From Planctomycetota bacterium (GTDB lineage Bacteria > Planctomycetota > UBA1135 > GCA-002686595): a stretch of DNA of 64,000 nucleotides. Location: positions 1 through 64,000 of the forward strand of contig CANKOY010000017.1 of NCBI GenBank assembly GCA_947484275.1. Direction: 5' to 3'. The notes beneath the pieces were generated by a model. The model was not told where the DNA came from and did no database searches. It worked only from the letters and a program-made list of their open reading frames with translations. Positions 1-64,000 of this stretch are shown piece after piece. Numbering within the stretch: position 1 is the first letter of the stretch; every line of letters starts with the position of its first letter. Both the position numbers and the translations under genes were made by a program.

Positions 1-200
1 CGAAACTACGTTCGCGGGCGAACCAACAAGGAGCCAAGTAGGACGCCTGCAATGGCGCTGGGCGCGCAGGAGCACCAGTGGAGCGTGCGGCGGCTCCTCA
101 AGTGGAGGGTGGATCTACTCACTTAGGGCCCAGCCATGGGGGGCAGTATTCTGGGGGGGCGCGTTCGCAACTCCGCCCTCCCCCATCTCCCGGAACCGAC

Positions 201-650
201 ATGCTCCGATCACTACAGCTGCTCGCTGCCCCCGCACTCCTCGTGACTCTCGGCTTGTCCACCCAGGACCCTAGGGAGGAGGATCGAATTTTGGTGAATC
301 GTGCCGCACTCGATTACGTCGAGGCGTTCACCGAGGGCAAACCGGAGCTGCTGGATCGGAGCGTCGACAAGAAGCTGGACAAGCTTGGCTTCTACCGCGC
401 GCCGGACGCGACGGAGTACACGCTCATGACAATGAGCCTGGCCCAAGCGAAGGAACTGGCGGCAGGCCTCAAAGCCAGTGGCCAGGTTCCCGACGGGGCT
501 ACGCACAAGATCGCGATTCTCGATTTGATGGACAAGACTGCTGCAGTCAAGGTTGAGGCGTTTTGGGGGATCGATTACATGCATCTCATCAAGGAACGAG
601 ATGCGTGGAAAATCCGTCAGGTGGTGTGGCAGAGCGCGCCGCCGAAGTGA
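201..650 (+). CDS. Secreted NTF2-like/SnoaL-like (putative lumazine-binding fold) protein. The start was moved to an internal ATG that precedes a signal-peptide-like segment.
   Basis: The ORF 78..650 has a hydrophobic stretch MLRSLQLLAAPALLVTLGLS beginning at the ATG at 201. The downstream sequence resembles NTF2-like small proteins. Assignment rests on fold-level resemblance only. Confidence 0.4.
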   Translation: MLRSLQLLAAPALLVTLGLSTQDPREEDRILVNRAALDYVEAFTEGKPELLDRSVDKKLDKLGFYRAPDATEYTLMTMSLAQAKELAAGLKASGQVPDGATHKIAILDLMDKTAAVKVEAFWGIDYMHLIKERDAWKIRQVVWQSAPPK

Positions 651-674
651 ATCGGATGGGTGCACTAGACGCGC

Positions 675-3341
675 TCAGCCGTTCTCACACGTCAGGCCAG
701 CTTCTAGGATGCGATTCTGCAGCGTGTCCGTGTCCCAGCCGAGGTAGAGCGCCGCGCGCGTCTTGTTCCAGGTGCCCTTGCCGGTAGCGGTGCACTTCAG
801 GGCCGAGATCAGCAAGTCCTTGTCGGGATGACGCGACGGCAGACGGGCAAGGGCCTCGTGGCCGAAACGCTCAGCAAGTCCCATAAACATGCCCGCGTCC
901 ACGGCGCGGTCCACGGGGCATAGGACCAACCGATACATCCACTGGGCGAGTTCGCGCACGTTGCCCGGCCACGGCTGGCGCCAAAGAAAAGCCAGAGCAG
1001 AGTCCTCGAGCATCGGTGTACGCAGTCCTGAATGGGCCGCGAAGTGGTGCGCGAACAGGCGCGCCAGGGGCGCGATTTCCGCGCGGCGCTTGGCCAAGGG
1101 TTCGACGCGCAATTCGATGCGTGACAACAACCAGGCCAACTCGGAGGTCAGTGTGGAGTCTTCCGCGGCAGTGGAAATCGAGCGGTCTAGAACAAAATAC
1201 AACCGTCCCGGAGCGTCGCCATTTTCTTCGATGAGCTGAGCCACTCGCGCCTGACGATCCCGAGGCTGATCCAGGAGGCCCTCCACGATCCAGCCGCCGT
1301 CAGCGCCACGCGTTTCCAGGGTGCGCTCGAAATCCGCAGCAGCGCACGAAAGTCGCCGCAGGACACCGGCGCGGCTTGGGCCCTCGAAGTGCAGCCTGCG
1401 CGCCAGAATGCGGCGCCCCGATCCAAAGGGCCCGCTGATCGCGACAGGGCCGCGCGCGCTGGCGAGCGCGACCAGTTGTTCCGGCCCTAACACCGCGACG
1501 GCGGACGCAGGCTCGACGTGCGCATCGTGACCAAAGCGCTGTAGGTGCCAAGTTCGGAATTGCGCAGCGGCGAGCTCTGGTGCGAGCACGTCGGCGCGCG
1601 CACGAAAGCGCTTTAAGTCCGCGACTGAGAAATCACCCCGGCGCGCGGACTCCACCAGCCAGACCCCCAAGACACGGCCGCGCAATCCCACGGGAATCGC
1701 AACGCCGCTCAGTGCTGCGGGATGAAGCGCGAGACTCCGCTCCGCTTCGCTGATCGTCACCGGGAGGCCCGTGGAAATGGCCCGGGAAATGGCGCGGCCT
1801 GCACTAGTCGCGCAGGAGTCAGCCCCAGACGCGAGGTCGGGCGTAGTCGAGAAGTCGCTGGACTCGAGGCCCTCGCCGCCCCGGGCCACTAGCAAGGCGC
1901 CGCCCTCGCGCACGTCGAAGGCCGACCAGCGCCGTTGACTGGTCTTCAGCGACAAGCCTTCGACAAAGTCGCGCAGGACGGCAGCCGCGAAGGAGGCCTC
2001 GTCCGCAAGTTGGGTGGGTATGACGGCAAGGGAGCGACCTGCACGCGGGGCGAGGTGAATCGACCATTCAACTGCAAGTCGCGCCAGGGCGGCGCGCGAG
2101 GGCACGAGGTGGTGCTCGAACTCCAAGCGCAGCCACCCGCGCAGATCACCGTCCACGTCGGACACAGGCACGACGGCCAGGGCGAGTATTGACTGCGGAT
2201 CGATTGCGGTTCGCGCTGGCGCGCACTGCGCCAGTGCGCCGAAGTGCTCGATGCGCGCGCGAGCGTCGCCGAGCATCTGGCACTCGGGTTCGCGCGCATC
2301 CGAGGCGGCTCCATCGCGACCGGTGAGCCACGCACTCAGGCGACCGCCGTGGGCCGGCGCATGGGCGCTGGCCACGATTTGCGCGCGGCCTGGCCCAACC
2401 AATGACCAAGCCGAAAACAGCGCGGCGCCGTGGCTCTTGCGGGCGCCGTCGGCTCGCTGTTCAAGCGCCGCACCGTCAAGCTCAACTCCAGGCGGGCATA
2501 GGGGCTCCCCGGAACTCTCCTGACCTGGAAACCAGATCCCCACAGACGGAAGCCGGGCGCGCAACTCCCCCAGCGAGCGTGGCAGCCGCGCTCGAGCCTG
2601 TGAACTTGAGGCAGGAAAGCCTGCCGAGTTCACGGCTTCACCGGACAGTGCCGCGGTCCAGGTCCACAAGCACTTCAGCCGCGGATCGGCCGGGAGGCGC
2701 GCCGAGGCAGACTCCAGTCGCGCGCGCGCCGCGCGGACCGCACCGCGATCCAAGAGACACTCGACGAGACCAGCAAGTGCAAAATTGGCAAGGGCAGAAT
2801 TGCGTACGTCTCCGCGCGACTTGCCTTGCTGCGAGAGCAGGCGTTCGAAGGCCGCGGCGCCTGCCTGCGCACCTCGCGAGGCACGTTCACAGCGCGCGCG
2901 CCACAGTTCCACGCGCGGCACGCTGGCGCCAACAGACTCGAGTCCCGCCACAAGTCGCTGTGCGACTTGCTCGGCGCGTTCGCCGGGGAGCGGCACGTGG
3001 GCCAGTGGGCACGAATCAGTGCGCTCCTCCTCGAGGTCGCTCCAGGCCTGCTGCAGTTCGCCCGTGCATTCGCCGAAGTGCGCGAAGGAGTCAGCACCCA
3101 CGAGCGCGTAGAGGTGATGACGCAGGAGCTCCTCGTGGACGCGAATCCGACGATCAGCGGCGGAGCGATCCAACTCGTTCCTCGCACGCGGCAAGCTGAC
3201 GTGAACGCTGGCGCTCCCGTGGCTGCGCGCATCGTCGGAGAGCAGCCGCAGGAAGGTCGTCACGCGCTGGGCCCGCTGCCAGAATGCAGGCGCGGCATCA
3301 GGCAGCAACAGCTCCAGCGCATCGGCAGATCGCTCGTTCAT
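675..3341 (-). CDS. Large GAF-domain transcriptional regulator of the sigma-54 enhancer-binding-protein (NtrC/Fis) family, with degenerate AAA+ motifs and a C-terminal Fis-type helix-turn-helix.
   Basis: 888 aa ORF. The C-terminus carries the WPGNVRELAQ signature and a Fis-type HTH (ALYLGWDTDTLQNRILEAGL). The central AAA+ region reads GPFGSGRR where the Walker A GxxGxGK(E/T) is expected. The GAFTGA loop is absent, and ADGGWIVEGLL sits where GGTLFLDEI is expected. GAF-like repeats occupy the N-terminus. Confidence 0.75.
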   Translation of the reverse strand: MNERSADALELLLPDAAPAFWQRAQRVTTFLRLLSDDARSHGSASVHVSLPRARNELDRSAADRRIRVHEELLRHHLYALVGADSFAHFGECTGELQQAWSDLEEERTDSCPLAHVPLPGERAEQVAQRLVAGLESVGASVPRVELWRARCERASRGAQAGAAAFERLLSQQGKSRGDVRNSALANFALAGLVECLLDRGAVRAARARLESASARLPADPRLKCLWTWTAALSGEAVNSAGFPASSSQARARLPRSLGELRARLPSVGIWFPGQESSGEPLCPPGVELDGAALEQRADGARKSHGAALFSAWSLVGPGRAQIVASAHAPAHGGRLSAWLTGRDGAASDAREPECQMLGDARARIEHFGALAQCAPARTAIDPQSILALAVVPVSDVDGDLRGWLRLEFEHHLVPSRAALARLAVEWSIHLAPRAGRSLAVIPTQLADEASFAAAVLRDFVEGLSLKTSQRRWSAFDVREGGALLVARGGEGLESSDFSTTPDLASGADSCATSAGRAISRAISTGLPVTISEAERSLALHPAALSGVAIPVGLRGRVLGVWLVESARRGDFSVADLKRFRARADVLAPELAAAQFRTWHLQRFGHDAHVEPASAVAVLGPEQLVALASARGPVAISGPFGSGRRILARRLHFEGPSRAGVLRRLSCAAADFERTLETRGADGGWIVEGLLDQPRDRQARVAQLIEENGDAPGRLYFVLDRSISTAAEDSTLTSELAWLLSRIELRVEPLAKRRAEIAPLARLFAHHFAAHSGLRTPMLEDSALAFLWRQPWPGNVRELAQWMYRLVLCPVDRAVDAGMFMGLAERFGHEALARLPSRHPDKDLLISALKCTATGKGTWNKTRAALYLGWDTDTLQNRILEAGLTCENG

Positions 3342-3370
3342 CGCAGTCCTCGCGGTTGTTGCTCAGGAAC

Positions 3371-3847
3371 TCAGCACAAGTTGCCGGACAGCGGCAGGGC
3401 GCGAAATTGCTGGGCCGCATCGCGCAATGTGGCGAGACCGCAGGCGGCGCGCGGGAGTCGTCCGGCCAGCTTGCGTCCATGGGCGAGCAGCGACGAGGGG
3501 AAAAGGTGCGTACTCGCGGCGCACTGCAGTTCCTCGCGCAGCAACGCGCCCATCTCGCGGCGCCCAGCAGGCAGGTCCTCGCCACGCTCGAGTGCGTCTG
3601 CGGCCTGATCGAACAGCACGGCCACAGCGCGCGCGATCAGGCCCGCAAGTTCGAGCTCCGCTCGCTCCAGCGAGCAGATCGCCGGAGGTGCGCCCGTCGC
3701 ACTGGAGCAACGCGGCTCTGCCGCAGGACCCAGGCGCGCGAAAATGTGCGCGGAGTCCGCCAGTGCGCGCTCGAGTTCTGCTCCCGAGCAGCGCGAGAGT
3801 TCGAACAGCAGTCGAGCGAAAGGGGTGCTTGTGTTTCGGGGGGTCAT
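3371..3847 (-). CDS. Hypothetical protein, translationally coupled to the upstream sigma-like gene.
   Basis: ATG at 3847..3845 overlaps the TGA stop (3846..3844) of the upstream minus-strand ORF, giving an ATGA overlap. A GGAGC ribosome-binding-site-like sequence lies 5 nt upstream. No recognisable domain. It sits directly upstream of the GAF/EBP-like regulator. Confidence 0.35.
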   Translation of the reverse strand: MTPRNTSTPFARLLFELSRCSGAELERALADSAHIFARLGPAAEPRCSSATGAPPAICSLERAELELAGLIARAVAVLFDQAADALERGEDLPAGRREMGALLREELQCAASTHLFPSSLLAHGRKLAGRLPRAACGLATLRDAAQQFRALPLSGNLC

Positions 3848-4440
3848 GAGGGCTCCTGTCCTTGTGTGCACTCGGGTTCCCGCGCCTCGGTGCTGGCGCA
3901 GACTCCTGACGTCGATTCCGCTCCAAGTCGATTCTCCTGTTCCACTTCAACCGCGGCGACCTGCGCCCCGGGAAGTTGCCCAGCTGCGATCAACACAGCC
4001 TCGAGGCCGTGGCGCGCGCGACGGGCGATTTCGACTCCGCTGACGCCCTGCGCTTTTGCGAGTTCTTCCAATGAACGGCCGGCGATCACCAGTCCGTAGA
4101 ACGCCTGTCGGTCGGGTTCTCGAAGAAGATTGTGAGCCAGGCAAACTCGCCCCATGGCTGTGGGCTCCAGACCGAGAGGTCTCGCCAATTCCACGAAGGC
4201 CGCGAGGATCTCGGCATCGGGCGCGCTGCCACGGCGCTCGGCGGCCGCGTCCTCGCGCAGCAACTCGAAGAGCGCCAAATCGACCAGTTCTGCCAACCAC
4301 GTTTCCAACGGCGGATTGCCGCGGTAGCGGAGGGCCCGGCGCGCGCAGTGTGCCAGGGCACGCAGGTGAACTCGGTCAGCGTCGAACAGGTAGGCCCGTT
4401 CCGTCAAGCGCCTGGAGACGACGACGCGCATGTCGAGGGG
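3844..4440 (-). CDS. Sigma-70 region-4 domain protein (ECF sigma-factor-like). The start is uncertain, since the ORF stays open up to 4821.
   Basis: The C-terminal half contains an HTH that resembles sigma-70 region 4 (RQAFYGLVIAGRSLEELAKAQGVSGVEIARRARHGLEAVL). There is an internal Met at MRVVVSR. Confidence 0.4.
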   Translation of the reverse strand, partial: PLDMRVVVSRRLTERAYLFDADRVHLRALAHCARRALRYRGNPPLETWLAELVDLALFELLREDAAAERRGSAPDAEILAAFVELARPLGLEPTAMGRVCLAHNLLREPDRQAFYGLVIAGRSLEELAKAQGVSGVEIARRARHGLEAVLIAAGQLPGAQVAAVEVEQENRLGAESTSGVCASTEAREPECTQGQEPS

Positions 4441-4939
4441 ATCACCCTGGAGCATCCGCGCCAGAACTTCACGCGGGCTCTGACCGCCGAGGACAGCGCG
4501 CCAGTGCTGGCGTGCGCGAGGCGCATCCTCCGGTTCATAGCCAGTTTGCGAGGGGCTGTTCTCGCGGAGTCGGCAGGTCTCTTCGCTGCTCACGGGACGA
4601 TCCCTCTGAATGGCGCCGGGTGGAACAGAGCCGGAGGAACTCCGGCCGAGCCGCGCGGGGTTCCTCGCGCTTCTCCGCCGCAGTTTAGAGACAGCTCTAA
4701 GAACAGGGGTGGTCGATTCGAGTCGGCCACGCGCGCGGGGCTCCAGAGCGGGAACCGAGCCCGTGGTGGCACGAAATCCCCCCATTAGGTGCACGGGGTC
4801 TATCCCGTAGCACCGGCGCAACTGTGGAGAACTGCAGTGGAACTCCGCTCGCCGCTTCGGCGATGCGGGCCCGGCAATTGGCGCTCCCGCCCATCAGGGG
4901 GGCAAGGGGGGGCAGCGTTTGGTCAGCGGCGCAGCGAAC

Positions 4940-6607
4940 TCACGCGCCCTTCGCGGGCTTCTCAGGTTTCGCAGGGGTCTCATGGACTGCGCCCGCAGCG
5001 TCTTCGGCTGGCGCGGCCGCGGCGGGCGTGTCCTGCGTGGTCAACTTGCCGAAGTATGGCGGCAGTTCGACGCCTCCGATCGTGCGCATCACATCCATCA
5101 AGGGCGGAACGGCGGAGCCGAGGTTCTTCAGAAAACCGGCAGTGCCGCCGCCGTCCTTACCACCGTCCCAGACCGTGATCTTGTCGAACTTGATGTTCGA
5201 AATTGCTTTGGAGGCGGAGTCCGCCAGGTGATCGAGGTGCTCGAGCATCATCAACTGGAACGCTGCGTTCGCGTTGCCCGTTCCCTTGATGATCTCGCGC
5301 AAACCCTCGCCCTTCTTGGCCAGGATCTCGTACTCCCCGCGCGCCTGGGCCTCCAGCTTGGCGAAGATCGCCTTGGCCTCGCCCTCGGCTTCGATCGCCG
5401 TGGCGTTCGCGCGTGCCTGGGCCTCCAAGTTGAGCTTGGCCGCAGCCGCCTCGGCCTCGACAACGATACGCGCCTTTTGCGCGCGCGCGGGTGCTTCGAA
5501 CATGGCGCGCTGCTCGGCTTCGATCTGCTTGGATTTCGCCTCGGCGGCCAGGGTTTGGGCGCGGTACTGCGCTGCGAGCACTTCGGCTTCGGCTTCGCGC
5601 TTGCGGCGCTCGCCGACCGCGTAGGCCTCGGCCTGACGCACCTGCAATTCAGCCTCGGACTCGGCCACCGCGGCCTTCGACTTGTTCTCGCCGGTGACCG
5701 CTTCGGCATTGGCGCGCGCGACTTCGATGCGCATCGCGCGTTCGGCCTCCTTGACCGTGGCCTCGCGCTGATATTCGGCGGATTGCTCGCCGATTTGACG
5801 CTCTTTCATCAAGTCCGCGACGCGCACGGCCATCTCGCGCTCGGCTGTTTTCGTCCCTACTTCCTGATCCTTGACCGCCTCGGAAACCTGGATCGCGCGC
5901 TCGCGATCGGCCTTGGCGACGCCGATGGCGCCAAGTTTGACCTGCTCGGCCACGTCCACCTGAGCCTTTTGGATCGCTTCGCTGGCAGCCTTCTTGCCGA
6001 TGGCCTCGATGTAGCCGGACTCGTCGGTGATGTCGGTGATGTTGACGTTGATCAGCACCAGACCGATTTTCTCCAGCTCAGGCTCGAGATTGTGCTGGAT
6101 GCTCTTCAGGAACCCGTCGCGGTCCTTGTTGATCGCTTCGATCGGCATCGACGCGATCACCTGGCGCAGCTGGCCGAAGATGATGTCCATGGCCTGGTTC
6201 TTGATCTGATCGGTCGTCAGGCCCAGCAGACGAATGGCCGCGTTCTGCATTGCGGCGGGCTCGGTGCCGATCGCTACCGTGAAGTACGACGGCACGTTGA
6301 CGCGGATGTTCTCCGCGGAGAGGGCACCCTTCAGCGGCACCTCGATCTGAATCGGATCCAGGCTGAGGAATTCGTACTCCTGCACCAGGGGCCAAACGAA
6401 GGCCCCACCGCCGTGGAGGCAGCGCGACGACTGGCCGCCGCCGACCTTGCCGTAGATCACCAGCACGCGGTTCGAGGGGCAGCGCTTGTAGCGGCGCACA
6501 AGCACGAGCACGAGGCTCAAGCCGAAAAGCAGGACCGCGATCGCGATCACCACCAACCAGAAGTCGCGCGGAGGGGTGTCTTGAAGCAGCAAGAACGAGC
6601 TTGTCAT
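4940..6607 (-). CDS. Flotillin family protein (SPFH/band-7 domain, YqiK/FloT-like).
   Basis: 555 aa. N-terminal TM helix. SPFH domain. Long Ala/Glu/Gln/Arg-rich flotillin coiled-coil region (EAERAMRIEVARANAEAV...). Characteristic C-terminal tail. Confidence 0.9.
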   Translation of the reverse strand: MTSSFLLLQDTPPRDFWLVVIAIAVLLFGLSLVLVLVRRYKRCPSNRVLVIYGKVGGGQSSRCLHGGGAFVWPLVQEYEFLSLDPIQIEVPLKGALSAENIRVNVPSYFTVAIGTEPAAMQNAAIRLLGLTTDQIKNQAMDIIFGQLRQVIASMPIEAINKDRDGFLKSIQHNLEPELEKIGLVLINVNITDITDESGYIEAIGKKAASEAIQKAQVDVAEQVKLGAIGVAKADRERAIQVSEAVKDQEVGTKTAEREMAVRVADLMKERQIGEQSAEYQREATVKEAERAMRIEVARANAEAVTGENKSKAAVAESEAELQVRQAEAYAVGERRKREAEAEVLAAQYRAQTLAAEAKSKQIEAEQRAMFEAPARAQKARIVVEAEAAAAKLNLEAQARANATAIEAEGEAKAIFAKLEAQARGEYEILAKKGEGLREIIKGTGNANAAFQLMMLEHLDHLADSASKAISNIKFDKITVWDGGKDGGGTAGFLKNLGSAVPPLMDVMRTIGGVELPPYFGKLTTQDTPAAAAPAEDAAGAVHETPAKPEKPAKGA

Positions 6608-6652
6608 GGGAGTCGCTTGGGTTCGCTTGGGATCTCGGACTCGGGTGGAAAC

Positions 6653-7267
6653 TCAGATGGGGTCAACAAGCAGCGTATTGCCCGCCTGGACGGCGGTGAC
6701 TTTGCACAGCGAACCGGTTTTCAATTCCGGCCCCGCGGTGATCGCTCGGTACTGCATCGTGCGGCCCTGGACGACGACCGTGACTGCGCCCTGTCCGGAC
6801 TTTTCGGTGGGAATCGTGAGGTAGACGCGGCCTTCCACGCCCACAGTGTTCTTGACGTCGACCGTGCCCGAGGAGCGCAGCTTGTCGAACTGCATCAGGG
6901 CGAGGCGCGTCAACACGAACGCCATCGAGCCCACGCCGAAGGCGACGATCACGGAAATCAGGCCAGTGGTTCCTTGGGAGACCGCAACCATTCCACCCAG
7001 GCCGAAGAACGTGAGGAACGCCACCACGGCGCGAAAGGACAACCAGCCGCCTGCCCCGCCGTCGTGACTGACGTCGCCGTCAGACCCGACCTCCGTGTCC
7101 ACGTCGTGACCGACGCCGAACAAGGAAAGCAGCACCTGCAACAGCAGGACCACTCCGCCAATGATCGAGGCACCTAGGTACAGCCACTCGATAGCCGAGT
7201 CCGCCTTCAACCAGGGAAAGCCGGAGAAGGCCCCGATGTATGCGAGGGCGAGTTGGGACATGTTCAT
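6653..7267 (-). CDS. NfeD-like/YqiJ membrane protein (flotillin-associated, OB-fold C-terminus).
   Basis: 204 aa with several TM helices and a C-terminal soluble domain. It lies immediately upstream of, and in the same orientation as, the flotillin gene, which is the classic yqiJ-yqiK arrangement. Confidence 0.8.
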   Translation of the reverse strand: MNMSQLALAYIGAFSGFPWLKADSAIEWLYLGASIIGGVVLLLQVLLSLFGVGHDVDTEVGSDGDVSHDGGAGGWLSFRAVVAFLTFFGLGGMVAVSQGTTGLISVIVAFGVGSMAFVLTRLALMQFDKLRSSGTVDVKNTVGVEGRVYLTIPTEKSGQGAVTVVVQGRTMQYRAITAGPELKTGSLCKVTAVQAGNTLLVDPI

Positions 7268-7474
7268 ACGGTGGATGTCTCGTGGATCGACGCTGTCGCG
7301 CGCGTGCGAGTTCGCCGAGCGCGCGTCATACGTCGATGACCCGAAGGGAATTCAGCCCAGAACGGGCAGCGAGCCTACGCAACCGCTGGGCAGGGGGCCA
7401 GCGTTCCCTTGCCGTGCTTGTGGTCGCAGGTGCGCAGGCTAGGATCACCGCCCTCGCCACCGGCAAGACCACGC

Positions 7475-8266
7475 ATGGAATCAAAAGACACTCCGCTTCA
7501 ATTGCTCACTGGCCGCACCGGCATCGTTTTCGGTGTGGCGAACAAGCGCTCGCTGGCCTGGGCCTGCACCAAGTCGCTGTCCCAGTCCGGCATGCGGTTG
7601 GCTCTGACCTACGCGAGCGAGCGCATGGAGCGAACGGTGCGCGAGCTCGCCGCGGATCTGCCGGGCGCGCTCGTGCTGCCCTGCGACGTGACCAAGTCGG
7701 AGGAAGTCGAGGCGGTGTTCGCCAAGCTGAAGGCCGAATTCGGTTTCCTCGACACGATCGTCCATGCCATTGCCTACGCGAAGCGCGAGGAACTCGAAGG
7801 CGATTTCTATCACACGTCGAAGGCCGGCTACATGATCGCCCACGAGGTGTCGTGCTACTCGCTGACCGAGATCGCGCGCTGCGCACTGCCGTTGATGGAG
7901 AATCGCCAGGGTTCGATCGTGACGCTGAGCTATATCGGCGGCGAGCGCGTGGTGAAGAACTACAACGTGATGGGCATCGCCAAAGCAGCTCTCGAAGCCA
8001 GCGTGCGCTACTTGGCACACGACCTTGGACCGCGGGGGATTCGCGTCAACGCGATTAGCGCGGGGCCCGTGCGCACGCTGTCCGCCTCGGGCGTCTCCGG
8101 TTTCAGCGAGGTGCTCGACCACATCGCCACCAACGCGCCCCTGCGACGCAACATTACCGCCGAGGAAGTCGGCGACGCCTGTCTGTTCCTCGCCAGCAAT
8201 TTGTCGCGCGGAATCACCGGCTCCACGATCTACGTGGACGCTGGATACAACATTATGGGCGTCTGA
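7475..8266 (+). CDS. fabI: Enoyl-[acyl-carrier-protein] reductase (NADH), FabI.
   Basis: GIVFGVANKRSLAW N-terminus. Catalytic Y-x6-K context (SYIGGERVVKNYNVMGIAKAALE). C-terminal ITGSTIYVDAGYNIMG typical of FabI. ATG at 7475. Confidence 0.9.
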   Translation: MESKDTPLQLLTGRTGIVFGVANKRSLAWACTKSLSQSGMRLALTYASERMERTVRELAADLPGALVLPCDVTKSEEVEAVFAKLKAEFGFLDTIVHAIAYAKREELEGDFYHTSKAGYMIAHEVSCYSLTEIARCALPLMENRQGSIVTLSYIGGERVVKNYNVMGIAKAALEASVRYLAHDLGPRGIRVNAISAGPVRTLSASGVSGFSEVLDHIATNAPLRRNITAEEVGDACLFLASNLSRGITGSTIYVDAGYNIMGV

Positions 8267-8308
8267 GATTTCAGGCCGCGCGACCGAAGCGCACTTTGCG
8301 GGCCGAGA

Positions 8309-8926
8309 CTACTTCGAACGCTCGGCTGGCCAGCGGATCTGCAGCGACTCCAGGGCGCCGTCCACCTCGGCCGCAACTTCGCCCCACTTCACGGCGCGCA
8401 CAGTCGTGGTCAGAACCACCTGATATTTGCCGCGCCGCCAAACGACGGCGACGAAGCGCATGGGTTCGGAGCCGTTGCGCGGCGTGCCGTTGTAGTCGAA
8501 CCGCAGTACTTTGCGGCCCATGACGTAGATTTCACGCCGGTCCTCCAAGTGCAAGTCGGGATTGACGGCCAGTTCCTCGAGGTTCTCGCGCAGCAAATCG
8601 TCGAGCGAGAGGCCGAAGGCATTCGGCATCAGGAGCAGGTTCATATTGCCGTCGAGAGGATCGGCCTCATTGCGCAACAGGCGCTCGTCGCCGTTCACGC
8701 GACCGAGGGTCCAGTTCGTCGGAATCCTGATGCGTGCATCCACGGAGGTCAGGTTCCACAGCACACCATCCATATCAGGAAACGGCGGCACCTCCACGGA
8801 CGGCGCGACCGGCGCGGAGATCACCGGCGCCGGAGGCTTCTGCGGCTTGCGGGTCACGCCCGTGAGCAGCACGACCCCGACGACGGACAAGACGACCAGC
8901 GCGACGGCAATGAGGGAGGCCTTCAT
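8309..8926 (-). CDS. Hypothetical membrane-anchored periplasmic protein.
   Basis: N-terminal TM/signal anchor (MKASLIAVALVVLSVVGVVLL). No recognisable domain. It is the last gene of the tamB-tamA minus-strand operon. Confidence 0.4.
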   Translation of the reverse strand: MKASLIAVALVVLSVVGVVLLTGVTRKPQKPPAPVISAPVAPSVEVPPFPDMDGVLWNLTSVDARIRIPTNWTLGRVNGDERLLRNEADPLDGNMNLLLMPNAFGLSLDDLLRENLEELAVNPDLHLEDRREIYVMGRKVLRFDYNGTPRNGSEPMRFVAVVWRRGKYQVVLTTTVRAVKWGEVAAEVDGALESLQIRWPAERSK

Positions 8927-9010
8927 AGGCAATAGTGGTCGACCGGATCGCTCACCGGCTTGAGCGGCGGCACAGGGCGCGTGCCGCCCGTGGTTCGGGT
9001 TCCTCCGCCC

Positions 9011-9214
9011 CTATTTGGATGGCTTCTTCAGGCCCAGGCGCGAGAGCAGCCCCGTGGCTCCCGAGCCCAGGAGGGCCGAGATGATCACGACCAATCCAAT
9101 CGGCATCTCGAGCTTGATGCCGAAGAGCCAGATGCGTGCCGCCTGCAGATTGAAGACGACGAAAAGGACCAGGAGCGTGATCAGGATCCAGGCGAGAATT
9201 TGGCGCGAGCTCAT
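9011..9214 (-). CDS. Small inner-membrane protein, LapA-like (DUF1049).
   Basis: 67 aa with two TM segments. Its architecture and spacing resemble the YciS/LapA family. It lies between tamA and the hypothetical gene. Confidence 0.45.
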   Translation of the reverse strand: MSSRQILAWILITLLVLFVVFNLQAARIWLFGIKLEMPIGLVVIISALLGSGATGLLSRLGLKKPSK

Positions 9215-9241
9215 GTGTGGATCATGCCTTGGGAATCGGAT

Positions 9242-11323
9242 TCAGAAAGCCATGCCTACAGTAAAGTGCAGCACTGCGCGACTCTCGCCAGTGTCTGGAT
9301 CAGGATTGATGCCGTAGTCCAGGCGAATCGGGCCGATCGGCAAAACGTAGCGCAGGCCAGCGCCATAGGCCGAGCGGAAGTCTTCGGTGTCGAAGAACTC
9401 GCTGGCCTTGAGCTGCACGTTGCCGGTGTCGACGAACAGGGCGCAGTCAAGATTGCCTGTCAGCTTTTGGCGCAACTCGAGCGAGAAGACATGGAAGGTC
9501 TCGCCTCCAAGATGATTGCCGAAAACATCCGTCGGACCCAGGCGGTCCTCACGGAAGGAGCGCACGGTGTTCTCACCGCCGTTGAAGAAGCGCTCCTGCA
9601 GCGGAATCGAATCAGAGGAGCCGATCGGCGTGATCGAACCGGCGCGCCATGACAGGGCCAGGACGCCACCGCTCCACAACGGGCTGTACGTCGAATGGCC
9701 GAGCCGAAGACGAACGAAACCCAATTCAGAGCCGATGGTCGAGTCGGCGAATTCCAGAGTGACACGCGTGACGGATCCACTCGACGGCGCAAACACGGAA
9801 TCACGGGTGTCGTACACCGGCGTGAGTGAAATCGAGCTGATCTCCACTGCGTCGATCAACGCCTGCACGGCTGGGCCGACGAGGGTCACGCCCGTGACCG
9901 ACGTCGAGCGAAACGCGTAGCCCAGGGTCGCCGAAAGCCGCCGGGTGAACCGGCGGGAAAGATTCCAGCCGACGCCGGTCTCGCGACTGGTGAACGAGGG
10001 TTCTTCGCGGCGGTTGGCGAACAGGCTGGTGGTGGAGCGCACGTCGCTGCCGAAGAAGCGCGGATTGATCACACTCAGTCGACCGCTCTGTGCCAGCTCG
10101 GAAAGCGTGGTCTCCAGTTCCACCGAGCGACCTGTGCCGAAGAGGTTGTTATGCCGCCCACCAAGTCCAATCCGGAAGCGCTCGTAGGATCCGTAGCCGG
10201 GTTCGACGAACAGCTCAGCCCAGGGCGCTTCGCTGACTTCTACAACCAAAGCGCGTTCCGCCCCGGCACCGGATTCGAGGCTCACGCTGACGCCGGAGAA
10301 CAGGCCGCTCTGGTACAGGGCACGAAAACTCTCGCGCTCCTTCTCGGAGTTGTAGAAGTCCCCCGGGGAGAATTTGACCAGCGCCAAGATCGTTGACGAG
10401 CGCGTGCGCTCCGCACCGCGGATTTCGATCGAGGAAATGCTGACGCGCTGGCCGGCGTCGACTTCGAACACAACCGCCGTTCCTCCGTCATCGCGGCCCT
10501 CGATCGCCTGCACGGCAGCTCGCGCTTCCGGATACCCCTGGGAGCCGAGCGACTCTTCCAGGCGCGCGCGAATCTCGCCCGCCAAGAGCGGCGAGTAGGC
10601 CCTTTGCACATAGGACTCTGCGACGCGGTTCAGGGCGACCAGTGTGTGCTCGGGCGCGCCGCGAAGATCCACCTGCGTCAACTTGGAGCGCACCCCTTCG
10701 CGGACTTCGATCACGACGCGCGCGTGGGTCCTCTCCGCGTCGAGTGTGGCGCGCGGCTGCGCGACGCGAACATCCAGGAATCCGTTCCTGTAGTAGTAAT
10801 CCTCCAGGTCGCCCGCGGCACTCTCGAGTGCGGACTCGACCCACCACGGTGGACCGACGCCGGGAAGCTTCAACTCGGCCTCCGTGTCGGCCTCCCCAAT
10901 GAGAAGACGCGGTACCTCCGGAAAGAGATTTTCTAGAGTCTTGCGATTGAGCGAAGTCGCGCCCTCGATGCGAATCGACGCGAGCGCCACGCGCGGGCCC
11001 TCCACCACGTTGAAAATCGCGCGTTCGACCTGCTCGGGATCGCGCGCGAACTCGTACGCCACGCGCGCGGAGGGGAAGCCTTGACTTGCGTAGAAGCGTT
11101 CGATGGCGAAGGCGCCGTCGTCCACCGCGGAGCGCGCCCATTTGTCCGAGATGCCATCTCCGACCTCCGCGGCTACGAGCTCGCGCAAGCGCTGCGCGGA
11201 GAAGGTGCTTGCGCCCTCGATCCGCAGAGGCGGCAGCCCGCCCCCACTTCCCACGGTGCTCGCGCAGGCGCAAAGGCACAGCCCCGCAGGCAAGAGAAGG
11301 AACTGAAGGCCGCGCACGTTCAC
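9242..11323 (-). CDS. tamA: Omp85-family outer-membrane protein (TamA/BamA-like) with POTRA domains and a C-terminal beta-barrel.
   Basis: 693 aa. Signal peptide with a lipobox-like CLCACAS. POTRA-like repeats. C-terminal barrel ending ...HFTVGMAF (terminal aromatic). ATGA overlap with tamB. Confidence 0.85.
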   Translation of the reverse strand: MNVRGLQFLLLPAGLCLCACASTVGSGGGLPPLRIEGASTFSAQRLRELVAAEVGDGISDKWARSAVDDGAFAIERFYASQGFPSARVAYEFARDPEQVERAIFNVVEGPRVALASIRIEGATSLNRKTLENLFPEVPRLLIGEADTEAELKLPGVGPPWWVESALESAAGDLEDYYYRNGFLDVRVAQPRATLDAERTHARVVIEVREGVRSKLTQVDLRGAPEHTLVALNRVAESYVQRAYSPLLAGEIRARLEESLGSQGYPEARAAVQAIEGRDDGGTAVVFEVDAGQRVSISSIEIRGAERTRSSTILALVKFSPGDFYNSEKERESFRALYQSGLFSGVSVSLESGAGAERALVVEVSEAPWAELFVEPGYGSYERFRIGLGGRHNNLFGTGRSVELETTLSELAQSGRLSVINPRFFGSDVRSTTSLFANRREEPSFTSRETGVGWNLSRRFTRRLSATLGYAFRSTSVTGVTLVGPAVQALIDAVEISSISLTPVYDTRDSVFAPSSGSVTRVTLEFADSTIGSELGFVRLRLGHSTYSPLWSGGVLALSWRAGSITPIGSSDSIPLQERFFNGGENTVRSFREDRLGPTDVFGNHLGGETFHVFSLELRQKLTGNLDCALFVDTGNVQLKASEFFDTEDFRSAYGAGLRYVLPIGPIRLDYGINPDPDTGESRAVLHFTVGMAF

Positions 11324-14300
11324 CGGAAACGAAAGAGAAGTTTGACGCCGAAGTTGACGTGCTCGTACACGTCCTCCTCCGCGCGCAGGAACAGGATCCG
11401 CGACTTGCCCTTGGGATTGGGCGTCAGGCGAAAAATGAACTCGGTGGATTCGATTCCTGTCTGGCTGACTTCCGCGCCGCGGTAGAACTCAAAGCGCTCC
11501 GAGATCGGATCCTCGCTCTCGCCTTCGATCCCCAGCCAGCGGGTCATGATGTCGCGGCCGAGATACACTGCCACGGTCTCGACGGCGGCTTCGCTGCCTC
11601 GGGCACTGAGCGCGGTCTCGGGCAGTTGACCGGTCAGCACGAGCACCGCGAGTTCTTCGCTGGCGAGCGGAGGCGAGGAACTGAACAGAAGCTCCGGCTC
11701 GGCCGAGGTGCCGCTCACGCGGGCCGTGATGTCATAGCCGCGCACGCGCGTGATCGCGGAGATGTCGAGGTCCGGAGTGAGCCGATTGCCACCGCGAAAG
11801 GTCAACAACCCAGACGTCACGTCCAAGTTCGCCGCAGGCAGTTTTACGCGCCCGGACCCAATCACGAGCGTGCCCTCGAGCCGCGGAGCCGCGCCGCTTC
11901 CGCGCAGTTCCAGCTGCGGCTCGAGCGTGCCCCACACGATGTTCGTCTCAACGCGGATGGGCCGGCGCGAACCGATTCTGACGTCGAACTCGATGTTGGC
12001 CCAAGGTAGCTCGCGCAGGAAGGGCAGTTCGACTTCGCTTGTGCGACCCGTGTTCACACTCCCCGGCAGTGAGACGAGCTTGAAGTCCTTGGAGAAGCGC
12101 CCGTCGACCACCATGAATTCGCCGCTCAGTTTCAAGGCACTGAGGGCACCGACAAGCGCAAGGTCGGCGTCCGCGCGCAGGCGCAGGCCTTCGTCGCGGG
12201 CGAGCAGCAGACCTTCGCCTTTGACCTTGAGGTCCAGCTGCGGCTCGTGTCTGCCGAACGCCACGGTCCCGCTGGCTGCGAAGGGTGCTGCGCCGTAGTC
12301 CCCCGTCAAGGAGTTGATGCGCAGGTCCATTCCGTCGAGCTCGATCGCGGCCGCGAGGTTCTCGAATGCCGCCAAACTGTTGGCGAGACGCACTTCGGCG
12401 CGCGACAAGTCCAGGTTGCCCGTAAGTGTCGGCGCGCCGAGAGTGCCACCGATGTCGAGCTTCCCAGTCAGCTCACCGGCGGTGCGCCTTAGGTTGCTTG
12501 AGAGTCCGGCGACGAAACCCAGATCCGCAACGCTGATACGCGAGGAAAACGACAAGGGGAGTTCGTCCCAGACTGGCGGCCCGTCGATGAGCCAACGCCT
12601 CAGGTTCAAGCGCAAGCCGATTTCACCCTCGAAATTCGCCTCGACTCGCTCGGGGAGCCACAGGCGCGCACGCTCCAATTTCAAGCTCTCGCCTAGTCGC
12701 GCAGCGCCTTCGAATTGGAAGGTGCCCGAGGGCCCGCGGCTCAAGCCGGGATCGTCGGGAAACCCAGCGATCTCCACGCGCGTCTCTAAGCTGCCGCCGA
12801 CCTGCGAACTCGTGCCGTCCAGCTGAAACCGCGCGGTGCCATTGCCGCGCCAATCCTCGGACAGGCCTAGGCGCCGCAGGGGCAATCGCGACAAGTCGGA
12901 GATGATCGCATCGCCAGCAAGTTCCAGCGGGCCTTCGCCAATCCACGGAGTCGCAAGCGGATCCACGGGAACGCGACCGCTGAGCGCCAGTCCAAAATGC
13001 CCCGGCGCCGAGAGCACCAATTGCCGAATCAAGAGCTCCCGGCCCGAGAGTTTTCCGATGAAGGACAGCGTGCCCGGTGGTGCGTCCGCGAAGAGGCCCA
13101 GTTCGTCCACGCGTAAATCCACGTCGAGGGCCAGATCAGCGCCCGTGTGGCGGTAGGCCAGCGAACCGTGCACTCCCTCGATCGTCATGCCCTCGGGCAG
13201 GAACGGTCGCAGGAGCTGCATCGGATGGAGTTCGGCGGCATCGATCGCAATCGACTTTTCATTCCCCGTCCACACGATGTCCGCGTTCGCTCGACCGGCG
13301 CTCCCGCTTACGCACAGACCTCGAACGATCAGTCCCGCCGGAGGAAACTCCAATTCCACCTGCGATTCCAACGTGAGGTCCAACTCCTGGCGCGAGAGTC
13401 GCGCGCGATCGAGCAGGACCTTGGGGCCAGAAAGGTCGGTCGGAATACGGAAACTCCCGCTCGCACTCACGTCGACACCGGCAACCTTGGCCTCGAGTTG
13501 ATCGATGCGCGCACAGCCGGCTGCAAAGGCGCCTGAGAGTTCAAGCTGCTCGATCATCCTGGGGCTGCCCGCAGCCGCAGCTTCCGGAAATTCGAGGTCC
13601 CAGGCTTGGACCGTCGCGCCGACTCTCGGGTCGCGCCAAGGTCCTGCGAAATTCGCGTCGAATGTCAGGAGCCCCGCGGAGGCCCGCGAATTGCTCCACT
13701 GCTCTAGTGCGAATGTGCGCCCGCGAACGCGCGCGTTCGAAAGCACGCCATTCGCGTATTCGAAGTCGCCGCTGGCGCTGGCGTACCCGAGGGGGCCGTC
13801 GAGTTCGAGCCGCTCGAGACGCAGGCGCGCATTGTCCGCGCGCGCCTCGATGGCCACGGCGCCGACCTTCGATCCAAAGAGGGACAAGTCGCTGCCCGAG
13901 AGTCGGAATCGCCCCGAGGGGCTGGTCAGCGGACCGCTCAATGCAAGTGTGCCCGCAAGCGCGCCCTGGACATCGCCCTGGCCGAACAACGCCGCCACGG
14001 GTGCGAGATCCTCGAAGGACAGCACTGCATCGAGATCTATGAGCAGGCCCTCGTACCACGGCAGACTGCGCGGTCCCCAGCTCCCGCTGCCGCGCTGGAC
14101 CACGAGTCCGCCCACATCCGTGCGAACCAGTCCGGTGCGCACTTGAAAGCCTGTGGGAGAGAATTCGAACGAGAGCTGCGCCCGTCGCACACGATCAGCG
14201 GCGCGCAGGACCTCCGGCGCGGCAGCGACCAGCAGCGAACCTGCGTCGAGAACTTCCAGCTTCGCCGAACCGTGAAGCGAGCGAAGAACTCCCTCGAGCC

Positions 14301-15411
14301 CTGTATCCGCGAGGGAAAAGCCGAAATTGGAGAGAGCCAGGGTGTTGGGCCCACGGATCAGCGTGCCCTCGCGAATCTCGAAATCCTCGGCATCGAAACT
14401 GCCCGCAAATTCGAGGTGATCGTAGTGCCGCTCAAGAAACCTCACTTCGTCCACCTGACCGCTGGCGTGGGCCGTCCAATCTGCAATCGACGCCAAAGGC
14501 GCGCGGAAGACTCCGGTCAGGTTGGCGCGGCCCGCCAAGGTCGTGGTGACGCGAAGTTCGCTCAGCAACGCCGCGAGCTCCAATTCGCGCGCGCCGACCC
14601 AGAGCTCCAATCCTCCGCCGCCCACTGCGCCGTGCAGTTCCAATTCCCCGGCCCCAAGGTCGAGCGTTCCACCGAACCTCGCGCGCGAGCGCTCGAGTTC
14701 CCGCAGGTCCAAAGTGAAATCGCGGCAACTGGCGCCGCCTTCAAGGTCCAGTCGCGGGGACTCGAACACTCCCGCGCGGTAGCGTGCTTCGCCTGCCAGA
14801 CGAAAGGAGCGCTCGCCGTAGTTGACGTCGCGATACAAGCCGCGCCCGATGACGAGTTTCCAGGCGAAGGTGCCCGCGTTCGGCGCCGGAGCGCGAAGCA
14901 AGTCCAGCGCCCCGAGCTCCAGGAGCATTCCCGCGCCAAAATCGAGCGAAACCGACGCGTCGCGGACCTCGATCGGCGGCAAATTCGCGGGCCAGGGGAA
15001 GGGAGGCAAGTCCGCTCCGGGGACCACAACGGGGCGCTCGGCAGAAGAACGCTCCGCCAAGTCAATTTTCACGGACGCGTCACCCAAGTCGATCGAGTGA
15101 ATCGCGTTCAAATCGCCGCTGATTAATCCGCGCAGGTCGAAGTGCGCCACTGCCTTGCCAACATGCAGCGAGGTGAGCTCCGTAGTCGGTGTTCCGCCGT
15201 CCAAACGGCAGTCCTCGAGCTCGATTTCGCTCCACCAGTTGCCGCCGAGACGGCCCACTCGCAGTTCCAATCCCGTCGATGCGCGCAGGACCTCGGCCGC
15301 GCGCGCGACAACGAAGGGTGCGAGAACGCGCTCGCGCCCCAAGTACGCAGCGCCCGAAAGCAAGAACAACACACACACCAGCGCGCCGACCCGCTTGGTC
15401 CAGCGCCGCAT
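11320..15411 (-). CDS. tamB: Translocation and assembly module subunit TamB (DUF490-family, AsmA-like).
   Basis: Over 1300 aa, repetitive and beta-rich, with an N-terminal TM anchor (RRWTKRVGALVCVLFLLSGAAYLG). The C-terminus has a TamB-type conserved tail (...NFGVKLLFRFR). Its stop overlaps the tamA start. The start was chosen at the internal Met at 15411. Confidence 0.85.
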   Translation of the reverse strand: MRRWTKRVGALVCVLFLLSGAAYLGRERVLAPFVVARAAEVLRASTGLELRVGRLGGNWWSEIELEDCRLDGGTPTTELTSLHVGKAVAHFDLRGLISGDLNAIHSIDLGDASVKIDLAERSSAERPVVVPGADLPPFPWPANLPPIEVRDASVSLDFGAGMLLELGALDLLRAPAPNAGTFAWKLVIGRGLYRDVNYGERSFRLAGEARYRAGVFESPRLDLEGGASCRDFTLDLRELERSRARFGGTLDLGAGELELHGAVGGGGLELWVGARELELAALLSELRVTTTLAGRANLTGVFRAPLASIADWTAHASGQVDEVRFLERHYDHLEFAGSFDAEDFEIREGTLIRGPNTLALSNFGFSLADTGLEGVLRSLHGSAKLEVLDAGSLLVAAAPEVLRAADRVRRAQLSFEFSPTGFQVRTGLVRTDVGGLVVQRGSGSWGPRSLPWYEGLLIDLDAVLSFEDLAPVAALFGQGDVQGALAGTLALSGPLTSPSGRFRLSGSDLSLFGSKVGAVAIEARADNARLRLERLELDGPLGYASASGDFEYANGVLSNARVRGRTFALEQWSNSRASAGLLTFDANFAGPWRDPRVGATVQAWDLEFPEAAAAGSPRMIEQLELSGAFAAGCARIDQLEAKVAGVDVSASGSFRIPTDLSGPKVLLDRARLSRQELDLTLESQVELEFPPAGLIVRGLCVSGSAGRANADIVWTGNEKSIAIDAAELHPMQLLRPFLPEGMTIEGVHGSLAYRHTGADLALDVDLRVDELGLFADAPPGTLSFIGKLSGRELLIRQLVLSAPGHFGLALSGRVPVDPLATPWIGEGPLELAGDAIISDLSRLPLRRLGLSEDWRGNGTARFQLDGTSSQVGGSLETRVEIAGFPDDPGLSRGPSGTFQFEGAARLGESLKLERARLWLPERVEANFEGEIGLRLNLRRWLIDGPPVWDELPLSFSSRISVADLGFVAGLSSNLRRTAGELTGKLDIGGTLGAPTLTGNLDLSRAEVRLANSLAAFENLAAAIELDGMDLRINSLTGDYGAAPFAASGTVAFGRHEPQLDLKVKGEGLLLARDEGLRLRADADLALVGALSALKLSGEFMVVDGRFSKDFKLVSLPGSVNTGRTSEVELPFLRELPWANIEFDVRIGSRRPIRVETNIVWGTLEPQLELRGSGAAPRLEGTLVIGSGRVKLPAANLDVTSGLLTFRGGNRLTPDLDISAITRVRGYDITARVSGTSAEPELLFSSSPPLASEELAVLVLTGQLPETALSARGSEAAVETVAVYLGRDIMTRWLGIEGESEDPISERFEFYRGAEVSQTGIESTEFIFRLTPNPKGKSRILFLRAEEDVYEHVNFGVKLLFRFR

Positions 15412-15580
15412 GCTGCCCGCCTTTCGCGGAGCCTTCTCGGGCGTTCGTCCGCTCACTGGATCGCTCCTGCCGCGCGCAGTGTAGACCACGGCGGCCGCCC
15501 AGTTGAGCGCGCCACGGTATGGATTTCGAACAAGCGCAAGGCCCCGGCGACGCGGCCGGCCGGAGGGCGTCGTGGATCGA

Positions 15581-17002
15581 TCAGCGAGCGTAGCTGTCGA
15601 TCACACGTTCGATCGCGCGCTCGCACACGGCGCAAAAGCGCGTGGGGTTGCGTGTGAACATGATGCAATCGACCTCGGGCCGAAAAAGGCCCTTGGCCTG
15701 GTAGCTCGCCCCTTCAAAGGCTCCGACCGCGTTGGCGTAACGCTCCCGAGCCAGGAGCGGCGCCGTGGAGCCTTTGACTTCGCGGAACAGGCCTTCCATC
15801 GCTTCCTCGCTGGCCTTGGCCTCGAGCATCTGCGCGCGACGGGCCTGGTAGGCCAGGTCGATTTCGTCGAAGTGTTGCTGACCCCAGGGCGTCGGCAGCG
15901 GTGTGTCCTTGGCCACAAGGTCCTTCCACTTCAAGTTCGCGGGATCGAGCAGGGCGGTGACGTTCGGCTCCCAGGGTTCGACGCCGGGCTTGATGAACTC
16001 TTCGTAGGCAACCTGGGAGGAGTAGTACTCATCCGCGAGCCCGGCGAAGGAATGGCCGAACTCGTGGACGAAGACGTACGCAGCGGGCTCGGTGTCGGCG
16101 GCGACGGTGGCCCACAGGTTGTAGATGCCGCCGCCGCCGTACTTGCGCTCGTTGAACAGCAGAATCAGCGTGTCGTAGGGCGCCTGGGCACAGGTCTGTC
16201 GCAGTGCGAAGTCGTCCATGGTCAGGACGTAGCGATCGGATCCAAACGCGTTGTAGGAAAGGCCCAGGGCGCTCTTGCGCGCCACTTCCTTGCGCGGATT
16301 CGCGATGCCCGCTTCCTTCGAGGGCACGAACAGCGCGCGCACGTTGAAGTCGGACTTGCGGCGCTGGAAGGGCTCGGTCGTGAACATGACCTCCACCAGA
16401 CGGCGCGTGTCGGCGACGAATTTGTCGCGCTGCTCCCGCGTGTAGCCGTCTGAGACGATCAAGAGGTCGACGTGGGTTGCATTGTCGCCATGGACGAAGA
16501 TCGGCACGGTCTCACCAAGTTGTTCCGGATCACGTCGCCACGGTCGGTCCACGGCAAGGTCGACGTCCCGCGTGGCTAGATCCTGAAAACTCCCGTCGTC
16601 TGCGCGCTTCTGGATCGCGAGCCGGAATGGCAGACGCGGCTCGGGCAGGCGCACAGTCTCCTCGAACGCCTTGAGGAACTCCTTGGCCTCGGCCGTGGTC
16701 TCCCACTCGCCGAAAATGCTCGCGAAACCGCGCGAGTACAAGAGCCGCTGACTGGCGAGGTCGCGCATTTCCACGCGGTACTTGCCGAAGTCGTTGGGGT
16801 CGATCAATTGCGTGCGCGAGCCGGGCCAGTCGCCGGAGATGACCACATGTTCGAAGCCGATTTCCCCTGACCCGCCCTTGCGGTTGGCGTGGTTGTAGCC
16901 GACCTGCATGCACTTCCCGGTGAAGGCCTGATCGAAGTCGGGCCTCGCCAGGGTAGAGCAACCGCACAACGCGAGAGTCAAGAGCAGCAAGAGCTTGTCC
17001 AT
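15581..17002 (-). CDS. M64-family (IgA-peptidase-like) zinc metallopeptidase lipoprotein.
   Basis: HEFGHSFAGLADEY is an HExxH plus downstream acidic motif. Lipoprotein signal MDKLLLLLTLALCGCS. The start was placed at the Met at 17002, which begins the signal peptide. Confidence 0.8.
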   Translation of the reverse strand: MDKLLLLLTLALCGCSTLARPDFDQAFTGKCMQVGYNHANRKGGSGEIGFEHVVISGDWPGSRTQLIDPNDFGKYRVEMRDLASQRLLYSRGFASIFGEWETTAEAKEFLKAFEETVRLPEPRLPFRLAIQKRADDGSFQDLATRDVDLAVDRPWRRDPEQLGETVPIFVHGDNATHVDLLIVSDGYTREQRDKFVADTRRLVEVMFTTEPFQRRKSDFNVRALFVPSKEAGIANPRKEVARKSALGLSYNAFGSDRYVLTMDDFALRQTCAQAPYDTLILLFNERKYGGGGIYNLWATVAADTEPAAYVFVHEFGHSFAGLADEYYSSQVAYEEFIKPGVEPWEPNVTALLDPANLKWKDLVAKDTPLPTPWGQQHFDEIDLAYQARRAQMLEAKASEEAMEGLFREVKGSTAPLLARERYANAVGAFEGASYQAKGLFRPEVDCIMFTRNPTRFCAVCERAIERVIDSYAR

Positions 17003-17008
17003 GGCCAC

Positions 17009-17064
17009 GACCATAGCGGATGGGTGAAGGAACGGCACAGTTCCTTCACCCATCCGCTATGGTC
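17009..17064. promoter_or_regulatory. Perfect 25 bp inverted repeat with a 5 nt spacer, in the 70 bp divergent intergenic region between the M64 peptidase and epimerase genes. Candidate operator site.
   Basis: gaccatagcggatgggtgaaggaac GGCAC agttccttcacccatccgctatggtc. The two arms are exact reverse complements of each other. The palindrome covers nearly the whole gap between the two start codons. Confidence 0.5.
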
Positions 17065-17072
17065 TGCGCAAC

Positions 17073-18647
17073 ATGCGGGTACTCGTCAGCGGAGCCACGG
17101 GATTTGTCGGCCGCGCCCTTTGCCTGCGCCTTGCGCGCGACGGGCACCAAGTCGTGGCCTGGGTGCGCAGTCCAGAGCGCGCGCGGCACTTGCTCGGGGC
17201 GGATGTCGAACTTGTCGCTATCGATGCTGGCGCTGGCGCCCGCAACGACGATTCCGGCGGGGAACTCGCACGGGAACTCTCGACCTGCGACGCGATCGTG
17301 CACCTCGCGGGCGAACCGGTGATCGGCAAGCGCTGGAGCGCGACGCAACGGGAGCGATTGCACTTGAGTCGCGTCGGCCTGGCGAATCGCCTCGTAGCAG
17401 CCATGTCCAAGTCCTCGCGCGCTCCGCACACCTTCGTCAGTTCGAGCGCCGTGGGTTATTACGGCGAGCGCGGCGACGATCGCTTGGGCGAGAATTCTCC
17501 CGCGGGGGACGATTTCCTCGCGCGCCTGTGCGTCGACTGGGAACAGGCGGCCCAAGCTGCCGCAAAGCACGGCGCGCGCGTCGTCTGCATGCGCACCGGA
17601 ATCGTCCTGGGCCCCGAGGGCGGCGTGCTCGGCGCGATGCGCTTGCCGTTTCAATTGGGCCTCGGCGGCCCCCTGGGTTCCGGCCGCCAGTACGTGCCCT
17701 GGGTTCACCTCGACGATCTGTTGGAGATGTACGCCCTCGCCCTGACGGATCCGACCATCGAAGGCCCGTGGAACGCGACCGCTCCAGAACCGGTGACCAA
17801 TGCGGAGTTCACTCGCGCCCTGGGCCGCGTTCTCCGACGCCCCGCCATTTTTACCGTGCCGAAGTTCGCGCTGTACGCAGCCCTGGGCGCGTCGGCTTCT
17901 GCGCCCCTCGGCAGTCAGCGCGCGATTCCAGAGCGCTTCCTCGGCCGCGGCTTCGCTTTCGTTCATCGCCAGATCGAGTCGGCGTTGCGCGAGATTCTGC
18001 GCGGCGATCACGGACTGCGCCTCGGCCCCGCGCGCGAAGTTCCAGATCACGCCTACTTGCGCGCTCGACGACCGACTCACGTCTTGGAGCAGACCACCGA
18101 AATTCGCGCGCCCCTGGCGCAGGTGGCGCAGTTTTTTTCCAAGGCGGAAAACCTCGGGATCCTGACGCCGCCGTCGATGGTCTTCCGCGTCGAGACGCCG
18201 CGACCGATCGCCATGGCCAAGGGCACGCGCATCGACTACACGCTGCGCCTTGGACCGTTTCCCTTGCGCTGGCGCACATCGATCGAAGTCTGGGACGACA
18301 GCGCAGGTTTCAGCGACGCGGAGGAACGCGGGCCGTTCCATTGTTGGTGGCACGAACATCGCTTCGAGGCCCAGGGGGAGGGCACGCTGATGCGCGACCG
18401 CGTGTTCTTCGCGGTGCTCCCCCGCTGGATCGGTTGGCTCGGATGGATGGAACGCGCGATCGTCGCGCTGACCGTGGGGCGCAGACTGCGGCGCATCTTC
18501 GGCTATCGCTCGCAGGCCATGGCCTGGAGGTTCGACGCCCGCGTTCCTAGCAGCCCGTTGAAAAAATCCCGTCGCGAGGCGCAGCGATCTTCGTCGTGGC
18601 TAGGAACGCGACGGAGGGACGGCGGAGGCGGCCTTCCTGGCCGCTGA
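17073..18647 (+). CDS. TIGR01777/YfcH-type NAD-dependent epimerase (DUF1731) fused to a C-terminal SRPBCC (START/Bet v1-like) domain. The last approximately 32 codons are read from a repeat element.
   Basis: MRVLVSGATGFVGRALCLRL is a Rossmann motif. The YfcH-like core follows, then a 150 aa SRPBCC-like region. The ORF continues into the palindromic element that begins at 18551. Confidence 0.8.
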   Translation: MRVLVSGATGFVGRALCLRLARDGHQVVAWVRSPERARHLLGADVELVAIDAGAGARNDDSGGELARELSTCDAIVHLAGEPVIGKRWSATQRERLHLSRVGLANRLVAAMSKSSRAPHTFVSSSAVGYYGERGDDRLGENSPAGDDFLARLCVDWEQAAQAAAKHGARVVCMRTGIVLGPEGGVLGAMRLPFQLGLGGPLGSGRQYVPWVHLDDLLEMYALALTDPTIEGPWNATAPEPVTNAEFTRALGRVLRRPAIFTVPKFALYAALGASASAPLGSQRAIPERFLGRGFAFVHRQIESALREILRGDHGLRLGPAREVPDHAYLRARRPTHVLEQTTEIRAPLAQVAQFFSKAENLGILTPPSMVFRVETPRPIAMAKGTRIDYTLRLGPFPLRWRTSIEVWDDSAGFSDAEERGPFHCWWHEHRFEAQGEGTLMRDRVFFAVLPRWIGWLGWMERAIVALTVGRRLRRIFGYRSQAMAWRFDARVPSSPLKKSRREAQRSSSWLGTRRRDGGGGLPGR

Positions 18648-18722
18648 GCACGGCCCGACGAGCGTGACGACGCCACGGCGAAGATCGCGAAGCCGCAGCA
18701 GGGCTCTTTTTCAATGGGCTGC
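18551..18722. repeat. Copy A of an approximately 175 bp palindromic intergenic element (MITE/REP-like).
   Basis: About 90% identical to 39839..40022 in the same orientation. The terminal arms are inverted repeats (cagcccgttgaaaaa...tttttcaatgggctg). The internal IR is gcggccttcctggccgc. Confidence 0.7.
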
Positions 18723-18728
18723 TAGGAT
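18720..18728 (+). promoter_or_regulatory. Extended -10-like element TGcTAGGAT, 11 nt upstream of the UDG start codon (near-leaderless).
   Basis: TG-n-TAGGAT matches the extended -10 TGnTATAAT at 5 of 6 hexamer positions. The same motif recurs upstream of two other start codons in this window. Confidence 0.35.
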
Positions 18729-18738
18729 CTGAAACTCC

Positions 18739-19452
18739 ATGGCGCGCCGAAGCACGAAGTCCAACGGCCGAGCTTCAGCCTGGACGACCCTCGAGCGCGA
18801 AATCGTCGGCTGCCGCGCCTGCCCGCGCTTGGTGCGCTGGCGCGAGGAAATCTCCTGCGTCAAACGCCGCGCCCACGCTGAGAAGGACTACTGGGGCCTG
18901 CCGGTGCCTTCCTTCGGGCCCCAGGACGCGCGCATCCTGCTGCTGGGTCTCGCCCCGGGGGCCCACGGGGCCAACCGCACGGGGCGGCCCTTCACGGGCG
19001 ACGGCGCCGGTCCCTTCCTTTATGGAGCGCTGCACCGGGCCGGGCTCGCCACGGGACCAGAATCGGTGTCACGGGACGACGGGCTCGAGCTGCGGGGCGC
19101 GCGGATCGCCAATGCGGTGCGCTGCGTCCCCCCGGGGAACAAACCGAGCCCGAGCGAGAGTCTGCGCTGCGCGCCATTCTTGGATCGCGAGTTGGAGCTG
19201 CTCGGGGAACTGCGCGTGATCCTCTGCCTGGGCGAAATTTCATGGCGCGCGGCCCACGGAGCCCTGGCGCGCCGAACCGACGGTCCAGCGCTGCGGCGAA
19301 CGCGCTTTGGCCACGGGGCCGTAGCCAAGATCGGCGCGCTGCACGTGCTTGGCTCTTACCACCCGAGCCAACTCAACACGCGCACAGGACGCCTGACCGC
19401 CGCGATGTTCGACGCCGTGATCGCGCGCGCGGTCGCCCTGGCGCGCGCGTAG
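18739..19452 (+). CDS. Uracil-DNA glycosylase, family 4/5 (thermostable UDG-type, Fe-S).
   Basis: GLAPGAHGANRTGRPFTGD motif. Cys residues (CRACPRL ... C) in the N-terminus are consistent with family-4/5 UDGs. A C-terminal HPS motif is present. Confidence 0.8.
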   Translation: MARRSTKSNGRASAWTTLEREIVGCRACPRLVRWREEISCVKRRAHAEKDYWGLPVPSFGPQDARILLLGLAPGAHGANRTGRPFTGDGAGPFLYGALHRAGLATGPESVSRDDGLELRGARIANAVRCVPPGNKPSPSESLRCAPFLDRELELLGELRVILCLGEISWRAAHGALARRTDGPALRRTRFGHGAVAKIGALHVLGSYHPSQLNTRTGRLTAAMFDAVIARAVALARA

Positions 19453-19461
19453 GGCCGGGCC

Positions 19462-20478
19462 ATGGAGTTCGAACCCCATCCGCTGCTGCGCGATGCGCAC
19501 GCGATGACCCTGGCGGGGATGCTGCCGCGCAAGTGGTTGGATCCTTCCTTTGCGCCACTGGCCCGCGGCGAGCCGCTGCACGTGCGGGTCGACCGCGAGA
19601 CCGAGGTCTTCGTCTGGGTGCACAGACAGCCCCACGACAGTGACGCGCCGCTCGCCGTGCTGCTGCACGGACTCTCCGGCAGCGCGGAGTCGCGCTACAT
19701 CCACGGGCTCGGAGCGCGCCTTTATGCCCGCGGTTTCCATGTGGCGCGCATGAACATGCGCAATTGCGGCGGCAGCGAACACCTGAGCGCGACCTTTTAT
19801 TGCACGGCCCAGAGCGGCGACGTGTTCGAGGTCGCCCGCGCGGCTCGCGAGCGCTGCGACGCGCCGCGCGTCTACGTCTGCGGTTGGTCCATGGGCGGCA
19901 ACATGGTGCTCAAGCTCGCCGGTGAACTTGCGGACCAAAGGCCGCCGTGGCTCGCGGCCGTAGCTGCGGTGTCGCCTGCGCTGGACCTCGAAGCGGCTCA
20001 ACGCTCGCTCGACGAAGTGGTCTCCAATGAGGTCTACCGGCGTTTTTTCCTGGGCCAGATGCGGGACCTGATCCGACGCAAGGAAGCGCGCTGGCCTGGA
20101 CGCTACTCCAGTCTGGGACTGGAGCGGATCGAGACCTTTCGCCATTGGGACGAGCGCGTGACCGCGCCCTACTTCGGTTTCGCAGATGCGCCCGACTTCT
20201 ATCGCCGCGGCGCGGCGCGGTCGGTGTTTGAGCGCATCTGTGTCCCCGTGTGCGTGGTCCACGCCCAGGACGATCCCTTCGTTCCCTTTGCGCCCTGGCA
20301 CGATCCCGATCTGCGCCCGAGGGCACGCTTCGAGTTCCACGGTCCGGCCTTTGGCGGTCACTGCGCTTTCATCTCCAGTGCCACGGGGCGCGAGCGTTTT
20401 TGGGCGGAGCAACGGATCAGCGATTTTTTCTGGCGCGAGGAGGCGCAGCGCGAGGAGAACGCCGCTGTTCACGTCTGA
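19462..20478 (+). CDS. Alpha/beta-fold hydrolase, YheT/COG0429-like.
   Basis: LLHGLSGSAESRY. Nucleophile elbow GWSMGG. Length and motif order are typical of the YheT/ABHD1-3 family. Confidence 0.8.
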   Translation: MEFEPHPLLRDAHAMTLAGMLPRKWLDPSFAPLARGEPLHVRVDRETEVFVWVHRQPHDSDAPLAVLLHGLSGSAESRYIHGLGARLYARGFHVARMNMRNCGGSEHLSATFYCTAQSGDVFEVARAARERCDAPRVYVCGWSMGGNMVLKLAGELADQRPPWLAAVAAVSPALDLEAAQRSLDEVVSNEVYRRFFLGQMRDLIRRKEARWPGRYSSLGLERIETFRHWDERVTAPYFGFADAPDFYRRGAARSVFERICVPVCVVHAQDDPFVPFAPWHDPDLRPRARFEFHGPAFGGHCAFISSATGRERFWAEQRISDFFWREEAQREENAAVHV

Positions 20479-20557
20479 AAGCGCGGCGGGTCGTCCTGAT
20501 CGCAGGGACACGCGCGAGTCGGCACGGGGAGCATTCAATCGGGGCGCCCCCTTCGGC

Positions 20558-20563
20558 TAGAAT
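20558..20563 (+). promoter_or_regulatory. TAGAAT -10-like hexamer flanked by a short inverted repeat (cttcgg/ccgaag), upstream of the efflux operon.
   Basis: ggcTAGAATcc is embedded in ccccttcgg...ccgaagctgg, about 65 nt upstream of the membrane-fusion-protein start. Confidence 0.25.
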
Positions 20564-20629
20564 CCTGCCCCCCCGAAGCTGGCTGGGAACTCCCCGCCGC
20601 CCCTCGCACACTCACCTGGCGCACGAAGC

Positions 20630-22039
20630 GTGGACCTCAATCAACTGAAAATCGACCGCGACGCCAACGGCGGCGCGCGCAAGCGACGTTCGCGCTTCCC
20701 GATCGGCTGGCTGGTGACGCTCGCGATCCTGGGCGGCGCGGTCTACGTTTTTTGGGAGCCACTGAATCGCTACGTCGATGATCTGCGCCTCCCCGAAGTC
20801 AGCGCGGTCAAGGCCCTGCGCTCCAGTCCCCTCGCCGCGAGCGCCGTGTCGGGCACGGCTGCCAATGGCTACATCATCGCCGCCAAGCGCGCGGCCCTGT
20901 CCGCGGACTCGCCGGGGCGCATCGTCGAGATGAACGTGGTCGAGGGCTCCGTGGTCAAGAAGGGCCAGGTGGTTGCGCGCCTGTACTCGGAGGAAGTGAA
21001 GGCCCTGGTGCAGCGCGCCGACGCGGACCTCATTGCTGCCAACGCATCCGTGGCCCGGGCCCAGGTCCAGTTGGAGGCCGCCGCGGCCGACCTCGAGCGC
21101 CTGCGCGCGGAGATCGCGCGCGCCGAGGCCTTGGTGGTCGAACCGCAGTTGCAGCGCGACTGGTACCGCACCGAGGTGGCGCGCTTTGAGAAGCTCGCCA
21201 AGGAGCAGATCCAGGATCAGCGCACCGCGGACGAGGCAGTGTCGCAATTGGCCCGCGCCGAGGCCTCGGTGAAGAGCGCTGAAGCCGGCGTGGCCCAGGC
21301 GCGCGCCATGTTTTCCCAGGGCGAGGCCCAGGTGCGCGTGCTCGACGCTTCGTTGAAGGAAGCCGGGTCGCGCATCGCCATCGTCGAGGCCGAGCGCGCC
21401 CAGGCCTTGGCGGCCCTGGACAAGCTCGAAGTCCGCGCGCCCTTCGACGGCGTCGTGGTTCTCAAGGACGCCGAAGTGGGCGAGGTCGTCAGCCCGAACT
21501 CCCAGGGCGGCAACTCGCGCGGCTCGGTGGCCACCATGGTCGATTGGGCGTCCTTGGAAGTCCAAGTCGAACTGCAGGAGACCAGCCTCGCGTCAGCCGT
21601 GGTCGGCGAGAGCGCGAACATCTACCTCGACGCCTATCCCGACCAGCTCTACCACGGCACGGTGCAGCGCATCTGGCCCACGGCGAATCGCCAGAAGGCC
21701 ACGGTCGAAGTGCGCGTCGGATTCAACGAACCAGGCGAGCGCCTGCGACCCGAGATGGGAGCCCGCGTCGTCTTCGGGGCGACGCCCCAGCCCGCAGAGG
21801 GAAGCGCAACCGAAGGCGAGCCCGCGATCATGATCCCGCGCGGCGCCCTGACCCTTGTGGATGGCGTCCAGGGAGTTTTCATTCTGGAGCGCGATGTCGC
21901 GCGCTTTTCGCCGGTGGAAACGGGCGATGAGCGCGGCGGTCGCGTGTTGGTCAAGTCAGGTCTCGTCGGTGGCGAGCGGCTGGTGAATGAACCGCCCGCG
22001 TTCCTCAAATCCGGCGACCGAGTGCGAGTCAAGGAGTAG
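20630..22039 (+). CDS. HlyD-family membrane-fusion/periplasmic adaptor protein of an ABC (MacA-like) efflux system.
   Basis: N-terminal TM. Long coiled-coil alpha-hairpin (ADLIAANASVARAQVQLEAAAADLERLRAEIARAEA...). Beta-barrel/lipoyl motifs. It sits upstream of an ABC ATPase and FtsX permeases. Confidence 0.85.
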   Translation: MDLNQLKIDRDANGGARKRRSRFPIGWLVTLAILGGAVYVFWEPLNRYVDDLRLPEVSAVKALRSSPLAASAVSGTAANGYIIAAKRAALSADSPGRIVEMNVVEGSVVKKGQVVARLYSEEVKALVQRADADLIAANASVARAQVQLEAAAADLERLRAEIARAEALVVEPQLQRDWYRTEVARFEKLAKEQIQDQRTADEAVSQLARAEASVKSAEAGVAQARAMFSQGEAQVRVLDASLKEAGSRIAIVEAERAQALAALDKLEVRAPFDGVVVLKDAEVGEVVSPNSQGGNSRGSVATMVDWASLEVQVELQETSLASAVVGESANIYLDAYPDQLYHGTVQRIWPTANRQKATVEVRVGFNEPGERLRPEMGARVVFGATPQPAEGSATEGEPAIMIPRGALTLVDGVQGVFILERDVARFSPVETGDERGGRVLVKSGLVGGERLVNEPPAFLKSGDRVRVKE

Positions 22040-22042
22040 CGA

Positions 22043-22756
22043 ATGAGCCAGGCGATGATCCGGGTCCAGGCCGTCACCAAGTCCTACCGCCGCGGCGGCG
22101 AGACCCTGGTGGTGCTCGACAAGTTGAACCTCCAGATGGAGGAAGGCCGCTTTTACGCATTGATGGGACCGTCAGGTTCGGGCAAGACGACGCTGCTCAA
22201 TTTGATCGGCGGCCTCGATCAGCCCGACGCCGGCGAACTGTACGTTTCCGGCGAGAATCTGTCGGACCTTTCCAAAGGCGAGTTGGCCAACTGGCGCGCG
22301 GCGAACGTCGGCTTCGTGTTCCAGGGCTTCAACCTGATCCCGGTGCTCTCGGCCTTCGAGAACGTGGAATTGCCGCTGAAGTTGACGCCGCTGTCGCGCA
22401 AGGAGCGCCGTGAGCACGCCGAGCACGCGCTCAAGCTCGTGGGCCTCGAAGACCGCATGCACCACCGGCCCAAGCAACTCTCAGGCGGACAGGAGCAGCG
22501 CGTCGCAATCGCGCGCGCAGTCGCCAGCGATCCGAAAGTGATCCTGGCCGACGAGCCCACCGGCGACCTCGACCGCAAGTCGGCGGAGCAGGTGCTCGAG
22601 TTGCTCGTGCGCCTCAACCGCGAGTTCAAGAAAACGATTCTGATGGTCACCCACGACCCCCACGCCGCGGCCCACGCGCAATCGATCGTGCACCTCGACA
22701 AGGGTCAGCTCGGCAGCATCGTGGACAACCAGCCCATGGCCCTGGGCCCGAAGTGA
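22043..22756 (+). CDS. ABC transporter ATP-binding protein, MacB/LolD-type.
   Basis: Walker [10 protein letters not shown]. Signature [14 protein letters not shown]. Walker [12 protein letters not shown]. LolD/MacB-like N-terminal motif pattern. Confidence 0.9.
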
Positions 22757-22760
22757 ATCC

Positions 22761-23924
22761 ATGGCATCGATGAAACTCGTCTGGCGCAACTTGATGCGCC
22801 ACCCGCTGCGCTCGGTGTTGACGATCCTGTCGCTGACCGTGGCGATCTTCTTGATCTGCGGTCTGCGCACGCTGATCACGACGCTCAACGCAGGCGTCGC
22901 GAACGCGGACAACCGCCGGCTCGCGGTGATGTCCTCCACCGGGCTCTTCGTCGAACTGCCGATGAAATACCAGGCCCAGATCGATCGCCTCGATGCTGTG
23001 GAGCAGACGACGAAATTCCAGTGGTTCGGCGGCTACTACAGGAGCCCGAAGAACTTTTTCGCCCAGTTCGCGATCGATCCCGCGACGCTGTTCTCGATGT
23101 ACCCAGAGTGCCAGGTGCCTCCGGAGCAGCAGCAGACGTTCCTCAAGAATCGCGTCAGTTGCATCGTCGGCAAAGGCCTGGCTGCGGACTACGGTTGGAA
23201 GGTGGGCGACACGGTCCCGATCATCGGCGCCCTGCATCCCCATCCGGAGAACAAGGCCTGGGAGTTCTATGTCGCGGGCGTCTATCGCTCGGACGCTCCG
23301 AACTTCGACAACCGCACACTGTTCTTCCACTGGGACTATTACGAGAAGACGCTCGAGTCCGGCGGCGTGACCCCGGGCGTCGGCGTGTTTTCCATTCGCG
23401 TCAAGCCCGGCACCGATGTGCCACAGGTGATCGCGGACGTCGAAAACCTCTTCAAGGACTCCGAGCAGCTGGTCTCCTGCGAAACGGAGGCTGAATTCCA
23501 GCGCCAGTTCGTGACGATGTTCGGGAACATCCCGCTGTTCGTCGGTTGGATCGGCGGTGGTGTGGTCCTCGCGATCTTGCTGGCCTGCGTCAACACGATG
23601 CTGATGAGCATGCGCGAGCAGACCACGGACATCGGCATCTTGAAGTCGATCGGCTTTAGCGATCGCTCGATGTTCGGCCTGTTGATCGCCCAATCGCTGT
23701 TCTTGTGCACGCTCGGCGGCGCCTTGGGTCTGTTGCTCGCCCGGGGCACGCAGCCCATGGTTTCCAACTGGTTTGCGGCCACTTTCCCCGGCTACGCGAT
23801 CACCAACGGGACGTACCTGTTCGCTTCCGCCGTAACGCTCGGGCTGGGAATCGCAGCGGGCGTGATGCCCGCGATGCAGGCACGGCGCTTGCGCTGCGTC
23901 GATGCCCTGCGAGGGATGGACTAA
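22761..23924 (+). CDS. ABC transporter permease, FtsX/MacB-type (first of two).
   Basis: N-terminal TM, large periplasmic domain, and a C-terminal 3-TM FtsX domain (GILKSIGFSDRSMFGLLIAQSL...). Confidence 0.85.
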   Translation: MASMKLVWRNLMRHPLRSVLTILSLTVAIFLICGLRTLITTLNAGVANADNRRLAVMSSTGLFVELPMKYQAQIDRLDAVEQTTKFQWFGGYYRSPKNFFAQFAIDPATLFSMYPECQVPPEQQQTFLKNRVSCIVGKGLAADYGWKVGDTVPIIGALHPHPENKAWEFYVAGVYRSDAPNFDNRTLFFHWDYYEKTLESGGVTPGVGVFSIRVKPGTDVPQVIADVENLFKDSEQLVSCETEAEFQRQFVTMFGNIPLFVGWIGGGVVLAILLACVNTMLMSMREQTTDIGILKSIGFSDRSMFGLLIAQSLFLCTLGGALGLLLARGTQPMVSNWFAATFPGYAITNGTYLFASAVTLGLGIAAGVMPAMQARRLRCVDALRGMD

Positions 23925-23929
23925 CCGCC

Positions 23930-25387
23930 ATGTTCGTACCGCTCAGCTACAACCTTCGCAGCCTGTTCGTTCGCAAGAGCGCCACGCTGCTGACCGTGCT
24001 TGGCATCGGCGCCACCGTGGCGATCGTGTCGGGTGTCATCGCCCTGCAGCAGGGATTCAGTTCGATGTTCACCGCCGGGGGCCGCGACGACGTCGCGATC
24101 TTCCTGCGTCCGGGCGCCAACAGCGAGGGCGACAGTCAATTCAGCCGCGACCGCGGATTGAAATTGATCAAGTCGATTCCTGAGATCGAACTCGGTCCCA
24201 ACGGGCCGGTCGCGTCGATGGAAGCCTACTTGGCCGTGCTGCTTTCGCCTTCGCGCGGAGGCGTGACCAATGTGCCCTTGCGCGGCGTTCAGCCGATGAC
24301 TTTCGAGATTCGCAAAAACGAGCTGCGCATCACCGAAGGCCGGAACTTCAATCCCGGCAGCGACGAGTTGATCGTTGGGCGGCGTTTGATCGGCCGCATC
24401 GACAACTGCTTCATCGGCGGCGAGATCAAACTCAACAAGACGCCCTTCCGCGTGGTGGGCGTGTTCGAGCATCCGGGACAATTCGGCGGGGAGGTCTGGG
24501 GCGACCTCGATCGACTGGTCAGCGCCATGGGCCGCTACGGCCCGAACCGCATGATCGCGCAGTTGAAACCGGGCACGGAGGTCGGCGCGCCCAATCCCAT
24601 GGCGGCCTTCAACATGGAGGAGCCCGAGCGCGGCATTGAGCGCATCCTCGAGTCCAAGATGGAGTCCACGGCCGCCGTGCATTCAACGGCCAAGCTGCTC
24701 TCGGGTCGGAGCGATTGGCGCGCGCTCCTGGACCTGTCGCCGGAGGAGTTCCAGCTTCAGCTGTCCCTGTCGGGCGTCGGGCCCGCGCCCGCGGAAGGGT
24801 CCGGCGCGGATCTCGCACTGGCCACGGAAATCCTGACCTATCTGGAGCAGGCGCGGGCCAAGCTCGATCCCACGCCCGGCTCCCTGGCGGACCGCCTGCG
24901 CAGCGACACGGAAGTCCCCGCCAAGGTTTTTTCGGAGAAGCAGTTCCTCGCCTCGCAGACGGTGATGCTGACCTTCATGCTCGTGGGATTGGGCGTCGGG
25001 CTCGGGCTGATCATGGGAACTGCCGCGGTGTTCACAGCCACCAACACGATGCTCTCGGCCTTGGCCGCGCGCACCAAGGAGATCGGGATCCTGCTGGCCA
25101 TGGGCTATCGCCCGATCCCGATTTTCATCTCGTTCATGATCGAGGCGCTGCTCCTCGGCTTGATCGGGGGACTCGTCGGCTGCCTGATGGCGCTGCCTTT
25201 CAATGGCGTGAGCGCCGGCACCATGAATTTTCAGACTTTCACGGAGATGGCTTTCGCGTTCCAAGTCACCCCGACCGTGTTGATCGTGGCCATCTCCTTC
25301 TCCGTCATGCTTGGTCTGCTCGGCGGCGCCCTGCCGGCCTGGCGTGCGGCGCGCATGAAAGTCACGGACGCAATTCGCCAAAGCTGA
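23930..25387 (+). CDS. ABC transporter permease, FtsX/MacB-type (second of two). Start taken at the internal Met MFVPLSYNLRS.
   Basis: Same architecture as the preceding gene, with an FtsX C-terminal 3-TM bundle (GILLAMGYRPIPIFISFMIEALLLGL...). The longer ORF from 23705 overlaps the previous gene in another frame. Confidence 0.8.
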   Translation: MFVPLSYNLRSLFVRKSATLLTVLGIGATVAIVSGVIALQQGFSSMFTAGGRDDVAIFLRPGANSEGDSQFSRDRGLKLIKSIPEIELGPNGPVASMEAYLAVLLSPSRGGVTNVPLRGVQPMTFEIRKNELRITEGRNFNPGSDELIVGRRLIGRIDNCFIGGEIKLNKTPFRVVGVFEHPGQFGGEVWGDLDRLVSAMGRYGPNRMIAQLKPGTEVGAPNPMAAFNMEEPERGIERILESKMESTAAVHSTAKLLSGRSDWRALLDLSPEEFQLQLSLSGVGPAPAEGSGADLALATEILTYLEQARAKLDPTPGSLADRLRSDTEVPAKVFSEKQFLASQTVMLTFMLVGLGVGLGLIMGTAAVFTATNTMLSALAARTKEIGILLAMGYRPIPIFISFMIEALLLGLIGGLVGCLMALPFNGVSAGTMNFQTFTEMAFAFQVTPTVLIVAISFSVMLGLLGGALPAWRAARMKVTDAIRQS

Positions 25388-25392
25388 CGCAG

Positions 25393-25743
25393 ATGTCGAG
25401 CCCGAACTACGAAAAGAAGCCCTGGGGCGAGTACCGCGTTCTGGAGCAGGGCGCCGGATTCAAGCTCAAGCGCATCGACGTCCTCCCGGGCAAGCGGCTG
25501 TCCTACCAGCGCCATGAACGGCGCAACGAGCATTGGATGGTCATCCACGGACGTGCGCGTGTCACGCTGGATGGCCGCGACATCGAACTCGGCCCGGGCC
25601 AGGCCCTGGACGTGCCCGCCGGAGCCGCCCATCGCGTGGAGTGCATCAGCTCGGAGACCTTGGTGTTCATCGAGGTTCAGACGGGGACCTACTTCGGCGA
25701 GGACGACATCCAGCGACTCGAGGACGACTTCGGCAGGGCCTAA
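25393..25743 (+). CDS. Cupin-2 domain protein (mannose-6-phosphate isomerase type-II C-terminal-like).
   Basis: 116 aa. WGEYRVLEQGAGFKLKRIDVLPGKRLSYQRHERRNEHWMVIHGRARV...GAAHRVE is a cupin beta-barrel with His/Glu metal-binding ligands. It begins 5 nt after the permease stop. Confidence 0.7.
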   Translation: MSSPNYEKKPWGEYRVLEQGAGFKLKRIDVLPGKRLSYQRHERRNEHWMVIHGRARVTLDGRDIELGPGQALDVPAGAAHRVECISSETLVFIEVQTGTYFGEDDIQRLEDDFGRA

Positions 25744-26121
25744 GTCCGGGTCCCAGTGAACCGGGCCCAAATGAAATCGCAGGCCTAGCTCGACTGCGGG
25801 CCGCGGGGCGCTAACTGCGTCCAAATGTCGGTCCCCGGGCCACGGCGACCGCGACGCGCTGCAGGATTGGACCCAGACTGCCGCCAACGCTCCCGCGCCC
25901 CCGCGCGTAAGGGCGCCAAACTGGCCTCGTCCGAGCGCCGACCGGGGCCACGGTCACGATCCGGTGTCTATCGCTTGCCCCCCATGCGCCGTCCTGCGTA
26001 ACCTCTTCGCCCCTCGAAGTCTCCGCCCTGAGGCGGAATCACCGCTCACCGCGCGTGGGCTGCCGATCGACTTCGCGGACGCTGAGCTTTCCCACGTCTC
26101 GCTCTCCCACTCTCCGCCCCC

Positions 26122-27069
26122 ATGATCGAGATCCACAAGCTGACCAAGCGGTTCGGCCTGTTCACCGCAGTCGACGACATCTCCTTTTCCGTCCAGAAGG
26201 GCACCGTGCTTGGCTTCCTAGGTCCCAACGGAGCGGGCAAGTCGACCACGATGAAAATGATCACAGGCTTCCTGTCGCCCACGTCGGGCAGCGCGAAGGT
26301 CTGCGGCCACGACGTCGAGTCGGAGCCCATCGCAGCCAAGTCGCGCCTGGGCTACCTGCCCGAAGGCGCGCCCCTGTACCCCGATATGACGCCGCGGGCG
26401 TTCCTCGGCTTCATCGCCGAGCTGCGCGGCATGGCTGGCGATCGTCGCGCGCGCATCGAGGAGGTCGTGGCCAAAATCAATCTGCAGAGCGTGCTCGATG
26501 TGCCGATCGAGCATCTTTCGAAGGGCTACAAGCGCCGCGTCGGAATCGCCCAGGCGATCCTGCACGACCCTGAGGTCTTGGTGCTCGACGAACCCACGGA
26601 TGGACTCGATCCCAACCAAAAGCACGAGGTGCGCGCCCTGATTCGCTCCATGGCCCGCGACAAGGTCGTGATCCTCTCCACGCACATCCTCGAGGAAGTC
26701 GAGGCCCTGTGCACCCGCACGATCATCATCTCCAACGGGAAACTGGTCGTGGATTGCTCACCGGCGGAACTGGCGGCGAAGTCGCGCTATCACAACGCGG
26801 TCTCGCTTCGCGTTCCCTCCAGTCAAAGTGAACGCATCGCTAAGACCCTGGGGGCCATGGAGCAAATTGCCAAGCTCGAAACCGTCCCGGGAAATCAAGG
26901 TCGCGACACACTGGTCGCTTTTCCGCGCAACGGCGCCTCGATCGCAGCGGACATTGGCGCAAAAGCGCGCGATGAACGCTGGGAAATTGATGAATTGCGC
27001 GTCGAGGCCGGCCGGCTCGACGAAGTCTTCCGCACCCTGACGGGCGCCACCTCGCCGTCCGCCCTCTGA
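26122..27069 (+). CDS. ABC-2-type transporter ATP-binding protein (GldA-like).
   Basis: Walker A GPNGAGKST. LSKGYKRRVGIAQAI signature. Walker B LVLDEPTDGLD. It is followed by ABC-2 permease and GldG-like genes. Confidence 0.9.
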   Translation: MIEIHKLTKRFGLFTAVDDISFSVQKGTVLGFLGPNGAGKSTTMKMITGFLSPTSGSAKVCGHDVESEPIAAKSRLGYLPEGAPLYPDMTPRAFLGFIAELRGMAGDRRARIEEVVAKINLQSVLDVPIEHLSKGYKRRVGIAQAILHDPEVLVLDEPTDGLDPNQKHEVRALIRSMARDKVVILSTHILEEVEALCTRTIIISNGKLVVDCSPAELAAKSRYHNAVSLRVPSSQSERIAKTLGAMEQIAKLETVPGNQGRDTLVAFPRNGASIAADIGAKARDERWEIDELRVEAGRLDEVFRTLTGATSPSAL

Positions 27070-27079
27070 ACCACGCGTC

Positions 27080-27820
27080 ATGTCCAAGACAATCACACTC
27101 ATGAAGCGCGAGTTGGCGGGCTACTTCGCCACGCCGGTCGCCTACGTCTTCCTGGTCATCTTCTTGCTGCTGAGCGGGATCCTGACTTTCTACGTCGGCA
27201 ACTTCTACGAGAACGGTCAGGCAGACCTGCAGGCGATGTTCGCCTTTCAGCCCTGGCTGTACCTGTTCCTGATCCCAGCCATTTCGATGCGCCTGTGGGC
27301 CGAAGAACGCAAGAGCGGCACGATCGAACTGTTGATGACCTTGCCGGTCTCCCTGGGCCAAGCCGTGCTGGCGAAGTTCATTGCCGCCTGGCTGTTCGCC
27401 GGGATCGCCCTGGCGCTGACATTCCCCTTCTGGATCACCGTCAATTTCCTCGGCAGCCCCGACAACGGAGTGATTCTGGCGAGCTACCTCGGCAGCTTCC
27501 TGATGGCCGGCGGCTTTTTGGCCATAGGCAGTTGCGTCTCCGCCTCGACCAAGAACCAGGTGATCGCCTTCGTGATCGGGGTGGCGATCTCGTTCATGTT
27601 CGTGATGGCCGGCTATCCAGCCGTGCTGAACTTCATCAAGGCGATCCCCGGAAGCGGTCAGACGCTGGTCGACGCGGTCAGCTCGCTTAGTTTCTTGACG
27701 CACTTCTATGCCATCACCACCGGAGTCATCGACGTGCGCGACCTGGTGTACTTCGGATCACTGATCGGTTGCTTCTTGTTCGCGAATGCTGCGTTGGTCG
27801 AACTCAAGAAGGCGGACTAG
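27080..27820 (+). CDS. ABC-2-type transporter permease (GldF-like).
   Basis: 246 aa with 6 predicted TM helices. Its position is typical of gldA-gldF-gldG-type operons. Confidence 0.8.
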   Translation: MSKTITLMKRELAGYFATPVAYVFLVIFLLLSGILTFYVGNFYENGQADLQAMFAFQPWLYLFLIPAISMRLWAEERKSGTIELLMTLPVSLGQAVLAKFIAAWLFAGIALALTFPFWITVNFLGSPDNGVILASYLGSFLMAGGFLAIGSCVSASTKNQVIAFVIGVAISFMFVMAGYPAVLNFIKAIPGSGQTLVDAVSSLSFLTHFYAITTGVIDVRDLVYFGSLIGCFLFANAALVELKKAD

Positions 27821-27823
27821 TCC

Positions 27824-29731
27824 ATGAACAAACGCTTCCTCACCCTGGGCGGCCTGGGCATCGCGGCCGCAATGCTGATTTCGATCAACGTGGTCTCGAA
27901 CGCGACCCTGCGCTCGACGCGCGTCGATTTGACCGAGGACAAGCTGTTCACGCTCTCAGCCGGGGCAATCAACATTCTCGGCAACCTGAAAGAGAGCGTG
28001 ACGCTGCGCCTGTACTACTCGCACAAGGTCGGCGGCGACATCGCCTCGATCGCGAAGTATGCGCAGCGCGTCGAAGAACTGCTGCGAGAGATGACGGTGC
28101 ACTCCAAGGGCAAGCTGACGCTCGAGGTGATCGACCCCGAGCCCTTCAGCGAAACCGAGGACCGCGCGGTGCAATTCGGTCTGAAGGGCGTGCAGGTCGC
28201 GCCGGGCCAGGACCTGTTGTACTTCGGCCTCGCGGGCACGAACACGACCGATGAAAAGGACGTGATTCCGTTCCTGCAGCCGGACAAGGAGGCGTTCATC
28301 GAGTACGACGTCACCAAGTTGGTTTTCTCGCTGTCGAACCCGACGAAGAAAGTGCTCGGCATGCTCAGCACGCTTCCGCTCGACGGCGCCATGGCCAATC
28401 CCATGACGCGCGGCCCCGGCGCCGAGCCCTGGCTTGTGGTGGAGCAGATGCGCGAGTTGTACGAGGTCAAGACCGTGCAACCGAACGCGAAGGAGATTCC
28501 CTCCGAAATCAGCGTGTTGATGGTCGTGCACCCCAAGGCTCTCGGTCAGGAGACGCTGTTCGCCCTCGATCAGTACGTGCTCGGCGGCGGGCGCCTGATG
28601 GTGTTCGTCGATCCGTTCTGCGAAGCGGATCAACCGCCCCAGGACCCGAGTGATCCTATGTCGCAGTTCAAGGCCCAGCGCGGCTCGGACCTCGGTCTGC
28701 TGTTCAGCGCCTGGGGCGTGCAACTGGAAGCGGGCAAGATCGCCGCGGACCTCGACAACTCGTTGCGGGTGCAGTTCTCGAACCGCTCACGGGATGACTC
28801 CGGAAAATACGTGGTCTGGCTCGACCTGAATTCGAGCACGCTCTCCAAGGAGACGGTGGTCACCGATCAGATCAAGTCCATGAATCTGATCTCGGCTGGC
28901 GTGCTCTCACAACCGGCGGAGGCGACAACCAAGTTCACGCCGTTGATTTCCACCGGAGACAAGGCCTCCACGGTCCTGGTGTCATCGGTGCAGTTCCAGG
29001 CGGATCCGAAAACGCTGCTCAATGACTACATGGCGGGCGACAAGGCCCTGACCTTGGCCGCGCACATCACTGGCAATGTCAAGACGGCCTTCCCCGGCGG
29101 ACGGCCGAAGGCGCCGGAGAGCATGGACGAAGTTCCCACACCTGCGCCCGCGGAAGGAACGGTGCTGACGGAATCCAAGTCGCCGATCAGCGTGATCGTG
29201 GTCAGCGACTGCGACATGCTCCAGGACCGCTGGGCCTTCAGTTCACAGAACATCGGTGGCATGCGCTTCGCTTCCCCGGCCAACGGAAACATGGCCTTCG
29301 TCTCGAACTCCGTGGACTTCCTCGAGGGCTCCACTGATCTGGTCAGCCTGCGCAGCCGCGGTAGTTCGCGCCGGCCCTTCGAGGTCGTCGAAGCCCTGAA
29401 AACGGCCGCCGATCAACGCTTCCGCGCGCGCGAGCAGGCACTACTGACGAAGTCCGACGATGCTTCGAAGCGCATCGAGGAACTGCTGAGCAAGCGCCAG
29501 GGCGCCAGCTTCGACCTCCTCTCGGCCGACGTGCAGGTGGAGATCGAGAAGCTGCGCGAGGATCAGCTGAGCGCGCGCAAGGAGCTGCGCGAGGTGCGCC
29601 TCTCGCTAAACAAAGACATCGAGAGCCTGGGCTCGCGGGTAAAGATGATCAACATTGCCCTGATCCCGGCGCTCCTGGTGGCGTTTGCCCTGGGGCTCTC
29701 GCGTTGGCAACGTTTGCGGCGCAAGTCCTAG
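27824..29731 (+). CDS. GldG-like ABC-transporter auxiliary component (COG3225 family).
   Basis: 635 aa with N- and C-terminal TM anchors and a large periplasmic domain. The gene order matches GldG-type auxiliary proteins. Confidence 0.7.
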   Translation: MNKRFLTLGGLGIAAAMLISINVVSNATLRSTRVDLTEDKLFTLSAGAINILGNLKESVTLRLYYSHKVGGDIASIAKYAQRVEELLREMTVHSKGKLTLEVIDPEPFSETEDRAVQFGLKGVQVAPGQDLLYFGLAGTNTTDEKDVIPFLQPDKEAFIEYDVTKLVFSLSNPTKKVLGMLSTLPLDGAMANPMTRGPGAEPWLVVEQMRELYEVKTVQPNAKEIPSEISVLMVVHPKALGQETLFALDQYVLGGGRLMVFVDPFCEADQPPQDPSDPMSQFKAQRGSDLGLLFSAWGVQLEAGKIAADLDNSLRVQFSNRSRDDSGKYVVWLDLNSSTLSKETVVTDQIKSMNLISAGVLSQPAEATTKFTPLISTGDKASTVLVSSVQFQADPKTLLNDYMAGDKALTLAAHITGNVKTAFPGGRPKAPESMDEVPTPAPAEGTVLTESKSPISVIVVSDCDMLQDRWAFSSQNIGGMRFASPANGNMAFVSNSVDFLEGSTDLVSLRSRGSSRRPFEVVEALKTAADQRFRAREQALLTKSDDASKRIEELLSKRQGASFDLLSADVQVEIEKLREDQLSARKELREVRLSLNKDIESLGSRVKMINIALIPALLVAFALGLSRWQRLRRKS

Positions 29732-29747
29732 TTTACGGAGGCACAGC

Positions 29748-31025
29748 ATGAACGCACGCACACTCCAAGTCATGACGATCGTGGCGCTCGGCGCAGCCGG
29801 CGCGGCGTGGTACGTCTCGCGCACCACCAGCTCGAGCGCGGCCAAAGCCGCCTCGAACGGCGCGCTGTTCTTCCCTGAACTGGCGGCGAAGTCTGCCGCT
29901 GTCCAGTCGATCCTCGTGCAGTCCAAGGGTCAGAGCTTCACCCTTCAGAAGCAGGGCGACACCTGGGGAATGACCGACAAGGGCGGCTATGCCGTCAACT
30001 TCGACAAGGTGAAGGATCTGGTGTCGAAGCTCGCCTACTTCGCGGTCCTCGAGAAGAAGACCGACTCACCCGAACTTTTCGGCAAGCTCGAGCTGGAAGA
30101 CGCGGGCGCCGAGGGCGCGAAATCGACGCGCGTAACGCTCTCCGATGCTTCGGGCACGGCGCTCGCCGACATTCTGCTGGGCAAGAACGCCAGCGGCGGC
30201 GGTCCGGGCTTGTCGTCGATGTATGTGCGCCGTCCGGGCGAGAACCAGACCTACGAGGTCAACGGTTCGGTGTACATCGACGGCACGGCGAGCAATTGGC
30301 TCGACAAACAGATCGTCAAACTCGAGCGCGCACGCGTGCACCGCGCCGAAACGCTGCGCGGTGACGGCGAACGCCTGCTGATCTCCAAGGCGTCGCCCGA
30401 TGAAAAGAACTTCTCGGTCCAAGATCTTCCGGCGGGCGCGGAGCTGAAGTGGCCCGGCGTGGCTGACGGAATCGCCGGCGCCATGGAGTACCTGAATTTC
30501 GACGACGTTCAGGCCGCGGGCGCAGTGGATTTTGGCGCGCCGCAGAGTTCCACGATGACCCTGCGGACATTCGATGGACTCGAAGTCACGGTCAAGGTGA
30601 TCGAGCAAGAGGGCAAGTTCTATGCGCAGTTCGGTGCGCGCTTCGATCCGAGTTTGCGGGTCGAGGTGGTGAAGTACGAACTCCCGCAGGTCGGCCCCGA
30701 ACTGCCCGCCACGGACCCGGCGGCGGACCCCGCCGCGGCGCAACCGGTGGAAACTCGCTCCGTGCCCGGCAAGTCCGCGGAAGAGGTCGCCAAGGAAGCC
30801 GCTGAGCTGTCCGAGCGCTTTTCCAAGTGGACCTACGTGCTCCCGGGCTACGCCGCCTCGAACTTCTCCAAGTCCATGGGCGAGATGCTCAAGGAAGTCG
30901 GTCCGCCATTGGGCCCCGTGATCGGAGACGGCGACGTCGACGGGGGCGACGAAGGCGGAATCCAAGACCCAACCGAGGTCCCCCCCGCGGAAGTGCCTCC
31001 CCCGCCCACCGGCGGCGGCCAATGA
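29748..31025 (+). CDS. DUF4340-like protein, the frequent fourth gene of GldA/F/G-type ABC operons.
   Basis: N-terminal TM/signal. Approximately 425 aa periplasmic protein with a Pro/Glu/Asp-rich C-terminus. Its position directly after the GldG-like gene matches the common DUF4340 arrangement. Start taken at the ATG at 29748. Confidence 0.55.
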   Translation: MNARTLQVMTIVALGAAGAAWYVSRTTSSSAAKAASNGALFFPELAAKSAAVQSILVQSKGQSFTLQKQGDTWGMTDKGGYAVNFDKVKDLVSKLAYFAVLEKKTDSPELFGKLELEDAGAEGAKSTRVTLSDASGTALADILLGKNASGGGPGLSSMYVRRPGENQTYEVNGSVYIDGTASNWLDKQIVKLERARVHRAETLRGDGERLLISKASPDEKNFSVQDLPAGAELKWPGVADGIAGAMEYLNFDDVQAAGAVDFGAPQSSTMTLRTFDGLEVTVKVIEQEGKFYAQFGARFDPSLRVEVVKYELPQVGPELPATDPAADPAAAQPVETRSVPGKSAEEVAKEAAELSERFSKWTYVLPGYAASNFSKSMGEMLKEVGPPLGPVIGDGDVDGGDEGGIQDPTEVPPAEVPPPPTGGGQ

Positions 31026-31771
31026 TCGAGCGCGAGATCCACGGCGACGTCGCCGTGCTGCGCCTCGCCCACGGCAAGGCCAGCGCACTGGACCTCGAGT
31101 TCCTCGGTGCACTGGAGTCTGCGTTTCGCGCCGAGCAGGACTCGAAAGAGCGCGCGCTGGTGCTCACCGGCACGGGCTCGATTTTCTCAGCCGGCGTAGA
31201 TCTCAAGCGCATCGTCGAGGGCCGGCGCGCCTACATCGAGGCCTTCTTGCCCGCGCTGGAGCGCGCCTTCGCGCAGCTGTTTTTCCTCGAGAAGCCCGTG
31301 GTGGCGGCGATCAACGGCCACGCGATCGCCGGCGGCGCTGTGCTGGCCCTGTGCTGCGACCACCGTCTCTTGGCGCGCGGCAAAGGGCTCGTGGGCACGC
31401 CAGAGTTGAAAGTCGGAGTGCCGTTTCCCTATCTGGCCCTGGAGATTGTGCGCGCGGCCGTGGGCCCGTTGGTCGCGGCCGAGCTCGTGCTCGAAGGCCG
31501 CACCTACAACGGCGAAGAATCCCTGGAGCGCGGGCTGGCCCATGAGTTGCTCGGCCCCGAAGCGCTGCTTTCGCGCGCCCTCGACAGTGCGGCGAAGCTC
31601 GCGGCCACGCCGCCGAATTCCTACGCCTTGACCAAACGTTTCCTGCGCCTGCCCGCGCGCGTGGCCTGGGAGCACGAGCGCGAGCGCAACGCCGCGGCGA
31701 TCCTCGACAACTGGTGCAGCGACGCGACCCTTGGCGCCATCGACGCCTACGTGGCAAAGACACTGCGCTAG
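31022..31771 (+). CDS. Enoyl-CoA hydratase/isomerase (crotonase) family protein.
   Basis: The crotonase fold motifs GSIFSAGVDLK and AAINGHAIAGGAVLALCCDHRL are present. There is an ATGA overlap with the preceding gene. Confidence 0.85.
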   Translation: MIEREIHGDVAVLRLAHGKASALDLEFLGALESAFRAEQDSKERALVLTGTGSIFSAGVDLKRIVEGRRAYIEAFLPALERAFAQLFFLEKPVVAAINGHAIAGGAVLALCCDHRLLARGKGLVGTPELKVGVPFPYLALEIVRAAVGPLVAAELVLEGRTYNGEESLERGLAHELLGPEALLSRALDSAAKLAATPPNSYALTKRFLRLPARVAWEHERERNAAAILDNWCSDATLGAIDAYVAKTLR

Positions 31772-31783
31772 AAAAGCGTCGCA

Positions 31784-31818
31784 GCCGCACTCAGCCGCGC
31801 AGGGCGACTGAATGCGGC
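31784..31818. terminator. Candidate bidirectional hairpin terminator between convergent genes.
   Basis: gccgcactcag N13 ctgaatgcggc is an 11 bp stem with one mismatch, lying between the enoyl-CoA hydratase stop (31771) and the convergent LVIVD gene stop (31840). There is no T-tract. Confidence 0.3.
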
Positions 31819-31839
31819 CGCGAGTTGCTTCTGGCCTGC

Positions 31840-33903
31840 TCAGGGCGCGATTTGCGCTTCGAGCGCGTTGGTCAACGTCGCGTTGTTCGGCGCGGCGAAT
31901 CCCTGGTCGCGGCCCCAGAACTGGGTGCGCACTGTGTTGCCAACCACCTGCAAGCCCGGATCGCCCGTGCCGCCGGTGATGAAGGCGTTCAAGTCGAGCG
32001 TGTACACCCCGCTGCAGTCATTGCCCGTGGGATTGCCGCCCGAATTGAGCGCCGACGAGCGGCGAACAGGGCTGGCCACGCACAGCGTGCCTCCGGAGAA
32101 CGGCGCCGCGGCGCGACCGGTCAGGCTGTACATCAAGAGCCCCGGCTTGTTGTTGCGCACGTTCGTGCCGCGGACCGTGAAGCCGCTGCCCGCGCTGACG
32201 GACGGATTGCTGCCGATGAAACCGATCGACGGCGTGCAGCCCAGTGAGTTCACCTTCGGCGTGCAGTACACAACCGGCGGCGTGGTGCAGATCGACGCAG
32301 TGGATGTGTGGAACGCGGTGGGTGCGTCCTCGGGGCTCGACCAGACGATTCCGTTGCTGGCCGTGGTGCCGGTCACGTAGTACTGGAAGGTCGTGTTGCA
32401 GGCCACCGCCGGAAAATTCGCGTCGTAGAGTCCCCCGCCGAGCGCCACCAGGGGCACGCTGATCCAGTTGCCGGTCGTGCGATACCAAAGGCGCTCGGTG
32501 CCAGCGGTCAAAAGGCCCGCCTGGGACTGGTTGATCTGCACGCGCAGGCTGTGTCCCAGGTTGGAAACGGCCGCGGGTTGACCGTTGGGGAACGAAAAGG
32601 TGAGTTGGTGCGCGCCGACCCACCACACGAACAGGCCGCTCTCCAAGTCGGAGCCGGTGACCACGCCACCGGGGTGGAACGGATAGACGTTCCAAAGCCC
32701 GTTGTAGGTCGGGTTGTCGTCCGTGGTGCGCGTGTCGAACCAGGCGATTTCGGGAGGATTGTTCGGATTCTGCGCCAGGTCGTAGACGCGCACTCCGCTG
32801 GTGTACGCGGCCTGGAACAGCTTTGTCCCCAGGGTGTACTCGTTGTGCGGAATGGCCGAATTGCCATTGTTGAAGGAGCCGAGGAACACGGGCGCCGATG
32901 TGCCCAGACCCGAGATGTCAAAGACGTGGTTGATCGTCGGACCGCCGAGGTTGGGCACGTAGAGTTCGTCGTTGAGGTACAGGCGCGACTTGTCGGCGGA
33001 CAGCGTGCACTGATGGCCGTACTGACCGTTCGGCCAGGTGATGCGCGGCGTCACCGCTGTGATGTTGGCCTTGTTGGTTACATCGAGGATATCGACGCCG
33101 GTGTTCGCCCAACCGCCGTTATCGCCGCCGCAGGCGAAGGCGATCTCTTTGCCCGCGAGCGGACCGCTGGTGTAGTTCACCAGGGTGACTTCGTGTGTGT
33201 ACCGAGAGGACCAGGACGCCACGTACAACGGCGCCGCGGGGTTGGGATTCAGGTTGTAGATCCGCAGACCGTTCGAACCTCCGCCGGAGCGATAGAGGTA
33301 TCCGGTTTGAGTGTTGATCTCCATCGAGTGTGTCGCCGCAGGCGACGGGCCCGAGGTAATCGTGTTCACCAGGGTGACGACGCCACTGTCGATGTTCGCC
33401 AGATCGATCACCTGGATGCCGCCGCCGCCCTCGCTCACTGCGTAGGCGTAGTGCGAGAACACGCGCACGTCGCGCCACAGACTGTCTGGTCCCGCGATGT
33501 AGCCGACGTTCACGGTTTGCCCCGGCGCCGTGATCTCAGCGAACCCGGTGCCGCCGTAGAGCCCCATCAATGCGTAGCGCCGACCCGAGGCGGAAACGTA
33601 GCCCCAGCCGGAATTGCCGTTCTGCTGGTTCGCGCCCCAGGTGTTCAGGGGCAGCCACGACAGGAGCTTGACGTTGAATGAACTGAACGGCGACGAACTG
33701 TAGGAACCGGAACTGCCGGGGCCGGCGGGCACGAATCCAGGCAAAGGCGCGCCCAGCGGGCCCAGGGGGCTGTGGTACCCGGGCCCCGTGTAGGGCGCGC
33801 GGCGATCAAGCACCTTTCCGTCGCCATCGTGGGCGCCAACTAGGGCGCCGAGGGTCATGGCAGCTGCCAAGGCGAGGAACAGGTTGCGGGGTGAACCGAT
33901 CAT
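31840..33903 (-). CDS. Secreted LVIVD-repeat beta-propeller protein carrying a approximately 150 aa Cys-rich C-terminal domain of unrecognised type.
   Basis: Signal peptide ([24 protein letters not shown]). LVIVD-like repeats ([39 protein letters not shown]). The C-terminal 150 aa are approximately 65% identical to the C-terminus of the 46741..48726 protein. Confidence 0.75.
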
Positions 33904-34276
33904 GGAAGGGCTCCTGCGGTGCGAATCGGGTAGGGGCAATCGCGAGTATGTCGCCCCTGGATCCTACACCCTGGGACGGTTCGTCAATGATTCGTGAAGA
34001 CTCTGTCAGCCGGGCCATTCGGTGCAGGAGCGCAAATCCCAGTCAGGCAGGGCTCCGCCTGTTGGATGTCGAGCCCCTCGCGGACTCGATCCCCTGGGAC
34101 GCTGGTCTCGGTCGGGTGCCGGAGGAAAGAGGGCCCGCAGCTCCACTAGGGAGTACTCGCTGCGTCTGGACGAAAGGACGGCCCTGGGTTCATGAAGCCC
34201 TTCGGCGCCTGTGGAATCGATCCCGCCCGCAGGCCCGGGTGGATTTGCTGCGGAGCCCCCGGTAGCGTGCGGCCCA

Positions 34277-34939
34277 ATGACGCCTTCCCCCAGCGCGCCG
34301 ACGTTCCGCGACCTGATCGCCTTCGAAGAGCGTTCGGATCGAGTTCGGTTCCTGGAGCGTACTTTCCACGGGATCGTCCGCGGCAGGGTCCTCGACGTCG
34401 GCTGCGACGTGCGACACCTGAAACAGCTGCGCCCCGATCTCGACTACATCGGAATCGACGTGGGCGGCCAACCCGACCTGACGATCGACCTGGAGGCGAC
34501 GGAGCGCTTGCCCTTTGGCGATCGCGATTTCGACCTGGTGATCTGCTCGGAGGTGCTCGAGCACCTAGACGCCTTGCACCGTGTGTTTGCTGAGCTCGTG
34601 CGCGTGTCGCGTTCGAAGATCCTGATTTCGTTGCCCAACTGCTGGACCGCGGCGCGCAAGCCGCTCTCGCGCGGAAAAGGAAGCATCGGCCACTACGGAT
34701 TGCCGTTGCGGCGTCCGCCGGACCGACACAAGTGGTTCTTCTCGCTCACCGAGGCGCGTGCTTTTTGCCAGTCGATGGCCGAGCAGCACGGCTTGTCCGT
34801 GATTGAAACGCGCATCAGTGAGAAACCTCGGCCCGCAGTGGTTCGCTTCCTGCGCCATATGCGCCACCCCGTCGCAGATCGTTACGACAATCTCTTTGCC
34901 CACACTTATTGGGTCGTGTTCGAGCGCAAGGGAAGCTGA
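34277..34939 (+). CDS. Class I SAM-dependent methyltransferase (Methyltransf_11/23-like). The start may be the ATG at 34211.
   Basis: Motif I VLDVGCDVRHL. Acidic motif II IGIDV. Motif IV-like LVICSEVLEHLDA. Confidence 0.65.
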   Translation: MTPSPSAPTFRDLIAFEERSDRVRFLERTFHGIVRGRVLDVGCDVRHLKQLRPDLDYIGIDVGGQPDLTIDLEATERLPFGDRDFDLVICSEVLEHLDALHRVFAELVRVSRSKILISLPNCWTAARKPLSRGKGSIGHYGLPLRRPPDRHKWFFSLTEARAFCQSMAEQHGLSVIETRISEKPRPAVVRFLRHMRHPVADRYDNLFAHTYWVVFERKGS

Positions 34940-34988
34940 CCCCTCAGACGGCTCGGAACTTTGCCGCAGTGGCCCCCTGGCCGTCCTT

Positions 34989-37076
34989 CTAGAAACTGCT
35001 GGTCACCTCGAGTTCGCGGGCCTCCGCCAGCAAGCGCGCCGCTTCTCGCACGGCGTCCTGGGTGCCCGACAGGGCGATAACGTCGCCGCTGCGCAGGACC
35101 TCCTCGTCCTCGGGCTGCACCAGAACCACCCCTTCGCGGTCGATGGCCACGACGCAGGCCCCTGTGCGGGCCTGAAGGTCGAGGGCATCGAGACTGCGTC
35201 CCACGGCCAACGACTGTGAGGAGAGCCCGAGCATGGAGAGGTGTCCGATCCCGGGCAGCATTTGTTCCAGGTCCTCGATGCTCGGCGTCGGGATTGTCGC
35301 CCCCGTGCGCGTCAGAGCAGCGGCGATGATCTGGGCGCCCGCCTGCACGTGCCCTTCGAGTTCGTTGGCGCGTCGCCAGAAGGAAAACGCCAGGGCCCCG
35401 AGCACCAGGGACAACACGATCAGTCCACCCAGCGGCGGCACGAATGGTTGGGTGATCGCCTGGACCATCAACCCCGCCACGAGCACGATGCCGCACTCCA
35501 GTGCAATGGCCAGTGCGCGCCGGGGCGTGTAGGCCGGATCCACTCGGGTCGCTTCGGGCAGGGGCAGCGCGGACTCCGCGATCAGGCCGCCGATACGCGC
35601 GCCCATCCGCAACAATCCCAGGCCGAATGGCAGGGAAGCCAGTGTTGCGCAGCCGACGATCAGACCGCGCACGAGATCGGGACGATCGCCGATCTGCCGC
35701 GAGAGCAGTCCGCCCAATTCCTCGTGCCAGATGGCAGCGTTCGCGATGACTCCGGCGAGCAGCAGCACGTCGGCCGCAAGCCAGGCGAACATGCGCCACA
35801 GGCGGCGCCGCGGCAGTGGATTCTGTTTGCCCGCGCGCCAACCCTCGAGCCACGTGGCGTACAGCGAAACAAAGGTCCGCATGCGCTCTGGCAAATTGCG
35901 CTCGAAGGCCTCGGCGATCCACGGAGAGGCCCGCACGAGCCAGGGGTTGAGCATGGCCGCCAGCACAGCGACCGCCACGGCGACTGGGTAGAGGAACTCG
36001 CCGACTGCACCGCTTTGCACGCCGACGGCAGCGATGATGAATGAGAATTCGCCGATCTGAGCCAGGGTCAGACCCGCGCGCACGGATTCGTGAATGCCAT
36101 GTCCCGTGAGGAAGGCCCCGAGAAACACAGCGCCGGCCCGGCCCACGAGAACGACGGCTAGCAAGGCAAACACGGCGCCGAGGTTCTCAACCACCAGCGC
36201 GGGATCGAGCAGCATTCCGACCGAGACGAAAAACACCGCAGCGAACAGATCGCGAAGCGGAGTGATCAGAGTGCCGATCCGGCCCCCGGCGCCGGACTCT
36301 GCTACGAGCATGCCCGCCAAGAACGCGCCCAGGGCCACGGAATATCCGGCCGCGTGGGCGAGCCAGGAGAATGCAAAGCACAGACCGACGGAGGCAACCA
36401 CGTTGACTTCCGGGCTGGCCACGCGCGCCACGGCGCGCACCATGGGCGGCACGACGTACATCCCCACGGCCACCAGTGCCGCGAGGAAACCCGATAGGCG
36501 CGCCACGGTCCAGCTCAGTTCGCTGGCGGACACGTCGCTGCCGGAGGCCACCGCAGTCAGCACCGCCAGTAGCAGCACGACGACGAGGTCCTCGATGACC
36601 ATCACGCCAAACACGAGTTCGCGGAATTCTGGCCTGGACTTCGAGTCGCGCAGGGCTCGCTCCACCAGCATCGAGCTGGAGATCACCAAGGTCGCGGCCG
36701 CGAAAATGGATTCCAGCGGCGTCCAGCCAAAGGCCTGCCCCACCAGAAATCCCGCCGCGAACAAAAGCGGCACTGAGACGGCGACCATGGCCCCCGCAGT
36801 GGGCAAGAGGCGCGTGAACCGTCTCAGGGTGAAACCCAGGCCGATGGAGAACATCAGCAGCGTGACGCCAAGCTCCGAGAGCACGCGCACGTTTTCCACG
36901 TTCGCGTTGAAAATCAGGGTCACATGGGGCCCCACCAGTACTCCAGCCAGCAGGTAGCCCAGGACCAGGGGCTGACGCAGTCGGTGACAGAGGACGGCGG
37001 TCAAGGCCGCGGTGCAACACACCAGCGCCAAGTCCTCCATGGGGTTGTGGGTGCCCATTCCCGCGCACGATAGCAC
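34989..37076 (-). CDS. Cation:proton antiporter, CPA2 family (KefB/YbaL-like), with a C-terminal TrkA-C (RCK_C) domain.
   Basis: About 12 TM helices with the Na_H_Exchanger signature. The C-terminal ...VVAIDREGVVLVQPEDEEVLRSGDVIALSGTQDAV... is an RCK_C-like domain. Confidence 0.85.
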   Translation of the reverse strand: MLSCAGMGTHNPMEDLALVCCTAALTAVLCHRLRQPLVLGYLLAGVLVGPHVTLIFNANVENVRVLSELGVTLLMFSIGLGFTLRRFTRLLPTAGAMVAVSVPLLFAAGFLVGQAFGWTPLESIFAAATLVISSSMLVERALRDSKSRPEFRELVFGVMVIEDLVVVLLLAVLTAVASGSDVSASELSWTVARLSGFLAALVAVGMYVVPPMVRAVARVASPEVNVVASVGLCFAFSWLAHAAGYSVALGAFLAGMLVAESGAGGRIGTLITPLRDLFAAVFFVSVGMLLDPALVVENLGAVFALLAVVLVGRAGAVFLGAFLTGHGIHESVRAGLTLAQIGEFSFIIAAVGVQSGAVGEFLYPVAVAVAVLAAMLNPWLVRASPWIAEAFERNLPERMRTFVSLYATWLEGWRAGKQNPLPRRRLWRMFAWLAADVLLLAGVIANAAIWHEELGGLLSRQIGDRPDLVRGLIVGCATLASLPFGLGLLRMGARIGGLIAESALPLPEATRVDPAYTPRRALAIALECGIVLVAGLMVQAITQPFVPPLGGLIVLSLVLGALAFSFWRRANELEGHVQAGAQIIAAALTRTGATIPTPSIEDLEQMLPGIGHLSMLGLSSQSLAVGRSLDALDLQARTGACVVAIDREGVVLVQPEDEEVLRSGDVIALSGTQDAVREAARLLAEARELEVTSSF

Positions 37077-37217
37077 GGCTAGGCGCCGACGAAGCTCAGC
37101 AGTGCTCGCGATTGTCGTCGCGGCGGCGCGAGTTCAGACTAGACGCGCGATCGGTTGCTGCCGATCGTGAATCCACACCCTGCGAACGTCCGGGAATCCC
37201 GGCGCTGAGGAACGCGA

Positions 37218-37970
37218 ATGGCGGCGCTGAATCAACCGGAAGTCAAAGTGACCCAGGACGCTATGGCCGCGGCGCAGGCCTGCGCGGTGTCGATCGTGGC
37301 CGCGGCCCGCTCGGCCATCGCGGCGCGCGGAAAGTTCACGCTGGCGATCACCGGCGGTTCGACGCCACTGGCCACGTACGAAATCCTGGCCAAACAGCAC
37401 GCCGACGATCTGGATTGGAAGCGCGTGCATTTCTTCGTCGGCGATGAGCGCCTAGTCCCCTACGACGACCCGCGCTCGAACTACGGCGTCGCCCGCAGCG
37501 TGTGGCTGGGCCGACTCGCGCTCCCGACGCAGGTGCTGCATCCGATGCCCGTGGACTTGGACGACGACGGTGCCGCGCGCAGCTACGAGCGCGAGCTGCG
37601 TTCCGTGGCGCCCGAGGGACTGGACTTCGTGATGCTCGGACTGGGCGACGACGGACACACGGCGTCGCTGTTCCCGGGGCGCATCGACGGCCTGCCGCCT
37701 GCGCGCTGGGTCGTCGCGGCCAAGGCGCCGGCCACCAGTCCCGTGGAGCGCCGACTGACTTTGACCTTCGCTGCCTTTCAAGCTGCGCGCGAAGTCGTCT
37801 TCCAGGTCTGCGGCTCCAGCAAGTCGCCGTTGGTGGCGGACGTGCTCGCGGGCCGCGGTCGGCACCCGGCGGAACAGGTGCGCGCGAGGGAGCGCCTCTT
37901 GTGGATCCTCGACACCGCCGCAGCGCGGCAATGGCTCGCCGAACGACCTAGGGGCCCCGTTGCTTCTTGA
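37218..37970 (+). CDS. pgl: 6-phosphogluconolactonase.
   Basis: FTLAITGGSTP, HFFVGDERLVP and GLGDDGHTASLFPG motifs are typical of the DevB/Pgl family. A GAGGA RBS lies 7 nt upstream. Confidence 0.85.
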   Translation: MAALNQPEVKVTQDAMAAAQACAVSIVAAARSAIAARGKFTLAITGGSTPLATYEILAKQHADDLDWKRVHFFVGDERLVPYDDPRSNYGVARSVWLGRLALPTQVLHPMPVDLDDDGAARSYERELRSVAPEGLDFVMLGLGDDGHTASLFPGRIDGLPPARWVVAAKAPATSPVERRLTLTFAAFQAAREVVFQVCGSSKSPLVADVLAGRGRHPAEQVRARERLLWILDTAAARQWLAERPRGPVAS

Positions 37971-38643
37971 AGATCAGGAGGTGATTGAAACCGCGCAGGA
38001 AAAAGTTGCCCTCGGCCGCCGCGCGGTGAAAGTTGGGCTTTTCCAGAGTGCGGTTGCCGCGCACAACGGCGATGTGATCGACAGGGCGAAAACGCTTGGA
38101 GAGCAGCGCGAACAACTCGGCCCCCAGGCCTCCGAAGGGCTGGCCCTTCTTGAAACTGTCGGAGACGTAAAGCGCGAGGTAGCGGCGGTCGAGCAGCACG
38201 CGCTCGACCTCCGCGAAGACTTGGTCCATGGCCCGGTAGTATTCGCCGCCTTCGAGGGCATCGAGCTTTCCGATGTCGCGGGGGTCGTCCCCGTAGTCCA
38301 GGTGCGTCGAATAGGGCGGATCCATGAAAACGAAGTCGGCTTTGCCGTCCTCAAGCGGCAGTGCGCGCGCGTCAGCGCGAAAGATGTCGTCGCGCGTCGG
38401 ATGCACGTCGTAACCCAGGGCGCGGCGCTTGCCCTCGCGCGCCACATCAAGCGTGGTCCCGCCGCCCGCGAAGGGGTCGATCACCAAGTCGCCCTCGCGG
38501 GTGTAGCGCTCCAGAAGATTCCAGACCACGTAGGCCGGCGTCGCACCCTCGAACCGCGGATCGCCCTTGGGCTCGCCCGGATACTGTTGGGACGGGTAGT
38601 ACCACAGGGTCGTGGTTTGCAATCGCAGCGGCGGGAGGTTCAC
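37948..38643 (-). CDS. Putative orphan DNA methyltransferase (N6-adenine/N4-cytosine, DPPY family).
   Basis: FxGxG SAM-binding motif (DPFAGGGTT) followed by the catalytic DPPY motif (FMDPPYS). 231 aa. No restriction endonuclease-like neighbour. The 3' end overlaps the convergent pgl gene by 23 nt. Confidence 0.65.
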   Translation of the reverse strand: MNLPPLRLQTTTLWYYPSQQYPGEPKGDPRFEGATPAYVVWNLLERYTREGDLVIDPFAGGGTTLDVAREGKRRALGYDVHPTRDDIFRADARALPLEDGKADFVFMDPPYSTHLDYGDDPRDIGKLDALEGGEYYRAMDQVFAEVERVLLDRRYLALYVSDSFKKGQPFGGLGAELFALLSKRFRPVDHIAVVRGNRTLEKPNFHRAAAEGNFFLRGFNHLLIFKKQRGP

Positions 38644-38684
38644 GGGCAGGGTTGTAGTGCATCCGGCGCGGGAGGCAAAACGCG

Positions 38685-39374
38685 GTGAACAGCGAACCGA
38701 CGTTCAACCTCGAATTCGAACTGGAATCAGGGGCGCGCTTCGAGGCGCGCTGGAGGCCCCATGCCACGGCACGACCTCGGCCCGTGCTGCTGGCCCACGG
38801 CGCCGGCGCCGGTCACGCTCACCCACTTCTCGCGGCACTGGAGCTAGCGCTCGCAACTCAACGCTTCGATGTCCTCTCCTTCCACTACGCATACATGACG
38901 CGCATGCTGCGCGAAGGTCGGCGCCGGCCGCCGGATCCGATGGAGCGTCTCGAAGCAGTCCATGATCGGGCCTTGGAGGAGTTGTCCAAGCTGCGGCCCG
39001 GGAGGCGCGCGCTGTTGATCGGCAAGTCCATGGGCGGCCGGGTGGGGAGCCACATCGCAGCCAAGGGTGCCTCCGCGGCGGGACTAGTGCTGGTGGGATA
39101 TCCCCTTCATCCGGCCAAGGTCCCCCAAAAGCAGCGCAGCGAACACTTCAGGGCCTTGGTTCAACCGGCTCTGTTTCTGTCGGGGACCCGGGACGCCCTG
39201 TGTGAATTGCCGCTCCTGCGCCGGGCCTTGGCGAGCTATGGCGGGCCGGCCACGCTGGTGGAAATCGAGGGCGCCGACCATGACTTTGCGCAGCGCTCGG
39301 TCAGTTGCGACGCCGCTGCCGCCGCGCTGGCCCGACACATCAGCGCCTGGGTGGATACAACCTGGCCCGAGTGA
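38685..39374 (+). CDS. Alpha/beta hydrolase (dienelactone-hydrolase-like/KANL3-TEX30 family). Likely GTG start.
   Basis: VLLAHGAGAGHAHP. Nucleophile elbow GKSMGG. C-terminal EGADHDF His motif. Confidence 0.75.
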   Translation: MNSEPTFNLEFELESGARFEARWRPHATARPRPVLLAHGAGAGHAHPLLAALELALATQRFDVLSFHYAYMTRMLREGRRRPPDPMERLEAVHDRALEELSKLRPGRRALLIGKSMGGRVGSHIAAKGASAAGLVLVGYPLHPAKVPQKQRSEHFRALVQPALFLSGTRDALCELPLLRRALASYGGPATLVEIEGADHDFAQRSVSCDAAAAALARHISAWVDTTWPE

Positions 39375-39393
39375 GCCAGAGGCACCGGATAGC

Positions 39394-39720
39394 TCAGGAA
39401 CCGCCCAGGGAAGTTCCGGCCCCGCGGCGATCCGCGGCGGACTCCACCGAAAGCTCCTGGGCCGTGCCCATGCGGCTGCGGACGGCAAGCGATTGGCGCA
39501 CCTGCGAGCAGCTGGTCTCGCAGGGCAGCTGGCGCGTCTGGCCATCGACACAGCCCTCGGCCTTTGCTCCAAATGTCTCCGTCTGGGTGTTACAGCAGTC
39601 CACCGCAGTCGCCGATTCGCGCGCCGCCGGGCTGCGGTCTGCGGAGAGATAGCAGTAGGCACTACCAAGAACGCCGGACACCAGCAGGAAAACAAGCGCG
39701 GCGAGACTCTTGATCGACAT
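39394..39720 (-). CDS. Small secreted Cys-rich protein (hypothetical).
   Basis: Signal peptide (MSIKSLAALVFLLVSGVLGSA). A 85 aa mature region contains 8 Cys (CYLS...CCNTQTE...C...C...C). No known family. An AT-rich patch lies upstream. Confidence 0.4.
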   Translation of the reverse strand: MSIKSLAALVFLLVSGVLGSAYCYLSADRSPAARESATAVDCCNTQTETFGAKAEGCVDGQTRQLPCETSCSQVRQSLAVRSRMGTAQELSVESAADRRGAGTSLGGS

Positions 39721-39838
39721 GGGCACGGTCCTTGACTGGGGTAACCGACGAACACTAACCGGCGGAATTCCCGGGGATACGTCGCTCGCACGTACGGTGC
39801 CGGAAAAAATTCAATAAATGGGGCTGGGAGTGCCCTCG

Positions 39839-40022
39839 CAGCCCGCCCGAAAAAGTCCCGTTGCGAGGCGGAGCGATCTTCGTCGTGGCTAGGAACGCGC
39901 TGAAGGGACGACGGGGGGACGGCGGAGGCGGCCTTCCTGGCCCCTGAGCACGGCCCGACGAGTGTGACGACGCCACGGCGAAGAGCGCGAAACCGCAGCA
40001 GGGCACTTTTTCGGGCGGGCTG
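39839..40022. repeat. Copy B of the approximately 175 bp palindromic intergenic element (MITE/REP-like).
   Basis: About 90% identical to 18551..18722. The terminal inverted repeats are cagcccgcccgaaaaag...ctttttcgggcgggctg. It lies immediately 3' of the M3 peptidase stop. Confidence 0.7.
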
Positions 40023-40083
40023 CGAGCCAGGCCAGGAGCTGAGACGGATCACGCCGAAATCGCGCCCCCGGGGTGCCCCCGCC

Positions 40084-41997
40084 CTACGCCTCGAGCCAGC
40101 GCCGCCAGGCGTCGATCGAGTACGACCGGCCGAGGAAGTCCTCGACAAGTTCGTTCGCGTCCTTGGCGCCCCCCGGAGCGAGGATCTTCTCGCGATACTC
40201 ACGAGCGACCTCGCGGTCCATGGGATTGGCGGCGAAGCGGCTGTGCAGGTCCTTGGCGATGACCAGCGACCACATGTAGGTGTAGTAGATCGCCGAGTAG
40301 CCGTGCAGGTGGCCGAAGGAGCACTGAAAATGCGTCCCCTCCTCGTGGGGGAAGGGCAGCATCGCGCGCTTGAGTTCGATCATGCGCGCGGTCGTGTCCA
40401 AGTCCCGGGGATCGACTTCGTGGTACGCGATCGCCAGCCTCGCGTAGAACATCTGCTGCGCGACGCCGAGGCCCTTTCCGAATTCGTCGGCAGCGCGCAT
40501 GGAGCGCGCGAGTTCCTGGGGCAGGAGTTCGCCAGTCTTGTGATGCTTGGCGAAGCGCGCCAGGACCGCGGGGTCCCAGGCCCATTCCTCGAACAGTTGG
40601 CTGGGCACTTCAACAAAGTCCCATTCGGTTGCGATGCCTGAGAACGCGAACTGCCGCCCGCGTCCGGCGAACAGGTGGTGCAGTAGGTGCCCGAATTCGT
40701 GGAAGAACGTCGTGACGTCGCGATGTTGAAGCAGCCCGGGGTCGCTGGCGCTGGACTGGCTGAAATTGCAGACCAGACAAGCCTCCGGCAGGATCTCGCC
40801 CGCAATTCCAGCGTGCAGCGGGAACATCGCGGCGTGCTTGTACTTGTCCTTCCTGGGGTGCATGTCGAGCCATAGGCGAGCGACGCGCGCGCCATCGCCC
40901 TCGAAGACGTCGTAGCACTCGACGGATTCGTGCCAGCGCGCCTCCTCGAGATTCAATTTGAAGCGCACGCCAAAAAGCTCGGCGGCAAGGTTGAGGACGC
41001 CGCGCTTGACGTTGTCGTATGCGAAATACGGCCGCACGGACTGGGAATCGAACGCGAATTGGTCCGCCTTCACGCACTCAACGAGGTAGGCGCGCTCCCA
41101 ATCGAAAACCTGTTCCGCCCCGGGATCGAGGACGCGTTTGTGGGTCAGGAGCACCTGCAATTCGCGTTCGACCGCGCCGCGCGCTTCAACGCCGATGCGA
41201 TCGACAAAGGCGCGTGCGGCGTCGGCGGACTTCACCATCTTGTCTTCGGTGACGTAGTCGGCGAAGGAGCGATGACCCAAGAGGCCCGCGAGCTCGTGCC
41301 GCAGCCCCAAGAGCTTCCCCAGGTTGGCGAGGTTGGCCGGGTGGCCGCGATTGACGTACTCGCGGTACAGCCTGCGACGCGCCTTTCCGCTCTTCGCGTA
41401 GCACATGAACGGAACGAAGTCCGTTGGATCTGTGCTGACGCTAACGGCACCCTGGGCGTCCGGCGGGTGGTTGGCGATCCAGTCCTGGGGCAAGCCCTCG
41501 AGCGCGCTCACTCCCTCGGCGAAGATCACGCCGCGCACATCTCCGACAATCGCCAGGTCGAAGGCCTGACCGACTTTGGTCAACTCATCGGAGAGCGCCT
41601 GGATCCGGGCCCGTGTGGCTTCGTCGCGATCCACTCCGCTGCGTTTGTAGTCGCGGGCCGCGTGGCGAACTGCGCGCGCGTCCGCTCCCCGAAGCGTCGC
41701 CGAGGGGACCGCCGACAGGCGCTCATAGGCTCCGCGATCCAGACTCAGCTCCGTCTGAAACGAGGCGAAATCCTGCTCGAGTTCCCGCGCGGCCTGGCGC
41801 ATCTGTGCGGCGGGGTGCACCTGGGAGAACAGCCCAGCCCAGCCGAGGTAGGCGTCAAGGGGCACACCGATGCGATCGAAAGCGCGCGCGGCTTCCACGG
41901 CCGGCGTATTGGGGGGGAGCGCAACGAATGCGTCGCGCCGCGCCCGCGCAGCGCGGATCGTCGCGCGCGCATCGGCCAGCCAACGCTCTGCGCTCAT
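40084..41997 (-). CDS. M3-family zinc metallopeptidase (oligopeptidase A/dipeptidyl carboxypeptidase-like).
   Basis: HEFGHLLHH is the HExxH. Downstream Glu, typical M3 thimet-oligopeptidase architecture, 637 aa. Confidence 0.9.
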   Translation of the reverse strand: MSAERWLADARATIRAARARRDAFVALPPNTPAVEAARAFDRIGVPLDAYLGWAGLFSQVHPAAQMRQAARELEQDFASFQTELSLDRGAYERLSAVPSATLRGADARAVRHAARDYKRSGVDRDEATRARIQALSDELTKVGQAFDLAIVGDVRGVIFAEGVSALEGLPQDWIANHPPDAQGAVSVSTDPTDFVPFMCYAKSGKARRRLYREYVNRGHPANLANLGKLLGLRHELAGLLGHRSFADYVTEDKMVKSADAARAFVDRIGVEARGAVERELQVLLTHKRVLDPGAEQVFDWERAYLVECVKADQFAFDSQSVRPYFAYDNVKRGVLNLAAELFGVRFKLNLEEARWHESVECYDVFEGDGARVARLWLDMHPRKDKYKHAAMFPLHAGIAGEILPEACLVCNFSQSSASDPGLLQHRDVTTFFHEFGHLLHHLFAGRGRQFAFSGIATEWDFVEVPSQLFEEWAWDPAVLARFAKHHKTGELLPQELARSMRAADEFGKGLGVAQQMFYARLAIAYHEVDPRDLDTTARMIELKRAMLPFPHEEGTHFQCSFGHLHGYSAIYYTYMWSLVIAKDLHSRFAANPMDREVAREYREKILAPGGAKDANELVEDFLGRSYSIDAWRRWLEA

Positions 41998-43220
41998 GGA
42001 CGCCCGGCGTGGAGTCTTGCGTACTCCATCAGACGCTCGAATTGCGCGTGGAAATCGTGGGTGCCCCCACCGATCGGCGACTTGAAGAAGCTAGCGGTGT
42101 GCGCCATATCGCCCACTTCGCCGCGCTCCGCCGCGAAATCCGCGAGGCGCGCGAGATCCAGGACCAGCGGCGCGGCCAAGGCCGAATCCGACCCGGTCCA
42201 GGTAAACGACAGCGTCATGCGCGTGCGCAGGAAGCCCTCGAAATGGATCAGGTCGAAAGCGGTCTTCCAGTCCTCCAGGGACGGCACGAAATCGATGCCA
42301 ACGTGGGTGTGGGCTTGATCGTCGCCCAGGATCGAGCGCAGGGCGTCGTCCTTGTTGCGCAGCTTGGATTCCTTGTGCAGCGGATCCGAAAGCACTTCAC
42401 CGTCGCGATTGCCGAGCATGTTGTAGCCCTGCCAGGCGCGCACGCGCAGGGCGCGCGCCACAAACATCGGCGCGAGCACGGTTTTCAATAACGTCTCGCC
42501 GGTCTTTCCGTCGCTGCCGCAGTGCGGCACCCCGTGCGCACGGGCCAGCTCGCGCAGGGCAGGGATCGACGCGCCCGGACTGGGCGTGAAATTGACGTGG
42601 GGATGGCCGTTGGACAGGGCCGCGTAGGCGTATAGACACGACGCCGGCTGCGAGACGCCTTCATCGAGTGCCTTTTCAAAGGCTTCCAGGCTGCGCCAAG
42701 AGGCGTGGGCGGGTCGGTAGGCCTCGGTGCTCGCAAGGTGCACGACGACGACGCGTTGCAGGTCTTCGCTGCGCGCGAATTGCTCGATGTCCGCGGCGAC
42801 CTGCGCGATTTTCTCCCGCGGCGAGAGCCCGCCCAGTCGCGCGCTGGCCGGATCGAGGTTGGCGAATCCGACGTCGGCGTCGTCAAGCAAACCGGGACGC
42901 AAGCGCGCTTCGTAAGCTCCCGCGTGCGGCGCAGCCAATGTCACCAGCTCCTGGGTGAGGATGTGGCTCGCCACGAGCTCGCCGGCTGACTCGGTCATCG
43001 GGCGACGGCACACGTCGTGACCGCCGACGACGAACTCGTCAAAGCCCGCCAGCTGCAATGCGCTGAGTGGCAGCTGCGCCGTGATCAGGCCCGTGGGCTC
43101 GAGCCAGCCCTCGCGCAAACCCGCCAGGCCGTAGACGACGCATGTGGACACCGAGCCGCGTCCACCGATCAACCACAGGCCGACGCGGCGCTGGGGCACA
43201 GTTTTCTGTTGTTGGGGCAA
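41994..43220 (-). CDS. myo-Inositol-1-phosphate synthase (inositol-3-phosphate synthase).
   Basis: 408 aa. GxGxxG-like N-terminus (GLWLIGGRGSVST). Conserved MIPS core blocks. Family assignment rests on overall resemblance to archaeal/bacterial-type MIPS. There is an ATGA overlap with the M3 peptidase gene. Confidence 0.85.
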   Translation of the reverse strand: MPQQQKTVPQRRVGLWLIGGRGSVSTCVVYGLAGLREGWLEPTGLITAQLPLSALQLAGFDEFVVGGHDVCRRPMTESAGELVASHILTQELVTLAAPHAGAYEARLRPGLLDDADVGFANLDPASARLGGLSPREKIAQVAADIEQFARSEDLQRVVVVHLASTEAYRPAHASWRSLEAFEKALDEGVSQPASCLYAYAALSNGHPHVNFTPSPGASIPALRELARAHGVPHCGSDGKTGETLLKTVLAPMFVARALRVRAWQGYNMLGNRDGEVLSDPLHKESKLRNKDDALRSILGDDQAHTHVGIDFVPSLEDWKTAFDLIHFEGFLRTRMTLSFTWTGSDSALAAPLVLDLARLADFAAERGEVGDMAHTASFFKSPIGGGTHDFHAQFERLMEYARLHAGRP

Positions 43221-43259
43221 GGCTTGGCTCTGTCTTGATCGGGACCGGACCGCGGGCGG

Positions 43260-44378
43260 TTATTGCTCTCCCCGCCGCGCGGCGAGCGCCCGCCTCCAGC
43301 CTTGCACGACTGGATCGTAGCGCTCGGGCCACCAGCGTCCGGAGATCGCTCCCGCCTCCGCTGACAGCCCCGTACTGGGCTGATCCGGGGAGCCGGGCGC
43401 GCCGGGCGCCGCAACCGTCGATCGATTCGAGCCGACCATTGTGCGGTCCGGCGGCCCGTTGGCCAGCGCAGACTTTGTCGCGTCCATTCCCGCGGAGTCC
43501 TCGGGCCCGCCGCCGAGGCCCGGGGAGGCGCCCGAAGCGCGAACAGGCGCTGGCGAGGCTCCCTTTTCAGCGCTGGCCAATTCCGTGACCGGCAGCGCGC
43601 GTTCGCGGTCGATTTCCTGCTGCAGCCGGTCGATCGCTTCGCGCGCGGCGGACCTAGAAGCGGCGCGCTCGCGCTCGCGGCCCAGCTCGACCCCGGCAAG
43701 ATCGAGATCCGCGAGCCGTCGCGCGCGGGCCTGGGGATCCACCGCAGCCGCCGCGCGCTGCTCGCGGGCCCTGGAGAGCGCGGCCCGTGCCGAGGATTGA
43801 GGGGGTGTCCGCCGGTCGCCGCCGGCCGCGGCAAGTTCGCTTTCCTGCCCCAGATGCGCGCTGCTCACGCGCCCGGGCGCCTCCAGGGCCAAGGCTGCGA
43901 GCGACAAACCTACGGCAGGTGGCGCGAGCCAGATCCAGCCCGGGGCGGGCTGAGCCCGTGCAAGGCTCACTTTGGTGAGCGCCGACAATTCGCGCTGCTC
44001 CAGTGAGCGTGCCAGGGCCCCCACTTCACCGCGACACAGCGCCTCGTACACGCTTGCCAGGGCTCCACCGCGCCCCAAGCGCCCGTCGATTTGCTGCGCC
44101 AACTCGAGATCAGTTCGCTTTGCGCGCTCGACCCACCACGTGGCGGCGGCCGCTGCGCCAGACAACGCGGCGCATGCGACCAACCCGGCGAGTCGGTCCC
44201 TTATCGAAGTGTGAGCATCGAACGAGAGGATCGCGGCCGCGGCGCCGAGAGCCCCGGCGCACAGCCCGAGGGCAGCGGACTCAAGGGCCGTGAAAGCTCT
44301 GCGCCGGCGGCGAACTTCGGCAACGAATTCGACGATCGAATTCGGTGCATCGCGGCGGTCGTGCCCCGTTGGCATCAA
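43260..44378 (-). CDS. Hypothetical membrane protein with an Ala/Arg/Glu-rich coiled-coil-like region.
   Basis: Two to three N-terminal hydrophobic helices followed by low-complexity A/R/E-rich sequence. Overlaps the upstream gene by 4 nt. No known domain. Confidence 0.4.
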   Translation of the reverse strand: MMPTGHDRRDAPNSIVEFVAEVRRRRRAFTALESAALGLCAGALGAAAAILSFDAHTSIRDRLAGLVACAALSGAAAAATWWVERAKRTDLELAQQIDGRLGRGGALASVYEALCRGEVGALARSLEQRELSALTKVSLARAQPAPGWIWLAPPAVGLSLAALALEAPGRVSSAHLGQESELAAAGGDRRTPPQSSARAALSRAREQRAAAAVDPQARARRLADLDLAGVELGRERERAASRSAAREAIDRLQQEIDRERALPVTELASAEKGASPAPVRASGASPGLGGGPEDSAGMDATKSALANGPPDRTMVGSNRSTVAAPGAPGSPDQPSTGLSAEAGAISGRWWPERYDPVVQGWRRALAARRGEQ

Positions 44379-45298
44379 CGACCGTCCTTGGGCGGCGGCG
44401 GGCCTTCGTCCCCGGGCGCGAGGACGCGGCGCGCGTCGCGGGCAGCCGGCTCAATTTTGGGCAGGCCGGCGGCCAGGGCAGCGGGAATTTCCGTGAGCCT
44501 CCCGCGCGAGAAAAATAGCGCCACCTGCTCGCCGCGCTGGGGAATCAGCCACGCGTTCGGCAGCCAGATGGTCTGCTCGACGCATTCGGGCAGGGCCGAC
44601 GTGATCAGGGTGTACGCCTCGTTGAAGTAGGCGACGTTGATCAGATTCTGGTACACGTCCGCGGCGAATTGCTCCCGCGGATCCTTGTCTTTCTTGCGCG
44701 GATCCGGCGGCAGCATCTTCGATCCCAGATACACCCAGCGATGGCGCTGCATGCTCGCACCCGTGAGCAAGTTCCGCAGCAAGTCCTCGACGCGATAAAA
44801 GAACAGCTCCTCGCCCTGGCGCCAGGCGAGGTTGAGTTCGAATCCGTCGCCCTCGGGCACGGTCACTTCATAGGGCGTGACGCCTGCGCGCATTTCCGCT
44901 TCGCTGGGCCGCGGCTCGCGCGCCTGCCACTTCGCATTGCGCCCCGGAGCGACGCCGAGGGCGAGCAGAGCGGTGTTGAGCACACTGGGCCGAATGTGCG
45001 TGCTGAACATGCTCTCGTGGGTCGCGCCCGCGGAGCCCACGAGCAGGTACTCCAGCAATTCGTCGCGCACCTCGATGCGCACCGGAATCCACATCGCATT
45101 TGATTTCGGATCGAGATGCACGTCCTGGGCGCGCATGGCTTCCACCAGGGCTGCGAGGGCAGGATCCTCAGGCCCAACCTGGGCCGGCGACTGCGGGGTC
45201 GCGGTGTGGGAGCGCCAGGCCAGAGCCGTGGCCGCAAGCAACGCGATCAGCGCAAACGCGCTCGCGAACTTCGTTAGGCGGGATGAGGTTTGCGACAT
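44375..45298 (-). CDS. Hypothetical secreted protein. Start taken at the Met that begins the signal peptide.
   Basis: MSQTSSRLTKFASAFALIALLAATALA is a signal peptide. No recognisable domain. It is the first gene of a four-gene minus-strand unit ending in MIPS and the M3 peptidase. Confidence 0.4.
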   Translation of the reverse strand: MSQTSSRLTKFASAFALIALLAATALAWRSHTATPQSPAQVGPEDPALAALVEAMRAQDVHLDPKSNAMWIPVRIEVRDELLEYLLVGSAGATHESMFSTHIRPSVLNTALLALGVAPGRNAKWQAREPRPSEAEMRAGVTPYEVTVPEGDGFELNLAWRQGEELFFYRVEDLLRNLLTGASMQRHRWVYLGSKMLPPDPRKKDKDPREQFAADVYQNLINVAYFNEAYTLITSALPECVEQTIWLPNAWLIPQRGEQVALFFSRGRLTEIPAALAAGLPKIEPAARDARRVLAPGDEGPPPPKDGR

Positions 45299-45431
45299 GA
45301 CAGGAGTGTAGTGCGGCGTGGAGGGCGTCCAAAGTCGGCGATCTGCCGCAGCCGCAAACGCCCCGTGTCCAGGGCGGTTCATTCGCGGCGGATTCCGGGC
45401 GTGTGCACAGGGGAAGCAGCGCGGCTCGCGC

Positions 45432-45440
45432 TGCTAGACT
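45432..45440 (+). promoter_or_regulatory. Extended -10-like element TGcTAGACT, 6 nt upstream of the GTG start of the SGNH hydrolase gene (apparently leaderless).
   Basis: Same TGcTAG[GA][AC]T motif as upstream of the UDG and 58876 genes. The spacing puts the predicted transcription start at the start codon. Confidence 0.3.
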
Positions 45441-45446
45441 GGCCCG

Positions 45447-46661
45447 GTGACGGGCCCGCGGACTCTTTTCTTACGCATCCTCTTGGTGCTCGCACTGGTC
45501 GCGGCGGTGGATGTGATCCTGAGCCTTACCTGGCTCTCGGAGGGCCGGGTCGGCAAGCGCCCGCTGCCGCCATTTGGCATCGAGTTCGACGAGCCGCAGT
45601 TGGCGGTGCTCGCCCGTCTGGAGGCGGGCCTAGTCAATCAGAACAGCGTAGTCGGCTTCGATCGCGATTTGGGCTGGTGCGTGCGCCCCCTTGCTGCACA
45701 CCCCACCCAGCCGATTCGAATCAATTCGCGCGGGCTGCGCGGCGAACGCGAGTACTCGGAACTTCCGCCGCCGGACAAGTTGCGCGTGGCCTGCTACGGC
45801 GATTCCTTCGCCTTCGGAGACGAAGTGGGCGACGAAGCTACCTACGAGTCGTTTCTCGAGCGCATCCAGCCCTCGGTCGAAGCCTTGAACTTCGGGGTGT
45901 CGGCCTACGGCACGGACCAGGCGCTGCTGCGCATGGAGCGCGATGGGATCCTCGGCGCGCGCGCGGTGATCGTGTCACTGCTGTTGGAGAACATCGGGCG
46001 CAATGTGAATCGCTACCGGCCGCTGTGGACCGCGCGCACGCTGTCGCCCTTGGCCAAGCCGCGCTTCGTGCTCGTGAACGATCAGCTGCAGTTGATTCCA
46101 CAGCCCTTCGCGGATGGTCGCGAGTTTGCGCAAGCCGCGCGCTCGGGCGCCGCGCTCGAAATTCTCGCCGAGCACGAGTACTGGCGCGGACGCCCTGAGT
46201 TGTGGACCGGTCGCGCGTCGTCGCTGGGAAGATTGGCCGCGGGTTGGTTCGCTTACCGCGAGCGCGACCCACAGCGTTTGTGGCTTGATCGCGACGGCGA
46301 GCCCTTTCGCGTGACCGTCGCGTTGATCGAAGCGCTCCGCGAACGGGCGCGCGCCCTGGGCGCGAAGGAGTTCCTCGTATTGCTGTTTCCGATGCGCGAG
46401 GAACTGGCGGACTATCGCGAGAGCGGCAAGGCCTACTGGAGCGCCGTGGCCGACGAATTCACTTCGCGCGGAATCGACTGCATCGATTTGGCGCCTGCCC
46501 TGGCGGCCGAAGACCTGCGCTGCGAACAGGATCCGCTGCACCCGACGCTGTTCGTCGCCGCGCACCTGTCGAGCGTCGGCAACCAGACCGTGGCCGTGGA
46601 AATCCAGCGCTGGCTGCTGGACCGCCGCCTGCTGGCCCACGAGGACGTCGAGCGTCGATAA
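45447..46661 (+). CDS. SGNH/GDSL-family hydrolase or acyltransferase with an N-terminal membrane anchor (AlgJ/AlgX/DltD-like superfamily).
   Basis: GTG start. N-terminal TM (LFLRILLVLALVAAVDVIL). ACYGDSFAFGDEV is a GDS(L) block-I motif. Later blocks are present but degenerate. Confidence 0.65.
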   Translation: MTGPRTLFLRILLVLALVAAVDVILSLTWLSEGRVGKRPLPPFGIEFDEPQLAVLARLEAGLVNQNSVVGFDRDLGWCVRPLAAHPTQPIRINSRGLRGEREYSELPPPDKLRVACYGDSFAFGDEVGDEATYESFLERIQPSVEALNFGVSAYGTDQALLRMERDGILGARAVIVSLLLENIGRNVNRYRPLWTARTLSPLAKPRFVLVNDQLQLIPQPFADGREFAQAARSGAALEILAEHEYWRGRPELWTGRASSLGRLAAGWFAYRERDPQRLWLDRDGEPFRVTVALIEALRERARALGAKEFLVLLFPMREELADYRESGKAYWSAVADEFTSRGIDCIDLAPALAAEDLRCEQDPLHPTLFVAAHLSSVGNQTVAVEIQRWLLDRRLLAHEDVERR

Positions 46662-46740
46662 TGGCTGCGGCCCGCGCAGGAGCACTCCTGCGCGGGCCGC
46701 GTGAATCCCGAGGATGCGAGTCAACAGACTCGCTGGAGAA

Positions 46741-48726
46741 TCAAGGGCCAACGATGAACTCGAGCCCGTTGGAAAGCGTCGAGTTGTTCGGGGACGCGAA
46801 GCCGTTGTCGCGACCCCAGAACTGGCAATCCACCAGCGTGCCCAAAACCGTCAGGAACGCCTGCGGGCTGCCACCGAGACCGCCAACGGCGAACGTGTTC
46901 ATGTCGATCGCGTAGGTGCCCGAGCAATCGTTCGGCGGAGGATTGCCACCCGAGTTCAGCGCGGTGGAGCGACGGACCGGCGTGCCGACGCAGCGCAGAC
47001 CGCCTTGGAACGGAACTGCCGCTTGACCACCATTGGTGTAAAGCAAGAGGCCCGGCTTGTTGTTGATCACGTTCGTCGCGGTGACGCTGAAGCCCACACC
47101 GGCCGTCGCGCTCGAAACGCCCGAGGATCCGATCGAGGGCGTGCAGCCCAGCGAGTTCACTTTCGCCGTGCAGTAGACGACCGGGCAGGTGCCCGAGAGC
47201 GTGTAACCGAACGCGGACGATGCGGTCCAATCCGAAAGCCAGGTCCTGCAGGAAGCGCCAGGCTCGAAGCCTCCGCGGTAGGACGCTGGGGTGAAGAATC
47301 CGTCGTTGGGGGCCGAGGCAACGCTGACCATGGCGGCGTTCGCCGGACGCGGGTTGAGCCCGATGACCGGAACCATCGTCTTGCCCCCCTTGACCACGGC
47401 CGGGCCGCGGGTGACCGACACCACGGGCGCGTCAGCGTCCAGGATGCCCGGGATCAGCACGTTGTTGTTGCCCGCACCGAACACTCCAACGGTGGTCGCC
47501 TGGGTGTAGGCCGAGGCGAACGGATTGCGGAAGAAGACGCTGTCGGTGACCTCGGCCAATTTGCCCGAGGTTTGCACCTGGTAGAACGCTGCCGGATTCG
47601 CCGGATCATTGGCATGGGCCGGGACTGCATTGAAGTCGGTCGTCCAGGTGTTCGCCCAGCTCAAGGTCCCATTGAATCCGTAGCCGTTGGCGCCATCGCC
47701 ATCTACGTTGTCGAACTTGACCAGCTCCTCGCCGAGGTCCATGAAGATGCAGTTGCGGTACTGAGCACGAGCGTTGTCGCGCCAGGCCGTTCCATGGTCA
47801 CCGGCAACCGGCTGGCCGATCACCGTGAAGTTGTAGATCGTCGTCGTGGTCACGGGCTGCCAGTTGGAGTCCTCGGCGCCGTCCACCTCGAAGCAGTTGT
47901 CGCCGACGCCCGAGCCCTGGGCCGCGTTCAGGCTGTGGCCTTGAACGATCAGGCCAAACTGCGCCTTCCCGCGCCAACCCTGGTCGACGTCGAAGGAGTC
48001 GTCACCGATGTTCCAGATGCTGATGTACTTCAGGCCGACGGTCCCGCCCCAAATCTCGATGCCGTCGTCGACGTTGTTCATGATCTCAACGTGATGGATG
48101 TCCGTGCCACGGCCGATGCCGCCGAGGGACAGACCGTTCAACTCGTTGTTCAGCCCGACGACCTTGCCGCCGTAGCGCAGCGACAGATAGCTGATCGTGC
48201 CGCTGTCATCGTCGTCGTTGCCCCCGCCGTAGCGATCCGTCGAGGGCCCGTTCACGAGGCCTTCCATGTCGGCGACGTTGCTGGCGCTCGGGACAGGTGT
48301 GTTCGTACCAATGGCGTTTTCGGAAATGAAAGCCGCGCCCATGATCGTGAGATTGCCCCACTCGTTGGCGGACTCGCGCCACGTTCCGGTCTGGGGGTTG
48401 CCGCTGATCCAGGTGGCCTGGTCGGCCGTGGAAGTCATGATCACGGGCTGGGTGCGCGTGCCGTTGACGAAGATCTGCGCGCCCTTGCACACCGCGAGGC
48501 TGCCGCCAAGGTTGGTCTGGCTTGCGATGACGGTGCCCGGCTCGATCGTCAGTGTTGCGCCGGGCAGCACGTAGATCTGCTGCTGCAGCTTGTAGGTGTT
48601 GTTCGCTGTCCAGGTCGTTGAAACAGCGATGTTTGCGGTCACGAGGATGTCGGCGGCCTGGGCGGTCGAAGCAAGGCCGGCGCAAAGCAGGGCGGGAACG
48701 GCGGTTCCCTTCAAGAGGCGTCTCAC
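46741..48726 (-). CDS. Secreted right-handed parallel beta-helix protein carrying the same approximately 150 aa Cys-rich C-terminal domain as the LVIVD protein.
   Basis: GTG start at 48726 with an AGGAGA RBS 7 nt upstream. Signal peptide [22 protein letters not shown]-terminal [30 protein letters not shown] is typical of beta-helix glycosidase/lyase-like proteins. The C-terminal 150 aa are approximately 65% identical to those of the 31840..33903 protein. Confidence 0.75.
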
Positions 48727-49059
48727 GGTTGGCTCTCCTTGGAGTCGGATGGGGATCTCCGCGCAGGCCAGGGAGACTCCCCGGCGAAATGCTGCACGTG
48801 CGGGGGATGCTAGAAGCGCTTTGTGCATGGCCCGTGAAGCGACAGTGAAAGTCCGCCGGGAAAAACGACCGCGCCAGAGCACAGGATCAGGGCCCAGCAT
48901 CCAGCGCGAACCCCTGCGGACCGCTGGACCTTGAGAGCGTGATCGCGCCGCCAGCGCACCTTTCCGCCTGCCGGACCCGAGAGAAACGACACCGGATGAC
49001 GCGCAGGAGGCTGCGCGCTGTGAACTCCTCTCGAAAAGGAGTTGTGTTCGAAGGCTGGG

Positions 49060-50469
49060 TTAGCGCTGAGACTTGGAAAGGCGCTCGACCTGCTCGAGGT
49101 AGCGCGCAATGTCCTCGCGCGGCTTGAGTTCCTGCGTGCGTCGCAACGGCGCAAGTGCGTCGCTGTACCTGCCCATCCCCACGAGTACCTGCGCTTGACT
49201 GATCAGGGCCTGGGGCGCGTAGGCATCCAGGCTCGCGGCGCGCTCGTAGTAGAAAATCGCGCGGTCCGGTTGGCTGGTCCGCGAGTAGTGCTTGGCCAAG
49301 AGCATCAATGCCTCGCCATCCAGTGGATCGACCTTGACGATCTCCTCGAGCACGCTCGCAGTTTCCTCGTTCTCGCTACCGTCGGCCATGGCAAGTCGCG
49401 CGTCGAGTTTCAGCAACTTCTGGCGCTCGATCGGCTCGATTCGTCCCGCCCAGGAGCTGTTGATGCGCCCCAGAACTTCGCGCGCCAGTTGCGGCGTCCC
49501 GCGCGAGGCGAGAATTTCCGCGGCTCGCATGGGGCGGGAGATGGGTTGATTCACATCGACATCGATCGCGCGCAGGTAAGCCCGGGCGGCGAGGTCCAGC
49601 AGGTTTTCCCCGACGTAAATGTCGGCGAGCGTGTGCGCGCTGTCGACGCTCGCAAGCCCCAGGCGATCGATGGCCTCAAGGTTGACGGCAGCCTTCAGCG
49701 GTTGCTTCAGCCCAAGATAGGCGTGTGCCTGCAACAGCCAGAATTCTGCTTTGTCCGGATAGCGCGCAATCAGGACCTCCAATAGCGAGGCGCAATCCTC
49801 GAACTTGCCCTGCCGAAACACACAGCGCGTGAGCCCCAGACGCCACTCGGTGTTTTCGGGCTGCAGCAACAGCGCATTGCGGTACGCCGCCTCCGCGGGC
49901 TGATAGTCCTGCTTGGACGAATACGCGAATCCGAGGAGCCCATAGGAATAGGCGTCTCCGCCACCAAGCTCGAGCATGCGCACGAACGCGGCAATCGCCG
50001 GATCGTATTTGCCCTGACGCACCTGGATCAGCCCCAAGTTGCGCCAGGCACGGCGAAAGCTCGGGAACTTCTTGATCGCCTTGTCGTAGCTCTCGAGCGC
50101 CGAATCGAAGTTTTCCTGCTGGAAATGAATGCCGGCGAGGGTGAAATCAAGGATCGCCGAGCAATCCGGCTTCATGGCCTTCTTCAGCGCCGCCTCGGCC
50201 TTGGCCAAGTCGTTCGCCGCCATCAATGGACGCACCTTCTCGAGAATCCCAACCTCATCAAGGGTGACGCGCGGCTCGATCTCGGCGTTGACTCCGTAGG
50301 CCGCGACGAACTGACGCTGGAACGTGGGATCGTTCCAGATCGATTCGATAGTTCCTCGGGCGCTCTCCTGGGCGGCCGCGCCAGCTGCCAGGATCAAGCC
50401 CGCCACGCAGGTCCCCAGGATTGTGAAGCTGCGCCGTGCTCGGCGCCCATTGCTCAAGGTTTTCATGTT
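49060..50469 (-). CDS. TPR-repeat periplasmic protein of the TonB system cluster (TtpD-like).
   Basis: Signal peptide (MKTLSNGRRARRSFTILGTCVAGLILAAGAAAQ). Multiple TPR-like repeats. It is the last gene of the minus-strand TonB cluster. Confidence 0.7.
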   Translation of the reverse strand, partial: NMKTLSNGRRARRSFTILGTCVAGLILAAGAAAQESARGTIESIWNDPTFQRQFVAAYGVNAEIEPRVTLDEVGILEKVRPLMAANDLAKAEAALKKAMKPDCSAILDFTLAGIHFQQENFDSALESYDKAIKKFPSFRRAWRNLGLIQVRQGKYDPAIAAFVRMLELGGGDAYSYGLLGFAYSSKQDYQPAEAAYRNALLLQPENTEWRLGLTRCVFRQGKFEDCASLLEVLIARYPDKAEFWLLQAHAYLGLKQPLKAAVNLEAIDRLGLASVDSAHTLADIYVGENLLDLAARAYLRAIDVDVNQPISRPMRAAEILASRGTPQLAREVLGRINSSWAGRIEPIERQKLLKLDARLAMADGSENEETASVLEEIVKVDPLDGEALMLLAKHYSRTSQPDRAIFYYERAASLDAYAPQALISQAQVLVGMGRYSDALAPLRRTQELKPREDIARYLEQVERLSKSQR

Positions 50470-50477
50470 CAAGTTCC

Positions 50478-51185
50478 TCAGTCGGGTTGAAAGCGCATGG
50501 TCAAGCGCATCCTCGCGGGGACACGTTTTCCACCCTGGAGCCGTGGCTCGAAGCGCCACTGGCGAATGGCCTCCAGCGCGGGCCGCTCAAAGGCGGGGTG
50601 CGAGGACTCCGCGACCTTGGGAGTGTTCACGCTGCCGCTCTCGTCGAGATTGAAGATCAGCGTGACTTGTCCGTCGATGTTCTTGCGACGCAGTTCGGCG
50701 GGATACAGCGGCGCCACTTGGAAAATGGCGCGCGCACTTTGATCGAATTCGGACAAACCGAGCGCGGTCTCGATCGGGTCGCCGGGACCGCCAGCCTTGC
50801 CCGTGCCGCCGATGCGTCCGCCTGAGCTGAAACTGAGTGCGGCGCCGAAGTCAGAGCCGCCACCGGTTTGGTTCAGCGCCGCCTCGATCGCGCTCAGGCT
50901 GGCGGCCTCCAGCGCCGGAGCGCTCTCCTCGAGGCTGGGAGCGCTGCTTTGAGCCACGTCGATCGGGTCCGGAGGACTCTCGGTTTCTTGCTCGAGTTCC
51001 TGCTCCTGCGGCACTTCCTCCTGTGGCTCCTCGGGTTTCTGCGCTTCGACTGCGCCGAGCAATTCCACTTCCTGCGTGGTCGCAACGCTGCTCTCGCCCT
51101 GGCCGAACAACAGACCACCGAACAGCAGGATCCCCAAGTGGAGCAGCACTGCCCCCACGATTCCGAGTCCCCAAGCGACCTTCAC
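50478..51185 (-). CDS. tonB: Energy transducer TonB.
   Basis: N-terminal TM. Pro/Glu-rich spacer (EEPQEEVPQEQELEQETESPP). C-terminal TonB domain (NIDGQVTLIFNLDESGSVNTPKV...RMRLTMRF). Overlaps exbD by 4 nt. Confidence 0.85.
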   Translation of the reverse strand: MKVAWGLGIVGAVLLHLGILLFGGLLFGQGESSVATTQEVELLGAVEAQKPEEPQEEVPQEQELEQETESPPDPIDVAQSSAPSLEESAPALEAASLSAIEAALNQTGGGSDFGAALSFSSGGRIGGTGKAGGPGDPIETALGLSEFDQSARAIFQVAPLYPAELRRKNIDGQVTLIFNLDESGSVNTPKVAESSHPAFERPALEAIRQWRFEPRLQGGKRVPARMRLTMRFQPD

Positions 51186-51604
51186 TTGCGCTCCGTGTTG
51201 ATGCCGACCTTGGCGATTCCGATCCGGCGAACTTCGTCGAGGACGGCGACCACGTGCTTGAAGTTGGCGCCGCCATCGCTGTTGATCATCACCTTGGGGT
51301 CCTTCGAAGTCGCCTTGAAGGTCTGCAGCTTGAGGGGCAGTTGGGCCAAGGTGATCTTCTCCTTGTTGAAGAAGACGTCGCCCTTCTCATTCACGCTCAG
51401 CGTGACGGCCTTCTCCATTTCCTGCTGATCGCCGAGCGACGCCGCAGTGGCCGCCGTGGGTAGCGCGACTTGCACGCCCTCGTTCTTGGTCATCGAGAGC
51501 GAGACCATGATGAACGTGGCCAGCAGGAAGAAGATGATGTCGATCAGCGGGATGATCTCGATCCGCGCCCGCTTGCGTGACTGGCTGCTTCTGGAACGTC
51601 GCAT
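51182..51604 (-). CDS. exbD: Biopolymer transport protein ExbD/TolR.
   Basis: 140 aa. IPLIDIIFFLLATFIM is an ExbD N-terminal TM. Periplasmic ExbD domain. Confidence 0.9.
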   Translation of the reverse strand: MRRSRSSQSRKRARIEIIPLIDIIFFLLATFIMVSLSMTKNEGVQVALPTAATAASLGDQQEMEKAVTLSVNEKGDVFFNKEKITLAQLPLKLQTFKATSKDPKVMINSDGGANFKHVVAVLDEVRRIGIAKVGINTERK

Positions 51605-51606
51605 GG

Positions 51607-53028
51607 CTAGGTGGTGGCCTGGGGCGCGATTTCAGCCGCGGCATTCCCGTGGGGATGAACGAGCAACTCGAGCTGCGTGGCAGCGGACTCGATTTCATGG
51701 CCGGCCTCCTCCATCTTCGTATTCAGGAAGTTGAAGGGGATCAGAGCCGTGATCGCGATGCCCAGGCCGAACGCGGTCGCGATCAGCGCTTCGGCAATCC
51801 CGCCGGTGATCGCTCCGGGCGCGCTGAGCTCGCCGCCGATCAAGGCGAAGGAACCCATCATGCCCACCACCGTGCCCAACAGCCCGAGCAACGGTGCCAG
51901 GGTGATCACCGTGTCGAGAATCGGAATTCCGCGCCGGAAGCGCTTGAGCTCCTGAGCCTGGGCGAAGAACAGCGCGTTGGCCAGGGATTGCTCCTGGTGT
52001 CCGAGCGCGTAGCCAAGGGCACGCACGAGGTAGAACTTGCTCTCCCTGCCGATGCGAATCGCGGACTCGATATCGCCTCGGTTGACCGCGGCAAAGAAGC
52101 TCTCCAGTGCCGCTGGATCGCGCTTGATTCGTTCGCGCATCAGGAAGATGACGCGCTCGAGCACCGTGCCCAGGGCGAGGATCGATGCCAATAGCAGCGG
52201 CCACATGATCGGCCCGCCCTTCTCGAAGATGTGGAACAAGTTCGTGCGCTGCACCAGGGCCTTGAGCGCGCCGCCGCGCGACGGATCGAGCGGCATGAAC
52301 CCCTCTCCGCTGTCCACGAGCGACAGCAGCCCTGCCTGCATCTCACCTTCGAGCGGACGAATCAGCGGACGGCTGGAACCGGACTGGGGCACGACGAGGC
52401 CCGCGGCGCCGCCGCCGTCGGAGCGAAAAAGGGCCACCGGACCGAGCAGGGCGAACTGACCGCGGGACACCGCACCCAGCAAGTCGACTCCGACTCCCGG
52501 GAACCGCATGCCGCCGACCGCATCGAACAACCGTTGCAGCGACAGATTGGCCAGCTCGAGCTGGATCGCGAACTTCTGCGGCATGGAAAGCGCGCTGTTC
52601 TCACCGGCCTGCTTGGCCCGGTCGATCGCCTCCTGGCAGTACTGCAATTCGCAGACGTTGATCTTGGACTCGAACGTGCGCGCGTACTCGTCCAGCAGGT
52701 TGCCCACATAGGTGAACTCGTCCTGGCGCGACTTGATCTCCGAGCGCAGTCCGGGAAGATCCAGGTTGCCCTGATCCATCAGGCGCGTGACGCGCTCGTG
52801 CTCGCGGCGCAATCGAGTCAGCTGCTCCTCGGCGACAGTCAGGTCCTGGGCCAGGGGCAGTTTCTCCCCGGCAATTTTCTCGCGCAGTTGATTGAGCTCA
52901 AGAATGCTGATGTCGAGCTGGGCCTTGGCGGACCCCGCGAGCTGATCGATGGTGCCTTCAGCCGAACTTTGGGCAGCGGCGGGCAGTGCGAGCAGCAGAG
53001 CCCAAAGTGTGATCGTCAAGAGTTTCAT
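51607..53028 (-). CDS. MotA/TolQ/ExbB-family proton-channel protein with a approximately 250 aa N-terminal periplasmic extension (TtpC-like).
   Basis: Signal peptide (MKLLTITLWALLLALPAAAQS). Long coiled-coil periplasmic region. C-terminal 3-TM MotA_ExbB domain (LGLLGTVVGMMGSF...GIAEALIATAFGLGIAI). Confidence 0.85.
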   Translation of the reverse strand: MKLLTITLWALLLALPAAAQSSAEGTIDQLAGSAKAQLDISILELNQLREKIAGEKLPLAQDLTVAEEQLTRLRREHERVTRLMDQGNLDLPGLRSEIKSRQDEFTYVGNLLDEYARTFESKINVCELQYCQEAIDRAKQAGENSALSMPQKFAIQLELANLSLQRLFDAVGGMRFPGVGVDLLGAVSRGQFALLGPVALFRSDGGGAAGLVVPQSGSSRPLIRPLEGEMQAGLLSLVDSGEGFMPLDPSRGGALKALVQRTNLFHIFEKGGPIMWPLLLASILALGTVLERVIFLMRERIKRDPAALESFFAAVNRGDIESAIRIGRESKFYLVRALGYALGHQEQSLANALFFAQAQELKRFRRGIPILDTVITLAPLLGLLGTVVGMMGSFALIGGELSAPGAITGGIAEALIATAFGLGIAITALIPFNFLNTKMEEAGHEIESAATQLELLVHPHGNAAAEIAPQATT

Positions 53029-53921
53029 TGGATCCTCACCGGCAACGGCACGAAGGCCGGAGTTTGCTTGCCCTGGAGGATTTCCAGTGCGTTCAAAACG
53101 TCCTTGGCCAGGGCAGCCGAGGGTTTCCACGCCCAGCCATCAGCAGTGGGCGTGCCGACGCCAGCTTCGCCCGAGGCGCTGACGTAGTAGCCCTGGGCCA
53201 GGCCCACGTACAGCGCACGGACTTCCGAAGGCCGCCCATTGGCCAGTTCACGCACTTCGTAGCTGACCGTGATCTCGCCGTTCTGCTTGTTGACCTCATT
53301 GAGGATGCCGAGCACGTTTTGAAAACGCTCCGCAACACTGACCCGCGACTCGGCCGTGTCCGCGGGGACGCGCTGGGTCAAGGGCGAGAGCTTCCCTTGC
53401 ATCGGCTCAGGCAATTGCCGAACCAGGCGCAGGATCCTCGACTCCATCTCGCCCACGGACACGGCGAGATTCGAGCCATCGGCCTTGAGAAGGTCGTTCT
53501 CGGCAACCAACTCCGCGCGCTTCTTGTCCGCCTCGGCCACGCTGGCCTCGGCCTGCTTGATCTTCTCCTCGAGGAGCGCGACCTCGCGCTGGACCAGTTC
53601 CAGTCGGCTGACCAGGATCTCGCGACCCTGCTGCCAGTCATTGCGTTCGTGCGAGATGATCTGCTGGGTTTCAATCCACTTGGTCAGGGTCATGCGCGTT
53701 TCCTCCAGCGAGGGTGCAGATCGCGGATCGTCGCCGCTCACCGCTGACTCGCCAGGCGCCCCAATCCCCGGCGTGGGCCCGGCGAAGCTGCCGATCGAAA
53801 CGACCGAGCAGGCGGCGGCTCCGGTGAGGAACCGGCGCAATCCCCCTCGCGGGCGCGCTGCCTTGGCGCGGCGCGGCGGGCGTTCTTGGGGTGAACAGGA
53901 GTTCGTCATTTGCTTATTCAT
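53025..53921 (-). CDS. DUF3450-family periplasmic protein (TtpB-like) of the TonB2-type cluster.
   Basis: Coiled-coil-rich secreted protein of about 300 aa, positioned directly upstream of the long ExbB-like gene as in Vibrio ttpB-ttpC. There is an ATGA overlap with the next gene. Confidence 0.55.
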   Translation of the reverse strand: MNKQMTNSCSPQERPPRRAKAARPRGGLRRFLTGAAACSVVSIGSFAGPTPGIGAPGESAVSGDDPRSAPSLEETRMTLTKWIETQQIISHERNDWQQGREILVSRLELVQREVALLEEKIKQAEASVAEADKKRAELVAENDLLKADGSNLAVSVGEMESRILRLVRQLPEPMQGKLSPLTQRVPADTAESRVSVAERFQNVLGILNEVNKQNGEITVSYEVRELANGRPSEVRALYVGLAQGYYVSASGEAGVGTPTADGWAWKPSAALAKDVLNALEILQGKQTPAFVPLPVRIQ

Positions 53922-53974
53922 GCGTCAGTTCGCTGGTTCGTTTGCGATGTGTGGATCGGTGCAATGTCGATGAT

Positions 53975-56900
53975 TCAAAGTGCGATGGTCGCGGTGAGGC
54001 TCAGCGAGTATTCGATTCCCCTGGAGTAGGAGCTCTTTTCCACGTCTCCGCCGATGTAGGGCGAGCGATAGACCTCCTCGATCGAAGGGTCGGTGAGGTT
54101 CTTGGCCTGGAACTGCAGCTTGAAGTACTTGCCAAGACGCTGTGAGACGCTCAGGTTCAGAGTGTCGTACCCAAGCGCGTAGGCGTTCGGCACGAAGTTG
54201 CCCAGGGCCTGCCCCGCGCCGGCCACCAGCGTGTCGCCTTGGATGGTGTAGAACAGCGCAATCTGCGTGTCAGTCTTCGCTATGTCGTAGGTGACGAAGA
54301 AGTTGCAGAGGTACTCAGGCGCGTTGGTCATGTCGCGCGAGCGCATCGGCGCCTGGATTCCCGGCAAATTGAAAGCGGCGGCTTCCGCGGCCGGCAGGAT
54401 CACTTCAGATTCGATGAGCGTGCCGTTGGCGCCGACCGTCAAGCCAGCGAAGGAATCCGAGAGTACGCCGATGTCCTGGCGGAGTTCCAATTCGAAGCCA
54501 GTGAGCTCGCCCTTGGGATAGTTGATCGGCGTGGTGTATGTGAAGCCGGCAAGTCGCTGCACGTACTCGATCGGATCGCGAATGTCCTTCTTGAACCAGG
54601 AGCACGATACGAGCCCGCCTTCATAGGGCACGTAGTCCGCGCGCAAGTCGTAGTTGTCGAGCGCGCTCATTTCCAGCGTCGGCTCGCCGATGAAGATCGG
54701 GCCGCCCGCGTATTCCTGCTGCAGGATTGGCGTGAGTTCCTTGAACGTCTGGCGCGCGACGGTCTGACTGAAGGAGCTGCGCAGGGTCCAACGCTCCGCT
54801 GGTTCGTAAACCACACCGATCGACGGCAGCAGGTCGTCCTGTCGGAAGGAAACGTCGCCATCGCCCTGCTGCATGGACACCGGGGCCGTGGCGCCGGGCG
54901 GAATCCAGGTCGCGCTGGATTCCGGATCGTTGGCGATGTCGAGCCTCGTGGATTCGGCGCGCGCGCCTCCGATGACGCTCCAGCGCTTCGAAAGCGGCAT
55001 GTCGACCATGGCATAGAGCGCCTTGATGTCCTGCGTGGCCCGATAGTCGACGTCGAACAGTGACTCGGTAATCGGATGGCTCTCGGCCGGAAAGCTCGCG
55101 CTCCAGAACTCGTCGAACTCCCCTACGAAAAACGCGCCTGCGTCGCCGAAGTTGCTGAATGTGTCCTGATCGAACCCACGTTTCACTGAGTCGTCGAACA
55201 GGCCGACCTTCACGTAGCCGGAGTCTGCGGTCCATTGCTCGAACGGGAAATTGAGATTGATCGAGTACTGGTCGCTCTCCTCGTTCACCGACTTCCATAT
55301 CCGCTGAAAGTTCCCCAGGTTGAAATTTGCAGCCGGGAAGTACGGAAACCACGTAGCCGGCGTCGTGGAGGGCGGCGTGAATGGCGGCACGCCCGGATCA
55401 AAAGACGTGGCGTGGAAGAGTGCGCCGAACACCCGCTTGTCGGGCTGATACATGTCGGCCGTCGAATGGGACGCGGTCCAGCTCAGCTCCGGCGCCTTGA
55501 ACCGAAAGCTGGATCCGACGACATAGTCCTCGACGTCGAGGCTGTGCCTGCCCCCCAGCTGCAGCGTGCTCGTCGAGCGTTCGGTGTACTCGAGGGTTTC
55601 GAGGCGCAGGTGCGGCGCCGCATCGAGTTGATTGGGTTGGTTGCCGTTCCCGGTCGGGTTGTTTGGGTCGTAGCCAGGGAAAAAATATTCCTTGCCGCGG
55701 GTGTCTTGCGCGAGCGTCGCTGTGTCGCGCGCGTTGCGTGTGTACAGGTAGGACAGCCCGAGGAAGTTGCGCTCGGTCTCGATGCCGAGGCTGGCGAGAC
55801 CGCCCCAGGTCACTGACTGTGAACCTTGGACCACGTCGAAGAGCGAGGTCTTGAAGTTGCCATCGCCCGGCGTGCCCTGGTTCGTCTGCGGCACCATTCC
55901 CGCGCCCGGCGTCTCGACCCAGAGCGAATCGTCGCGACCGTCGTCGTGGAAGGAGCTCGAGCGCTCATAGAACAGGCTGGCGATGCCGCCGACCCTCACG
56001 CCGTTGTCGAAGGTACGTGCGTTGCCGGCTGTGAAGGACCATTTGTGGTCTGTGGGAGCTGTCCCTTCTGAAACTCCCGCCGCACCGTCCCAGTTCGAAC
56101 CCAGGTTCTGGAGCTGCTTGTCCCGACCGCCATCGTCGAGACCGAAGAAACTCAGGCCGCCGCCGCGGTACGTCAGGAAATCGTCGCGACCGGTGAGCCC
56201 GGGGCTGTAGGTGTACTGGGTCTTCAGCTGGAAAATCGGCTCGTCCGGCAGGCCCTTCAGGATCACGTTCACTGCGCCGCCTGAGGCATCGCCCTGCTGA
56301 TCTGGCGTGAAGGTCTTGCTGACCTGAATGCTGCTGATTACGGCGGTCGGGAACTGGTCGAGCTCCACGGCGCGCTTGTCCTCGTCCGCCGAGGGCAGGC
56401 GCACGCCGTTCATCTGGGAGTTGACATAGCGATCCGGCAGTCCGCGGATCACTGCATACTTCCCGCCTTGCACCGAAGCTCCCGCCACGAGCTTCAGGGC
56501 GGTGGCCGCGTCCCCGGCCCCCGCGCGACTCATCAGCTCCGATCCGATGGAGTCCATGAGCGCCGGGCTTTCGAAGCGCATGCGCAGGAGCGCAGCCTCG
56601 GAGCCCGCGTCGGGCTGCAGCAGATCGCGGACGATGTACTCGTCGAGTTCGGTGAACTCACCGTTCAGTTCGACGTCTACGTCGGCCAGTTGCCCAGCCG
56701 TGACCAGCACGTCCGCGCGCACCTGGCGGTAGTAGCCCTCCTTGATGAAGATCAGGGTGTAACGGCCCGCGGGAATCTGCGGGAAGACGAAGTTGCCCTC
56801 GCCTGTGCTCAGCGCCACCTGGCCGGTCTCGACGATCGTGATGCTCGCGCCAGCGAGAGGCACGTCGAAGTCCTTGTCGCGCACCAGGCCCCGGATCGAG

Positions 56901-56983
56901 CCCGAATCCTGCTGCGCAGACGCCATGACACTGAGAGAGACCATTGCTCCGAGGGTCAGCCAGCGGGATGAACTTCCTTTCAC
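53975..56983 (-). CDS. TonB-dependent outer-membrane receptor with an N-terminal carboxypeptidase-regulatory-like domain.
   Basis: 1002 aa. Signal peptide. CarbopepD_reg-like start (SGSIRGLVRDKDFDVPLAGASITIVETGQ). Plug domain and a 22-strand barrel-sized C-terminal region rich in aromatic/Gly beta-strand signatures. Confidence 0.9.
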   Translation of the reverse strand: MKGSSSRWLTLGAMVSLSVMASAQQDSGSIRGLVRDKDFDVPLAGASITIVETGQVALSTGEGNFVFPQIPAGRYTLIFIKEGYYRQVRADVLVTAGQLADVDVELNGEFTELDEYIVRDLLQPDAGSEAALLRMRFESPALMDSIGSELMSRAGAGDAATALKLVAGASVQGGKYAVIRGLPDRYVNSQMNGVRLPSADEDKRAVELDQFPTAVISSIQVSKTFTPDQQGDASGGAVNVILKGLPDEPIFQLKTQYTYSPGLTGRDDFLTYRGGGLSFFGLDDGGRDKQLQNLGSNWDGAAGVSEGTAPTDHKWSFTAGNARTFDNGVRVGGIASLFYERSSSFHDDGRDDSLWVETPGAGMVPQTNQGTPGDGNFKTSLFDVVQGSQSVTWGGLASLGIETERNFLGLSYLYTRNARDTATLAQDTRGKEYFFPGYDPNNPTGNGNQPNQLDAAPHLRLETLEYTERSTSTLQLGGRHSLDVEDYVVGSSFRFKAPELSWTASHSTADMYQPDKRVFGALFHATSFDPGVPPFTPPSTTPATWFPYFPAANFNLGNFQRIWKSVNEESDQYSINLNFPFEQWTADSGYVKVGLFDDSVKRGFDQDTFSNFGDAGAFFVGEFDEFWSASFPAESHPITESLFDVDYRATQDIKALYAMVDMPLSKRWSVIGGARAESTRLDIANDPESSATWIPPGATAPVSMQQGDGDVSFRQDDLLPSIGVVYEPAERWTLRSSFSQTVARQTFKELTPILQQEYAGGPIFIGEPTLEMSALDNYDLRADYVPYEGGLVSCSWFKKDIRDPIEYVQRLAGFTYTTPINYPKGELTGFELELRQDIGVLSDSFAGLTVGANGTLIESEVILPAAEAAAFNLPGIQAPMRSRDMTNAPEYLCNFFVTYDIAKTDTQIALFYTIQGDTLVAGAGQALGNFVPNAYALGYDTLNLSVSQRLGKYFKLQFQAKNLTDPSIEEVYRSPYIGGDVEKSSYSRGIEYSLSLTATIAL

Positions 56984-57113
56984 TACGATTCGCCTGTTCC
57001 GACTCGCGCGGGCTGTCTGGCAAGATTCAACGAGTCTCCGATCAGCGCCATGTGCAGCGAATATGAGAAACAGGTGAAGACGCGCGCGCCGCGCGGAGAC
57101 ACTGCCCCGAAGG

Positions 57114-58421
57114 TCACCAGGGATTCCCCAGTCCGTCGCAGACTTGAACCAGGCGCGCCCGAAGCGCTTCGTCGGGCTCCACGTTGCAGCGGGCCATCGA
57201 GCAGCAGATCGCCGCCAGGTCCTCGGCCCGCGGACGTGAGTTTGGATTCGTGAGCGACTCCTCGAGCGCCGTGCGGTAGTGCCTCAGCGCTTCGCTCTCG
57301 TGGCCAGCCAGGTGGAATGCCTCGGCCAAGGCCAAGACCACATCGCATCGATCTATGTCATTGATCTCACCGCGCCGAGTGGCGTAGGCGGCAACCTCGC
57401 GATCCAACAATTCCCGCGCGCGCACCGGGTCCCCAGCAGCGTGGCGCAGGCCAGCGAGTTTCGCGCCCATGGCGATGCCATCTTGCGCCGTCCAGGCGCC
57501 CTGATCGGCCAGACCCTCGGCCTCCGCCACAAGCTCGAGCGTCTTCACGAAGTCCTGTCGATCCGCGGCACGGCGAGCCATGTCCGCAAGGCCTTCGATC
57601 CGCACGAACAGTGGCACGCGCGTCCAACCCGCGCGCATCGTGACGCCGAGCTTCGCCGCGCGCTCGGGATCGTCGCGCAATCGATCGAACAACTCGGCGC
57701 AGATCGCCAGGGCGCTACGGGCCTGATCGAAACTGCCGTTGGCGAAGAGCTGCTCCACCAGGAGGATGTGAGAGTCCAATTCAGCTCCACTGGCAGCGCC
57801 GGCGCGCGCGGCAAGCAGTACGCCGACCTCCGCCTCGCCCAGTCCCTGCCCGTGGCGCGCCGCCTGCTCCGGCTCGCCGAGCAAAGTGTAGGCACCAGCG
57901 ATGCGCGCCAGAATGCGCTCCTTTTGCCAGGTCTGGGAGCCCGTGTCCTCCTCGGTCACGGCTCCCAGGGGAACGAGCAGATCGACGACCAGACCCAGAT
58001 AGTGCCGCGCCTTTTCGCGCTCGCCGCGCTGTGCTAGCCGGTATGCGTAGTTCGCAGTTGCCAGTCCGCGGCGCCACCCTTCCATCTTTTCGATGCAGCG
58101 CACGGCCAGCAGGTCTTCGTTCAAGGCGATGCACGTCGAGACCACACTCTCCTGGATCCGAGCGCGATTCCTTGCGTGGGGAACCGTCGGGAAGGCACTG
58201 GCCGCCGTGAAGGCGACGTCAAGAAGGAAGGCATGGGACACCGACCGGGGCCGGGCCTGAGTCGAAGGCGTGGATCGGGCCAGCGCCGATTCTGGTTTTG
58301 CAGCAGATGCATCGGAGTCGCAGGCGCAAGCGAGCGCGATCGATGCCACAAGTGCGAGGCATCGAAGCGCTGCGGCGTGGTGGCTCAGCGAAGATGCGGT
58401 GGAAGTGTGCTGGATCATCAT
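57114..58421 (-). CDS. Hypothetical alpha-helical (TPR-like) lipoprotein.
   Basis: Possible lipobox (LACACDS). Helical repeat-like content. No recognisable domain. Confidence 0.35.
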   Translation of the reverse strand: MMIQHTSTASSLSHHAAALRCLALVASIALACACDSDASAAKPESALARSTPSTQARPRSVSHAFLLDVAFTAASAFPTVPHARNRARIQESVVSTCIALNEDLLAVRCIEKMEGWRRGLATANYAYRLAQRGEREKARHYLGLVVDLLVPLGAVTEEDTGSQTWQKERILARIAGAYTLLGEPEQAARHGQGLGEAEVGVLLAARAGAASGAELDSHILLVEQLFANGSFDQARSALAICAELFDRLRDDPERAAKLGVTMRAGWTRVPLFVRIEGLADMARRAADRQDFVKTLELVAEAEGLADQGAWTAQDGIAMGAKLAGLRHAAGDPVRARELLDREVAAYATRRGEINDIDRCDVVLALAEAFHLAGHESEALRHYRTALEESLTNPNSRPRAEDLAAICCSMARCNVEPDEALRARLVQVCDGLGNPW

Positions 58422-58859
58422 GGTGTGCAGCGCTCGGCGCCCGCGAAGGTCCTTGCCCTACAGGTCTAGACCAGGGACCGCAGCCAGCAGCACATTTGCC
58501 ATGTGTGCTCCGCGGACGTGATGGCCCGGGTTCACGACGAAGTTCGGTGGGGCGTCGACTCGATGTGCGAGAAAAATGGCCCCGCGGCGTGTAGGCAGGA
58601 GGAACACCCGGTCAAGGCTTGATCAAGGCATGCGCAGTCTCAGCCGCGCGCGAACACGGACGACCTGCAGGCCCTCGGGGTGCACCTCGATTCAGTGCGC
58701 CGATGGGGACGCCCCAGCCGTGAACGATGGCGTCGCAATCTAATTCGTCGTCAGCACCCGCCGACAGCCAGCCCGAGCGCGGCAGGCAGCGGCGCACGCC
58801 GAAACTTCAGAATCGCATCCGGGCTGCGCTGCGACCCGCGTTCCGGGTCCACGAAACCC

Positions 58860-58868
58860 TGCTAGGAT
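58860..58868 (+). promoter_or_regulatory. Extended -10-like element TGcTAGGAT, 8 nt upstream of the start codon (leaderless-type spacing).
   Basis: ccctgcTAGGATcgcgcccATG. Identical to the motif upstream of the UDG gene. Confidence 0.3.
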
Positions 58869-58875
58869 CGCGCCC

Positions 58876-59733
58876 ATGATGCCTTCTCATTTGCGTGCCC
58901 ACGCGCTACTCGCGCTAACCCTGGTGGCTGCCCTTTCCTCAGGCTGCACAGGACCGAGCATCGACCTCAAGCCGTGGCGGACCGAGCAACTCGCCGCAAT
59001 TCCCGCGCCAATTACGGCCGCGATTCCAATGGAAGCGCGCGCCCCGGGTGCGCTCGCGGCGAGGTTGTCGCACATCGAGCAGCTGCGCACGCAGCGGCAA
59101 GTGGAGCAGGCTAGACAGCTTGCACTGACCTTGGTTTCCGAGCACTCCAACGATCCTGCGGTGTTCACGGCCGCCTCGCGCGCGGAATCGGACGCCGTGT
59201 TCATGTTCCCCGAGAGCGACAAGCTCTCGCGCAATCACGCTGCGGCCAGTTCTCTCGACTACGCGCTCGCGGCGCAACGCCTCGGCGCGAGCACGGCCCG
59301 TGATCGCGCGCAACTGGCGTGGGCCCTGGGCACGACCACCCATCTGCAGCCAATGTTCGATCGCGCGGGGCACGCACAGCGCACGCTGGAGGCTGCCGAG
59401 GCGGCCCTGGCGCAGGATCCGCGCGAGGCAACGGCGCTCGCAACCCTGGCCGTGGTGAACCTGCGACTGCAGACGCTGCCGTGGATCGCGAAACTGATGG
59501 CCTGGAGCGCGCCCGACTCCAGTCTGGCCGATGCCGAACGCTTCGCGCGCAGCGCACAGGAAGCCGCGCCCAGTCGCGAGCATCGACAGATCCTGGCCAA
59601 GGTGCTGATCGCCCAGGACAGGCACGAAGAAGCGCGGGCGGAACTCGATGCCGCGCTCGCCGCGCCGGAGTCAAGTCCGCGCGACGCGCTGCTGGAACCC
59701 GCATTGCGCGCGCTGCGACAGTCGCTGGACTGA
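58876..59733 (+). CDS. Hypothetical lipoprotein (alpha-helical/TPR-like).
   Basis: Lipoprotein signal MMPSHLRAHALLALTLVAALSSGC. Ala-rich helical content. Confidence 0.45.
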   Translation: MMPSHLRAHALLALTLVAALSSGCTGPSIDLKPWRTEQLAAIPAPITAAIPMEARAPGALAARLSHIEQLRTQRQVEQARQLALTLVSEHSNDPAVFTAASRAESDAVFMFPESDKLSRNHAAASSLDYALAAQRLGASTARDRAQLAWALGTTTHLQPMFDRAGHAQRTLEAAEAALAQDPREATALATLAVVNLRLQTLPWIAKLMAWSAPDSSLADAERFARSAQEAAPSREHRQILAKVLIAQDRHEEARAELDAALAAPESSPRDALLEPALRALRQSLD

Positions 59734-59858
59734 GCGGGCGCTCAGTGCGTCGACACTGATCTGGCACGCTATCGCACGCACCTTCATTCGCCGCACCCCG
59801 CCGCGATTTTTCTCCGCACGCGTCGTTCGCTTCGCATCGCGGCCAAAGGCAACTGCCC

Positions 59859-61589
59859 TCAGCCGACTTCGCGCGCGCGCGAGGTGTGCAGCGACTCCAG
59901 CTCACCGCGCAAATAGCATTCGCGAAAGTGCCGATGGCGGCGCTTGCCGCTGGAGGTCTTCGCAAGCACTCCCTTGCGCACGAGCAACAGCACCTCGACG
60001 ACCACGCCGACTTCCACAGCCAGCTTGCGCCTGATTTCCTTGTCGAGTTCGGGCAGGCGAGTTTCGGCTTCCGGCTCTACCTCACTGACCACGACCAACA
60101 CTTCTGTGCCACGTTCAGTGTCTTCCACACCGAATGCCGTGAAGCAGCCTTTGCGCAGTCCGGGCAATTCGAACAGCGCGTGCTCGAGTTCGCTCGGCCC
60201 GAGCTTCTTGCCTTGGAGATTGATGCGCTCGCTCCGGCGTCCGGTCCAGAAAAACTCACCGTCGCGCAGGTAGCCCTCGTCGCCGGGAAACACCAAGTCG
60301 CCGCGGCGCGTGCGCGCGGTCTCTTCGGGATCGCCGAGGTAGCGTTCGAAGTGCGCCTCGCCGCGCAGTCCAAGTTCACCGACCACTCCATCGGGCAGGC
60401 GTTCGCCCTCGGCGTCGAAAATGCCTAGTTCCAGACCCGGATGTGGGCGCCCGCAGCTGACGAACCACTGGCTCGTGCGCGTCGACCTGTTTGCGACGCG
60501 CGCGATGCCATCCTGCCGCAGCACGTCAAGGTCCACTTGCTCGGCCAGCAGCGGAGCAGTGGGAGCGGTGAAGGTCGCGCCGCCGATGAGCTCCACACAA
60601 CCGAAGTCCGCCTTGCAGGCGTTCCAACGCGCGCCGTGGCGCTCGAAGCGCGCGTGAAAGCGTCTGAAGGTCTCAAAGTGCACGCGCTCAGCTGCGTTCC
60701 AGAAACCGCGCACACGGGAGAGATCCAGGCCCTCGAGTTCCTCGTCGGAGCAGCGCTGCGTGGCGAGGGCGTAGCCGAAATTCGGCGACCACGTTTGGGT
60801 CGCGCCCGCTTCGTCGAGCGCCCGCAGCCAGCGCGCCGGTTGGCGCACGACATCCAAGGGTGAAAGCAGCGCGAGCGGAATCCCGAGCACGAGGCAGGTC
60901 AGCAAGTTGTTGACCAGCCCCATGTCGTGATAGAGCGGCGTCCAATTCACGTAGACATCGTCGGCGGCGAGTCCCATGGCGCTCGCCATGCCGTCGATGG
61001 CAGCGAGTACGCGCCCATGCTCCCAGACCGCAATGCGCGGAAAGCGCGTGGTGCCCGAGGTCTGCTGTAGTGCGGCGATCGAACCCGCGCGCTCTGCTCG
61101 CGCCGGATCCACAGCCGCTGCATTCCAGGGTCCGCTCTCTTCGAGCAACCTCTCGAATCCAGGTTCGATGTGCGCGGCCGGATGTAGCGCGCCGAATGTC
61201 GCGGCCTCGGCCGCCATTGCGCGCGGCAGGATCACGATGCGTGCTTTTGCGCGGCGCACGACGTCGTGCAGGATCTGCGTCAGATTCGAGTTCATGCCCT
61301 GAATCGAAGGCGGTGCCGCCAGCAGCGGTACCGCGCCCGCCAGCAAAACCCCGTGGAGCGCGGTCGCGCACTCCTTGGGATCGACCGACACGATGACCAC
61401 GACCTGCCCCGGAGCGAGGCCGCGATCCACAAGTTGCGCGGCGACCCGAGCAGCTCGCAGGTGCAGGTCGCCGCGAGTCCACCACACAAGTCGTCCGCCT
61501 GCGCCGGGGAACGCCAGCGCCCGATGTTCCGGTTGGGCTTCGAGTCGCGCGCGGATGCGACGCTGCAGGGAATCGGCTGCGAGGGTCAC
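59859..61589 (-). CDS. Fatty-acyl-AMP ligase (FAAL)/acyl-CoA synthetase-like adenylating enzyme.
   Basis: QQTSGTTRFPRIAV is the A3 motif with the Lys replaced by Arg. TPLYHDMGLV is a FAAL-type A5-like motif. 576 aa. The start overlaps the ACP gene stop (ATGA). Confidence 0.85.
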   Translation of the reverse strand: MTLAADSLQRRIRARLEAQPEHRALAFPGAGGRLVWWTRGDLHLRAARVAAQLVDRGLAPGQVVVIVSVDPKECATALHGVLLAGAVPLLAAPPSIQGMNSNLTQILHDVVRRAKARIVILPRAMAAEAATFGALHPAAHIEPGFERLLEESGPWNAAAVDPARAERAGSIAALQQTSGTTRFPRIAVWEHGRVLAAIDGMASAMGLAADDVYVNWTPLYHDMGLVNNLLTCLVLGIPLALLSPLDVVRQPARWLRALDEAGATQTWSPNFGYALATQRCSDEELEGLDLSRVRGFWNAAERVHFETFRRFHARFERHGARWNACKADFGCVELIGGATFTAPTAPLLAEQVDLDVLRQDGIARVANRSTRTSQWFVSCGRPHPGLELGIFDAEGERLPDGVVGELGLRGEAHFERYLGDPEETARTRRGDLVFPGDEGYLRDGEFFWTGRRSERINLQGKKLGPSELEHALFELPGLRKGCFTAFGVEDTERGTEVLVVVSEVEPEAETRLPELDKEIRRKLAVEVGVVVEVLLLVRKGVLAKTSSGKRRHRHFRECYLRGELESLHTSRAREVG

Positions 61590-61843
61590 TTTGCTTGCTT
61601 GCCTTGAATTGTGCGCGAGATGTGCTCGATCGAGTCCAAGTAGTCCGCGCTCATTTCGAAGGCCTCGAAACTGATACCGAACTCGCGCTCCAGATCGGAG
61701 ATCATGGTCAACATGCGGATGGAATCCAGAACGCCGCCAGTCAGCAGTGGAGTCGAGTTCTCCAGAGCCGCGTGTGCAGTCCCCTTCAGCACGCCTCTCA
61801 GCAGCACCTGCCGCACCGTGAGCGCGATCTGGGAGAGATCCAT
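61586..61843 (-). CDS. Acyl carrier protein (phosphopantetheine-binding).
   Basis: 85 aa four-helix carrier protein with a GGVLDSIRML Ser attachment motif (DSx). Translationally coupled to the downstream ligase. Confidence 0.75.
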   Translation of the reverse strand: MDLSQIALTVRQVLLRGVLKGTAHAALENSTPLLTGGVLDSIRMLTMISDLEREFGISFEAFEMSADYLDSIEHISRTIQGKQAK

Positions 61844-62166
61844 GCTTTGAATCGCCGTGCGGGAGTGAGGTCAGAGTGTCGAGTGCAGACTGCGCTGCGC
61901 CAACGATATCAGAAACGGAATCGGATTCGCGCTGATGCGATAGGGCGCGCTGACAGGAGCAGCGGGGAGTAGCTGATGCCGGCGAGTTCGCGAGGCCGCT
62001 GGCTCGCGCACGCGCGGGCGGCCCATGGAGTCAGCTCGCCGACTGCAGGCCAGGCACGGCGCGCAGCCACTGGCGCGTGAGATGCCGGACGTAACTTGGC
62101 TATTCACGCCGCCTGTGTGAATTGCGCACTGTCCGCAGCGCCGACACCCCGGCGGAAGCCCTGCAA

Positions 62167-64000
62167 ATGACGGCTGATATACTTGCGACCATGAGCTGGC
62201 AGTTGCTTTCCGCGGATCTATCGCCCGCGGCTCTGGAGCATGCTCAACCACGGCGAGCACACTTGGGTGCATTCGTCCGGAATGGGGCTCAACTTGGGCT
62301 CTTGCTGGTCGCAATCGCCGGGCTCGAGATCGAGTCTGGGTTCGACCTGCCTACCATCTTGCCGGTGATTGGCCTGGGCTACTGCGCCCACGCGTGGCTG
62401 CCGGCTGCATGGAAGTTGCCGTTTTTCCTGCTGCTTTCGTGCCTCGGCTTTTCCCTGGTCCTCGGAGTGCAGGCCTGCGCCACGGTCTTCGCGCTTGGAC
62501 TCGCGCTGATCGGTGTCTGCCATCTGCCCCTGCGACTGGGCTGGCGCATTGCACTGCTGCTTGGAATTGGAATCGGGCTGACGCTGCTGCGCGGCGGCGC
62601 ACTTGCGCTCCCGTGGAGTCCGGCGGTACTGCCGATGCTCGGTTCGATGTTCCTGTTTCGGCTCGCGATCTACCTCTACGACGAGCACACGGGTCGCCGG
62701 CCTGCGTCGATTTGGATGCGGCTTTCCTACTTCTGCCTGCTGCCCAACGTGTGCTTCCTGCTGTTCCCGGTGATCGACTATCGGACCTATCAGCGCACGT
62801 ACTACGAGCAACCGGCCGCCGCGATCCATGCGCGGGGCCTGCGCTGGATCTTGCGCGGCGTTCTACACCTGCTCGCCTACCGAATCGTCGTCAATTACTG
62901 GAGCCTTGATTCATCCGGTGTGGTGGATCTCGCGGGGGTGATGCGCTTTGTCAGTTCGAGTTTCCTGCTCTACCTGCGCATCTCCGGCCACTTCCACTTG
63001 ATCATCGGATTCCTGCACTTGTTTGGATTCCACCTGCCGGAGACGAATCACCTCTACTGGCTGGCGACGAGTTTCAGCGACTGCTGGCGGCGCACGAACA
63101 TCTACTGGACCAACTTCATGAAGAAGCTGGTCTACTTCCCGGTGTTCATGCGCCTGCGCAAACAGGGGAACACGTTTGCCCTGGTCATCGCGACGTTGCT
63201 CGTATTCGTCGCAACCTGGCTGTTGCACGCACTGCAGTGGTTCTGGCTGCAAGGTGAGCTGCCCGTGACCACGGATGGACTCTTCTGGGGCCTAGCGGGC
63301 GGCTTCGCCCTGGCAAGCGTCCTGCGCGAGGCGCGCCGGGGCGATTCCTCCGCCCTGCAGCCCCCTGTCAACAGCTGGCGGCTGAGCGCGCGAGCTGTGC
63401 TGAAGGCGGCTATGGTGTTCATTCCCTGCGCAGTGACCTGGTCCTTCTGGTCCAGTCCATCAACCTCGGATTGGCTCGATGTACTTTCGATGTCGCGCAA
63501 CACGACGCCGATCCAAGTTGCCTCGATTGGCGGTGCAGTGGCAGCGATCTTCCTTCTCACAACGGTCGCCTCGCGTTTTCTGCTCGAGCCGAGTGCTGCG
63601 GTTGACGCCGTGCCCGGGCCAAGGGGCGCAGCATTGCAGTGGGTCGCCTGCGGATCCCTGGCGCTGCTCGGCCTGGATTCACTCTCGGCGCGAGTTGCGC
63701 CGTCCGTGCAGAGTTTTCTTGCGCCCCTGATCGCTGAACGCACGCGGACCGATCCCGACGGGAACGGGCTCTCCTACTACGACAACCTGCTGGACGATCA
63801 GCGTCATCGGCAGTGGGAGTGGGGTGAGCAAAATGAAGAAACGCGCGAGACACGGCCCTTTGTGAAGGCCGGGCTGGTGAAGGTCGGGCCGCCGCCATTC
63901 GTTCGGGAGTTTCTGCCACTCCAACGGGCTCGGTATGCCAACTCTGTCCTGGAGACGAACAGCTTTGGTATGCGAGACCGGGAATACGCGCTCGAGAAGC
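62167..64000 (+). CDS. MBOAT-family membrane-bound O-acyltransferase (DltB/AlgI-like). It is 3'-truncated by the window end, and the ORF continues beyond the TM region into a soluble domain.
   Basis: Multi-TM protein. DCWRRTNIYWTNFMKKLVYFPV matches the MBOAT WRRW(H)ISL...YVYIP region. The conserved His region is HFHLIIGFLHLFGFHLPETNH. There is no stop before position 64000. Confidence 0.8.
   Translation, partial: MTADILATMSWQLLSADLSPAALEHAQPRRAHLGAFVRNGAQLGLLLVAIAGLEIESGFDLPTILPVIGLGYCAHAWLPAAWKLPFFLLLSCLGFSLVLGVQACATVFALGLALIGVCHLPLRLGWRIALLLGIGIGLTLLRGGALALPWSPAVLPMLGSMFLFRLAIYLYDEHTGRRPASIWMRLSYFCLLPNVCFLLFPVIDYRTYQRTYYEQPAAAIHARGLRWILRGVLHLLAYRIVVNYWSLDSSGVVDLAGVMRFVSSSFLLYLRISGHFHLIIGFLHLFGFHLPETNHLYWLATSFSDCWRRTNIYWTNFMKKLVYFPVFMRLRKQGNTFALVIATLLVFVATWLLHALQWFWLQGELPVTTDGLFWGLAGGFALASVLREARRGDSSALQPPVNSWRLSARAVLKAAMVFIPCAVTWSFWSSPSTSDWLDVLSMSRNTTPIQVASIGGAVAAIFLLTTVASRFLLEPSAAVDAVPGPRGAALQWVACGSLALLGLDSLSARVAPSVQSFLAPLIAERTRTDPDGNGLSYYDNLLDDQRHRQWEWGEQNEETRETRPFVKAGLVKVGPPPFVREFLPLQRARYANSVLETNSFGMRDREYALEK

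Follow-up and report, generated by a model that had tools for sequence, protein, structure and literature searches.

An atypical EBP-like regulator and a divergent sigma-like protein share a putative operon in uncultured Planctomycetota

In the window, the whole stretch of 64,000 nucleotides that was analysed, three adjacent minus-strand genes encode a divergent ECF-type sigma-like protein (SIG), a middle protein (MID) and an atypical EBP-like regulator (REG). Comparison of related loci showed that the pairing of SIG with REG is essentially obligatory. The reading that we consider probable as a whole, with a mechanism that we infer, is that REG is a sigma-54-independent atypical EBP of the kind published for NtrX and VpsR (PMC6158489; bioRxiv 10.1101/2023.06.06.543975), with an ECF-like sigma of its own as private partner, in a vertically inherited, cytoplasmic regulatory operon. 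The trio appears to be confined to one lineage of uncultured Planctomycetota.

SIG lies at 3844..4593 (minus strand, 249 aa), followed by MID at 3371..3847 (minus strand, 158 aa) and REG at 675..3341 (minus strand, 888 aa, ATG at 3341). An earlier note on this DNA had placed the start of the first gene near 4440, but the conserved core of SIG (WRxLLGxSPREVLAR...) runs from about nt 4500, and homologues and gene callers share GTG 4593, the likeliest start. The MID ATG (3847-3845) overlaps the SIG TGA (3846-3844) as ATGA, and a 29-nt spacer with a GAGGA Shine-Dalgarno sequence precedes REG, so that the gene order, overlap and short gap described previously were all found. Four metagenome contigs with independent gene calls carry the identical trio of 249, 158 and 888 aa, and transmembrane segments are absent from all three proteins. 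No terminator-like or promoter-like site was found between the genes. Among loci with enough upstream DNA, the order SIG-MID-REG on one strand recurred in 68 of 69, and the 4-nt SIG/MID overlap in 41 of 60 loci. Together, the ATGA overlap, the 29-nt gap, the lack of an intergenic terminator or promoter and the conserved order and overlap support, though they do not prove, co-transcription rather than separate transcription of the trio.

In 68 of 80 loci, SIG was located upstream of REG and shared its strand (11 of the 12 exceptions are contig-truncated), all three further SIG homologues have REG downstream, and SIG without REG was not seen when synteny was examined both ways. The one SIG-less locus, L076, has a REG that is also without the N-terminal LLLP...FLRLL motif; the conserved N1 motif of REG (DALELLLPDA..RVTTFLRLLSDDAR, aa 7-39, within the N-terminal module) is found in 67 of 67 loci with SIG and is absent there. 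The functional link between regulator and sigma-like partner that had been suggested is therefore supported by strict two-way synteny together with one case of co-loss.

The AF2 model of REG (pLDDT 86.8, pTM 0.81) shows a helical N-terminal module, two GAF-type domains, an AAA+ core, a lid and a three-helix C-terminus. Its best Foldseek matches are NtrX, NtrC1, PspF, FlrC, DmpR, VpsR and FleQ, with Brucella NtrX as the top structural match. The helical/TPR-like module (aa 1-270; 2532..3341, minus strand) is delimited by AF2 secondary structure, and its N1 segment is conserved yet low in pLDDT. A first GAF/PAS-like domain (aa 293-427; 2061..2465, minus strand), assigned from its AF2 alpha/beta topology, holds the near-invariant motif GWLxLEFEHHLVPS, in which W403 and H410 are invariant and E407, E409 and H411 are kept in at least 90% of sequences. 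For the second GAF domain with its long linker helix (aa 451-603; 1533..1991, minus strand), Pfam GAF_2 matched aa 480-580 weakly (E 7.6e-4, under cut-off), but the domain is supported by AF2, and REG homologues have precomputed GAF, GAF_2 or GAF_3 matches. It is followed by a degenerate AAA+ alpha/beta subdomain (aa 620-750; 1092..1484, minus strand; alignment to P0050 and PspF), an EBP-type lid with sensor II WRQPWPGNVRELAQ (aa 751-816; 894..1091, minus strand) and a Fis-type helix-turn-helix of three AF2 helices, NKTRAALYLGWDTDTL (aa 841-881; 699..821, minus strand), matched weakly by HTH_8 (E 0.052). The Pfam models AAA_lid_14 (7e-12) and Sigma54_activ_2 (7e-7) both pass their cut-offs; the comparison with Sigma54_activat (PF00158) that the earlier note had proposed gave only 12.9 bits, against a cut-off of 20.2 bits. 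The GAF domains and EBP C-terminus recognized in that note were thus borne out by AF2 and AAA_lid_14, with WPGNVRELAQ and the Fis-type HTH kept. Full-length homologues numbered 50, nearly all in Planctomycetota metagenome-assembled genomes (MAGs). Among the domains of the REG family, mean pairwise identity is highest in the HTH (0.61), and that of the AAA+ alpha/beta subdomain (0.37) is among the lowest.

Alignment to the canonical EBP P0050 (GAFTDA) and to PspF showed how far the AAA+ core has eroded. Walker A reads GPFGSGRR (nt 1410-1433), with Arg in place of Lys, and Walker B reads WIVEG (nt 1278-1292), FLDE having become IVEG. About 20 residues spanning ...LLESELFGxxxGAFTGA are deleted near nt 1325, which removes the L1/GAFTGA loop. 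Both Arg fingers are missing (FRxDLxxRL to LTSELAWLL) and sensor I has changed from ATN to VLD; sensor II is kept, and its Arg is retained in 65 of 81 family sequences. Loss of the Walker A Lys, the GAFTGA loop and the Walker B DE had all been read correctly from the window. Orthologue alignments over some 80 species, which the earlier note had named as able to refute its reading, bear that reading out and show that the loop deletion is family-wide: GAFTGA occurs in none of about 125 members, and the motif census found the complete set of Walker A Lys, Walker B DE and both Arg fingers in none of 81 sequences. Judged from these alignments, REG lacks the canonical route to sigma-54 contact and, in the window's clade, every residue for ATP hydrolysis. 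Walker and Arg-finger erosion is a mosaic over the family and complete in the window's clade, to which total loss is specific at the level of sequence. About a quarter of loci (21 of 80) retain Lys, an acidic pair and both Arg fingers, and ATP binding or hydrolysis may persist in some of these members, so that the earlier description of an inactivated core stands for the window's clade but not for the whole family. We infer that REG is sigma-54-independent and binds DNA without hydrolysis.

The sigma-like assignment of SIG comes from structure. Its AF2 model is confident, and structure searches match ECF sigmas over both domains, with the region 4 HTH superposing on that of sigmaE at 1.5 A. 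Alignment with E. coli sigmaE is collinear (P 0.002), and the loop of the -10 pocket is equal in length in the two proteins (FRGDSAFYTWL in SIG, YRGNPPLETWL in E. coli sigmaE). Sequence models do not support the assignment: Pfam Sigma70_r2 matched none of 46 SIG homologues, TIGR02937 scored 15 bits against a cut-off of 43 bits, a sequence-profile search of the PDB gave no match, and hhalign against a planctomycete ECF sigma was not significant (P 0.12). Searching with the SIG profile yields about 950 clusters, which form a discrete family and do not merge into the much larger ECF sigma family. The most likely reading of the predicted structure is a full two-domain (sigma2 plus sigma4), very divergent ECF-type sigma. 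The gene had been described as a sigma-70 region-4-like HTH protein, which was right as to its sigma-like nature and too narrow as to region 4, as structure searches place sigma2 there too. Because the assignment rests on predicted structure and the sequence models are negative, SIG could imitate a sigma without ever binding RNA polymerase.

MID, previously a hypothetical protein, was confirmed as a gene and can now be described, from profile comparison, as helical/TPR and related to the N-terminus of REG. It is soluble and fast-evolving, and most relatives have a longer, helical plus TPR version; its position is filled by a single ORF of 121-445 aa in about 60 loci. The version in the window's clade is linked to the main family by hhalign (E 4e-5), and the family profile matches consensus TPR proteins (E 3e-19). 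Against the REG N-terminus, hhalign gave E 2.4e-5 over 211 collinear columns, with E of at least 0.1 for reversed and block-shuffled controls; the N-terminal part alone gave P 0.009 and the window clade alone P 0.078. This similarity could be partly generic TPR likeness, but MID is probably a free-standing paralogue of the REG N-terminal module. By its overlapping start, MID is translationally coupled to SIG. About seven lineages are without MID, which is therefore inessential to the module.

Upstream of SIG, k-mer enrichment and anchored alignment recovered a family-wide element, M1, with the consensus CCG-N6-GAAGTGGGGAATCC-N6-TC; the window has a degenerate copy, TAATGGGGGGATTT, at 4774..4787 (minus strand). 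M1 is strongly strand- and position-specific: 55 plus-strand occurrences were counted in 1.16 Mb, 41 of them within 1.5 kb upstream of SIG. It accompanies the operon both beside fabI and away from it, including where NfeD-SPFH lies between, and an M1-like copy stands upstream of REG in L076. M1 is a candidate operator or upstream activating sequence (UAS) of the operon. No clear dyad symmetry was found in M1, contrary to what a dimeric Fis-type HTH is expected to need. The GAAGTGGGGAATCC element lies 90-155 nt upstream of a candidate promoter element, the conserved, strand-specific CCTAGACT, itself about 90 nt upstream of the SIG start; its window variant, aligned with close relatives, is CTCTAAACT at 4682..4690 (minus strand). 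In the loci, CTAGACT was counted 28 times on the plus strand and twice on the minus strand, clustering upstream of SIG and of NfeD. A further block, AGTTCTCCACAG (4822..4833, minus strand), about 45-65 nt upstream of M1, is kept in the five closest relatives and can still be made out in a few that are more distant.

It is possible, though rather unlikely, that REG controls SIG mainly post-translationally, with MID as a soluble anti-sigma or chaperone, the N-terminal module of REG competing for SIG or MID under GAF control and the HTH serving autoregulation only. The resemblance of MID to that module, the coupling of SIG and MID as in sigma/anti-sigma pairs, and the loss of N1 along with SIG in L076 all agree with this account, as does the low pLDDT of a conserved N1, which in a predicted model is typical of a segment that folds upon partner binding. 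There are also precedents in the mimicry-based switching of PhyR-NepR and in TPR-dependent ECF42 sigmas (PMC8999054). However, no recognisable anti-sigma domain was found in MID by Pfam, NCBIfam or PDB profile search, and the lineages without MID would have no such partner. Moreover, since the HTH is the most conserved part of REG and has its counterpart in a DNA element that is deeply conserved, DNA binding is likely to be central and not accessory. Such post-translational control overlaps with the reading we prefer, and the two are not mutually exclusive.

An ordinary atypical EBP that works with housekeeping sigma-70 on unrelated targets, with SIG merely sharing a conserved core-genome neighbourhood, is an improbable alternative. 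The wider neighbourhood is itself conserved (rlmL-fabI, then the operon, then an MptA_B-family gene and queA), and therefore vertical inheritance alone could explain the synteny of SIG and REG; in addition, sigma-70 is used by all characterised atypical EBPs (PMC6158489). But the 4-nt overlaps and very short gaps persist across lineages in which REG is only 30-35% identical, and the trio is intact beside the NfeD-SPFH insertion that, where present, separates it from fabI. SIG never apart from REG, and a remodelled N-terminus in the sole SIG-less REG, also speak against mere proximity. Almost no credence can be given to REG being a misread canonical sigma-54 activator or a decaying pseudogene, although some sources name its relatives 'sigma 54-interacting transcriptional regulator' and the NCBIfam models for NtrC, NifA, NorR and FhlA show weak partial similarity. 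Every NCBIfam score is far under its cut-off, about 80 species carry an intact, full-length ORF with strongly conserved non-catalytic domains and a confidently predicted fold, and -24/-12-like sites, a check raised earlier, occur in the window at chance frequency (2 found, 2.04 expected). The orthologue alignments, with L1 deleted in every member and the full catalytic set in none, contradict this reading.

The preferred reading, an atypical EBP with a private sigma, finds parallels in several known systems. Atypical sigma-54-independent EBPs comprise Brucella NtrX, Vibrio VpsR, E. coli TyrR, Rhodobacter HupR and NtrC, and Caulobacter NtrC; they act with sigma-70 RNA polymerase, some without hydrolysis (PMC6158489; bioRxiv 10.1101/2023.06.06.543975). 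REG shares with them an EBP-type AAA+ core and lid, a missing GAFTGA/L1 loop, a C-terminal HTH and Walker motifs that are often non-consensus. However, most known members are response regulators that have a receiver domain and use the housekeeping sigma (TyrR has ACT and PAS), whereas REG combines a helical/TPR module of about 270 aa with two GAF-type domains, shows far more extensive catalytic erosion in its family and is tied, within one operon, to a sigma-like gene of its own. The order GAF(s), AAA+ and Fis-type HTH recalls the GAF-regulated bEBPs FhlA (two GAF domains), NifA and NorR. Their NCBIfam similarity to REG is weak and confined to the lid. All three are genuine activators of sigma-54, in which GAFTGA, both Walker motifs and the Arg fingers are intact; REG lacks every one of these features.

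On the sigma side, SIG resembles group 4 (ECF) sigmas in its predicted two-domain sigma2-sigma4 fold and, like those with a co-transcribed regulator, is the first gene, translationally coupled to a small fast-evolving partner. It differs in being missed by Sigma70_r2 and the TIGR02937 ECF model, in having a soluble TPR partner with no recognisable anti-sigma domain and in the obligatory third, EBP-derived gene. HrpV and HrpG are small protein antagonists that act on the EBP in the HrpRS system. Control of an ECF sigma by EBPs is known from the HrpR/HrpS to HrpL cascade of Pseudomonas syringae (PMC8999054), but HrpRS are active ATPases, drive hrpL from a sigma-54 promoter and have genes separate from hrpL, while REG is an EBP derivative that is predicted to be unable to use sigma-54 and shares an operon with SIG. 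In PhyR-NepR-EcfG and ECF42, an ECF sigma is regulated via a mimic or a TPR protein-interaction module (PMC8999054). MID as a free copy of the REG N-terminal module suggests competition or mimicry in the trio as well, although the PhyR mimic copies the sigma and MID would copy REG; the trio has neither receiver domain nor kinase, and the TPR domain of ECF42 is fused to the sigma itself, unlike the free-standing MID.

We propose that REG works in the manner of NtrX, VpsR or TyrR: gated by a ligand, it would bind DNA and act on RNA polymerase of the sigma-70 family, and its AAA+ domain would serve as a scaffold for oligomerisation and signal relay and not as a motor. Its HTH would bind the GAAGTGGGGAATCC element and autoregulate the operon, and thereby set the level of the private sigma. 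The N-terminal module of REG, and MID mimicking it, would offer surfaces that engage SIG, and the GAF signal would decide whether SIG is held, released or recruited. The trio would thus bring known kinds of part, an atypical EBP and an ECF-like sigma, together in an obligatory shared operon.

Our results show that three genes on the minus strand of the window form a tightly packed and deeply conserved unit, in the order SIG, which encodes a sigma-like protein, MID, the middle gene, and REG, which encodes a regulator derived from the enhancer-binding proteins (EBPs), the class of sigma-54 activators. The earlier note had made SIG too short; its homologues and independent gene calls share a GTG start at 4593, which gives a protein of 249 aa, and its conserved core (WRxLLGxSPREVLARxxxGDPL...) begins at about nucleotide 4500. 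MID (3371..3847, 158 aa) is coupled translationally to SIG, its ATG overlapping the SIG TGA as ATGA (3847-3844), and the 29-nt spacer between MID and REG (675..3341, 888 aa) contains a GAGGA Shine-Dalgarno sequence. Consensus scans detected neither promoter-like nor terminator-like sites between the three genes, nor a sigma-70-type promoter in positions 1-7500 of the window, and no transmembrane segments were found in SIG, MID or REG. A 67-kb metagenome contig matches the window, and the same trio is called on three further contigs. An Rfam search of the upstream region and six loci assigned no family; a match to the Xanthomonas sRNA sX9 at 4459-4526 (-) scores 26 bits, below the gathering score of 44, and as it falls within the SIG coding sequence it was treated as chance.

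A one-genome-per-species scan returned 86 matches to REG, and the 80 that were fetched come nearly all from Planctomycetota MAGs. In 68 of these 80 loci REG is preceded on its own strand by SIG, and 11 of the 12 exceptions carry less than 800 nt of upstream sequence; three more SIG homologues on long contigs, checked from the SIG side, have REG downstream in every case (3/3). The interval between SIG and REG holds a single same-strand ORF of 121-445 aa; in several loci (L009, L013, L026, L049) the longest ORF of this gap was an Arg-rich wrong-frame artefact of high GC. In 41 of 60 loci the first start codon of the ORF that follows SIG shares a 4-nt overlap with the SIG stop. The distance from the end of the ORF to REG is mostly no more than a few tens of nt, and MID is absent in about seven lineages. 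The unit sits in a conserved core-genome neighbourhood, with rlmL and a divergent fabI on one side and an MptA_B-family gene and queA on the other. In 60 of the 68 loci fabI (7409-8266, + in the window) is divergently upstream of the operon, and it directly faces SIG elsewhere than where a pair of NfeD-like and SPFH/flotillin-like genes (4940-7267, - in the window) has been inserted, as is seen in about 15 of 68 related species from distant subclades, the window included.

The AAA+ region of REG is recognisable as that of an EBP, with AAA_lid_14 (7e-12, 45 bits vs a 27-bit cut-off) and PF14532 Sigma54_activ_2 (7e-7, 30 bits vs 25) both passing, while PF00158 Sigma54_activat reaches 12.9 bits, below its cut-off of 20.2, and covers profile positions 14-61 only. 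Matches to GAF_2 and, at the C-terminus, to HTH_8 (E 0.052, 13.7 bits vs a 22-bit cut-off) are weak, and the NCBIfam models for NtrC, NifA, NorR and FhlA give partial, far sub-threshold similarity. The AlphaFold model is confident (pLDDT 86.8, pTM 0.81) and predicts a helical/TPR-like module (aa 1-270), a first GAF/PAS-like domain with the near-invariant stretch GWLxLEFEHHLVPS (aa 293-427), a second GAF domain (aa 451-603), an AAA+ alpha/beta subdomain (aa 620-750), a lid (aa 751-816) and a three-helix C-terminus (aa 841-881). Its best PDB matches in Foldseek are chains of Brucella NtrX (E 2e-11), followed by NtrC1, PspF, FlrC, DmpR, VpsR and FleQ. Within the first GAF-like domain, LEFEHHLVPS (2100-2129 (-), aa 405-414) is almost invariant across the family, H410 being invariant and E407, E409 and H411 conserved in at least 90% of members, and this Glu/His cluster could be a metal or ligand site.

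The core of REG was aligned to P0050, a canonical EBP with GAFTDA that was recovered in the same protein search, and to PspF. Compared with both, REG lacks a stretch of about 20 residues that covers the L1 loop with GAFTGA. GAFTGA on loop L1 is what contacts region I of sigma-54, and canonical contact with sigma-54 is impossible for this protein, which combines an EBP-type AAA+ fold and lid with the loss of L1, as the atypical EBPs do. The catalytic motifs are degenerate as well: Walker A reads GPFGSGRR in place of GxxGxGK, Walker B reads WIVEG in place of hhhhDE, both Arg of the canonical FRxDLxxRL are gone from the Arg-finger site (LTSELAWLL), and sensor I reads VLD, lacking the canonical Asn. 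Sensor II in the lid, WPGNVRELAQ, conforms to GNVRELxN.

These losses extend to the relatives of REG. The protein search recovered 50 of them, which, apart from one weak match, belong to the family as full-length (~850-1,020 aa) or partial proteins; those with a taxonomic label all derive from Planctomycetota MAGs. Deletion of L1 is common to every family member examined, whereas the catalytic site varies. Across 81 sequences the Walker A residue is K in 58, R in 20 and T in 2, and Walker B is DE in 4, DD in 16, EG in 12 and ED in 7, with many non-acidic variants besides. The first Arg finger is retained in 39 sequences, the second in 54 and both in about half of the family, and the sensor II Arg is retained in 65 of the 81. 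The combination of K, DE and both Arg fingers occurs in none of the 81; if any acidic pair is accepted, 21 sequences of this census retain the full set, and the window REG and its five closest relatives have lost every catalytic residue type in it. The earlier note had read the AAA+ core as apparently inactivated, and the orthologue alignments do not refute this, with L1 deleted everywhere and no fully canonical site in 81 sequences. Mean pairwise identity is highest in the HTH (0.61), intermediate in the lid (0.49) and among the lowest in the AAA+ alpha/beta core (0.37), which is the reverse of the pattern in canonical EBPs. Evidently, selection in the REG family maintains something other than ATP hydrolysis. 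On one long-read contig (L089:5505-8551) the REG call is limited to a C-terminal fragment of 373 aa, and the ORFs called where MID and the N-terminal part of REG are expected lie on the minus strand; this short call probably reflects frameshift errors of the assembly, not a real truncation.

Structure says more about SIG than sequence does. Pfam gave no match to the window SIG, and Pfam and NCBIfam together gave nothing usable for the window SIG and MID; Sigma70_r4_2 matches 15 of 46 SIG homologues (best E 2.7e-5), Sigma70_r2 matches none of the 46, the TIGR02937 score of SIG is 15.2 bits, below the cut-off of 42.9, and a sequence-profile search of the PDB with the SIG family had no matches. 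The core of the AF2 model is predicted at pLDDT >93, and its best 40 Foldseek matches are sigma factors, mostly ECF, aligned over ~180 columns and including SigH, AlgU, RpoE, SigW, SigK and CnrH. As modelled, SIG has the ECF-sigma fold, a two-domain sigma2 and sigma4 architecture without sigma3. Its profile is also collinear (P 0.002) with E. coli sigmaE, and in this alignment the loop of the -10 pocket places FRGDSAFYTWL opposite YRGNPPLETWL. The L3 loop of SIG is sigmaE-like and of equal length, a pointer to a function with RNA polymerase and the promoter that is suggestive only. We therefore refer to SIG as an ECF-type sigma-like protein, which may be a working sigma factor or a mimic of one.

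When compared by hhalign with a bona fide planctomycete ECF sigma from locus L085, the SIG family shows no significant similarity (P 0.12). From a set of 1.84 billion representatives its profile recovers 949 clusters, of which 783 reach an E of at most 1e-10, and because it stays within these ~950 clusters, the family is discrete and isolated in sequence, with no run-in to the much larger family of ECF sigmas. Ordinary ECF sigmas that Pfam recognises easily are encoded in the same genomes as the operon (L085:3103-6048 (-) and L085:21475-22404 (+)), one of those in L085 being part of a 981-aa fusion with CarboxypepD_reg domains, and their presence underlines the divergence of the operon SIG. 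As neither Sigma70_r2 nor TIGR02937 matches it, SIG may have been overlooked by sequence-based surveys of ECF sigmas.

MID seems to be related to REG itself. The 47 MID ORFs form one BLAST cluster, which the MID clade of the window joins at the profile level only (hhalign E 4e-5, motif AE-EL..hHR.E.a.LL); the family profile matches consensus TPR proteins, making MID a helical/TPR protein, and no recognisable anti-sigma domain was found in it. A collinear alignment links the MID family to the REG N-terminal module (REG aa 46-263; probability 76%, E 2.4e-5, 211 columns), while reversed and block-shuffled control alignments gave E of at least 0.1. Taken separately, the N-terminal part (P 0.009) and the TPR part (P 1e-5) each align with their counterparts, and cross-pairings of the two parts do not score; the short MID clade of the window, taken alone, matches the REG N-terminus weakly (P 0.078) through the same motif. 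Because the collinear alignment is better than its controls, MID is probably, with moderate confidence, a free-standing paralogue of the REG N-terminal module.

One locus, L076, bears on what this module may do. It is the sole locus with ample upstream DNA yet without SIG and MID, and fabI faces REG directly there. The N-terminus of its REG (L076:7472-10535) is different and lacks the otherwise universal motif D.LELLLP.A...vT.FLRLL.dDAr. Elsewhere this segment is conserved in sequence and has low pLDDT in the AlphaFold model, a combination that is typical of partner-binding elements. The joint loss of SIG, MID and the motif, in what is a single case, points to the extreme N-terminus of REG as the part that would need SIG or MID.

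Upstream of SIG most loci carry a conserved DNA element, M1, with the consensus CCG-N6-GAAGTGGGGAATCC-N6-TC. It is strand-specific and deeply conserved, being present in about 50 of 68 species (loci L001-L080), ~300-500 nt upstream of the SIG core; across 1.16 Mb of loci the plus strand has 55 matches, 41 of which are located within the 1.5 kb that precede SIG, and the minus strand has 13. Another strand-specific element, CCTAGACT, follows M1 at a distance of 90-155 nt downstream. The window has degenerate copies of both: TAATGGGGGGATTT at 4774-4787 (-), of the M1 type, and CTCTAAACT at 4682-4690 (-), of the CCTAGACT type. The second element occurs 28 times on the coding strand vs 2 on the opposite strand, ~70-250 nt upstream of the start codons of SIG, NfeD and other genes (for example at window 45434-45440 (+), L019:3969, L029:3753, L032:3986 and L078:3261), and CTAG is otherwise rare in these genomes. 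CTAGACT was rejected as an element of this operon only, since it also precedes NfeD and other genes; CCTAGACT is probably a general promoter element, which may be typical of the lineage.

Two roles for M1 were likewise discarded. An ECF-type -35 is not favoured, since -10-like CGT/GTC is not enriched at 14-18 nt and the enrichment is confined to a TC exactly 8 nt downstream, and neither is a control element of fabI, since M1 accompanies the operon and not fabI where NfeD-SPFH separates the two. An M1-like copy is also found upstream of REG in the SIG-less L076. The best reading is that M1 is a candidate operator or UAS for REG, whose HTH is equally conserved, the weakness of this reading being that M1 has no clear dyad symmetry. 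The window also has a good copy, CGACGGACTGGGGAATCC, at 57121-57138 (-), where an unannotated 435-aa ORF has its 3' end. A TonB-dependent receptor gene (53975-56983, -) begins ~140 nt downstream of this copy, and further along that strand lies an ExbB-like gene (51607-53130). As about four loose M1 matches are expected per window, the copy may be either a chance match or a second target. As for promoters of the sigma-54 type, the window contains two -24/-12-like sites vs 2.04 expected, a count no different from chance, and a regex search of 1.2 Mb of related loci, a sample too small to conclude from, found no RpoN box or GAFTGA-bearing ORF apart from wrong-frame artefacts.

Activators of sigma-54 are the textbook case of regulators that burn ATP to open a promoter, and to our knowledge the handful of atypical relatives that have abandoned sigma-54 all work with the housekeeping sigma factor. 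NtrX, VpsR, TyrR, HupR and the NtrC proteins of Rhodobacter and Caulobacter lack GAFTGA and act at sigma-70-type promoters, some of them without hydrolysis (PMC6158489; bioRxiv 10.1101/2023.06.06.543975). By analogy, REG would also work at sigma-70-type promoters without GAFTGA, its GAF domains sensing a ligand and its AAA+ domain and lid serving as a scaffold for oligomerisation. By binding M1 it would control its own operon and, through it, the level of SIG, and its N-terminal module, together with the MID mimic, would engage SIG. It is conceivable, though in our judgement improbable, that SIG and REG are a dedicated pair in which a sigma-70-family sigma has an AAA+-derived, GAF-sensing platform of its own that gates or recruits it, contact being made via the N-terminal helical/TPR module of REG that MID mimics. 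The main rival puts post-translational partner switching before control at the DNA level. It is compatible with the best explanation, in which REG would both bind M1 and engage SIG, and the probable paralogy of MID and the conserved REG N-terminus would fit it, while the conservation of M1 and of the REG HTH speaks for the DNA-level part.

Components of such a circuit have precedents. Control of an ECF sigma by EBPs is known from HrpRS and hrpL, where it operates via sigma-54 and the genes are encoded separately, and both TPR-dependent ECF sigmas (ECF42) and a partner switch based on mimicry (PhyR) have been described (PMC8999054). Neighbours of the EBP, GAF or AAA kind are not mentioned in the main text of the paper that reclassified the ECF sigmas, and no description of a sigma-control circuit of the SIG-REG-MID type was found in the literature searched. 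What is new here is the obligatory pairing of an EBP-derived, GAF-sensing and often ATPase-dead REG with a private SIG that is an orphan in sequence, a free-standing copy of REG's own N-terminal module in MID, and a natural gradient of ATPase decay that runs through the whole REG family.

With ~950 clusters at 50% identity, the module is widespread among Planctomycetota that have not been cultured, and it has a SIG that evades Sigma70_r2 and TIGR02937, the usual models by which sigma-70-family sigmas are recognised, and examination of the REG operon defines candidate DNA and protein contacts. Every member of the REG family lacks the sigma-54 loop, and the ATPase site is eroded to an extent that differs between lineages, while conservation of the lid, HTH and sensors persists; this natural series therefore shows what the EBP scaffold is retained for without its motor. 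If SIG and REG are indeed a pair, the logic of a private activator for a private sigma, known from sigma-54 and its EBPs, would have been rebuilt on a sigma-70 chassis, and would outlive even the total loss of ATP hydrolysis.

Follow-up and report, generated by a model that had tools for sequence, protein, structure and literature searches.

A perfect 25 bp inverted repeat between divergent M64 peptidase and epimerase genes of a planctomycete: a probable mirror-image promoter or control region common to both

In the stretch of planctomycete DNA analyzed here (64,000 nucleotides, hereafter the window), a perfect inverted repeat takes up 56 of the 70 bp that separate the start codons of two divergent genes, one encoding an M64 peptidase and the other an epimerase. 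This palindrome is probably a shared mirror-image promoter or control region of both genes, and the most economical account of it is a young, single-copy, mirror-symmetric promoter region derived from an inverted duplication. Our best reading, which we put forward tentatively, is that a core promoter working symmetrically in both directions arose by inverted duplication or template switching, and that its centre may be bound by a dimeric regulator. If this is true, a single DNA-copying event rewired two genes onto one compact symmetric control region, and the locus would provide a concrete candidate for a Planctomycetota core promoter with leaderless starts; transcription-start mapping for Planctomycetota was not found in the literature searched. 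If the palindrome is instead a neutral by-product, it is an ordinary curiosity. In both cases the finding concerns one locus of an uncultured organism and is of limited wider importance.

RESULTS

A perfect palindrome nearly fills the spacer between two divergent genes

A repeat search of the window located the left arm of the palindrome at 17009–17033 (GACCATAGCGGATGGGTGAAGGAAC, the same in all six assemblies described below) and the right arm at 17040–17064 (GTTCCTTCACCCATCCGCTATGGTC, polymorphic at 17048), each 25 nt long and complementary at 25 of 25 positions. The initial annotation, which had described a perfect 25 + 25 nt palindrome occupying almost all of the divergent spacer (17003–17072), was borne out in both respects, while the loop that it gave as the 5 nt GGCAC is actually the asymmetric 6 nt sequence GGCACA (17034–17039), the second arm having been written with 26 nt. 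As this loop is not self-complementary, the element has an orientation, with its dyad axis between 17036 and 17037. In the folds, four extra pairs per side, with one bulged C each, extended the structure to a quasi-palindrome at 17004–17069 that covers 66 of the 70 intergenic bases. Inside a single arm, self-complementarity was limited to CCAT-N5-ATGG. The DNA fold of the palindrome reached −33 kcal/mol (z −12.4) and the RNA fold −61.7 kcal/mol over 96 nt (z −9.5), indicating a very stable structure on either strand.

The palindrome is the longest perfect inverted repeat of the 64 kb window, in which one other has arms of at least 12 nt; in about 55 kb of DNA from relatives, perfect inverted repeats with arms of at least 12 nt numbered zero. 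Shuffled versions of the window yielded zero arm matches at up to 3 mismatches, and by our own estimate (0.273^25 × 64,000 positions × 21 loop sizes) about 1e-8 such repeats are expected per window, in agreement with the earlier view that the dyad is too long to have arisen by chance.

The gene on the minus strand (15581–17002) encodes an M64 (IgA-peptidase-like) lipoprotein, as recognized by the Pfam families Peptidase_M64 (1.9e-108) and M64_N, with the likely start MDKLLLLLTLALCGC. Its orthologues begin at the MDKLLLL position, which places the start at 17002; a public gene caller used 17014. The gene on the plus strand (17073–18647; start MRVLVSGATGFVG) was assigned from Pfam, orthologue alignment and homologue names as a TIGR01777-type epimerase/DUF1731/SRPBCC gene. 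In the alignment, it shares the N-terminus MR(V/I)L(V/I)(T/S)GATGFVG with every orthologue, which fixes its start at 17073. The two start codons lie 34.5 bp (M64) and 36.5 bp (epimerase) from the dyad axis. The mirror-image N-terminal peptides that had been ascribed to the two genes are an artefact of ORFs over-extended to the furthest start and are not the N-termini of the genes. The peptide MGEGTAQ... belongs to another plus-strand ORF, which begins at 17020, has 100 codons and is out of frame with the epimerase (17073 − 17020 = 53). Between strains, both genes were intact and their variation was mostly synonymous, indicating that they are expressed genes in need of promoters.

The palindrome is absent from the orthologous spacers at hand

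The divergent M64–epimerase pair is kept in relatives whose epimerase or M64 is 57–71% identical to that of the window, with spacers of 144–189 bp that are unrelated in sequence to the window spacer and hold no palindrome comparable to it. When the orthologous intergenic regions were compared, as had been suggested earlier, the palindrome was found in none of the 8 distinct spacers of relatives (L069–L074, L096, L097, L103 and L104), none of which aligns with that of the window. The closest syntenic contig, L098, whose FabI is 94% identical, breaks off within M64 and thus stops about 0.9 kb before reaching the spacer. These unrelated, longer spacers argue that the palindrome is young and lineage-specific.

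Two observations were made on the relatives' side of this locus. In L104 (M64 71% identical), within the 68 bp of upstream DNA available, there is a perfect 14-bp palindrome, GCGCGAATTCGCGC (positions ~49–62), which ends 6 nt before the M64 start and is unrelated in sequence to the window palindrome. In L072 (Logan SRR14271339 contig 372; FabI 91% identical), a CarH/LitR-type gene with MerR HTH and B12-binding domains (2036–2842) sits between M64 and epimerase, divergent from the epimerase–UDG unit, which hints that light might regulate the gene pair in some members of the clade. No CarH/LitR-type gene is present at the M64–epimerase locus of the window organism.

Recovery in six assemblies and a natural polymorphism in the right arm

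The palindrome was present in six assemblies from the same population, namely the window, two MEGAHIT contigs of the ENA metagenome assemblies ERZ27280196 and ERZ27280197, and three Logan contigs (SRR18907910, -11 and -14), the last obtained from other runs with a different assembler. The window and the MEGAHIT contigs differ by 2 SNPs in 7.6 kb, and the Logan contigs are about 0.4% divergent (20 SNPs in 5,016 bp). The assignment of the sequence to Planctomycetota is borne out by named homologues of its FabI and M64. Position 17048 is A in the window and the ENA contigs and C in all three Logan contigs. The change A17048C creates a T17025·C17048 mismatch and reduces the palindrome to 24/25, with no compensating change in the left arm. 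Perfect complementarity is not obligatory, as the A17048C strains have 24 of 25 pairs. At 0.4% divergence, the one SNP observed in 56 bp compares with about 0.2 expected, a difference that is uninformative and gives no sign of special constraint or of hypermutation. With its A and C alleles, position 17048 offers a natural test of the importance of arm complementarity.

Putative outward promoters in the mirrored arms

We propose that the palindrome is shared control DNA of the two divergent genes and would function in its double-stranded form rather than at the RNA level. About 25 bp of promoter-proximal sequence may recently have been copied across a short spacer, by an inverted duplication or a template switch, and this event would have replaced a longer, unrelated spacer of the kind still present in relatives. 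Both genes would now lie behind the same sequence, each with an outward TATGGT that could serve as its −10 box, and both mRNAs would be leaderless or nearly so, in which case transcription would leave the hairpin out. At the dyad centre, GGAAC-GGCACA-GTTCC, the upstream (−35) regions of the two genes would overlap, thereby coupling both promoters, and a dimeric DNA-binding protein could control both genes by binding at this single centre.

The −10-like hexamer TATGGT (TAnnnT), a putative promoter element, lies on the plus strand at 17058–17063, 9 nt upstream of the epimerase ATG at 17073, and its mirror copy lies on the minus strand at 17010–17015, 7 nt upstream of the M64 ATG at 17002. TATGGT is the sole TAnnnT hexamer of the spacer on each strand, although the outer-end sequence of any element that fills the spacer falls near both ATGs automatically. 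Only 14 bp of the spacer are left without the palindrome, so the promoters must be inside the palindrome unless the opposite coding sequence holds them. When 37 window ORFs were scanned over their first 50 codons, TAnnnT was found 5–10 nt before ATG in five in-frame cases versus zero out-of-frame ones, a partly circular statistic in that two of the five cases are the palindrome itself and the other gene starts are our own calls.

A consensus promoter scan of the spacer returned no full sigma-70-type −35/−10 pair, by rules that may differ in planctomycetes, and nothing resembling TTGACA was present in the palindrome centre. Two other promoter types considered by eye at the centre were rejected: a sigma-54 promoter (cGGCAC...TTCA) lacks the −12 GC, and an ECF promoter (GGAAC-N16/17-?) lacks the ECF −10.

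The closest relative has TAGCCT-9 nt-ATG before its epimerase, and in other relatives TAnnnT lies 45–55 nt upstream of the epimerase or is missing, indicating that leaderless epimerase expression is not conserved. Few window genes carry a Shine-Dalgarno (SD) motif and most are without one. In planctomycetes, SD genes are reported to be few, initiation to be leaderless and/or RPS1-dependent, and structure around the starts to be weak (PMC5397173). Elsewhere in the window, several of the ORF starts of 18739, 34989–37076 (−) and 44375–45382 (−) have TAnnnT 6–10 nt before an in-frame ATG, which suggests that this planctomycete may often use mRNAs with no leader or almost none.

A DNA-copying origin accounts best for the perfection of the arms, better than selection on 25 individual base pairs. 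The perfect identity over 25 bp, the absence of the palindrome from the relatives and the one uncompensated SNP in a 0.4%-divergent strain all fit a young product of DNA copying. That template switching preferentially corrects imperfect to perfect inverted repeats is a supported model (PMC5941160). Dating or polarizing the proposed duplication would take closer relatives than those compared here.

Alternative explanations of the palindrome

The initial annotation had offered the palindrome as a candidate operator. That interpretation was neither supported nor refuted by our results; the position fits control of both genes. In its strict form, a dimeric or tetrameric repressor encoded elsewhere would bind the dyad with high affinity and shut off both genes, which we consider unlikely. 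The dyad symmetry covers both putative core promoters, the palindrome is single-copy as expected of a specific operator, and in L072 the CarH/LitR-type regulator gene adjoins this same gene pair. However, no gene for a DNA-binding regulator turned up when the main ORFs of the 64 kb were scanned with Pfam, and searches of the window and public collections gave neither another full site nor another half-site from which a regulon could be defined. Furthermore, the palindrome is not conserved in the orthologous spacers, and the natural allele A17048C breaks one arm without compensation. HTH dimers contact 2–3-fold fewer base pairs per half-site than 25; as the 25 matched base pairs exceed these protein contacts, selection for binding alone cannot explain the perfection of the arms. 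A dedicated regulator may bind the palindrome, as a candidate only.

The only regulator-like gene that these Pfam scans detected in the window, 14 kb from the palindrome (675–3341, −), encodes a protein of 888 residues with GAF, sigma-54-interaction-type AAA+ and AAA lid domains, in which no HTH was detected; it is conserved in the syntenic relative L099. The operators of CarH/LitR regulators are tandem 11-bp direct repeats of nnnnTnnACAn, usually 3–4 in number (PMC9304148), and a CarH operator was rejected here, as TnnACA occurs on neither strand of 17003–17072. The dyad centre motif was also followed through the window, where GGAAC-N4-8-GTTCC was observed 5 times and 0.37 occurrences were expected. 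Apart from the one in the palindrome, the sites (four) fall within coding regions and differ in spacing. Perfect 7-6-7 repeats, TGGAACG-N6-CGTTCCA, were seen at 32675–32694 and 50318–50337 in unrelated minus-strand coding regions, and both encode W-N-x-x-x-F-Q in frame. We took the enrichment of GGAAC/GTTCC as a codon or peptide effect and not as a regulon, and the two perfect 7-6-7 repeats are probably not DNA sites.

In a broader form, the palindrome would be a purpose-built device, either a long operator for a planctomycete regulator or a supercoiling-sensitive cruciform that couples both promoters, an idea about which we have considerable doubt. By analogy with the CarH-like gene in L072, and considering the downstream UDG gene, the operator version could possibly respond to light or oxidative stress.

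Alternatively, the spacer might have been invaded or replaced by a palindromic repeat of a selfish or dispersed kind, either similar to REP/REPIN or a minimal MITE, its role being at most that of outward promoters, as with Correia elements in Neisseria. Long near-perfect hairpins are typical of such elements (PMC3116915), and a genuine MITE-like family exists in the same genome (18545–18727 and 39834–40012; 87% identical). The palindrome is missing from relatives, its GC content (57%) is below that of the genome (65%), and a family of fewer than about 100 copies could easily show one member per 64 kb. In addition, 9 nt of the arm, ATAGCGGAT, are identical to the first part of a multi-copy repeat of N. 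gonorrhoeae, which we take to be the Correia repeat; this identity is probably a coincidence.

The copy number speaks against such a family. A search for further copies of the half-site had been proposed earlier, many copies being the outcome that would point to a REP-type repeat, and no second copy appeared in the window or in public collections. Within the window, no second arm copy was found at up to 3 mismatches and no second site for the 13-mer core at up to 2 mismatches, nor did blastn-short reveal a degenerate copy in the window and the relatives. An exact 18-mer of the arm was matched 14 times among 185,579 genomes, each representing a species, and 21 times in the JGI metagenomes, and a 16-mer had 52 matches in IMG/VR viral contigs. 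These genome, metagenome and viral matches were isolated and taxonomically scattered, their count was near our own chance estimate, and none of the 18-mer or 16-mer matches extended beyond the seed or was accompanied by the second arm. The plasmid collection gave zero arm matches and the phage collection chance matches only. In Logan assemblies, each 31-mer is unique by construction (PMC12424806), and the Logan k=31 contigs pass unbroken through the palindrome with more than 1.5 kb on either side. By contrast, the MITE-like repeat 1.5 kb from the palindrome stops two of the three contigs after 52 nt. As far as testable, the palindrome is single-copy; diverged copies elsewhere in the genome are possible.

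Apart from copy number, the flanks (GGCCAC | ... | TGCGCA) contain no direct repeat, that is, no target-site duplication, neither a RAYT nor any other transposase was seen in the window when its main ORFs were scanned with Pfam, and removal of the element would leave a 14-bp spacer. The REP/MITE reading is weakened by the single-copy results, and we regard it as decidedly unlikely.

An RNA hairpin in both 5ʹ UTRs, also raised in the initial annotation, is disfavoured. Transcripts would then start inside the opposite gene and carry the 25-bp stem-loop, with a proposed role as 5ʹ stabilizer, processing site or translational brake. The extreme stability of the RNA fold is in line with this idea, and the symmetry would give both mRNAs the same structure. 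However, the stem ends 6 and 8 nt before the start codons, within the ribosome footprint, where a stem of about −60 kcal/mol would hinder initiation, and the few SD sequences also count against it, as non-SD genes need weak structure or leaderless starts (PMC5397173). The A17048C allele yields U·C and A·G mismatches and not wobble pairs, and the palindrome is without homologues and hence without covariation support. Searches against Rfam 15 matched no family beyond generic hairpin noise, the palindrome giving only sub-threshold matches to miRNA-precursor models and the whole window zero hits at gathering level. Taken together, we find a 5ʹ UTR hairpin, in any of the proposed roles, highly improbable.

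A supercoil-driven cruciform switch, in which extrusion would destroy both promoters and thereby feed back on both genes, is a theoretical reading and in our judgment an extremely improbable one. According to the twin-domain model, negative supercoiling builds up between divergently transcribed genes, which is where the palindrome lies, and its DNA hairpin is stable, as given above, but the centre is GC-rich (GGAACGGCACAGTTCC), and a GC-rich centre disfavours cruciform extrusion. Finally, although the source is a short-read metagenome assembly, a fold-back chimera is excluded for practical purposes, as two assemblers and at least five datasets gave the same structure with strain-level SNPs around the palindrome, and both flanking genes are intact and syntenic with relatives.

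Other features of the window

The MITE-like element mentioned above is about 183 bp long, occurs in two copies and ends in 56-nt imperfect terminal inverted repeats that are 77% complementary (TCCTAGCAGCCC...GGGCTGCTAGGA). The copy at 18545–18727 overlaps the 3ʹ end of the epimerase gene, giving it a tail of about 32 residues that is missing in all orthologues, and a TAGGAT box located 10 nt ahead of the start codon of UDG comes from the end of this copy. The other perfect inverted repeat of the window with arms of at least 12 nt, a hairpin with 16-nt arms (GCGGCCCGCGCAGGAG) and a 2-nt loop, lies at 46667–46700 between the convergent genes 45447–46661 (+) and 46741–48900 (−), and looks like a bidirectional terminator. 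The ORFs 31840–33939 (−) and 46741–48900 (−) are paralogous, encode about 700 residues each without a Pfam match, and contain DNA segments that are 82–89% identical.

DISCUSSION

Several known kinds of symmetric DNA were compared with the palindrome. An intrinsic bidirectional terminator, for which a GC-rich hairpin and T-run would be expected at a gene's 3ʹ end or between convergent genes, was rejected, since the terminator scan was negative and the flanking genes are divergent, with both 5ʹ ends facing the hairpin; a tRNA scan found nothing. An attC site, a protelomerase site and parS were rejected on motif position and the non-palindromic centre. The core sites of tyrosine recombinases have the form 13-8-13 in loxP and 11-6-11 in dif. 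The palindrome resembles them in having perfect inverted arms around an asymmetric spacer of 6–8 bp, but its arms are twice as long, it has no partner site, and the window is free of recombinase and mobile-element genes as far as the Pfam scans show.

The ends of Correia elements can supply outward promoters. With MITEs such as these, and with REP sequences and REPINs (PMC3116915), the palindrome shares the character of an intergenic inverted repeat that forms a hairpin. REP/REPIN and MITE families, however, have tens to hundreds of copies per genome, their spacer is longer, and they come with a partner transposase (RAYT) or target-site duplications. We saw no such feature here. A REPIN consists of two inverted REP units, about 71 bp from start to start in P. 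fluorescens GI (PMC3116915), and unlike these spaced, imperfectly palindromic units, the arms here abut a 6-nt loop. Moreover, the relatives have unrelated spacers of 144–189 bp and not the 14-bp empty site that a MITE insertion would leave.

In E. coli, bioO is a 40-bp imperfect palindrome between the divergent bioA and bioBFCD, where it is bound by BirA. The present locus is similar in having a long dyad between divergent units, which at bioO overlaps both promoters and lets one protein control both. Unlike bioO, which is imperfect, shorter, conserved and served by a known repressor, the palindrome here has a 25-6-25 geometry, is perfect and is absent from relatives.

In symmetric bidirectional promoters, the two starts lie about 18 bp apart, whereas here the −10-like boxes are 42 bp apart and the putative starts about 70 bp apart. 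The common feature would be divergent transcription from the symmetry of promoter DNA, which for the present locus is proposed. Such promoters of bacteria have core elements that coincide on opposite strands (bioRxiv 10.1101/2020.01.31.928960; PMC12825309).

With regard to the origin of the mirrored promoter region, documented cases of template switching mostly have arms below about 15 bp, and an arm of 25 bp is at the long end of the range. Like quasipalindrome correction by template switching (PMC5941160, PMC7202029), such an origin would give perfect arms without selection on each base, which fits the perfection, the youth and the 24/25 allele of the palindrome.

Follow-up and report, generated by a model that had tools for sequence, protein, structure and literature searches.

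A palindromic element with the termini of IS5/IS1182-type insertion sequences at the end of an epimerase gene of a Planctomycetota bacterium

The epimerase gene of this contig ends inside a palindromic sequence that occurs a second time in the window, i.e., in the whole 64 kb stretch of DNA analysed here. This raises the question of what the repeated sequence is and how it came to form the end of a protein-coding gene. The earlier note labelled it MITE/REP-like, and the first half of this label can be retained: the element is almost certainly a non-coding MITE of 171–184 bp with the terminal inverted repeats (TIRs) of IS5/IS1182-type DDE insertion sequences (IS). The assignment to mobile MITEs is based on the TIRs, the 4-bp target duplication, the dispersed copies and the termini common to the element and to transposase-encoding IS. 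The REP-like half is at odds with a target duplication and with a parent IS of the DDE type.

The repeat reported in the earlier note was recovered by BLASTN (E = 3e-59) and nhmmer (E = 3.5e-61 and 3.8e-65) searches of the 64 kb window. Copies A and B (Table 1) lie where the note had placed them, in the same orientation, and are 89% identical with one 11-nt indel; a repeat search of the window gave 94% identity between positions 18609–18712 and 39909–40012 and 88% between 18560–18628 and 39849–39917. No third copy was detected in the 64 kb, the best leftover matches having E = 0.03 (BLASTN) and 0.39 (nhmmer). The element ends are CAGCCCGTTGAAAAAAT... and ...CTTTTTCAATGGGCTG. Each copy is an imperfect palindrome with arms of 55–56 nt that are 77–78% complementary, plus a central inverted repeat, and both are rod-like when folded, in agreement with the palindrome described earlier. 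The RNA-fold z-scores are −10.4 (copy A) and −7.7 (copy B) for the plus strand and −6.8 and −5.9 for the minus strand, and none of 200 shuffles folded equally well. The longest reading frames that cross the element have 55–83 aa, and there is no transposase ORF. A phmmer search with a 60-aa element frame against 1.84 billion representatives returned element-derived peptides only and no transposase. The target-site duplication of copy A is a perfect 4-bp CTAG; this tetranucleotide is also found inside the copy, at 18600.

Table 1. Coordinates of the element copies and neighbouring features in the window.
Feature	Position	Strand	Remark
TIGR01777-type epimerase/DUF1731 gene	17073–18647	+	3' end chimeric
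Target-site duplication of copy A, left (CTAG)	18547–18550		direct reading
Copy A of the element	18551–18721	+	171 bp; CTAG flanks both sides
Left TIR of copy A	~18551–18570		one mismatch to the IS consensus
Right TIR of copy A	~18702–18721		two mismatches to the IS consensus
Target-site duplication of copy A, right (CTAG)	18722–18725		direct reading
Ancestral epimerase stop TGA	18730–18732	+	now beyond reach of the reading frame
UDG-family gene	18739–19452	+	91 nt after the new epimerase stop; originally 6 nt
110-aa ORF	39394–39726	−	signal-peptide-like N-terminus; no Pfam hit; starts 108 nt past the left flank of copy B
Copy B of the element	39839–40022	+	184 bp; 11-nt insertion relative to copy A
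Peptidase M3 gene	40084–41997	−	its stop codon and the right flank of copy B are 57 nt apart

The 17-nt terminus CAGCCCGTTGAAAAAGT with its flanking CTAG also bounds at least 37 full-length IS in public metagenomes, and the termini of copy A depart from this IS consensus by one mismatch on the left and two on the right. A scan of JGI metagenome contigs with CTAGNAGCCCGTTGAAAAAGT matched at least 120 contigs. In the fetched loci, both termini are present in 81 elements, including about 37 of 1.37–1.65 kb and about 40 small non-coding derivatives of 58–345 bp. The flanking 4-mers are identical in 59 of the 81 paired elements (58 CTAG, 1 CTAA); among the 79 ends that the search pattern had not itself dictated, CTAG flanks 55, CTAA 5 and TTAG 5. 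In the long elements, a promoter-like TTGACA...TATAAT accompanies one ORF starting with MA(L/M)GKRK..., and the transposases of two of them (L132:135-1559 and L107:2953-4389) match Pfam DUF772 and DDE_Tnp_1. Among the NCBIfam models, IS1182 is the best match to both and the IS5 models are second; since the IS1182 scores of 157 and 189 bits are under the equivalog cut-off of 270 (NF033551), the assignment to this family is tentative. The architecture of the full-length IS can be summarised as a length of 1.4–1.65 kb, one DDE ORF of 440–478 aa, TIRs of at least 17 nt and a 4-bp duplication. A 50% identical IS of plasmid pLB1 (L137), annotated as 'IS5 family transposase', has the TIR CAGGCCGTTGACGAAGTCGG and the duplication CTAA/CTAA; as the latter is not palindromic, it sets the duplication length at 4 bp. 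A transposase-encoding copy with these termini was not found within the 64 kb window, and the interior of the MITE is unlike any of the approximately 37 full-length IS seen.

That the element has copies beyond the window agrees with the mobility suspected in the earlier note. At least seven copies with the same interior lie on seven contigs of the MAG ND5_Bin_60, a lower bound obtained with one exact 18-mer. The same interior was found in the JGI contigs L086, L089 and L119, the copy in L089 having 96.5% identity with copy A, and in L068 as a deleted copy of 58 bp. CTAG/CTAG flanks surround six other copies with this interior (L005, L008, L009, L011, L068 and L089). Viral contigs, scanned twice with core patterns of 20 and 22 nt, contained no match, and a BLASTN search (distant mode) of the PLSDB plasmids with the element gave none either. 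When the proteins of the window and of ND5_Bin_60 were compared, one paralogous family of unknown function was all they shared.

The effect of copy A on the epimerase gene can be read from the junction. As the earlier note had observed, the reading frame runs 32 codons into the element (codons 493–524, positions 18549–18644, SSPLKKSRREAQRSSSWLGTRRRDGGGGLPGR) and reaches a TGA at 18645–18647, which is also element-derived and lies near the hairpin apex. The epimerase homologues cover only about 93–94% of the query length. No similarity to the 32-aa tail was found among 39 aligned homologues, and the two nearest (63–65% identity) stop two residues past the junction; the tail is thus absent from orthologues, and the comparison proposed in the earlier note does not refute a mobile element. 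In silico deletion of 18551–18725 (the element and one CTAG) gives ...CCTAGGATCTGA, read as GTT CCT AGG ATC TGA, or VPRI-stop. This agrees with the two nearest relatives, whose syntenic epimerase–UDG loci lack the element (L133 and L134, 63–65% aa identity) and read ...CCTACGATCTGA, with CCT ACG ATC TGA (VPTI-stop) followed by 6 nt and the UDG ATG, while the window has at the same site CCTAG[171-bp element]CTAGGATCTGA followed by 6 nt and the UDG ATG. This empty site, together with the in silico excision, demonstrates that copy A entered a CTAG 7 nt ahead of the epimerase stop and that 32 element codons took the place of the last two native codons and their stop. The earlier proposal that the native C-terminus or stop had been replaced was therefore correct, just two residues having been lost. 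One partial sequence with 99% identity (P0001) has the tail too; it was the only sequence found at this identity, and close relatives yielded no empty site.

Copy A has also split the epimerase–UDG operon junction. Between the new epimerase stop and the UDG gene lies the 3' arm of the hairpin, and in the minimum-free-energy fold the AGGA of the UDG ribosome-binding region (18724–18727) is predicted to pair within the basal stem of the 85-bp hairpin. Translation of UDG could consequently depend on that of the epimerase, with ribosomes crossing the 5' arm, which would be a translational coupling built by a MITE. The earlier suggestion that the element supplies a promoter-like TGcTAGGAT to the UDG gene is not supported: TGC alone is element-derived, while TAG belongs to the target duplication and GAT to the native sequence. 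The hexamer TAGGAT predates the insertion, and relatives carry TACGAT at that place. A promoter scan found no site, and there is no promoter consensus.

Copy B is located in an intergenic spacer and has the variant termini CAGCCCGCCCGAAAAAG and CTTTTTCGGGCGGGCTG. Its flanks, CTCG (39835–39838) and CGAG (40023–40026), are mirror images and not a direct repeat. Mirrored substitutions can be noted in both arms, CTAG having become CTCG at the left end but CGAG at the right one; further changes of this kind have turned GTTG into GCCCG together with CAAC into CGGGC. Together they produce a perfect 22-bp terminal stem that is richer in GC. The terminal variant of copy B was not encountered elsewhere in 0.5 Mb of fetched loci. 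These mirrored changes could reflect maintenance of the palindrome, either through selection of an RNA or DNA hairpin or through quasi-palindrome template-switch correction. If the stem of copy B were maintained in this way, or UDG translation coupled as suggested for copy A, the hairpin might have a role in this genome and not be mere junk, although we regard this as unlikely.

The position of both copies at gene ends had been called consistent with a terminator or mRNA-stabilising role in the earlier note. The CTAG target explains it better. The window contains 46 CTAG sites where its composition predicts 206 (approximately four-fold depletion); GATC occurs 536 times. At least six of the CTAG sites fall on the stop codons of long ORFs with high GC3. 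An M24 peptidase gene in L011 has its TAG stop within the target duplication. Location at gene ends can thus be explained by the rarity of CTAG in a GC-rich genome and its frequent overlap with TAG stops; the bias probably follows from target availability and from selection purging disruptive insertions.

If the hairpin itself were under selection, and its recurrence due to function and not to mobility, the element would be a structured non-coding RNA gene or a cis-regulatory RNA (terminator, stabiliser or processing site), which we consider very improbable. The very strong folding of both copies, the compensatory changes in the terminal stem of copy B and the situation of copy A within an operon transcript all agree with such a role, and across 11 copies the plus strand is always the more stable RNA, by 1–19 kcal/mol. 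This strand asymmetry, however, is inherited from one master copy and hence is no independent evidence. Over seven full copies, the covariation term is a penalty (+2.7); double changes occur in only 2 of 63 pairs, and only in copy B, while the other copies have many broken pairs. As copy B alone has compensatory changes in the seven-copy alignment, those seen when it is compared with copy A were dropped as evidence of a structured RNA. Rfam matches neither at the gathering score nor at E ≤ 10, and the two copies differ in orientation relative to their flanking genes. Scans for intrinsic terminators (a GC-rich hairpin with a U-tract) flagged neither copy, and no promoter site was found; the stem of copy A is followed by CTAGGATCTGAAAC. 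With no U-tract and no covariation across seven copies, the terminator or mRNA-stabilising hairpin proposed in the earlier note is not supported. Nor would a selected RNA account for the target duplications or for termini that are also those of IS.

Two further readings accept mobility and differ in the transposase. The palindromic and mostly intergenic character of the element, its position at gene ends and the common orientation of the window copies would also suit a REP/BIME palindrome moved on single-stranded DNA by a RAYT (Y1, IS200/IS605-like) transposase. REPs are roughly 20–40 nt long, are not known to duplicate their target and depend on a Y1 (RAYT) transposase, whereas the element measures 171–184 bp, has a 4-bp YTAR duplication and shares identical termini with IS of the DDE type; the probability of this origin is close to negligible. 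Only slightly more credible is a MITE of the IS630/Tc1-mariner type with a CTAG target, of which only the central TA would be duplicated, the proper element being G-CAGCCC...GGGCTG-C. IS630 prefers CTAG, and within this palindromic target TA and CTAG duplications look alike. Nevertheless, every full-length element examined encodes DUF772 and DDE_Tnp_1 and no IS630-type transposase, and the CTAA/CTAA of the pLB1 relative, with inverted repeats beginning at CAG, fits a 4-bp duplication only. The IS630-type TA duplication was rejected on these two grounds.

For the MITE with IS5/IS1182-type termini, the following mechanism can be proposed. A transposase provided in trans, presumably from a source in the same cell, would bind the termini of about 17–20 nt. 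It would then cut a YTAR target, in the great majority of cases CTAG, with a stagger of 4 bp and insert the element, and subsequent repair would duplicate CTAG. Once transcribed, the element would have to fold into an RNA hairpin of about 85 bp, and any regulatory consequence of this hairpin would probably be a by-product.

The full-length IS resemble the IS1182 family in length, single ORF, DUF772 and DDE_Tnp_1(_6) domains, TIRs and 4-bp duplication; in ISPse1 of Paracoccus, a member of this family, the length is 1653 bp, the inverted repeats measure 16 bp and the direct repeat 4 bp (PMC3281130). They also conform to the outline of the family, with about 1.3–1.95 kb, one DDE ORF, inverted repeats of about 16 bp and 4-bp direct repeats. 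They differ from the family in the sub-threshold scores of their transposases, and the window element has no ORF and an interior unrelated to the full-length copies seen. The likeness to the IS5 group of the IS5 family consists in the YTAR target (C/T-T-A-A/G), the 4-bp duplication, the second-best NCBIfam models and the annotation of the pLB1 relative. IS5 transposases are approximately 330 aa long and IS5 termini typically start with GG or GA, whereas the transposases here have about 450–480 aa and the termini begin with CAG. As for small elements, Rickettsia RPE, enterobacterial ERIC, Neisseria Correia and pneumococcal BOX/RUP are likewise 100–200 bp long, form a full-length hairpin and lie in or at the ends of genes. 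In-frame protein extensions are known among them, with MITE–host ORF fusions described for RPE, ERIC and BOX (PMC10969869). The window element is unrelated to them in sequence and has another parent IS family, and here there is only a C-terminal swap of 2 residues for 32.

The element is thus an ordinary MITE, and current understanding is not challenged by it. For annotation, the last 32 residues of the epimerase should be treated as transposon-derived and outside the protein family; at least eight further clusters of predicted proteins have similar transposon-derived extensions at the N- or C-terminus. The locus provides a worked example of how, in GC-rich genomes with few CTAG sites that often overlap TAG stops, an element with this target reaches gene ends. 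The large metagenomic group of IS5/IS1182-like IS, which share one conserved terminus and have independently given rise to many MITEs, is a resource in its own right.

A repeat search of the window revealed two pairs of related segments, 18609-18712/39909-40012 (94% identity) and 18560-18628/39849-39917 (88% identity), which lie within two copies of one element, A and B (see the table). BLASTN (E=3e-59) and nhmmer (E=3.5e-61 and 3.8e-65) agree, and the gapped alignment of the copies contains a single 11-nt indel; no third copy or fragment was found by either program within the 64 kb. As the earlier note stated, both copies are long imperfect palindromes; their arms of 55–56 nt are 77–78% complementary. 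Both fold into a rod-like hairpin far better than shuffled sequences (z = -10.4 and -7.7 for the + strand, -6.8 and -5.9 for the - strand).

Features of the element, its surroundings and its relatives (window coordinates unless a retrieved locus, L-number, is named)
Feature	Position	Strand	Remarks
Epimerase ORF	17073-18647	+	524 aa; Epimerase, NAD_binding_10, DUF1731 domains
Six-residue insertion in epimerase	~18415-18450	+	
Left CTAG	18547-18550		
Copy A	18551-18721		171 bp
New epimerase stop, TGA	18645-18647	+	just past hairpin apex, within element
Right CTAG	18722-18725		
Ancestral epimerase stop, TGA	18730-18732	+	
UDG start	18739	+	
Copy B	39839-40022		184 bp, same orientation as A
Mirrored arm changes in copy B	39835-39855, 40006-40026		
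Paralogous ORF	31843-33963	-	707 aa, stop to stop
Paralogous ORF	46744-49059	-	772 aa, stop to stop
Relatives of paralogous ORFs	L005 2500-4416, L012 4589-6355		PD40 repeat in L005
62-bp insert	L006 4938-4999, L009 6534-6595		
58-bp copy	L068 2120-2185		
79-bp MITE	L125 644-730		
Transposase ORFs	L132 135-1559, L107 2953-4389		474 aa, 478 aa

Homologues cover only ~93–94% of the epimerase ORF, and in the alignment with 39 of them conservation extends up to ...AMAWRFDARVP and none is seen beyond. The proteins of the two nearest homologues, P0002 and P0003 (63–65% identity), stop two residues beyond the junction, with the ends ...WRFGVGVPTI and ...WRFGVGAPTI. When 18551-18725 (the element and one CTAG) is removed, the window reads GTT CCT AGG ATC TGA, i.e., VPRI-stop, the same length as in the relatives. 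In the DNA of these two relatives, CCT ACG ATC TGA is followed after 6 nt by the ATG of a UDG-family gene; the window has CCTAG[171 bp]CTAG GATCTGA aactcc ATG. These syntenic empty sites show that the element is an insertion, which swapped two residues (R-I) for 32 element-encoded ones, displaced the ancestral stop and split an epimerase–UDG pair formerly 6 nt apart. Thus, the native C-terminus and stop were indeed replaced, as had been suggested. The one close relative found, P0001 (99% identical, partial), has the same tail and thus gave no empty allele. Named homologues at 46–50% identity come mostly from Myxococcota MAGs. None of the 39 aligned homologues has the six-residue insertion that the epimerase shows further upstream (AVLPRWIGWLGW vs AAP------FGW), perhaps a small duplication.

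Copy A is flanked by CTAG on both sides, as are most of the copies compared; these brackets, which the earlier note does not mention, are a target-site duplication. The terminus CTAGNAGCCCGTTGAAAAAGT is present in at least 120 JGI metagenome contigs from very different habitats. Among the JGI matches listed, three classes of elements follow inward from it: many carry a TTGACA...TATAAT-like promoter and then an ORF starting MA(L/M)GKRK..ERQQ.LW, many are short with unrelated interiors, and a few have the interior of the window element. Pairing of left and right termini in the retrieved DNA gave 81 complete elements among the matches listed, with bimodal sizes (~37 of 1.37–1.65 kb and ~40 of 58–345 bp); identical 4-mers flank 59 of them (58 CTAG, 1 CTAA). 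At the 79 listed ends unconstrained by the search pattern, CTAG was found 55 times and CTAA and TTAG five times each, so the target is YTAR. One 79-bp MITE with the same termini (L125) keeps the TTGACAC-N17-TACAAT promoter-like region of the IS and could act as a mobile promoter.

The ORFs of two of the long elements (in L132 and in L107, the latter a complete 1662-bp IS) have Pfam DUF772 and DDE_Tnp_1(_6) domains. Among NCBIfam models, IS1182 scores highest for both, although its 157–189 bits fall short of the curated cut-off (270), and IS5 models come next. Plasmid pLB1 carries a relative of 50% identity, annotated as 'IS5 family transposase', with the TIRs CAGGCCGTTGACGAAGTCGG / CAGCGCGGTGACGAAGTCGG. 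Since its CTAA/CTAA duplication is non-palindromic, the duplication comprises 4 bp and not TA within CTAG, and an IS630-type MITE was rejected. The architecture of ISPse1 of the IS1182 family (1653 bp, 16-bp IR, 4-bp DR; PMC3281130) agrees with that of the long elements carrying the window termini. The window element appears to descend from IS1182-like/IS5-like DDE insertion sequences that duplicate 4 bp at YTAR.

The 18-nt core TCGTCGTGGCTAGGAACG, scanned against one genome per GTDB species, matched ten loci, three of them by chance. The other seven lie on seven contigs of one MAG, 'Planctomycetota bacterium ND5_Bin_60' (the Planctomycetota label is from its submitters); all are full or end-truncated copies (nhmmer E 1e-20 to 1e-48), 81–89% identical to the window copies. 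Among the JGI matches listed, the same interior occurs in a few elements: L086, L119, L068 and L089, the last with 96.5% identity to copy A. Copies thus exist outside the window, and their absence was what the earlier note would have taken as a refutation. The L068 copy, internally deleted to 58 bp, separates two high-GC3 ORFs that converge on it and end in the TAGs of its two CTAG duplications. An identical 62-bp palindromic insert, holding a strong hairpin, occupies the apical loop of two ND5_Bin_60 copies (L006, L009) and occurs nowhere else in the DNA examined, being either a small nested element or a variant of a subfamily. ND5_Bin_60 also encodes relatives (39–51% identity) of two paralogous window ORFs that correspond to repeats D3/D4 and have no Pfam domain.

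The 60-aa frame that is open through copy A, compared by phmmer with 1.84 billion representative proteins, gave ten matches (E<=1e-3), of which some eight clearly derive from the element and are N-terminal, internal or C-terminal in called ORFs; thus, the family is present in several other genomes and is not abundant. Such peptides in predicted ORFs of 117–393 aa from other genomes (P0121-P0130) probably reflect either artefacts of gene models or real fusions; in P0124, for example, the frame of the element lengthens a lipoprotein-like ORF on its upstream side. The element has no match among PLSDB plasmids.

The position at gene ends had been called consistent with a terminator or mRNA stabiliser. 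Stem differences between copies A and B (GTT/AAT vs GCCC/GGGC; CTAG/CTAG vs CTCG/CGAG) looked compensatory, and the + strand RNA is more stable in all 11 folded copies, by 1 to 19 kcal/mol; the latter is no independent evidence, since all copies derive from one master. RNAalifold of seven full copies gave a covariation term of +2.7, i.e., a penalty, which speaks against the stem changes as a sign of selected RNA: double changes affect 2 of 63 pairs, both from copy B, and the other copies simply lose pairs. Neither copy fits the intrinsic-terminator pattern or matches an Rfam family, even at E<=10, and both an intrinsic terminator and a known structured RNA were rejected. CTAG is strongly depleted in the window, with 46 occurrences vs 206 expected from base composition (GATC, of equal composition, 536). 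The MITE copies contribute four of the 46, and at least six others coincide with stop codons of long high-GC3 ORFs; in L011, the M24 peptidase TAG stop lies within the left duplication. From this scarcity and stop overlap, we infer that target availability and selection against disruptive insertions suffice for the 3'-end location, and a terminator or stabiliser role is unneeded. We conclude that the palindrome belongs to the transposon itself and is subject to neutral decay.

Copy B is an exception. Its arms carry mirrored changes relative to the family consensus, with flanks CTCG/CGAG (not CTAG/CTAG) and stems GCCCG/CGGGC (not GTTG/CAAC), and together these produce a terminal stem of 22 bp with perfect pairing, a variant seen in none of the other copies in 0.5 Mb of retrieved loci. 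Its cause may be quasi-palindrome template switching, or else selection acting locally. The promoter-like TGcTAGGAT, supposedly supplied by the element to UDG, owes to it only TGC: TAG comes from the duplication, GAT is native, and the hexamer TAGGAT is older than the insertion. A promoter scan found no sigma-70-like site. The minimum-free-energy fold pairs AGGA (18724-18727) with 18545-18550, and, speculatively, the hairpin may now sequester the ribosome-binding region of UDG within the transcript of the operon; in that case, UDG could be translated only when ribosomes read through the 5' arm.

The window element is a MITE by every criterion applied, and not a REP/BIME, contrary to the REP-like label. 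The reading of a mobile element altering a gene end was right; the functions attached to it are unsupported. Two curiosities are left, namely copy B with its mirrored substitutions and the possible sequestration. MITE–ORF fusions are well documented for RPE, ERIC and BOX (PMC10969869), and the present element is a further case of this known phenomenon, belonging to a MITE family that regularly contaminates gene models.

Follow-up and report, generated by a model that had tools for sequence, protein, structure and literature searches.

Conserved TAnnnT hexamers next to start codons as putative -10 elements of near-leaderless promoters in a Planctomycetota genome fragment

Genes, motif sites and related boxes in the window

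The window (the whole stretch of 64,000 nucleotides that was analyzed) has a G+C content of 65%, and gene calling with a self-trained codon model gave 49 genes in about 28 transcription units; Rfam and tRNA scans of the window returned no matches. Three near-identical 9-mers adjoin start codons in it, with spacers of 10, 6, and 7 nt (Table 1), and the motif and start-codon coordinates that an initial annotation of this DNA had claimed for all three sites match the sequence. The first of the three genes encodes a protein of the uracil-DNA glycosylase (UDG) superfamily, whose closest orthologues among the 185,579 species genomes searched are all from Planctomycetota MAGs (69–75% identity). The second encodes a membrane-anchored product that matches GDSL lipases weakly and likewise has Planctomycetota as its named relatives; the window accordingly comes from an uncultured planctomycete. 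The third is without a Pfam match, and at the N-terminus of its product is a textbook lipoprotein signal peptide, MMPSHLRAHALLALTLVAALSSGC. The functions of the three genes are unrelated to one another.

Genes 2 and 3 are the first in their transcription units, divergent from their neighbors across 148 and 454 nt, respectively. The UDG gene lies behind a co-directional gene with a gap of 91 nt, and since a scan for intrinsic terminators between the two detected none, read-through transcripts may also exist. All three start codons are of the AUG or GUG type.

A leaderless-type layout is present in about 8 of the 28 transcription units, with starts at 17002(-), 17073(+), 18739(+), 37058(-), 45298(-), 45447(+), 58876(+), and 62191(+). 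Orthologues support four of these (18739, 45298, 45447, and 58876). For 17002, support comes from a signal peptide, from a Pfam M64_N match that follows directly after it from residue 22, and from orthologue tblastn alignments that are consistent with this start. Those at 17073, 37058, and 62191 are candidates put forward mainly by the motif: the box before 17073 is not conserved in the orthologues compared, and in the Na+/H+ exchanger gene that starts at 37058 the Pfam Na_H_Exchanger match begins at residue 17. In all, five gene starts in the window were moved by the TANNNT rule or by homology.

The initial annotation had also pointed to related boxes upstream of fabI and of an efflux operon, and both are present where it placed them. 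These two look like ordinary leadered promoters. The fabI box is a candidate promoter that would leave a leader of about 22 nt without a Shine-Dalgarno (SD) site, the true start of fabI being ATG 7475 rather than TTG 7409, as given by the Pfam alignment and the N-terminus MESKDTPLQLLTGRTGIVFG. At the efflux operon a unit of ATTCA(T/A), 17–18 nt, and TAGAAT recurs at the same distance in three related loci (L007, L008, and L009), with diverging surroundings; this conservation of TAGAAT together with a −35-like element shows that hexamers of this type act like promoter elements in the lineage. Two occurrences of TAGAAT 9 nt before a TTG, at 6284 in L007 and 11731 in L009, proved to be spurious leaderless calls: translation really starts some 60 nt further downstream, and the hexamer belongs to the conserved leadered efflux promoter.

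Table 1. Hexamers and related boxes in the window and in orthologous loci. Spacing is the number of nucleotides between the hexamer and the start codon; positions refer to the window.
Gene	Locus	Motif	Position (strand)	Spacing, start codon	Remark
Gene 1, UDG family (18739-19452)	window	TGCTAGGAT (TGcTAGGAT)	18720-18728 (+), hexamer 18723-18728	10 nt, ATG 18739	hexamer TAGGAT
UDG	L006-8	TACGAT		10 nt, ATG	
UDG	L009	TACGAT		10 nt, ATG	
UDG	L010	TAGGAT		9 nt, GTG	
UDG	L012, L015, L016	TATCCT		8 nt, ATG	
UDG	L017	TAGTCT		6 nt, GTG	
UDG	L045	TAGGCT		11 nt, ATG	
Gene 2 (45447-46661)	window	TGCTAGACT (TGcTAGACT)	45432-45440 (+), hexamer 45435-45440	6 nt, GTG 45447	hexamer TAGACT; exact leaderless geometry
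Gene 2	L089	TAGACT		6 nt, GTG	
Gene 2	L090	TAGACT		6 nt, GTG	
Gene 2	L092	TAGAAT		6 nt, GTG	
Gene 2	L091	TATGCT		7 nt, ATG	
Divergent neighbor of gene 2, YdjY-like secreted protein (44375-45298)	window	TACACT	45305-45310 (-)	6 nt, ATG 45298	corrected start; signal peptide begins there
Divergent neighbor of gene 2	L089	TACACT		6 nt, ATG	
Divergent neighbor of gene 2	L092	TAGACT		7 nt, ATG	
Gene 3, lipoprotein (58876-59733)	window	TGCTAGGAT (TGcTAGGAT)	58860-58868 (+), hexamer 58863-58868	7 nt, ATG 58876	
Gene 3	L086 (64% identity)	TAGCAT in cTGgTAGCAT		8 nt, ATG	
Gene 3	L087	TACACT		15 nt, ATG	
Gene 3	L088 (42% identity)	no hexamer			SD site GGGAGAGGAG in its place
Epimerase/SRPBCC fusion	window	TATGGT	17058-17063 (+)	9 nt, ATG 17073	leaderless-type candidate
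M64 peptidase lipoprotein (15581-17002)	window	TATGGT	17010-17015 (-)	7 nt, ATG 17002	corrected start
Na+/H+ exchanger (34989-37058)	window	TGcTATCGT	37067-37075 (-)	8 nt, ATG 37058	candidate
Gene running past the window end	window	TGaTATACT	62175-62183 (+)	7 nt, ATG 62191	candidate
fabI	window	TAGGAT	7440-7445 (+)	29 nt, ATG 7475	TTGTGG 7418-7423, 16 nt upstream of the box
MacA-like efflux operon	window	TTCAAT-18 nt-TAGAAT	20534-20563 (+), TAGAAT 20558-20563	66 nt, GTG 20630	candidate leadered promoter
	window	TGaTATCGT	61903-61911 (-)	59 nt, ATG 61843	candidate leadered promoter
Gene 31840-33939	window	TAGGAT	33961-33966 (-)	21 nt, TTG 33939	candidate short-leader promoter

Placement of the motif at gene starts

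Bare counts of the motif are not significant, and the signal is carried only by position and orientation. The pattern TGNTAGRMT occurs 3 times in the whole window where 1.13 copies are expected, a number reached by 8 of 100 shuffles and hence within chance, and TAGRMT occurs 12 times where 18.2 are expected. Seven of these 12 copies of TAGRMT are nevertheless intergenic and point at the downstream gene, compared with 0.48 expected (p = 1e-7, window), so that the proposal that the motif favors the upstream regions of genes over chance is borne out in its placement at gene starts, though not in its raw count. For the more general TAnnnT, 20 of 104 copies in the window are intergenic and oriented toward a gene vs. 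46 of 1194 copies of TAnnn[A/C/G], a baseline of about 4% (p = 4e-8). The longer pattern TGNTANNNT (TGnTAnnnT) is depleted, with 6 copies in the window where 13.07 are expected, and each of the six falls between −110 and +70 relative to a gene start on the same strand (P about 1e-7).

Positional statistics were also taken from the window together with 17 related loci, which amount to 282 kb from Planctomycetota with 199 longest-ORF starts. TAnnnT lies at spacers of 5–12 nt before 24 of these 199 starts, with a modal spacer of 6, whereas control patterns of the same composition that are uncontaminated by the motif reach 2–10 (the controls T...AT and T..A.T were discarded since they overlap the real motif). 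The corresponding count in the window alone, 4 of 49 starts with leaderless spacing vs. about 0.9 expected, is modest and marginal. A permissive search, in which start codons up to 150 nt from the longest-ORF start were all allowed, gave 9 of 49 starts in the window and 37 of 199 overall and did no better than the controls, so what points to the candidates 37058 and 62191 is the motif alone. This search was discarded as evidence, and further candidates were retained only with backing from a signal peptide, a Pfam alignment, or orthologues.

It could be argued that the recurrence of the motif is a matter of chance, or an artefact of TAG being a stop codon that delimits open reading frames. The unremarkable count of TGNTAGRMT given above fits this explanation, GTG 45447 shares its reading frame with the TAG at 45435, and the in-frame spacers 6, 9, and 12 are over-represented. 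We therefore chose a conditional test that the delimiting of ORFs by TAG or TAA cannot affect, namely whether position 6 of the hexamer is T given that the first two positions are TA. It is T in 24 of 38 cases at spacers 5–12 and in 28 of 148 cases at spacers 13–80 (Fisher p = 3e-7), where the orthologous sites are not independent and roughly 11 gene families underlie the pooled p-values. The effect is present in frame (15/19 vs. 10/57) and also out of frame (9/19 vs. 18/91, p = 0.015); position-6 T is coupled to TA only at the short spacers. Further evidence against chance or a stop-codon artefact is that TGA in frame, the other stop codon considered, occurs less often than TA at spacer 6, that orthologues carry the non-stop variants TAC and TAT, and that the placement p values are 1e-7 or lower. 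We regard this explanation as largely refuted and leave it only a minimal probability.

Conservation of the hexamer in orthologues

Comparison with orthologues is the strongest evidence for reading the hexamers as putative −10 elements. TAnnnT is kept before the start codon in orthologues of all three genes at 46–75% protein identity, at a distance of 6–11 nt with one exception of 15 nt (Table 1). For the UDG gene the coupling of hexamer and start is seen in at least 6 lineages, and a near-identical strain (L005) carries 2 SNPs upstream of the gene with the box intact. Invariant in every family are the first T, the A, and the final T, while the middle three bases and the flanks drift. Alignment of 28 sites yields c-TA-(G 15, T 7, C 5)-n-n-T-(c/g) as the consensus, or TANNNT.

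In the −10 element of sigma-70-type promoters in high-GC bacteria, the A at −11 and the T at −7 are the bases read by the sigma factor. A pattern in which only T, A, and the last T are invariant fits a sigma-70 −10 element, and not an SD site, an operator, or a stop codon. The consensus had been given as TAGGAT-type in the initial annotation; the −10-like hexamer stands, and over the 28 aligned sites the consensus is TANNNT rather than specifically TAGGAT, with TAGGAT, TAGACT, and TAGAAT as the commonest hexamers. The proposal of an extended −10 fared similarly. The TGc at the three sites is real and TGn marks gene 5′ ends in the window, but the prefix is mostly not conserved: among the orthologues it is found only in L086 and L045/L076, and it is absent from UDG and gene 2 orthologues. 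In the lineage TGn is dispensable, an optional enhancement and not a defining part of the element.

The same comparison bears on the placement of the start codons. Longest-ORF starts were used here, three other genes in the window required start correction, and a second group of TAnnnT boxes lies 21–29 nt before starts, so one may ask whether the promoters are real and the start codons wrong, with the hexamers driving leadered mRNAs whose true starts are further downstream. The proposed codons are each backed by the protein sequence: ATG 18739 by the MARR N-terminus conserved in UDG orthologues, GTG 45447 by the N-terminal membrane anchor that begins there and by homologues of about 400 aa, and ATG 58876 by the lipoprotein signal peptide beginning at that codon. 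In some lineages the UDG N-terminus is 10 residues (30 nt) shorter, and the hexamer still adjoins the first start codon at 6–11 nt despite this change in length. The gene 2 start in L089 is 7 codons upstream of, and in frame with, the annotated ATG. We consider misplaced start codons to be very unlikely at the three sites.

A different possibility is that the motif acts in translation, the AGGA within TAGGAT serving as a weak SD that pairs with the anti-SD CCUCC, on a leadered mRNA whose promoter lies further upstream. The end of this AGGA is 8 nt from the ATG in gene 3 and 11 nt from it in gene 1, in or near SD spacing; GeneMarkS-2 reports equal promoter and RBS distances from the start in group C genomes; and the distant gene 3 orthologue L088 does use GGGAGAGGAG. 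On the other hand, TAGACT of gene 2 is without an SD core, and orthologues swap GGA for CGA, TCC, GTC, or GCA with T, A, and T kept. At none of the three sites did we find a conserved stretch of at least 4 nt complementary to the anti-SD CCUCC at 5–10 nt from the start. Nor are SD tetramers enriched in the window as a whole, where GGAG, GAGG, or AGGA is found upstream of 11 of 49 starts (22%) vs. a background of 14.5%, and two of the matches are the AGGA inside TAGGAT. A role of the motif as a weak SD seems very unlikely to us. The initial annotation had also held that these genes lack an SD site. None is indeed used by them, but this is not specific, as almost no gene in the window has one, and a window-wide absence of SD sites is uninformative about the three genes.

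Finally, the motif might be a transcription-factor site or another DNA-level signal, such as a GCTAG-containing operator, common to the three unrelated genes. The 9-mer is identical at two sites and near-identical at the third, and the positions flanking the hexamer are biased, with C just before it in 22 of 28 aligned sites and C or G just after it in 28 of 28, frequencies that may in part reflect shared ancestry of the orthologous sites. Against an operator, there is neither extended similarity nor dyad symmetry around the three sites, and the genes have no function in common. The orthologues keep the T-A-n-n-n-T skeleton and its distance from the start rather than a specific word, and the same skeleton precedes many unrelated genes. 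A regulatory site of this kind is in our view highly improbable.

Predicted transcripts and relation to known promoter types

We consider it probable, at roughly 80%, that the three motifs are −10 elements of promoters that abut the start codons and yield near-leaderless transcripts. This −10-like box next to the start codon, as proposed in the initial annotation, is supported by the conserved coupling of hexamer and start, by its placement at gene starts, and by its geometry. A primary sigma-70-type RNA polymerase would recognize TAnnnT, helped by TGn where this is present. The contribution of a −35 element to the three promoters would be little or none. A scan for E. coli-type −35/−10 promoters around the three sites found nothing, TTGACA-like sequence is missing 16–18 nt upstream of all three hexamers (candidate −35 boxes are TTGTGG at fabI and TTCAAT at the efflux operon), and the 28 aligned sites have only a weak T-T-G tendency upstream at 17-nt spacing.

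Transcription usually starts about 7 nt past the −10 hexamer. With this geometry the predicted 5′ end of the gene 2 mRNA is the G of GTG 45447, and that of the gene 3 mRNA falls at the A of ATG 58876 or directly beside it. The 10-nt spacer of the UDG gene implies a predicted short leader rather than none, with the 5′ end about 3–5 nt before ATG 18739. Transcripts that start at or near the start codon would offer no space for a ribosome-binding site, and the ribosome would load directly on the 5′-terminal AUG or GUG by the leaderless route. Binding of RNA polymerase, the exact transcription start sites (from the geometry), and leaderless translation are what we infer here from sequence.

As a more tentative and rather doubtful extension, the lineage may run almost without SD sites, with about 30% of its transcription units leaderless and the rest having short, C/A-rich leaders that lack an SD. 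Under this proposal TAnnnT, and especially TGnTAnnnT, would have been purged from coding sequence so thoroughly that the 9-mer by itself identifies the 5′ ends of genes, and the flanking C and C/G would be a recognition bias specific to the primary sigma factor of this lineage.

A literature search for planctomycete TSS or promoter studies found none that were relevant. In a 2025 review of the Planctomycetota the words promoter, Shine-Dalgarno, leaderless, sigma factor, ribosome binding, and transcription start are all absent, and for Planctomycetes there is a compositional hint, from one genome, that SD sites are little used and that a “leaderless and/or RPS1” signal is present. If the lineage does use start-abutting TANNNT promoters, the high-GC leaderless pattern extends to a phylum beyond Actinobacteria and Deinococcus-Thermus. 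This would also provide a working rule by which gene starts in these MAGs can be corrected, guide the choice of gene-finder model (group C type), and offer a starting point for the design of planctomycete expression elements.

The closest known counterparts are the “TA-led genes” of Zheng et al. (2011), with TANNNT about 12 bp upstream of the start and middle positions that are uninformative in genomes of >60% GC, and the group C genomes of GeneMarkS-2, mainly Actinobacteria and Deinococcus-Thermus, in which a Pribnow box lies 6–8 nt from the start in about 25–50% of operons. MetaGeneMark-2 likewise has a TANNNT promoter model for the 60–65% GC bin. The sites described here resemble group C and the TA-led genes in several respects: the first T of TANNNT is about 12 nt before the start, the middle positions carry little information, the genes are the first in their operons, the starts are AUG or GUG, and the GC content exceeds 60%. 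The fraction of units is about 8 of 28 here, compared with 25–50% of operons there. Group C genomes have an SD-type RBS at their leadered genes, whereas here the SD is almost unused even by the other genes. Leaderless starts have been mapped at the TSS level in Mycobacterium tuberculosis (Cortes 2013) and Deinococcus deserti (de Groot 2014); the present ones, in Planctomycetota, are predicted from sequence.

With the extended −10 (TGn-TATAAT), the three sites have in common a TG one base upstream of the hexamer and the lack of a recognizable −35. A strong TG is found mainly in low-GC Firmicutes (Zheng et al.), and here the TG is missing from most orthologous promoters. There is also a likeness to promoters of an unrelated phylum, in that G is preferred at the third position of the hexamer (15 of 28 aligned sites). 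The Streptomyces-type −10 consensus is reportedly TAG(R)(R)T (Strohl 1992); in the present lineage the flanking C and C/G are frequent in addition (22/28 and 28/28). Taken together, the architecture is the known TANNNT leaderless one, with no new mechanism, in a phylum whose promoters are barely described.

TAnnnT boxes and start-codon assignment

A further set of gene-oriented TAnnnT boxes, the -10-like hexamers proposed as promoter boxes, lies in the window 21–29 nt upstream of start codons, and these boxes would correspond to leaders predicted at approximately 15–22 nt and lacking a Shine-Dalgarno (SD) site. For five genes in the window, the longest-ORF starts first assigned by gene calling are probably wrong (see table for revised starts).

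Features of the window: TAnnnT boxes 21–29 nt before start codons, proposed start revisions and the inverted repeat
Feature	Position	Detail
TAnnnT box	7440	
TAnnnT box	15514(-)	
TAnnnT box	33961(-)	
TAnnnT box	39752(-)	
TAnnnT box	62092	
fabI, start region	7409-7475	revised start ATG 7475
M64 peptidase gene, start region	17002-17053	revised start ATG 17002
YdjY-like gene, start region	45298-45382	revised start ATG 45298
Na/H exchanger gene, start region	37058-37076	revised start, probably ATG 37058
Last gene of window, start region	62122-62191	revised start, probably ATG 62191
Perfect inverted repeat	17009-17064	25-bp arms GACCATAGCGGATGGGTGAAGGAAC / GTTCCTTCACCCATCCGCTATGGTC, 6-nt loop

The annotated ATG of the orthologue of gene 2 (membrane-anchored, GDSL-like) in MAG JADJQU01 is probably also misplaced, the likely start being 7 codons further upstream; at this locus (L089 9980-10001) TAGACT is followed after 6 nt by a GTG in the same frame, an arrangement identical to that of the window. 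A separate observation concerns the orthologue of the lipoprotein gene 3 at locus L087, where a tandem 15-nt repeat unit (about 600-700) encodes (LTAAF)n within the signal peptide.

Within the whole window the dinucleotide TA is strongly depleted (649 TA vs. 2103 AT), T at position 6 is under-represented among hexamers that begin with TA and do not belong to the intergenic set pointing at genes (84/1232, ~7%), and TGNTANNNT has 6 copies where 13 would be expected. These figures fit a scenario in which spurious -10 boxes within genes are selected against.

Inverted repeat and assembly breakpoint

The 70-nt gap between the divergent genes that start at ATG 17002(-) and ATG 17073(+) is mostly occupied by the inverted repeat, each arm of which carries cgcTATGGT oriented to its own gene, and the repeat may therefore act symmetrically as a promoter for both directions or as an operator. 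The repeat was not found at the orthologous loci L006, L009 and L010, and no second copy was found within the window.

Two projects contribute four independent Logan assemblies of metagenomes (L001-L004), all of which end at one identical base, window 18675, which is 64 nt upstream of the ATG of the uracil-DNA glycosylase superfamily gene. On the 3' side of this base each of the four matches the window exactly or almost so. This suggests strain-variable sequence or a repeat directly upstream, where the epimerase-SRPBCC fusion gene has its 3' end; that gene is truncated in L009 too.

Shine-Dalgarno use

SD motifs show essentially no enrichment upstream of genes over the whole window (11/49 vs. 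a 14.5% background), and many of the stretches preceding genes are rich in C and A and poor in G. More distant Planctomycetota loci, unlike the window, have clear SD sites, namely GGGAGAGGAG in L088 and AAAGGAG in L045 and L076.
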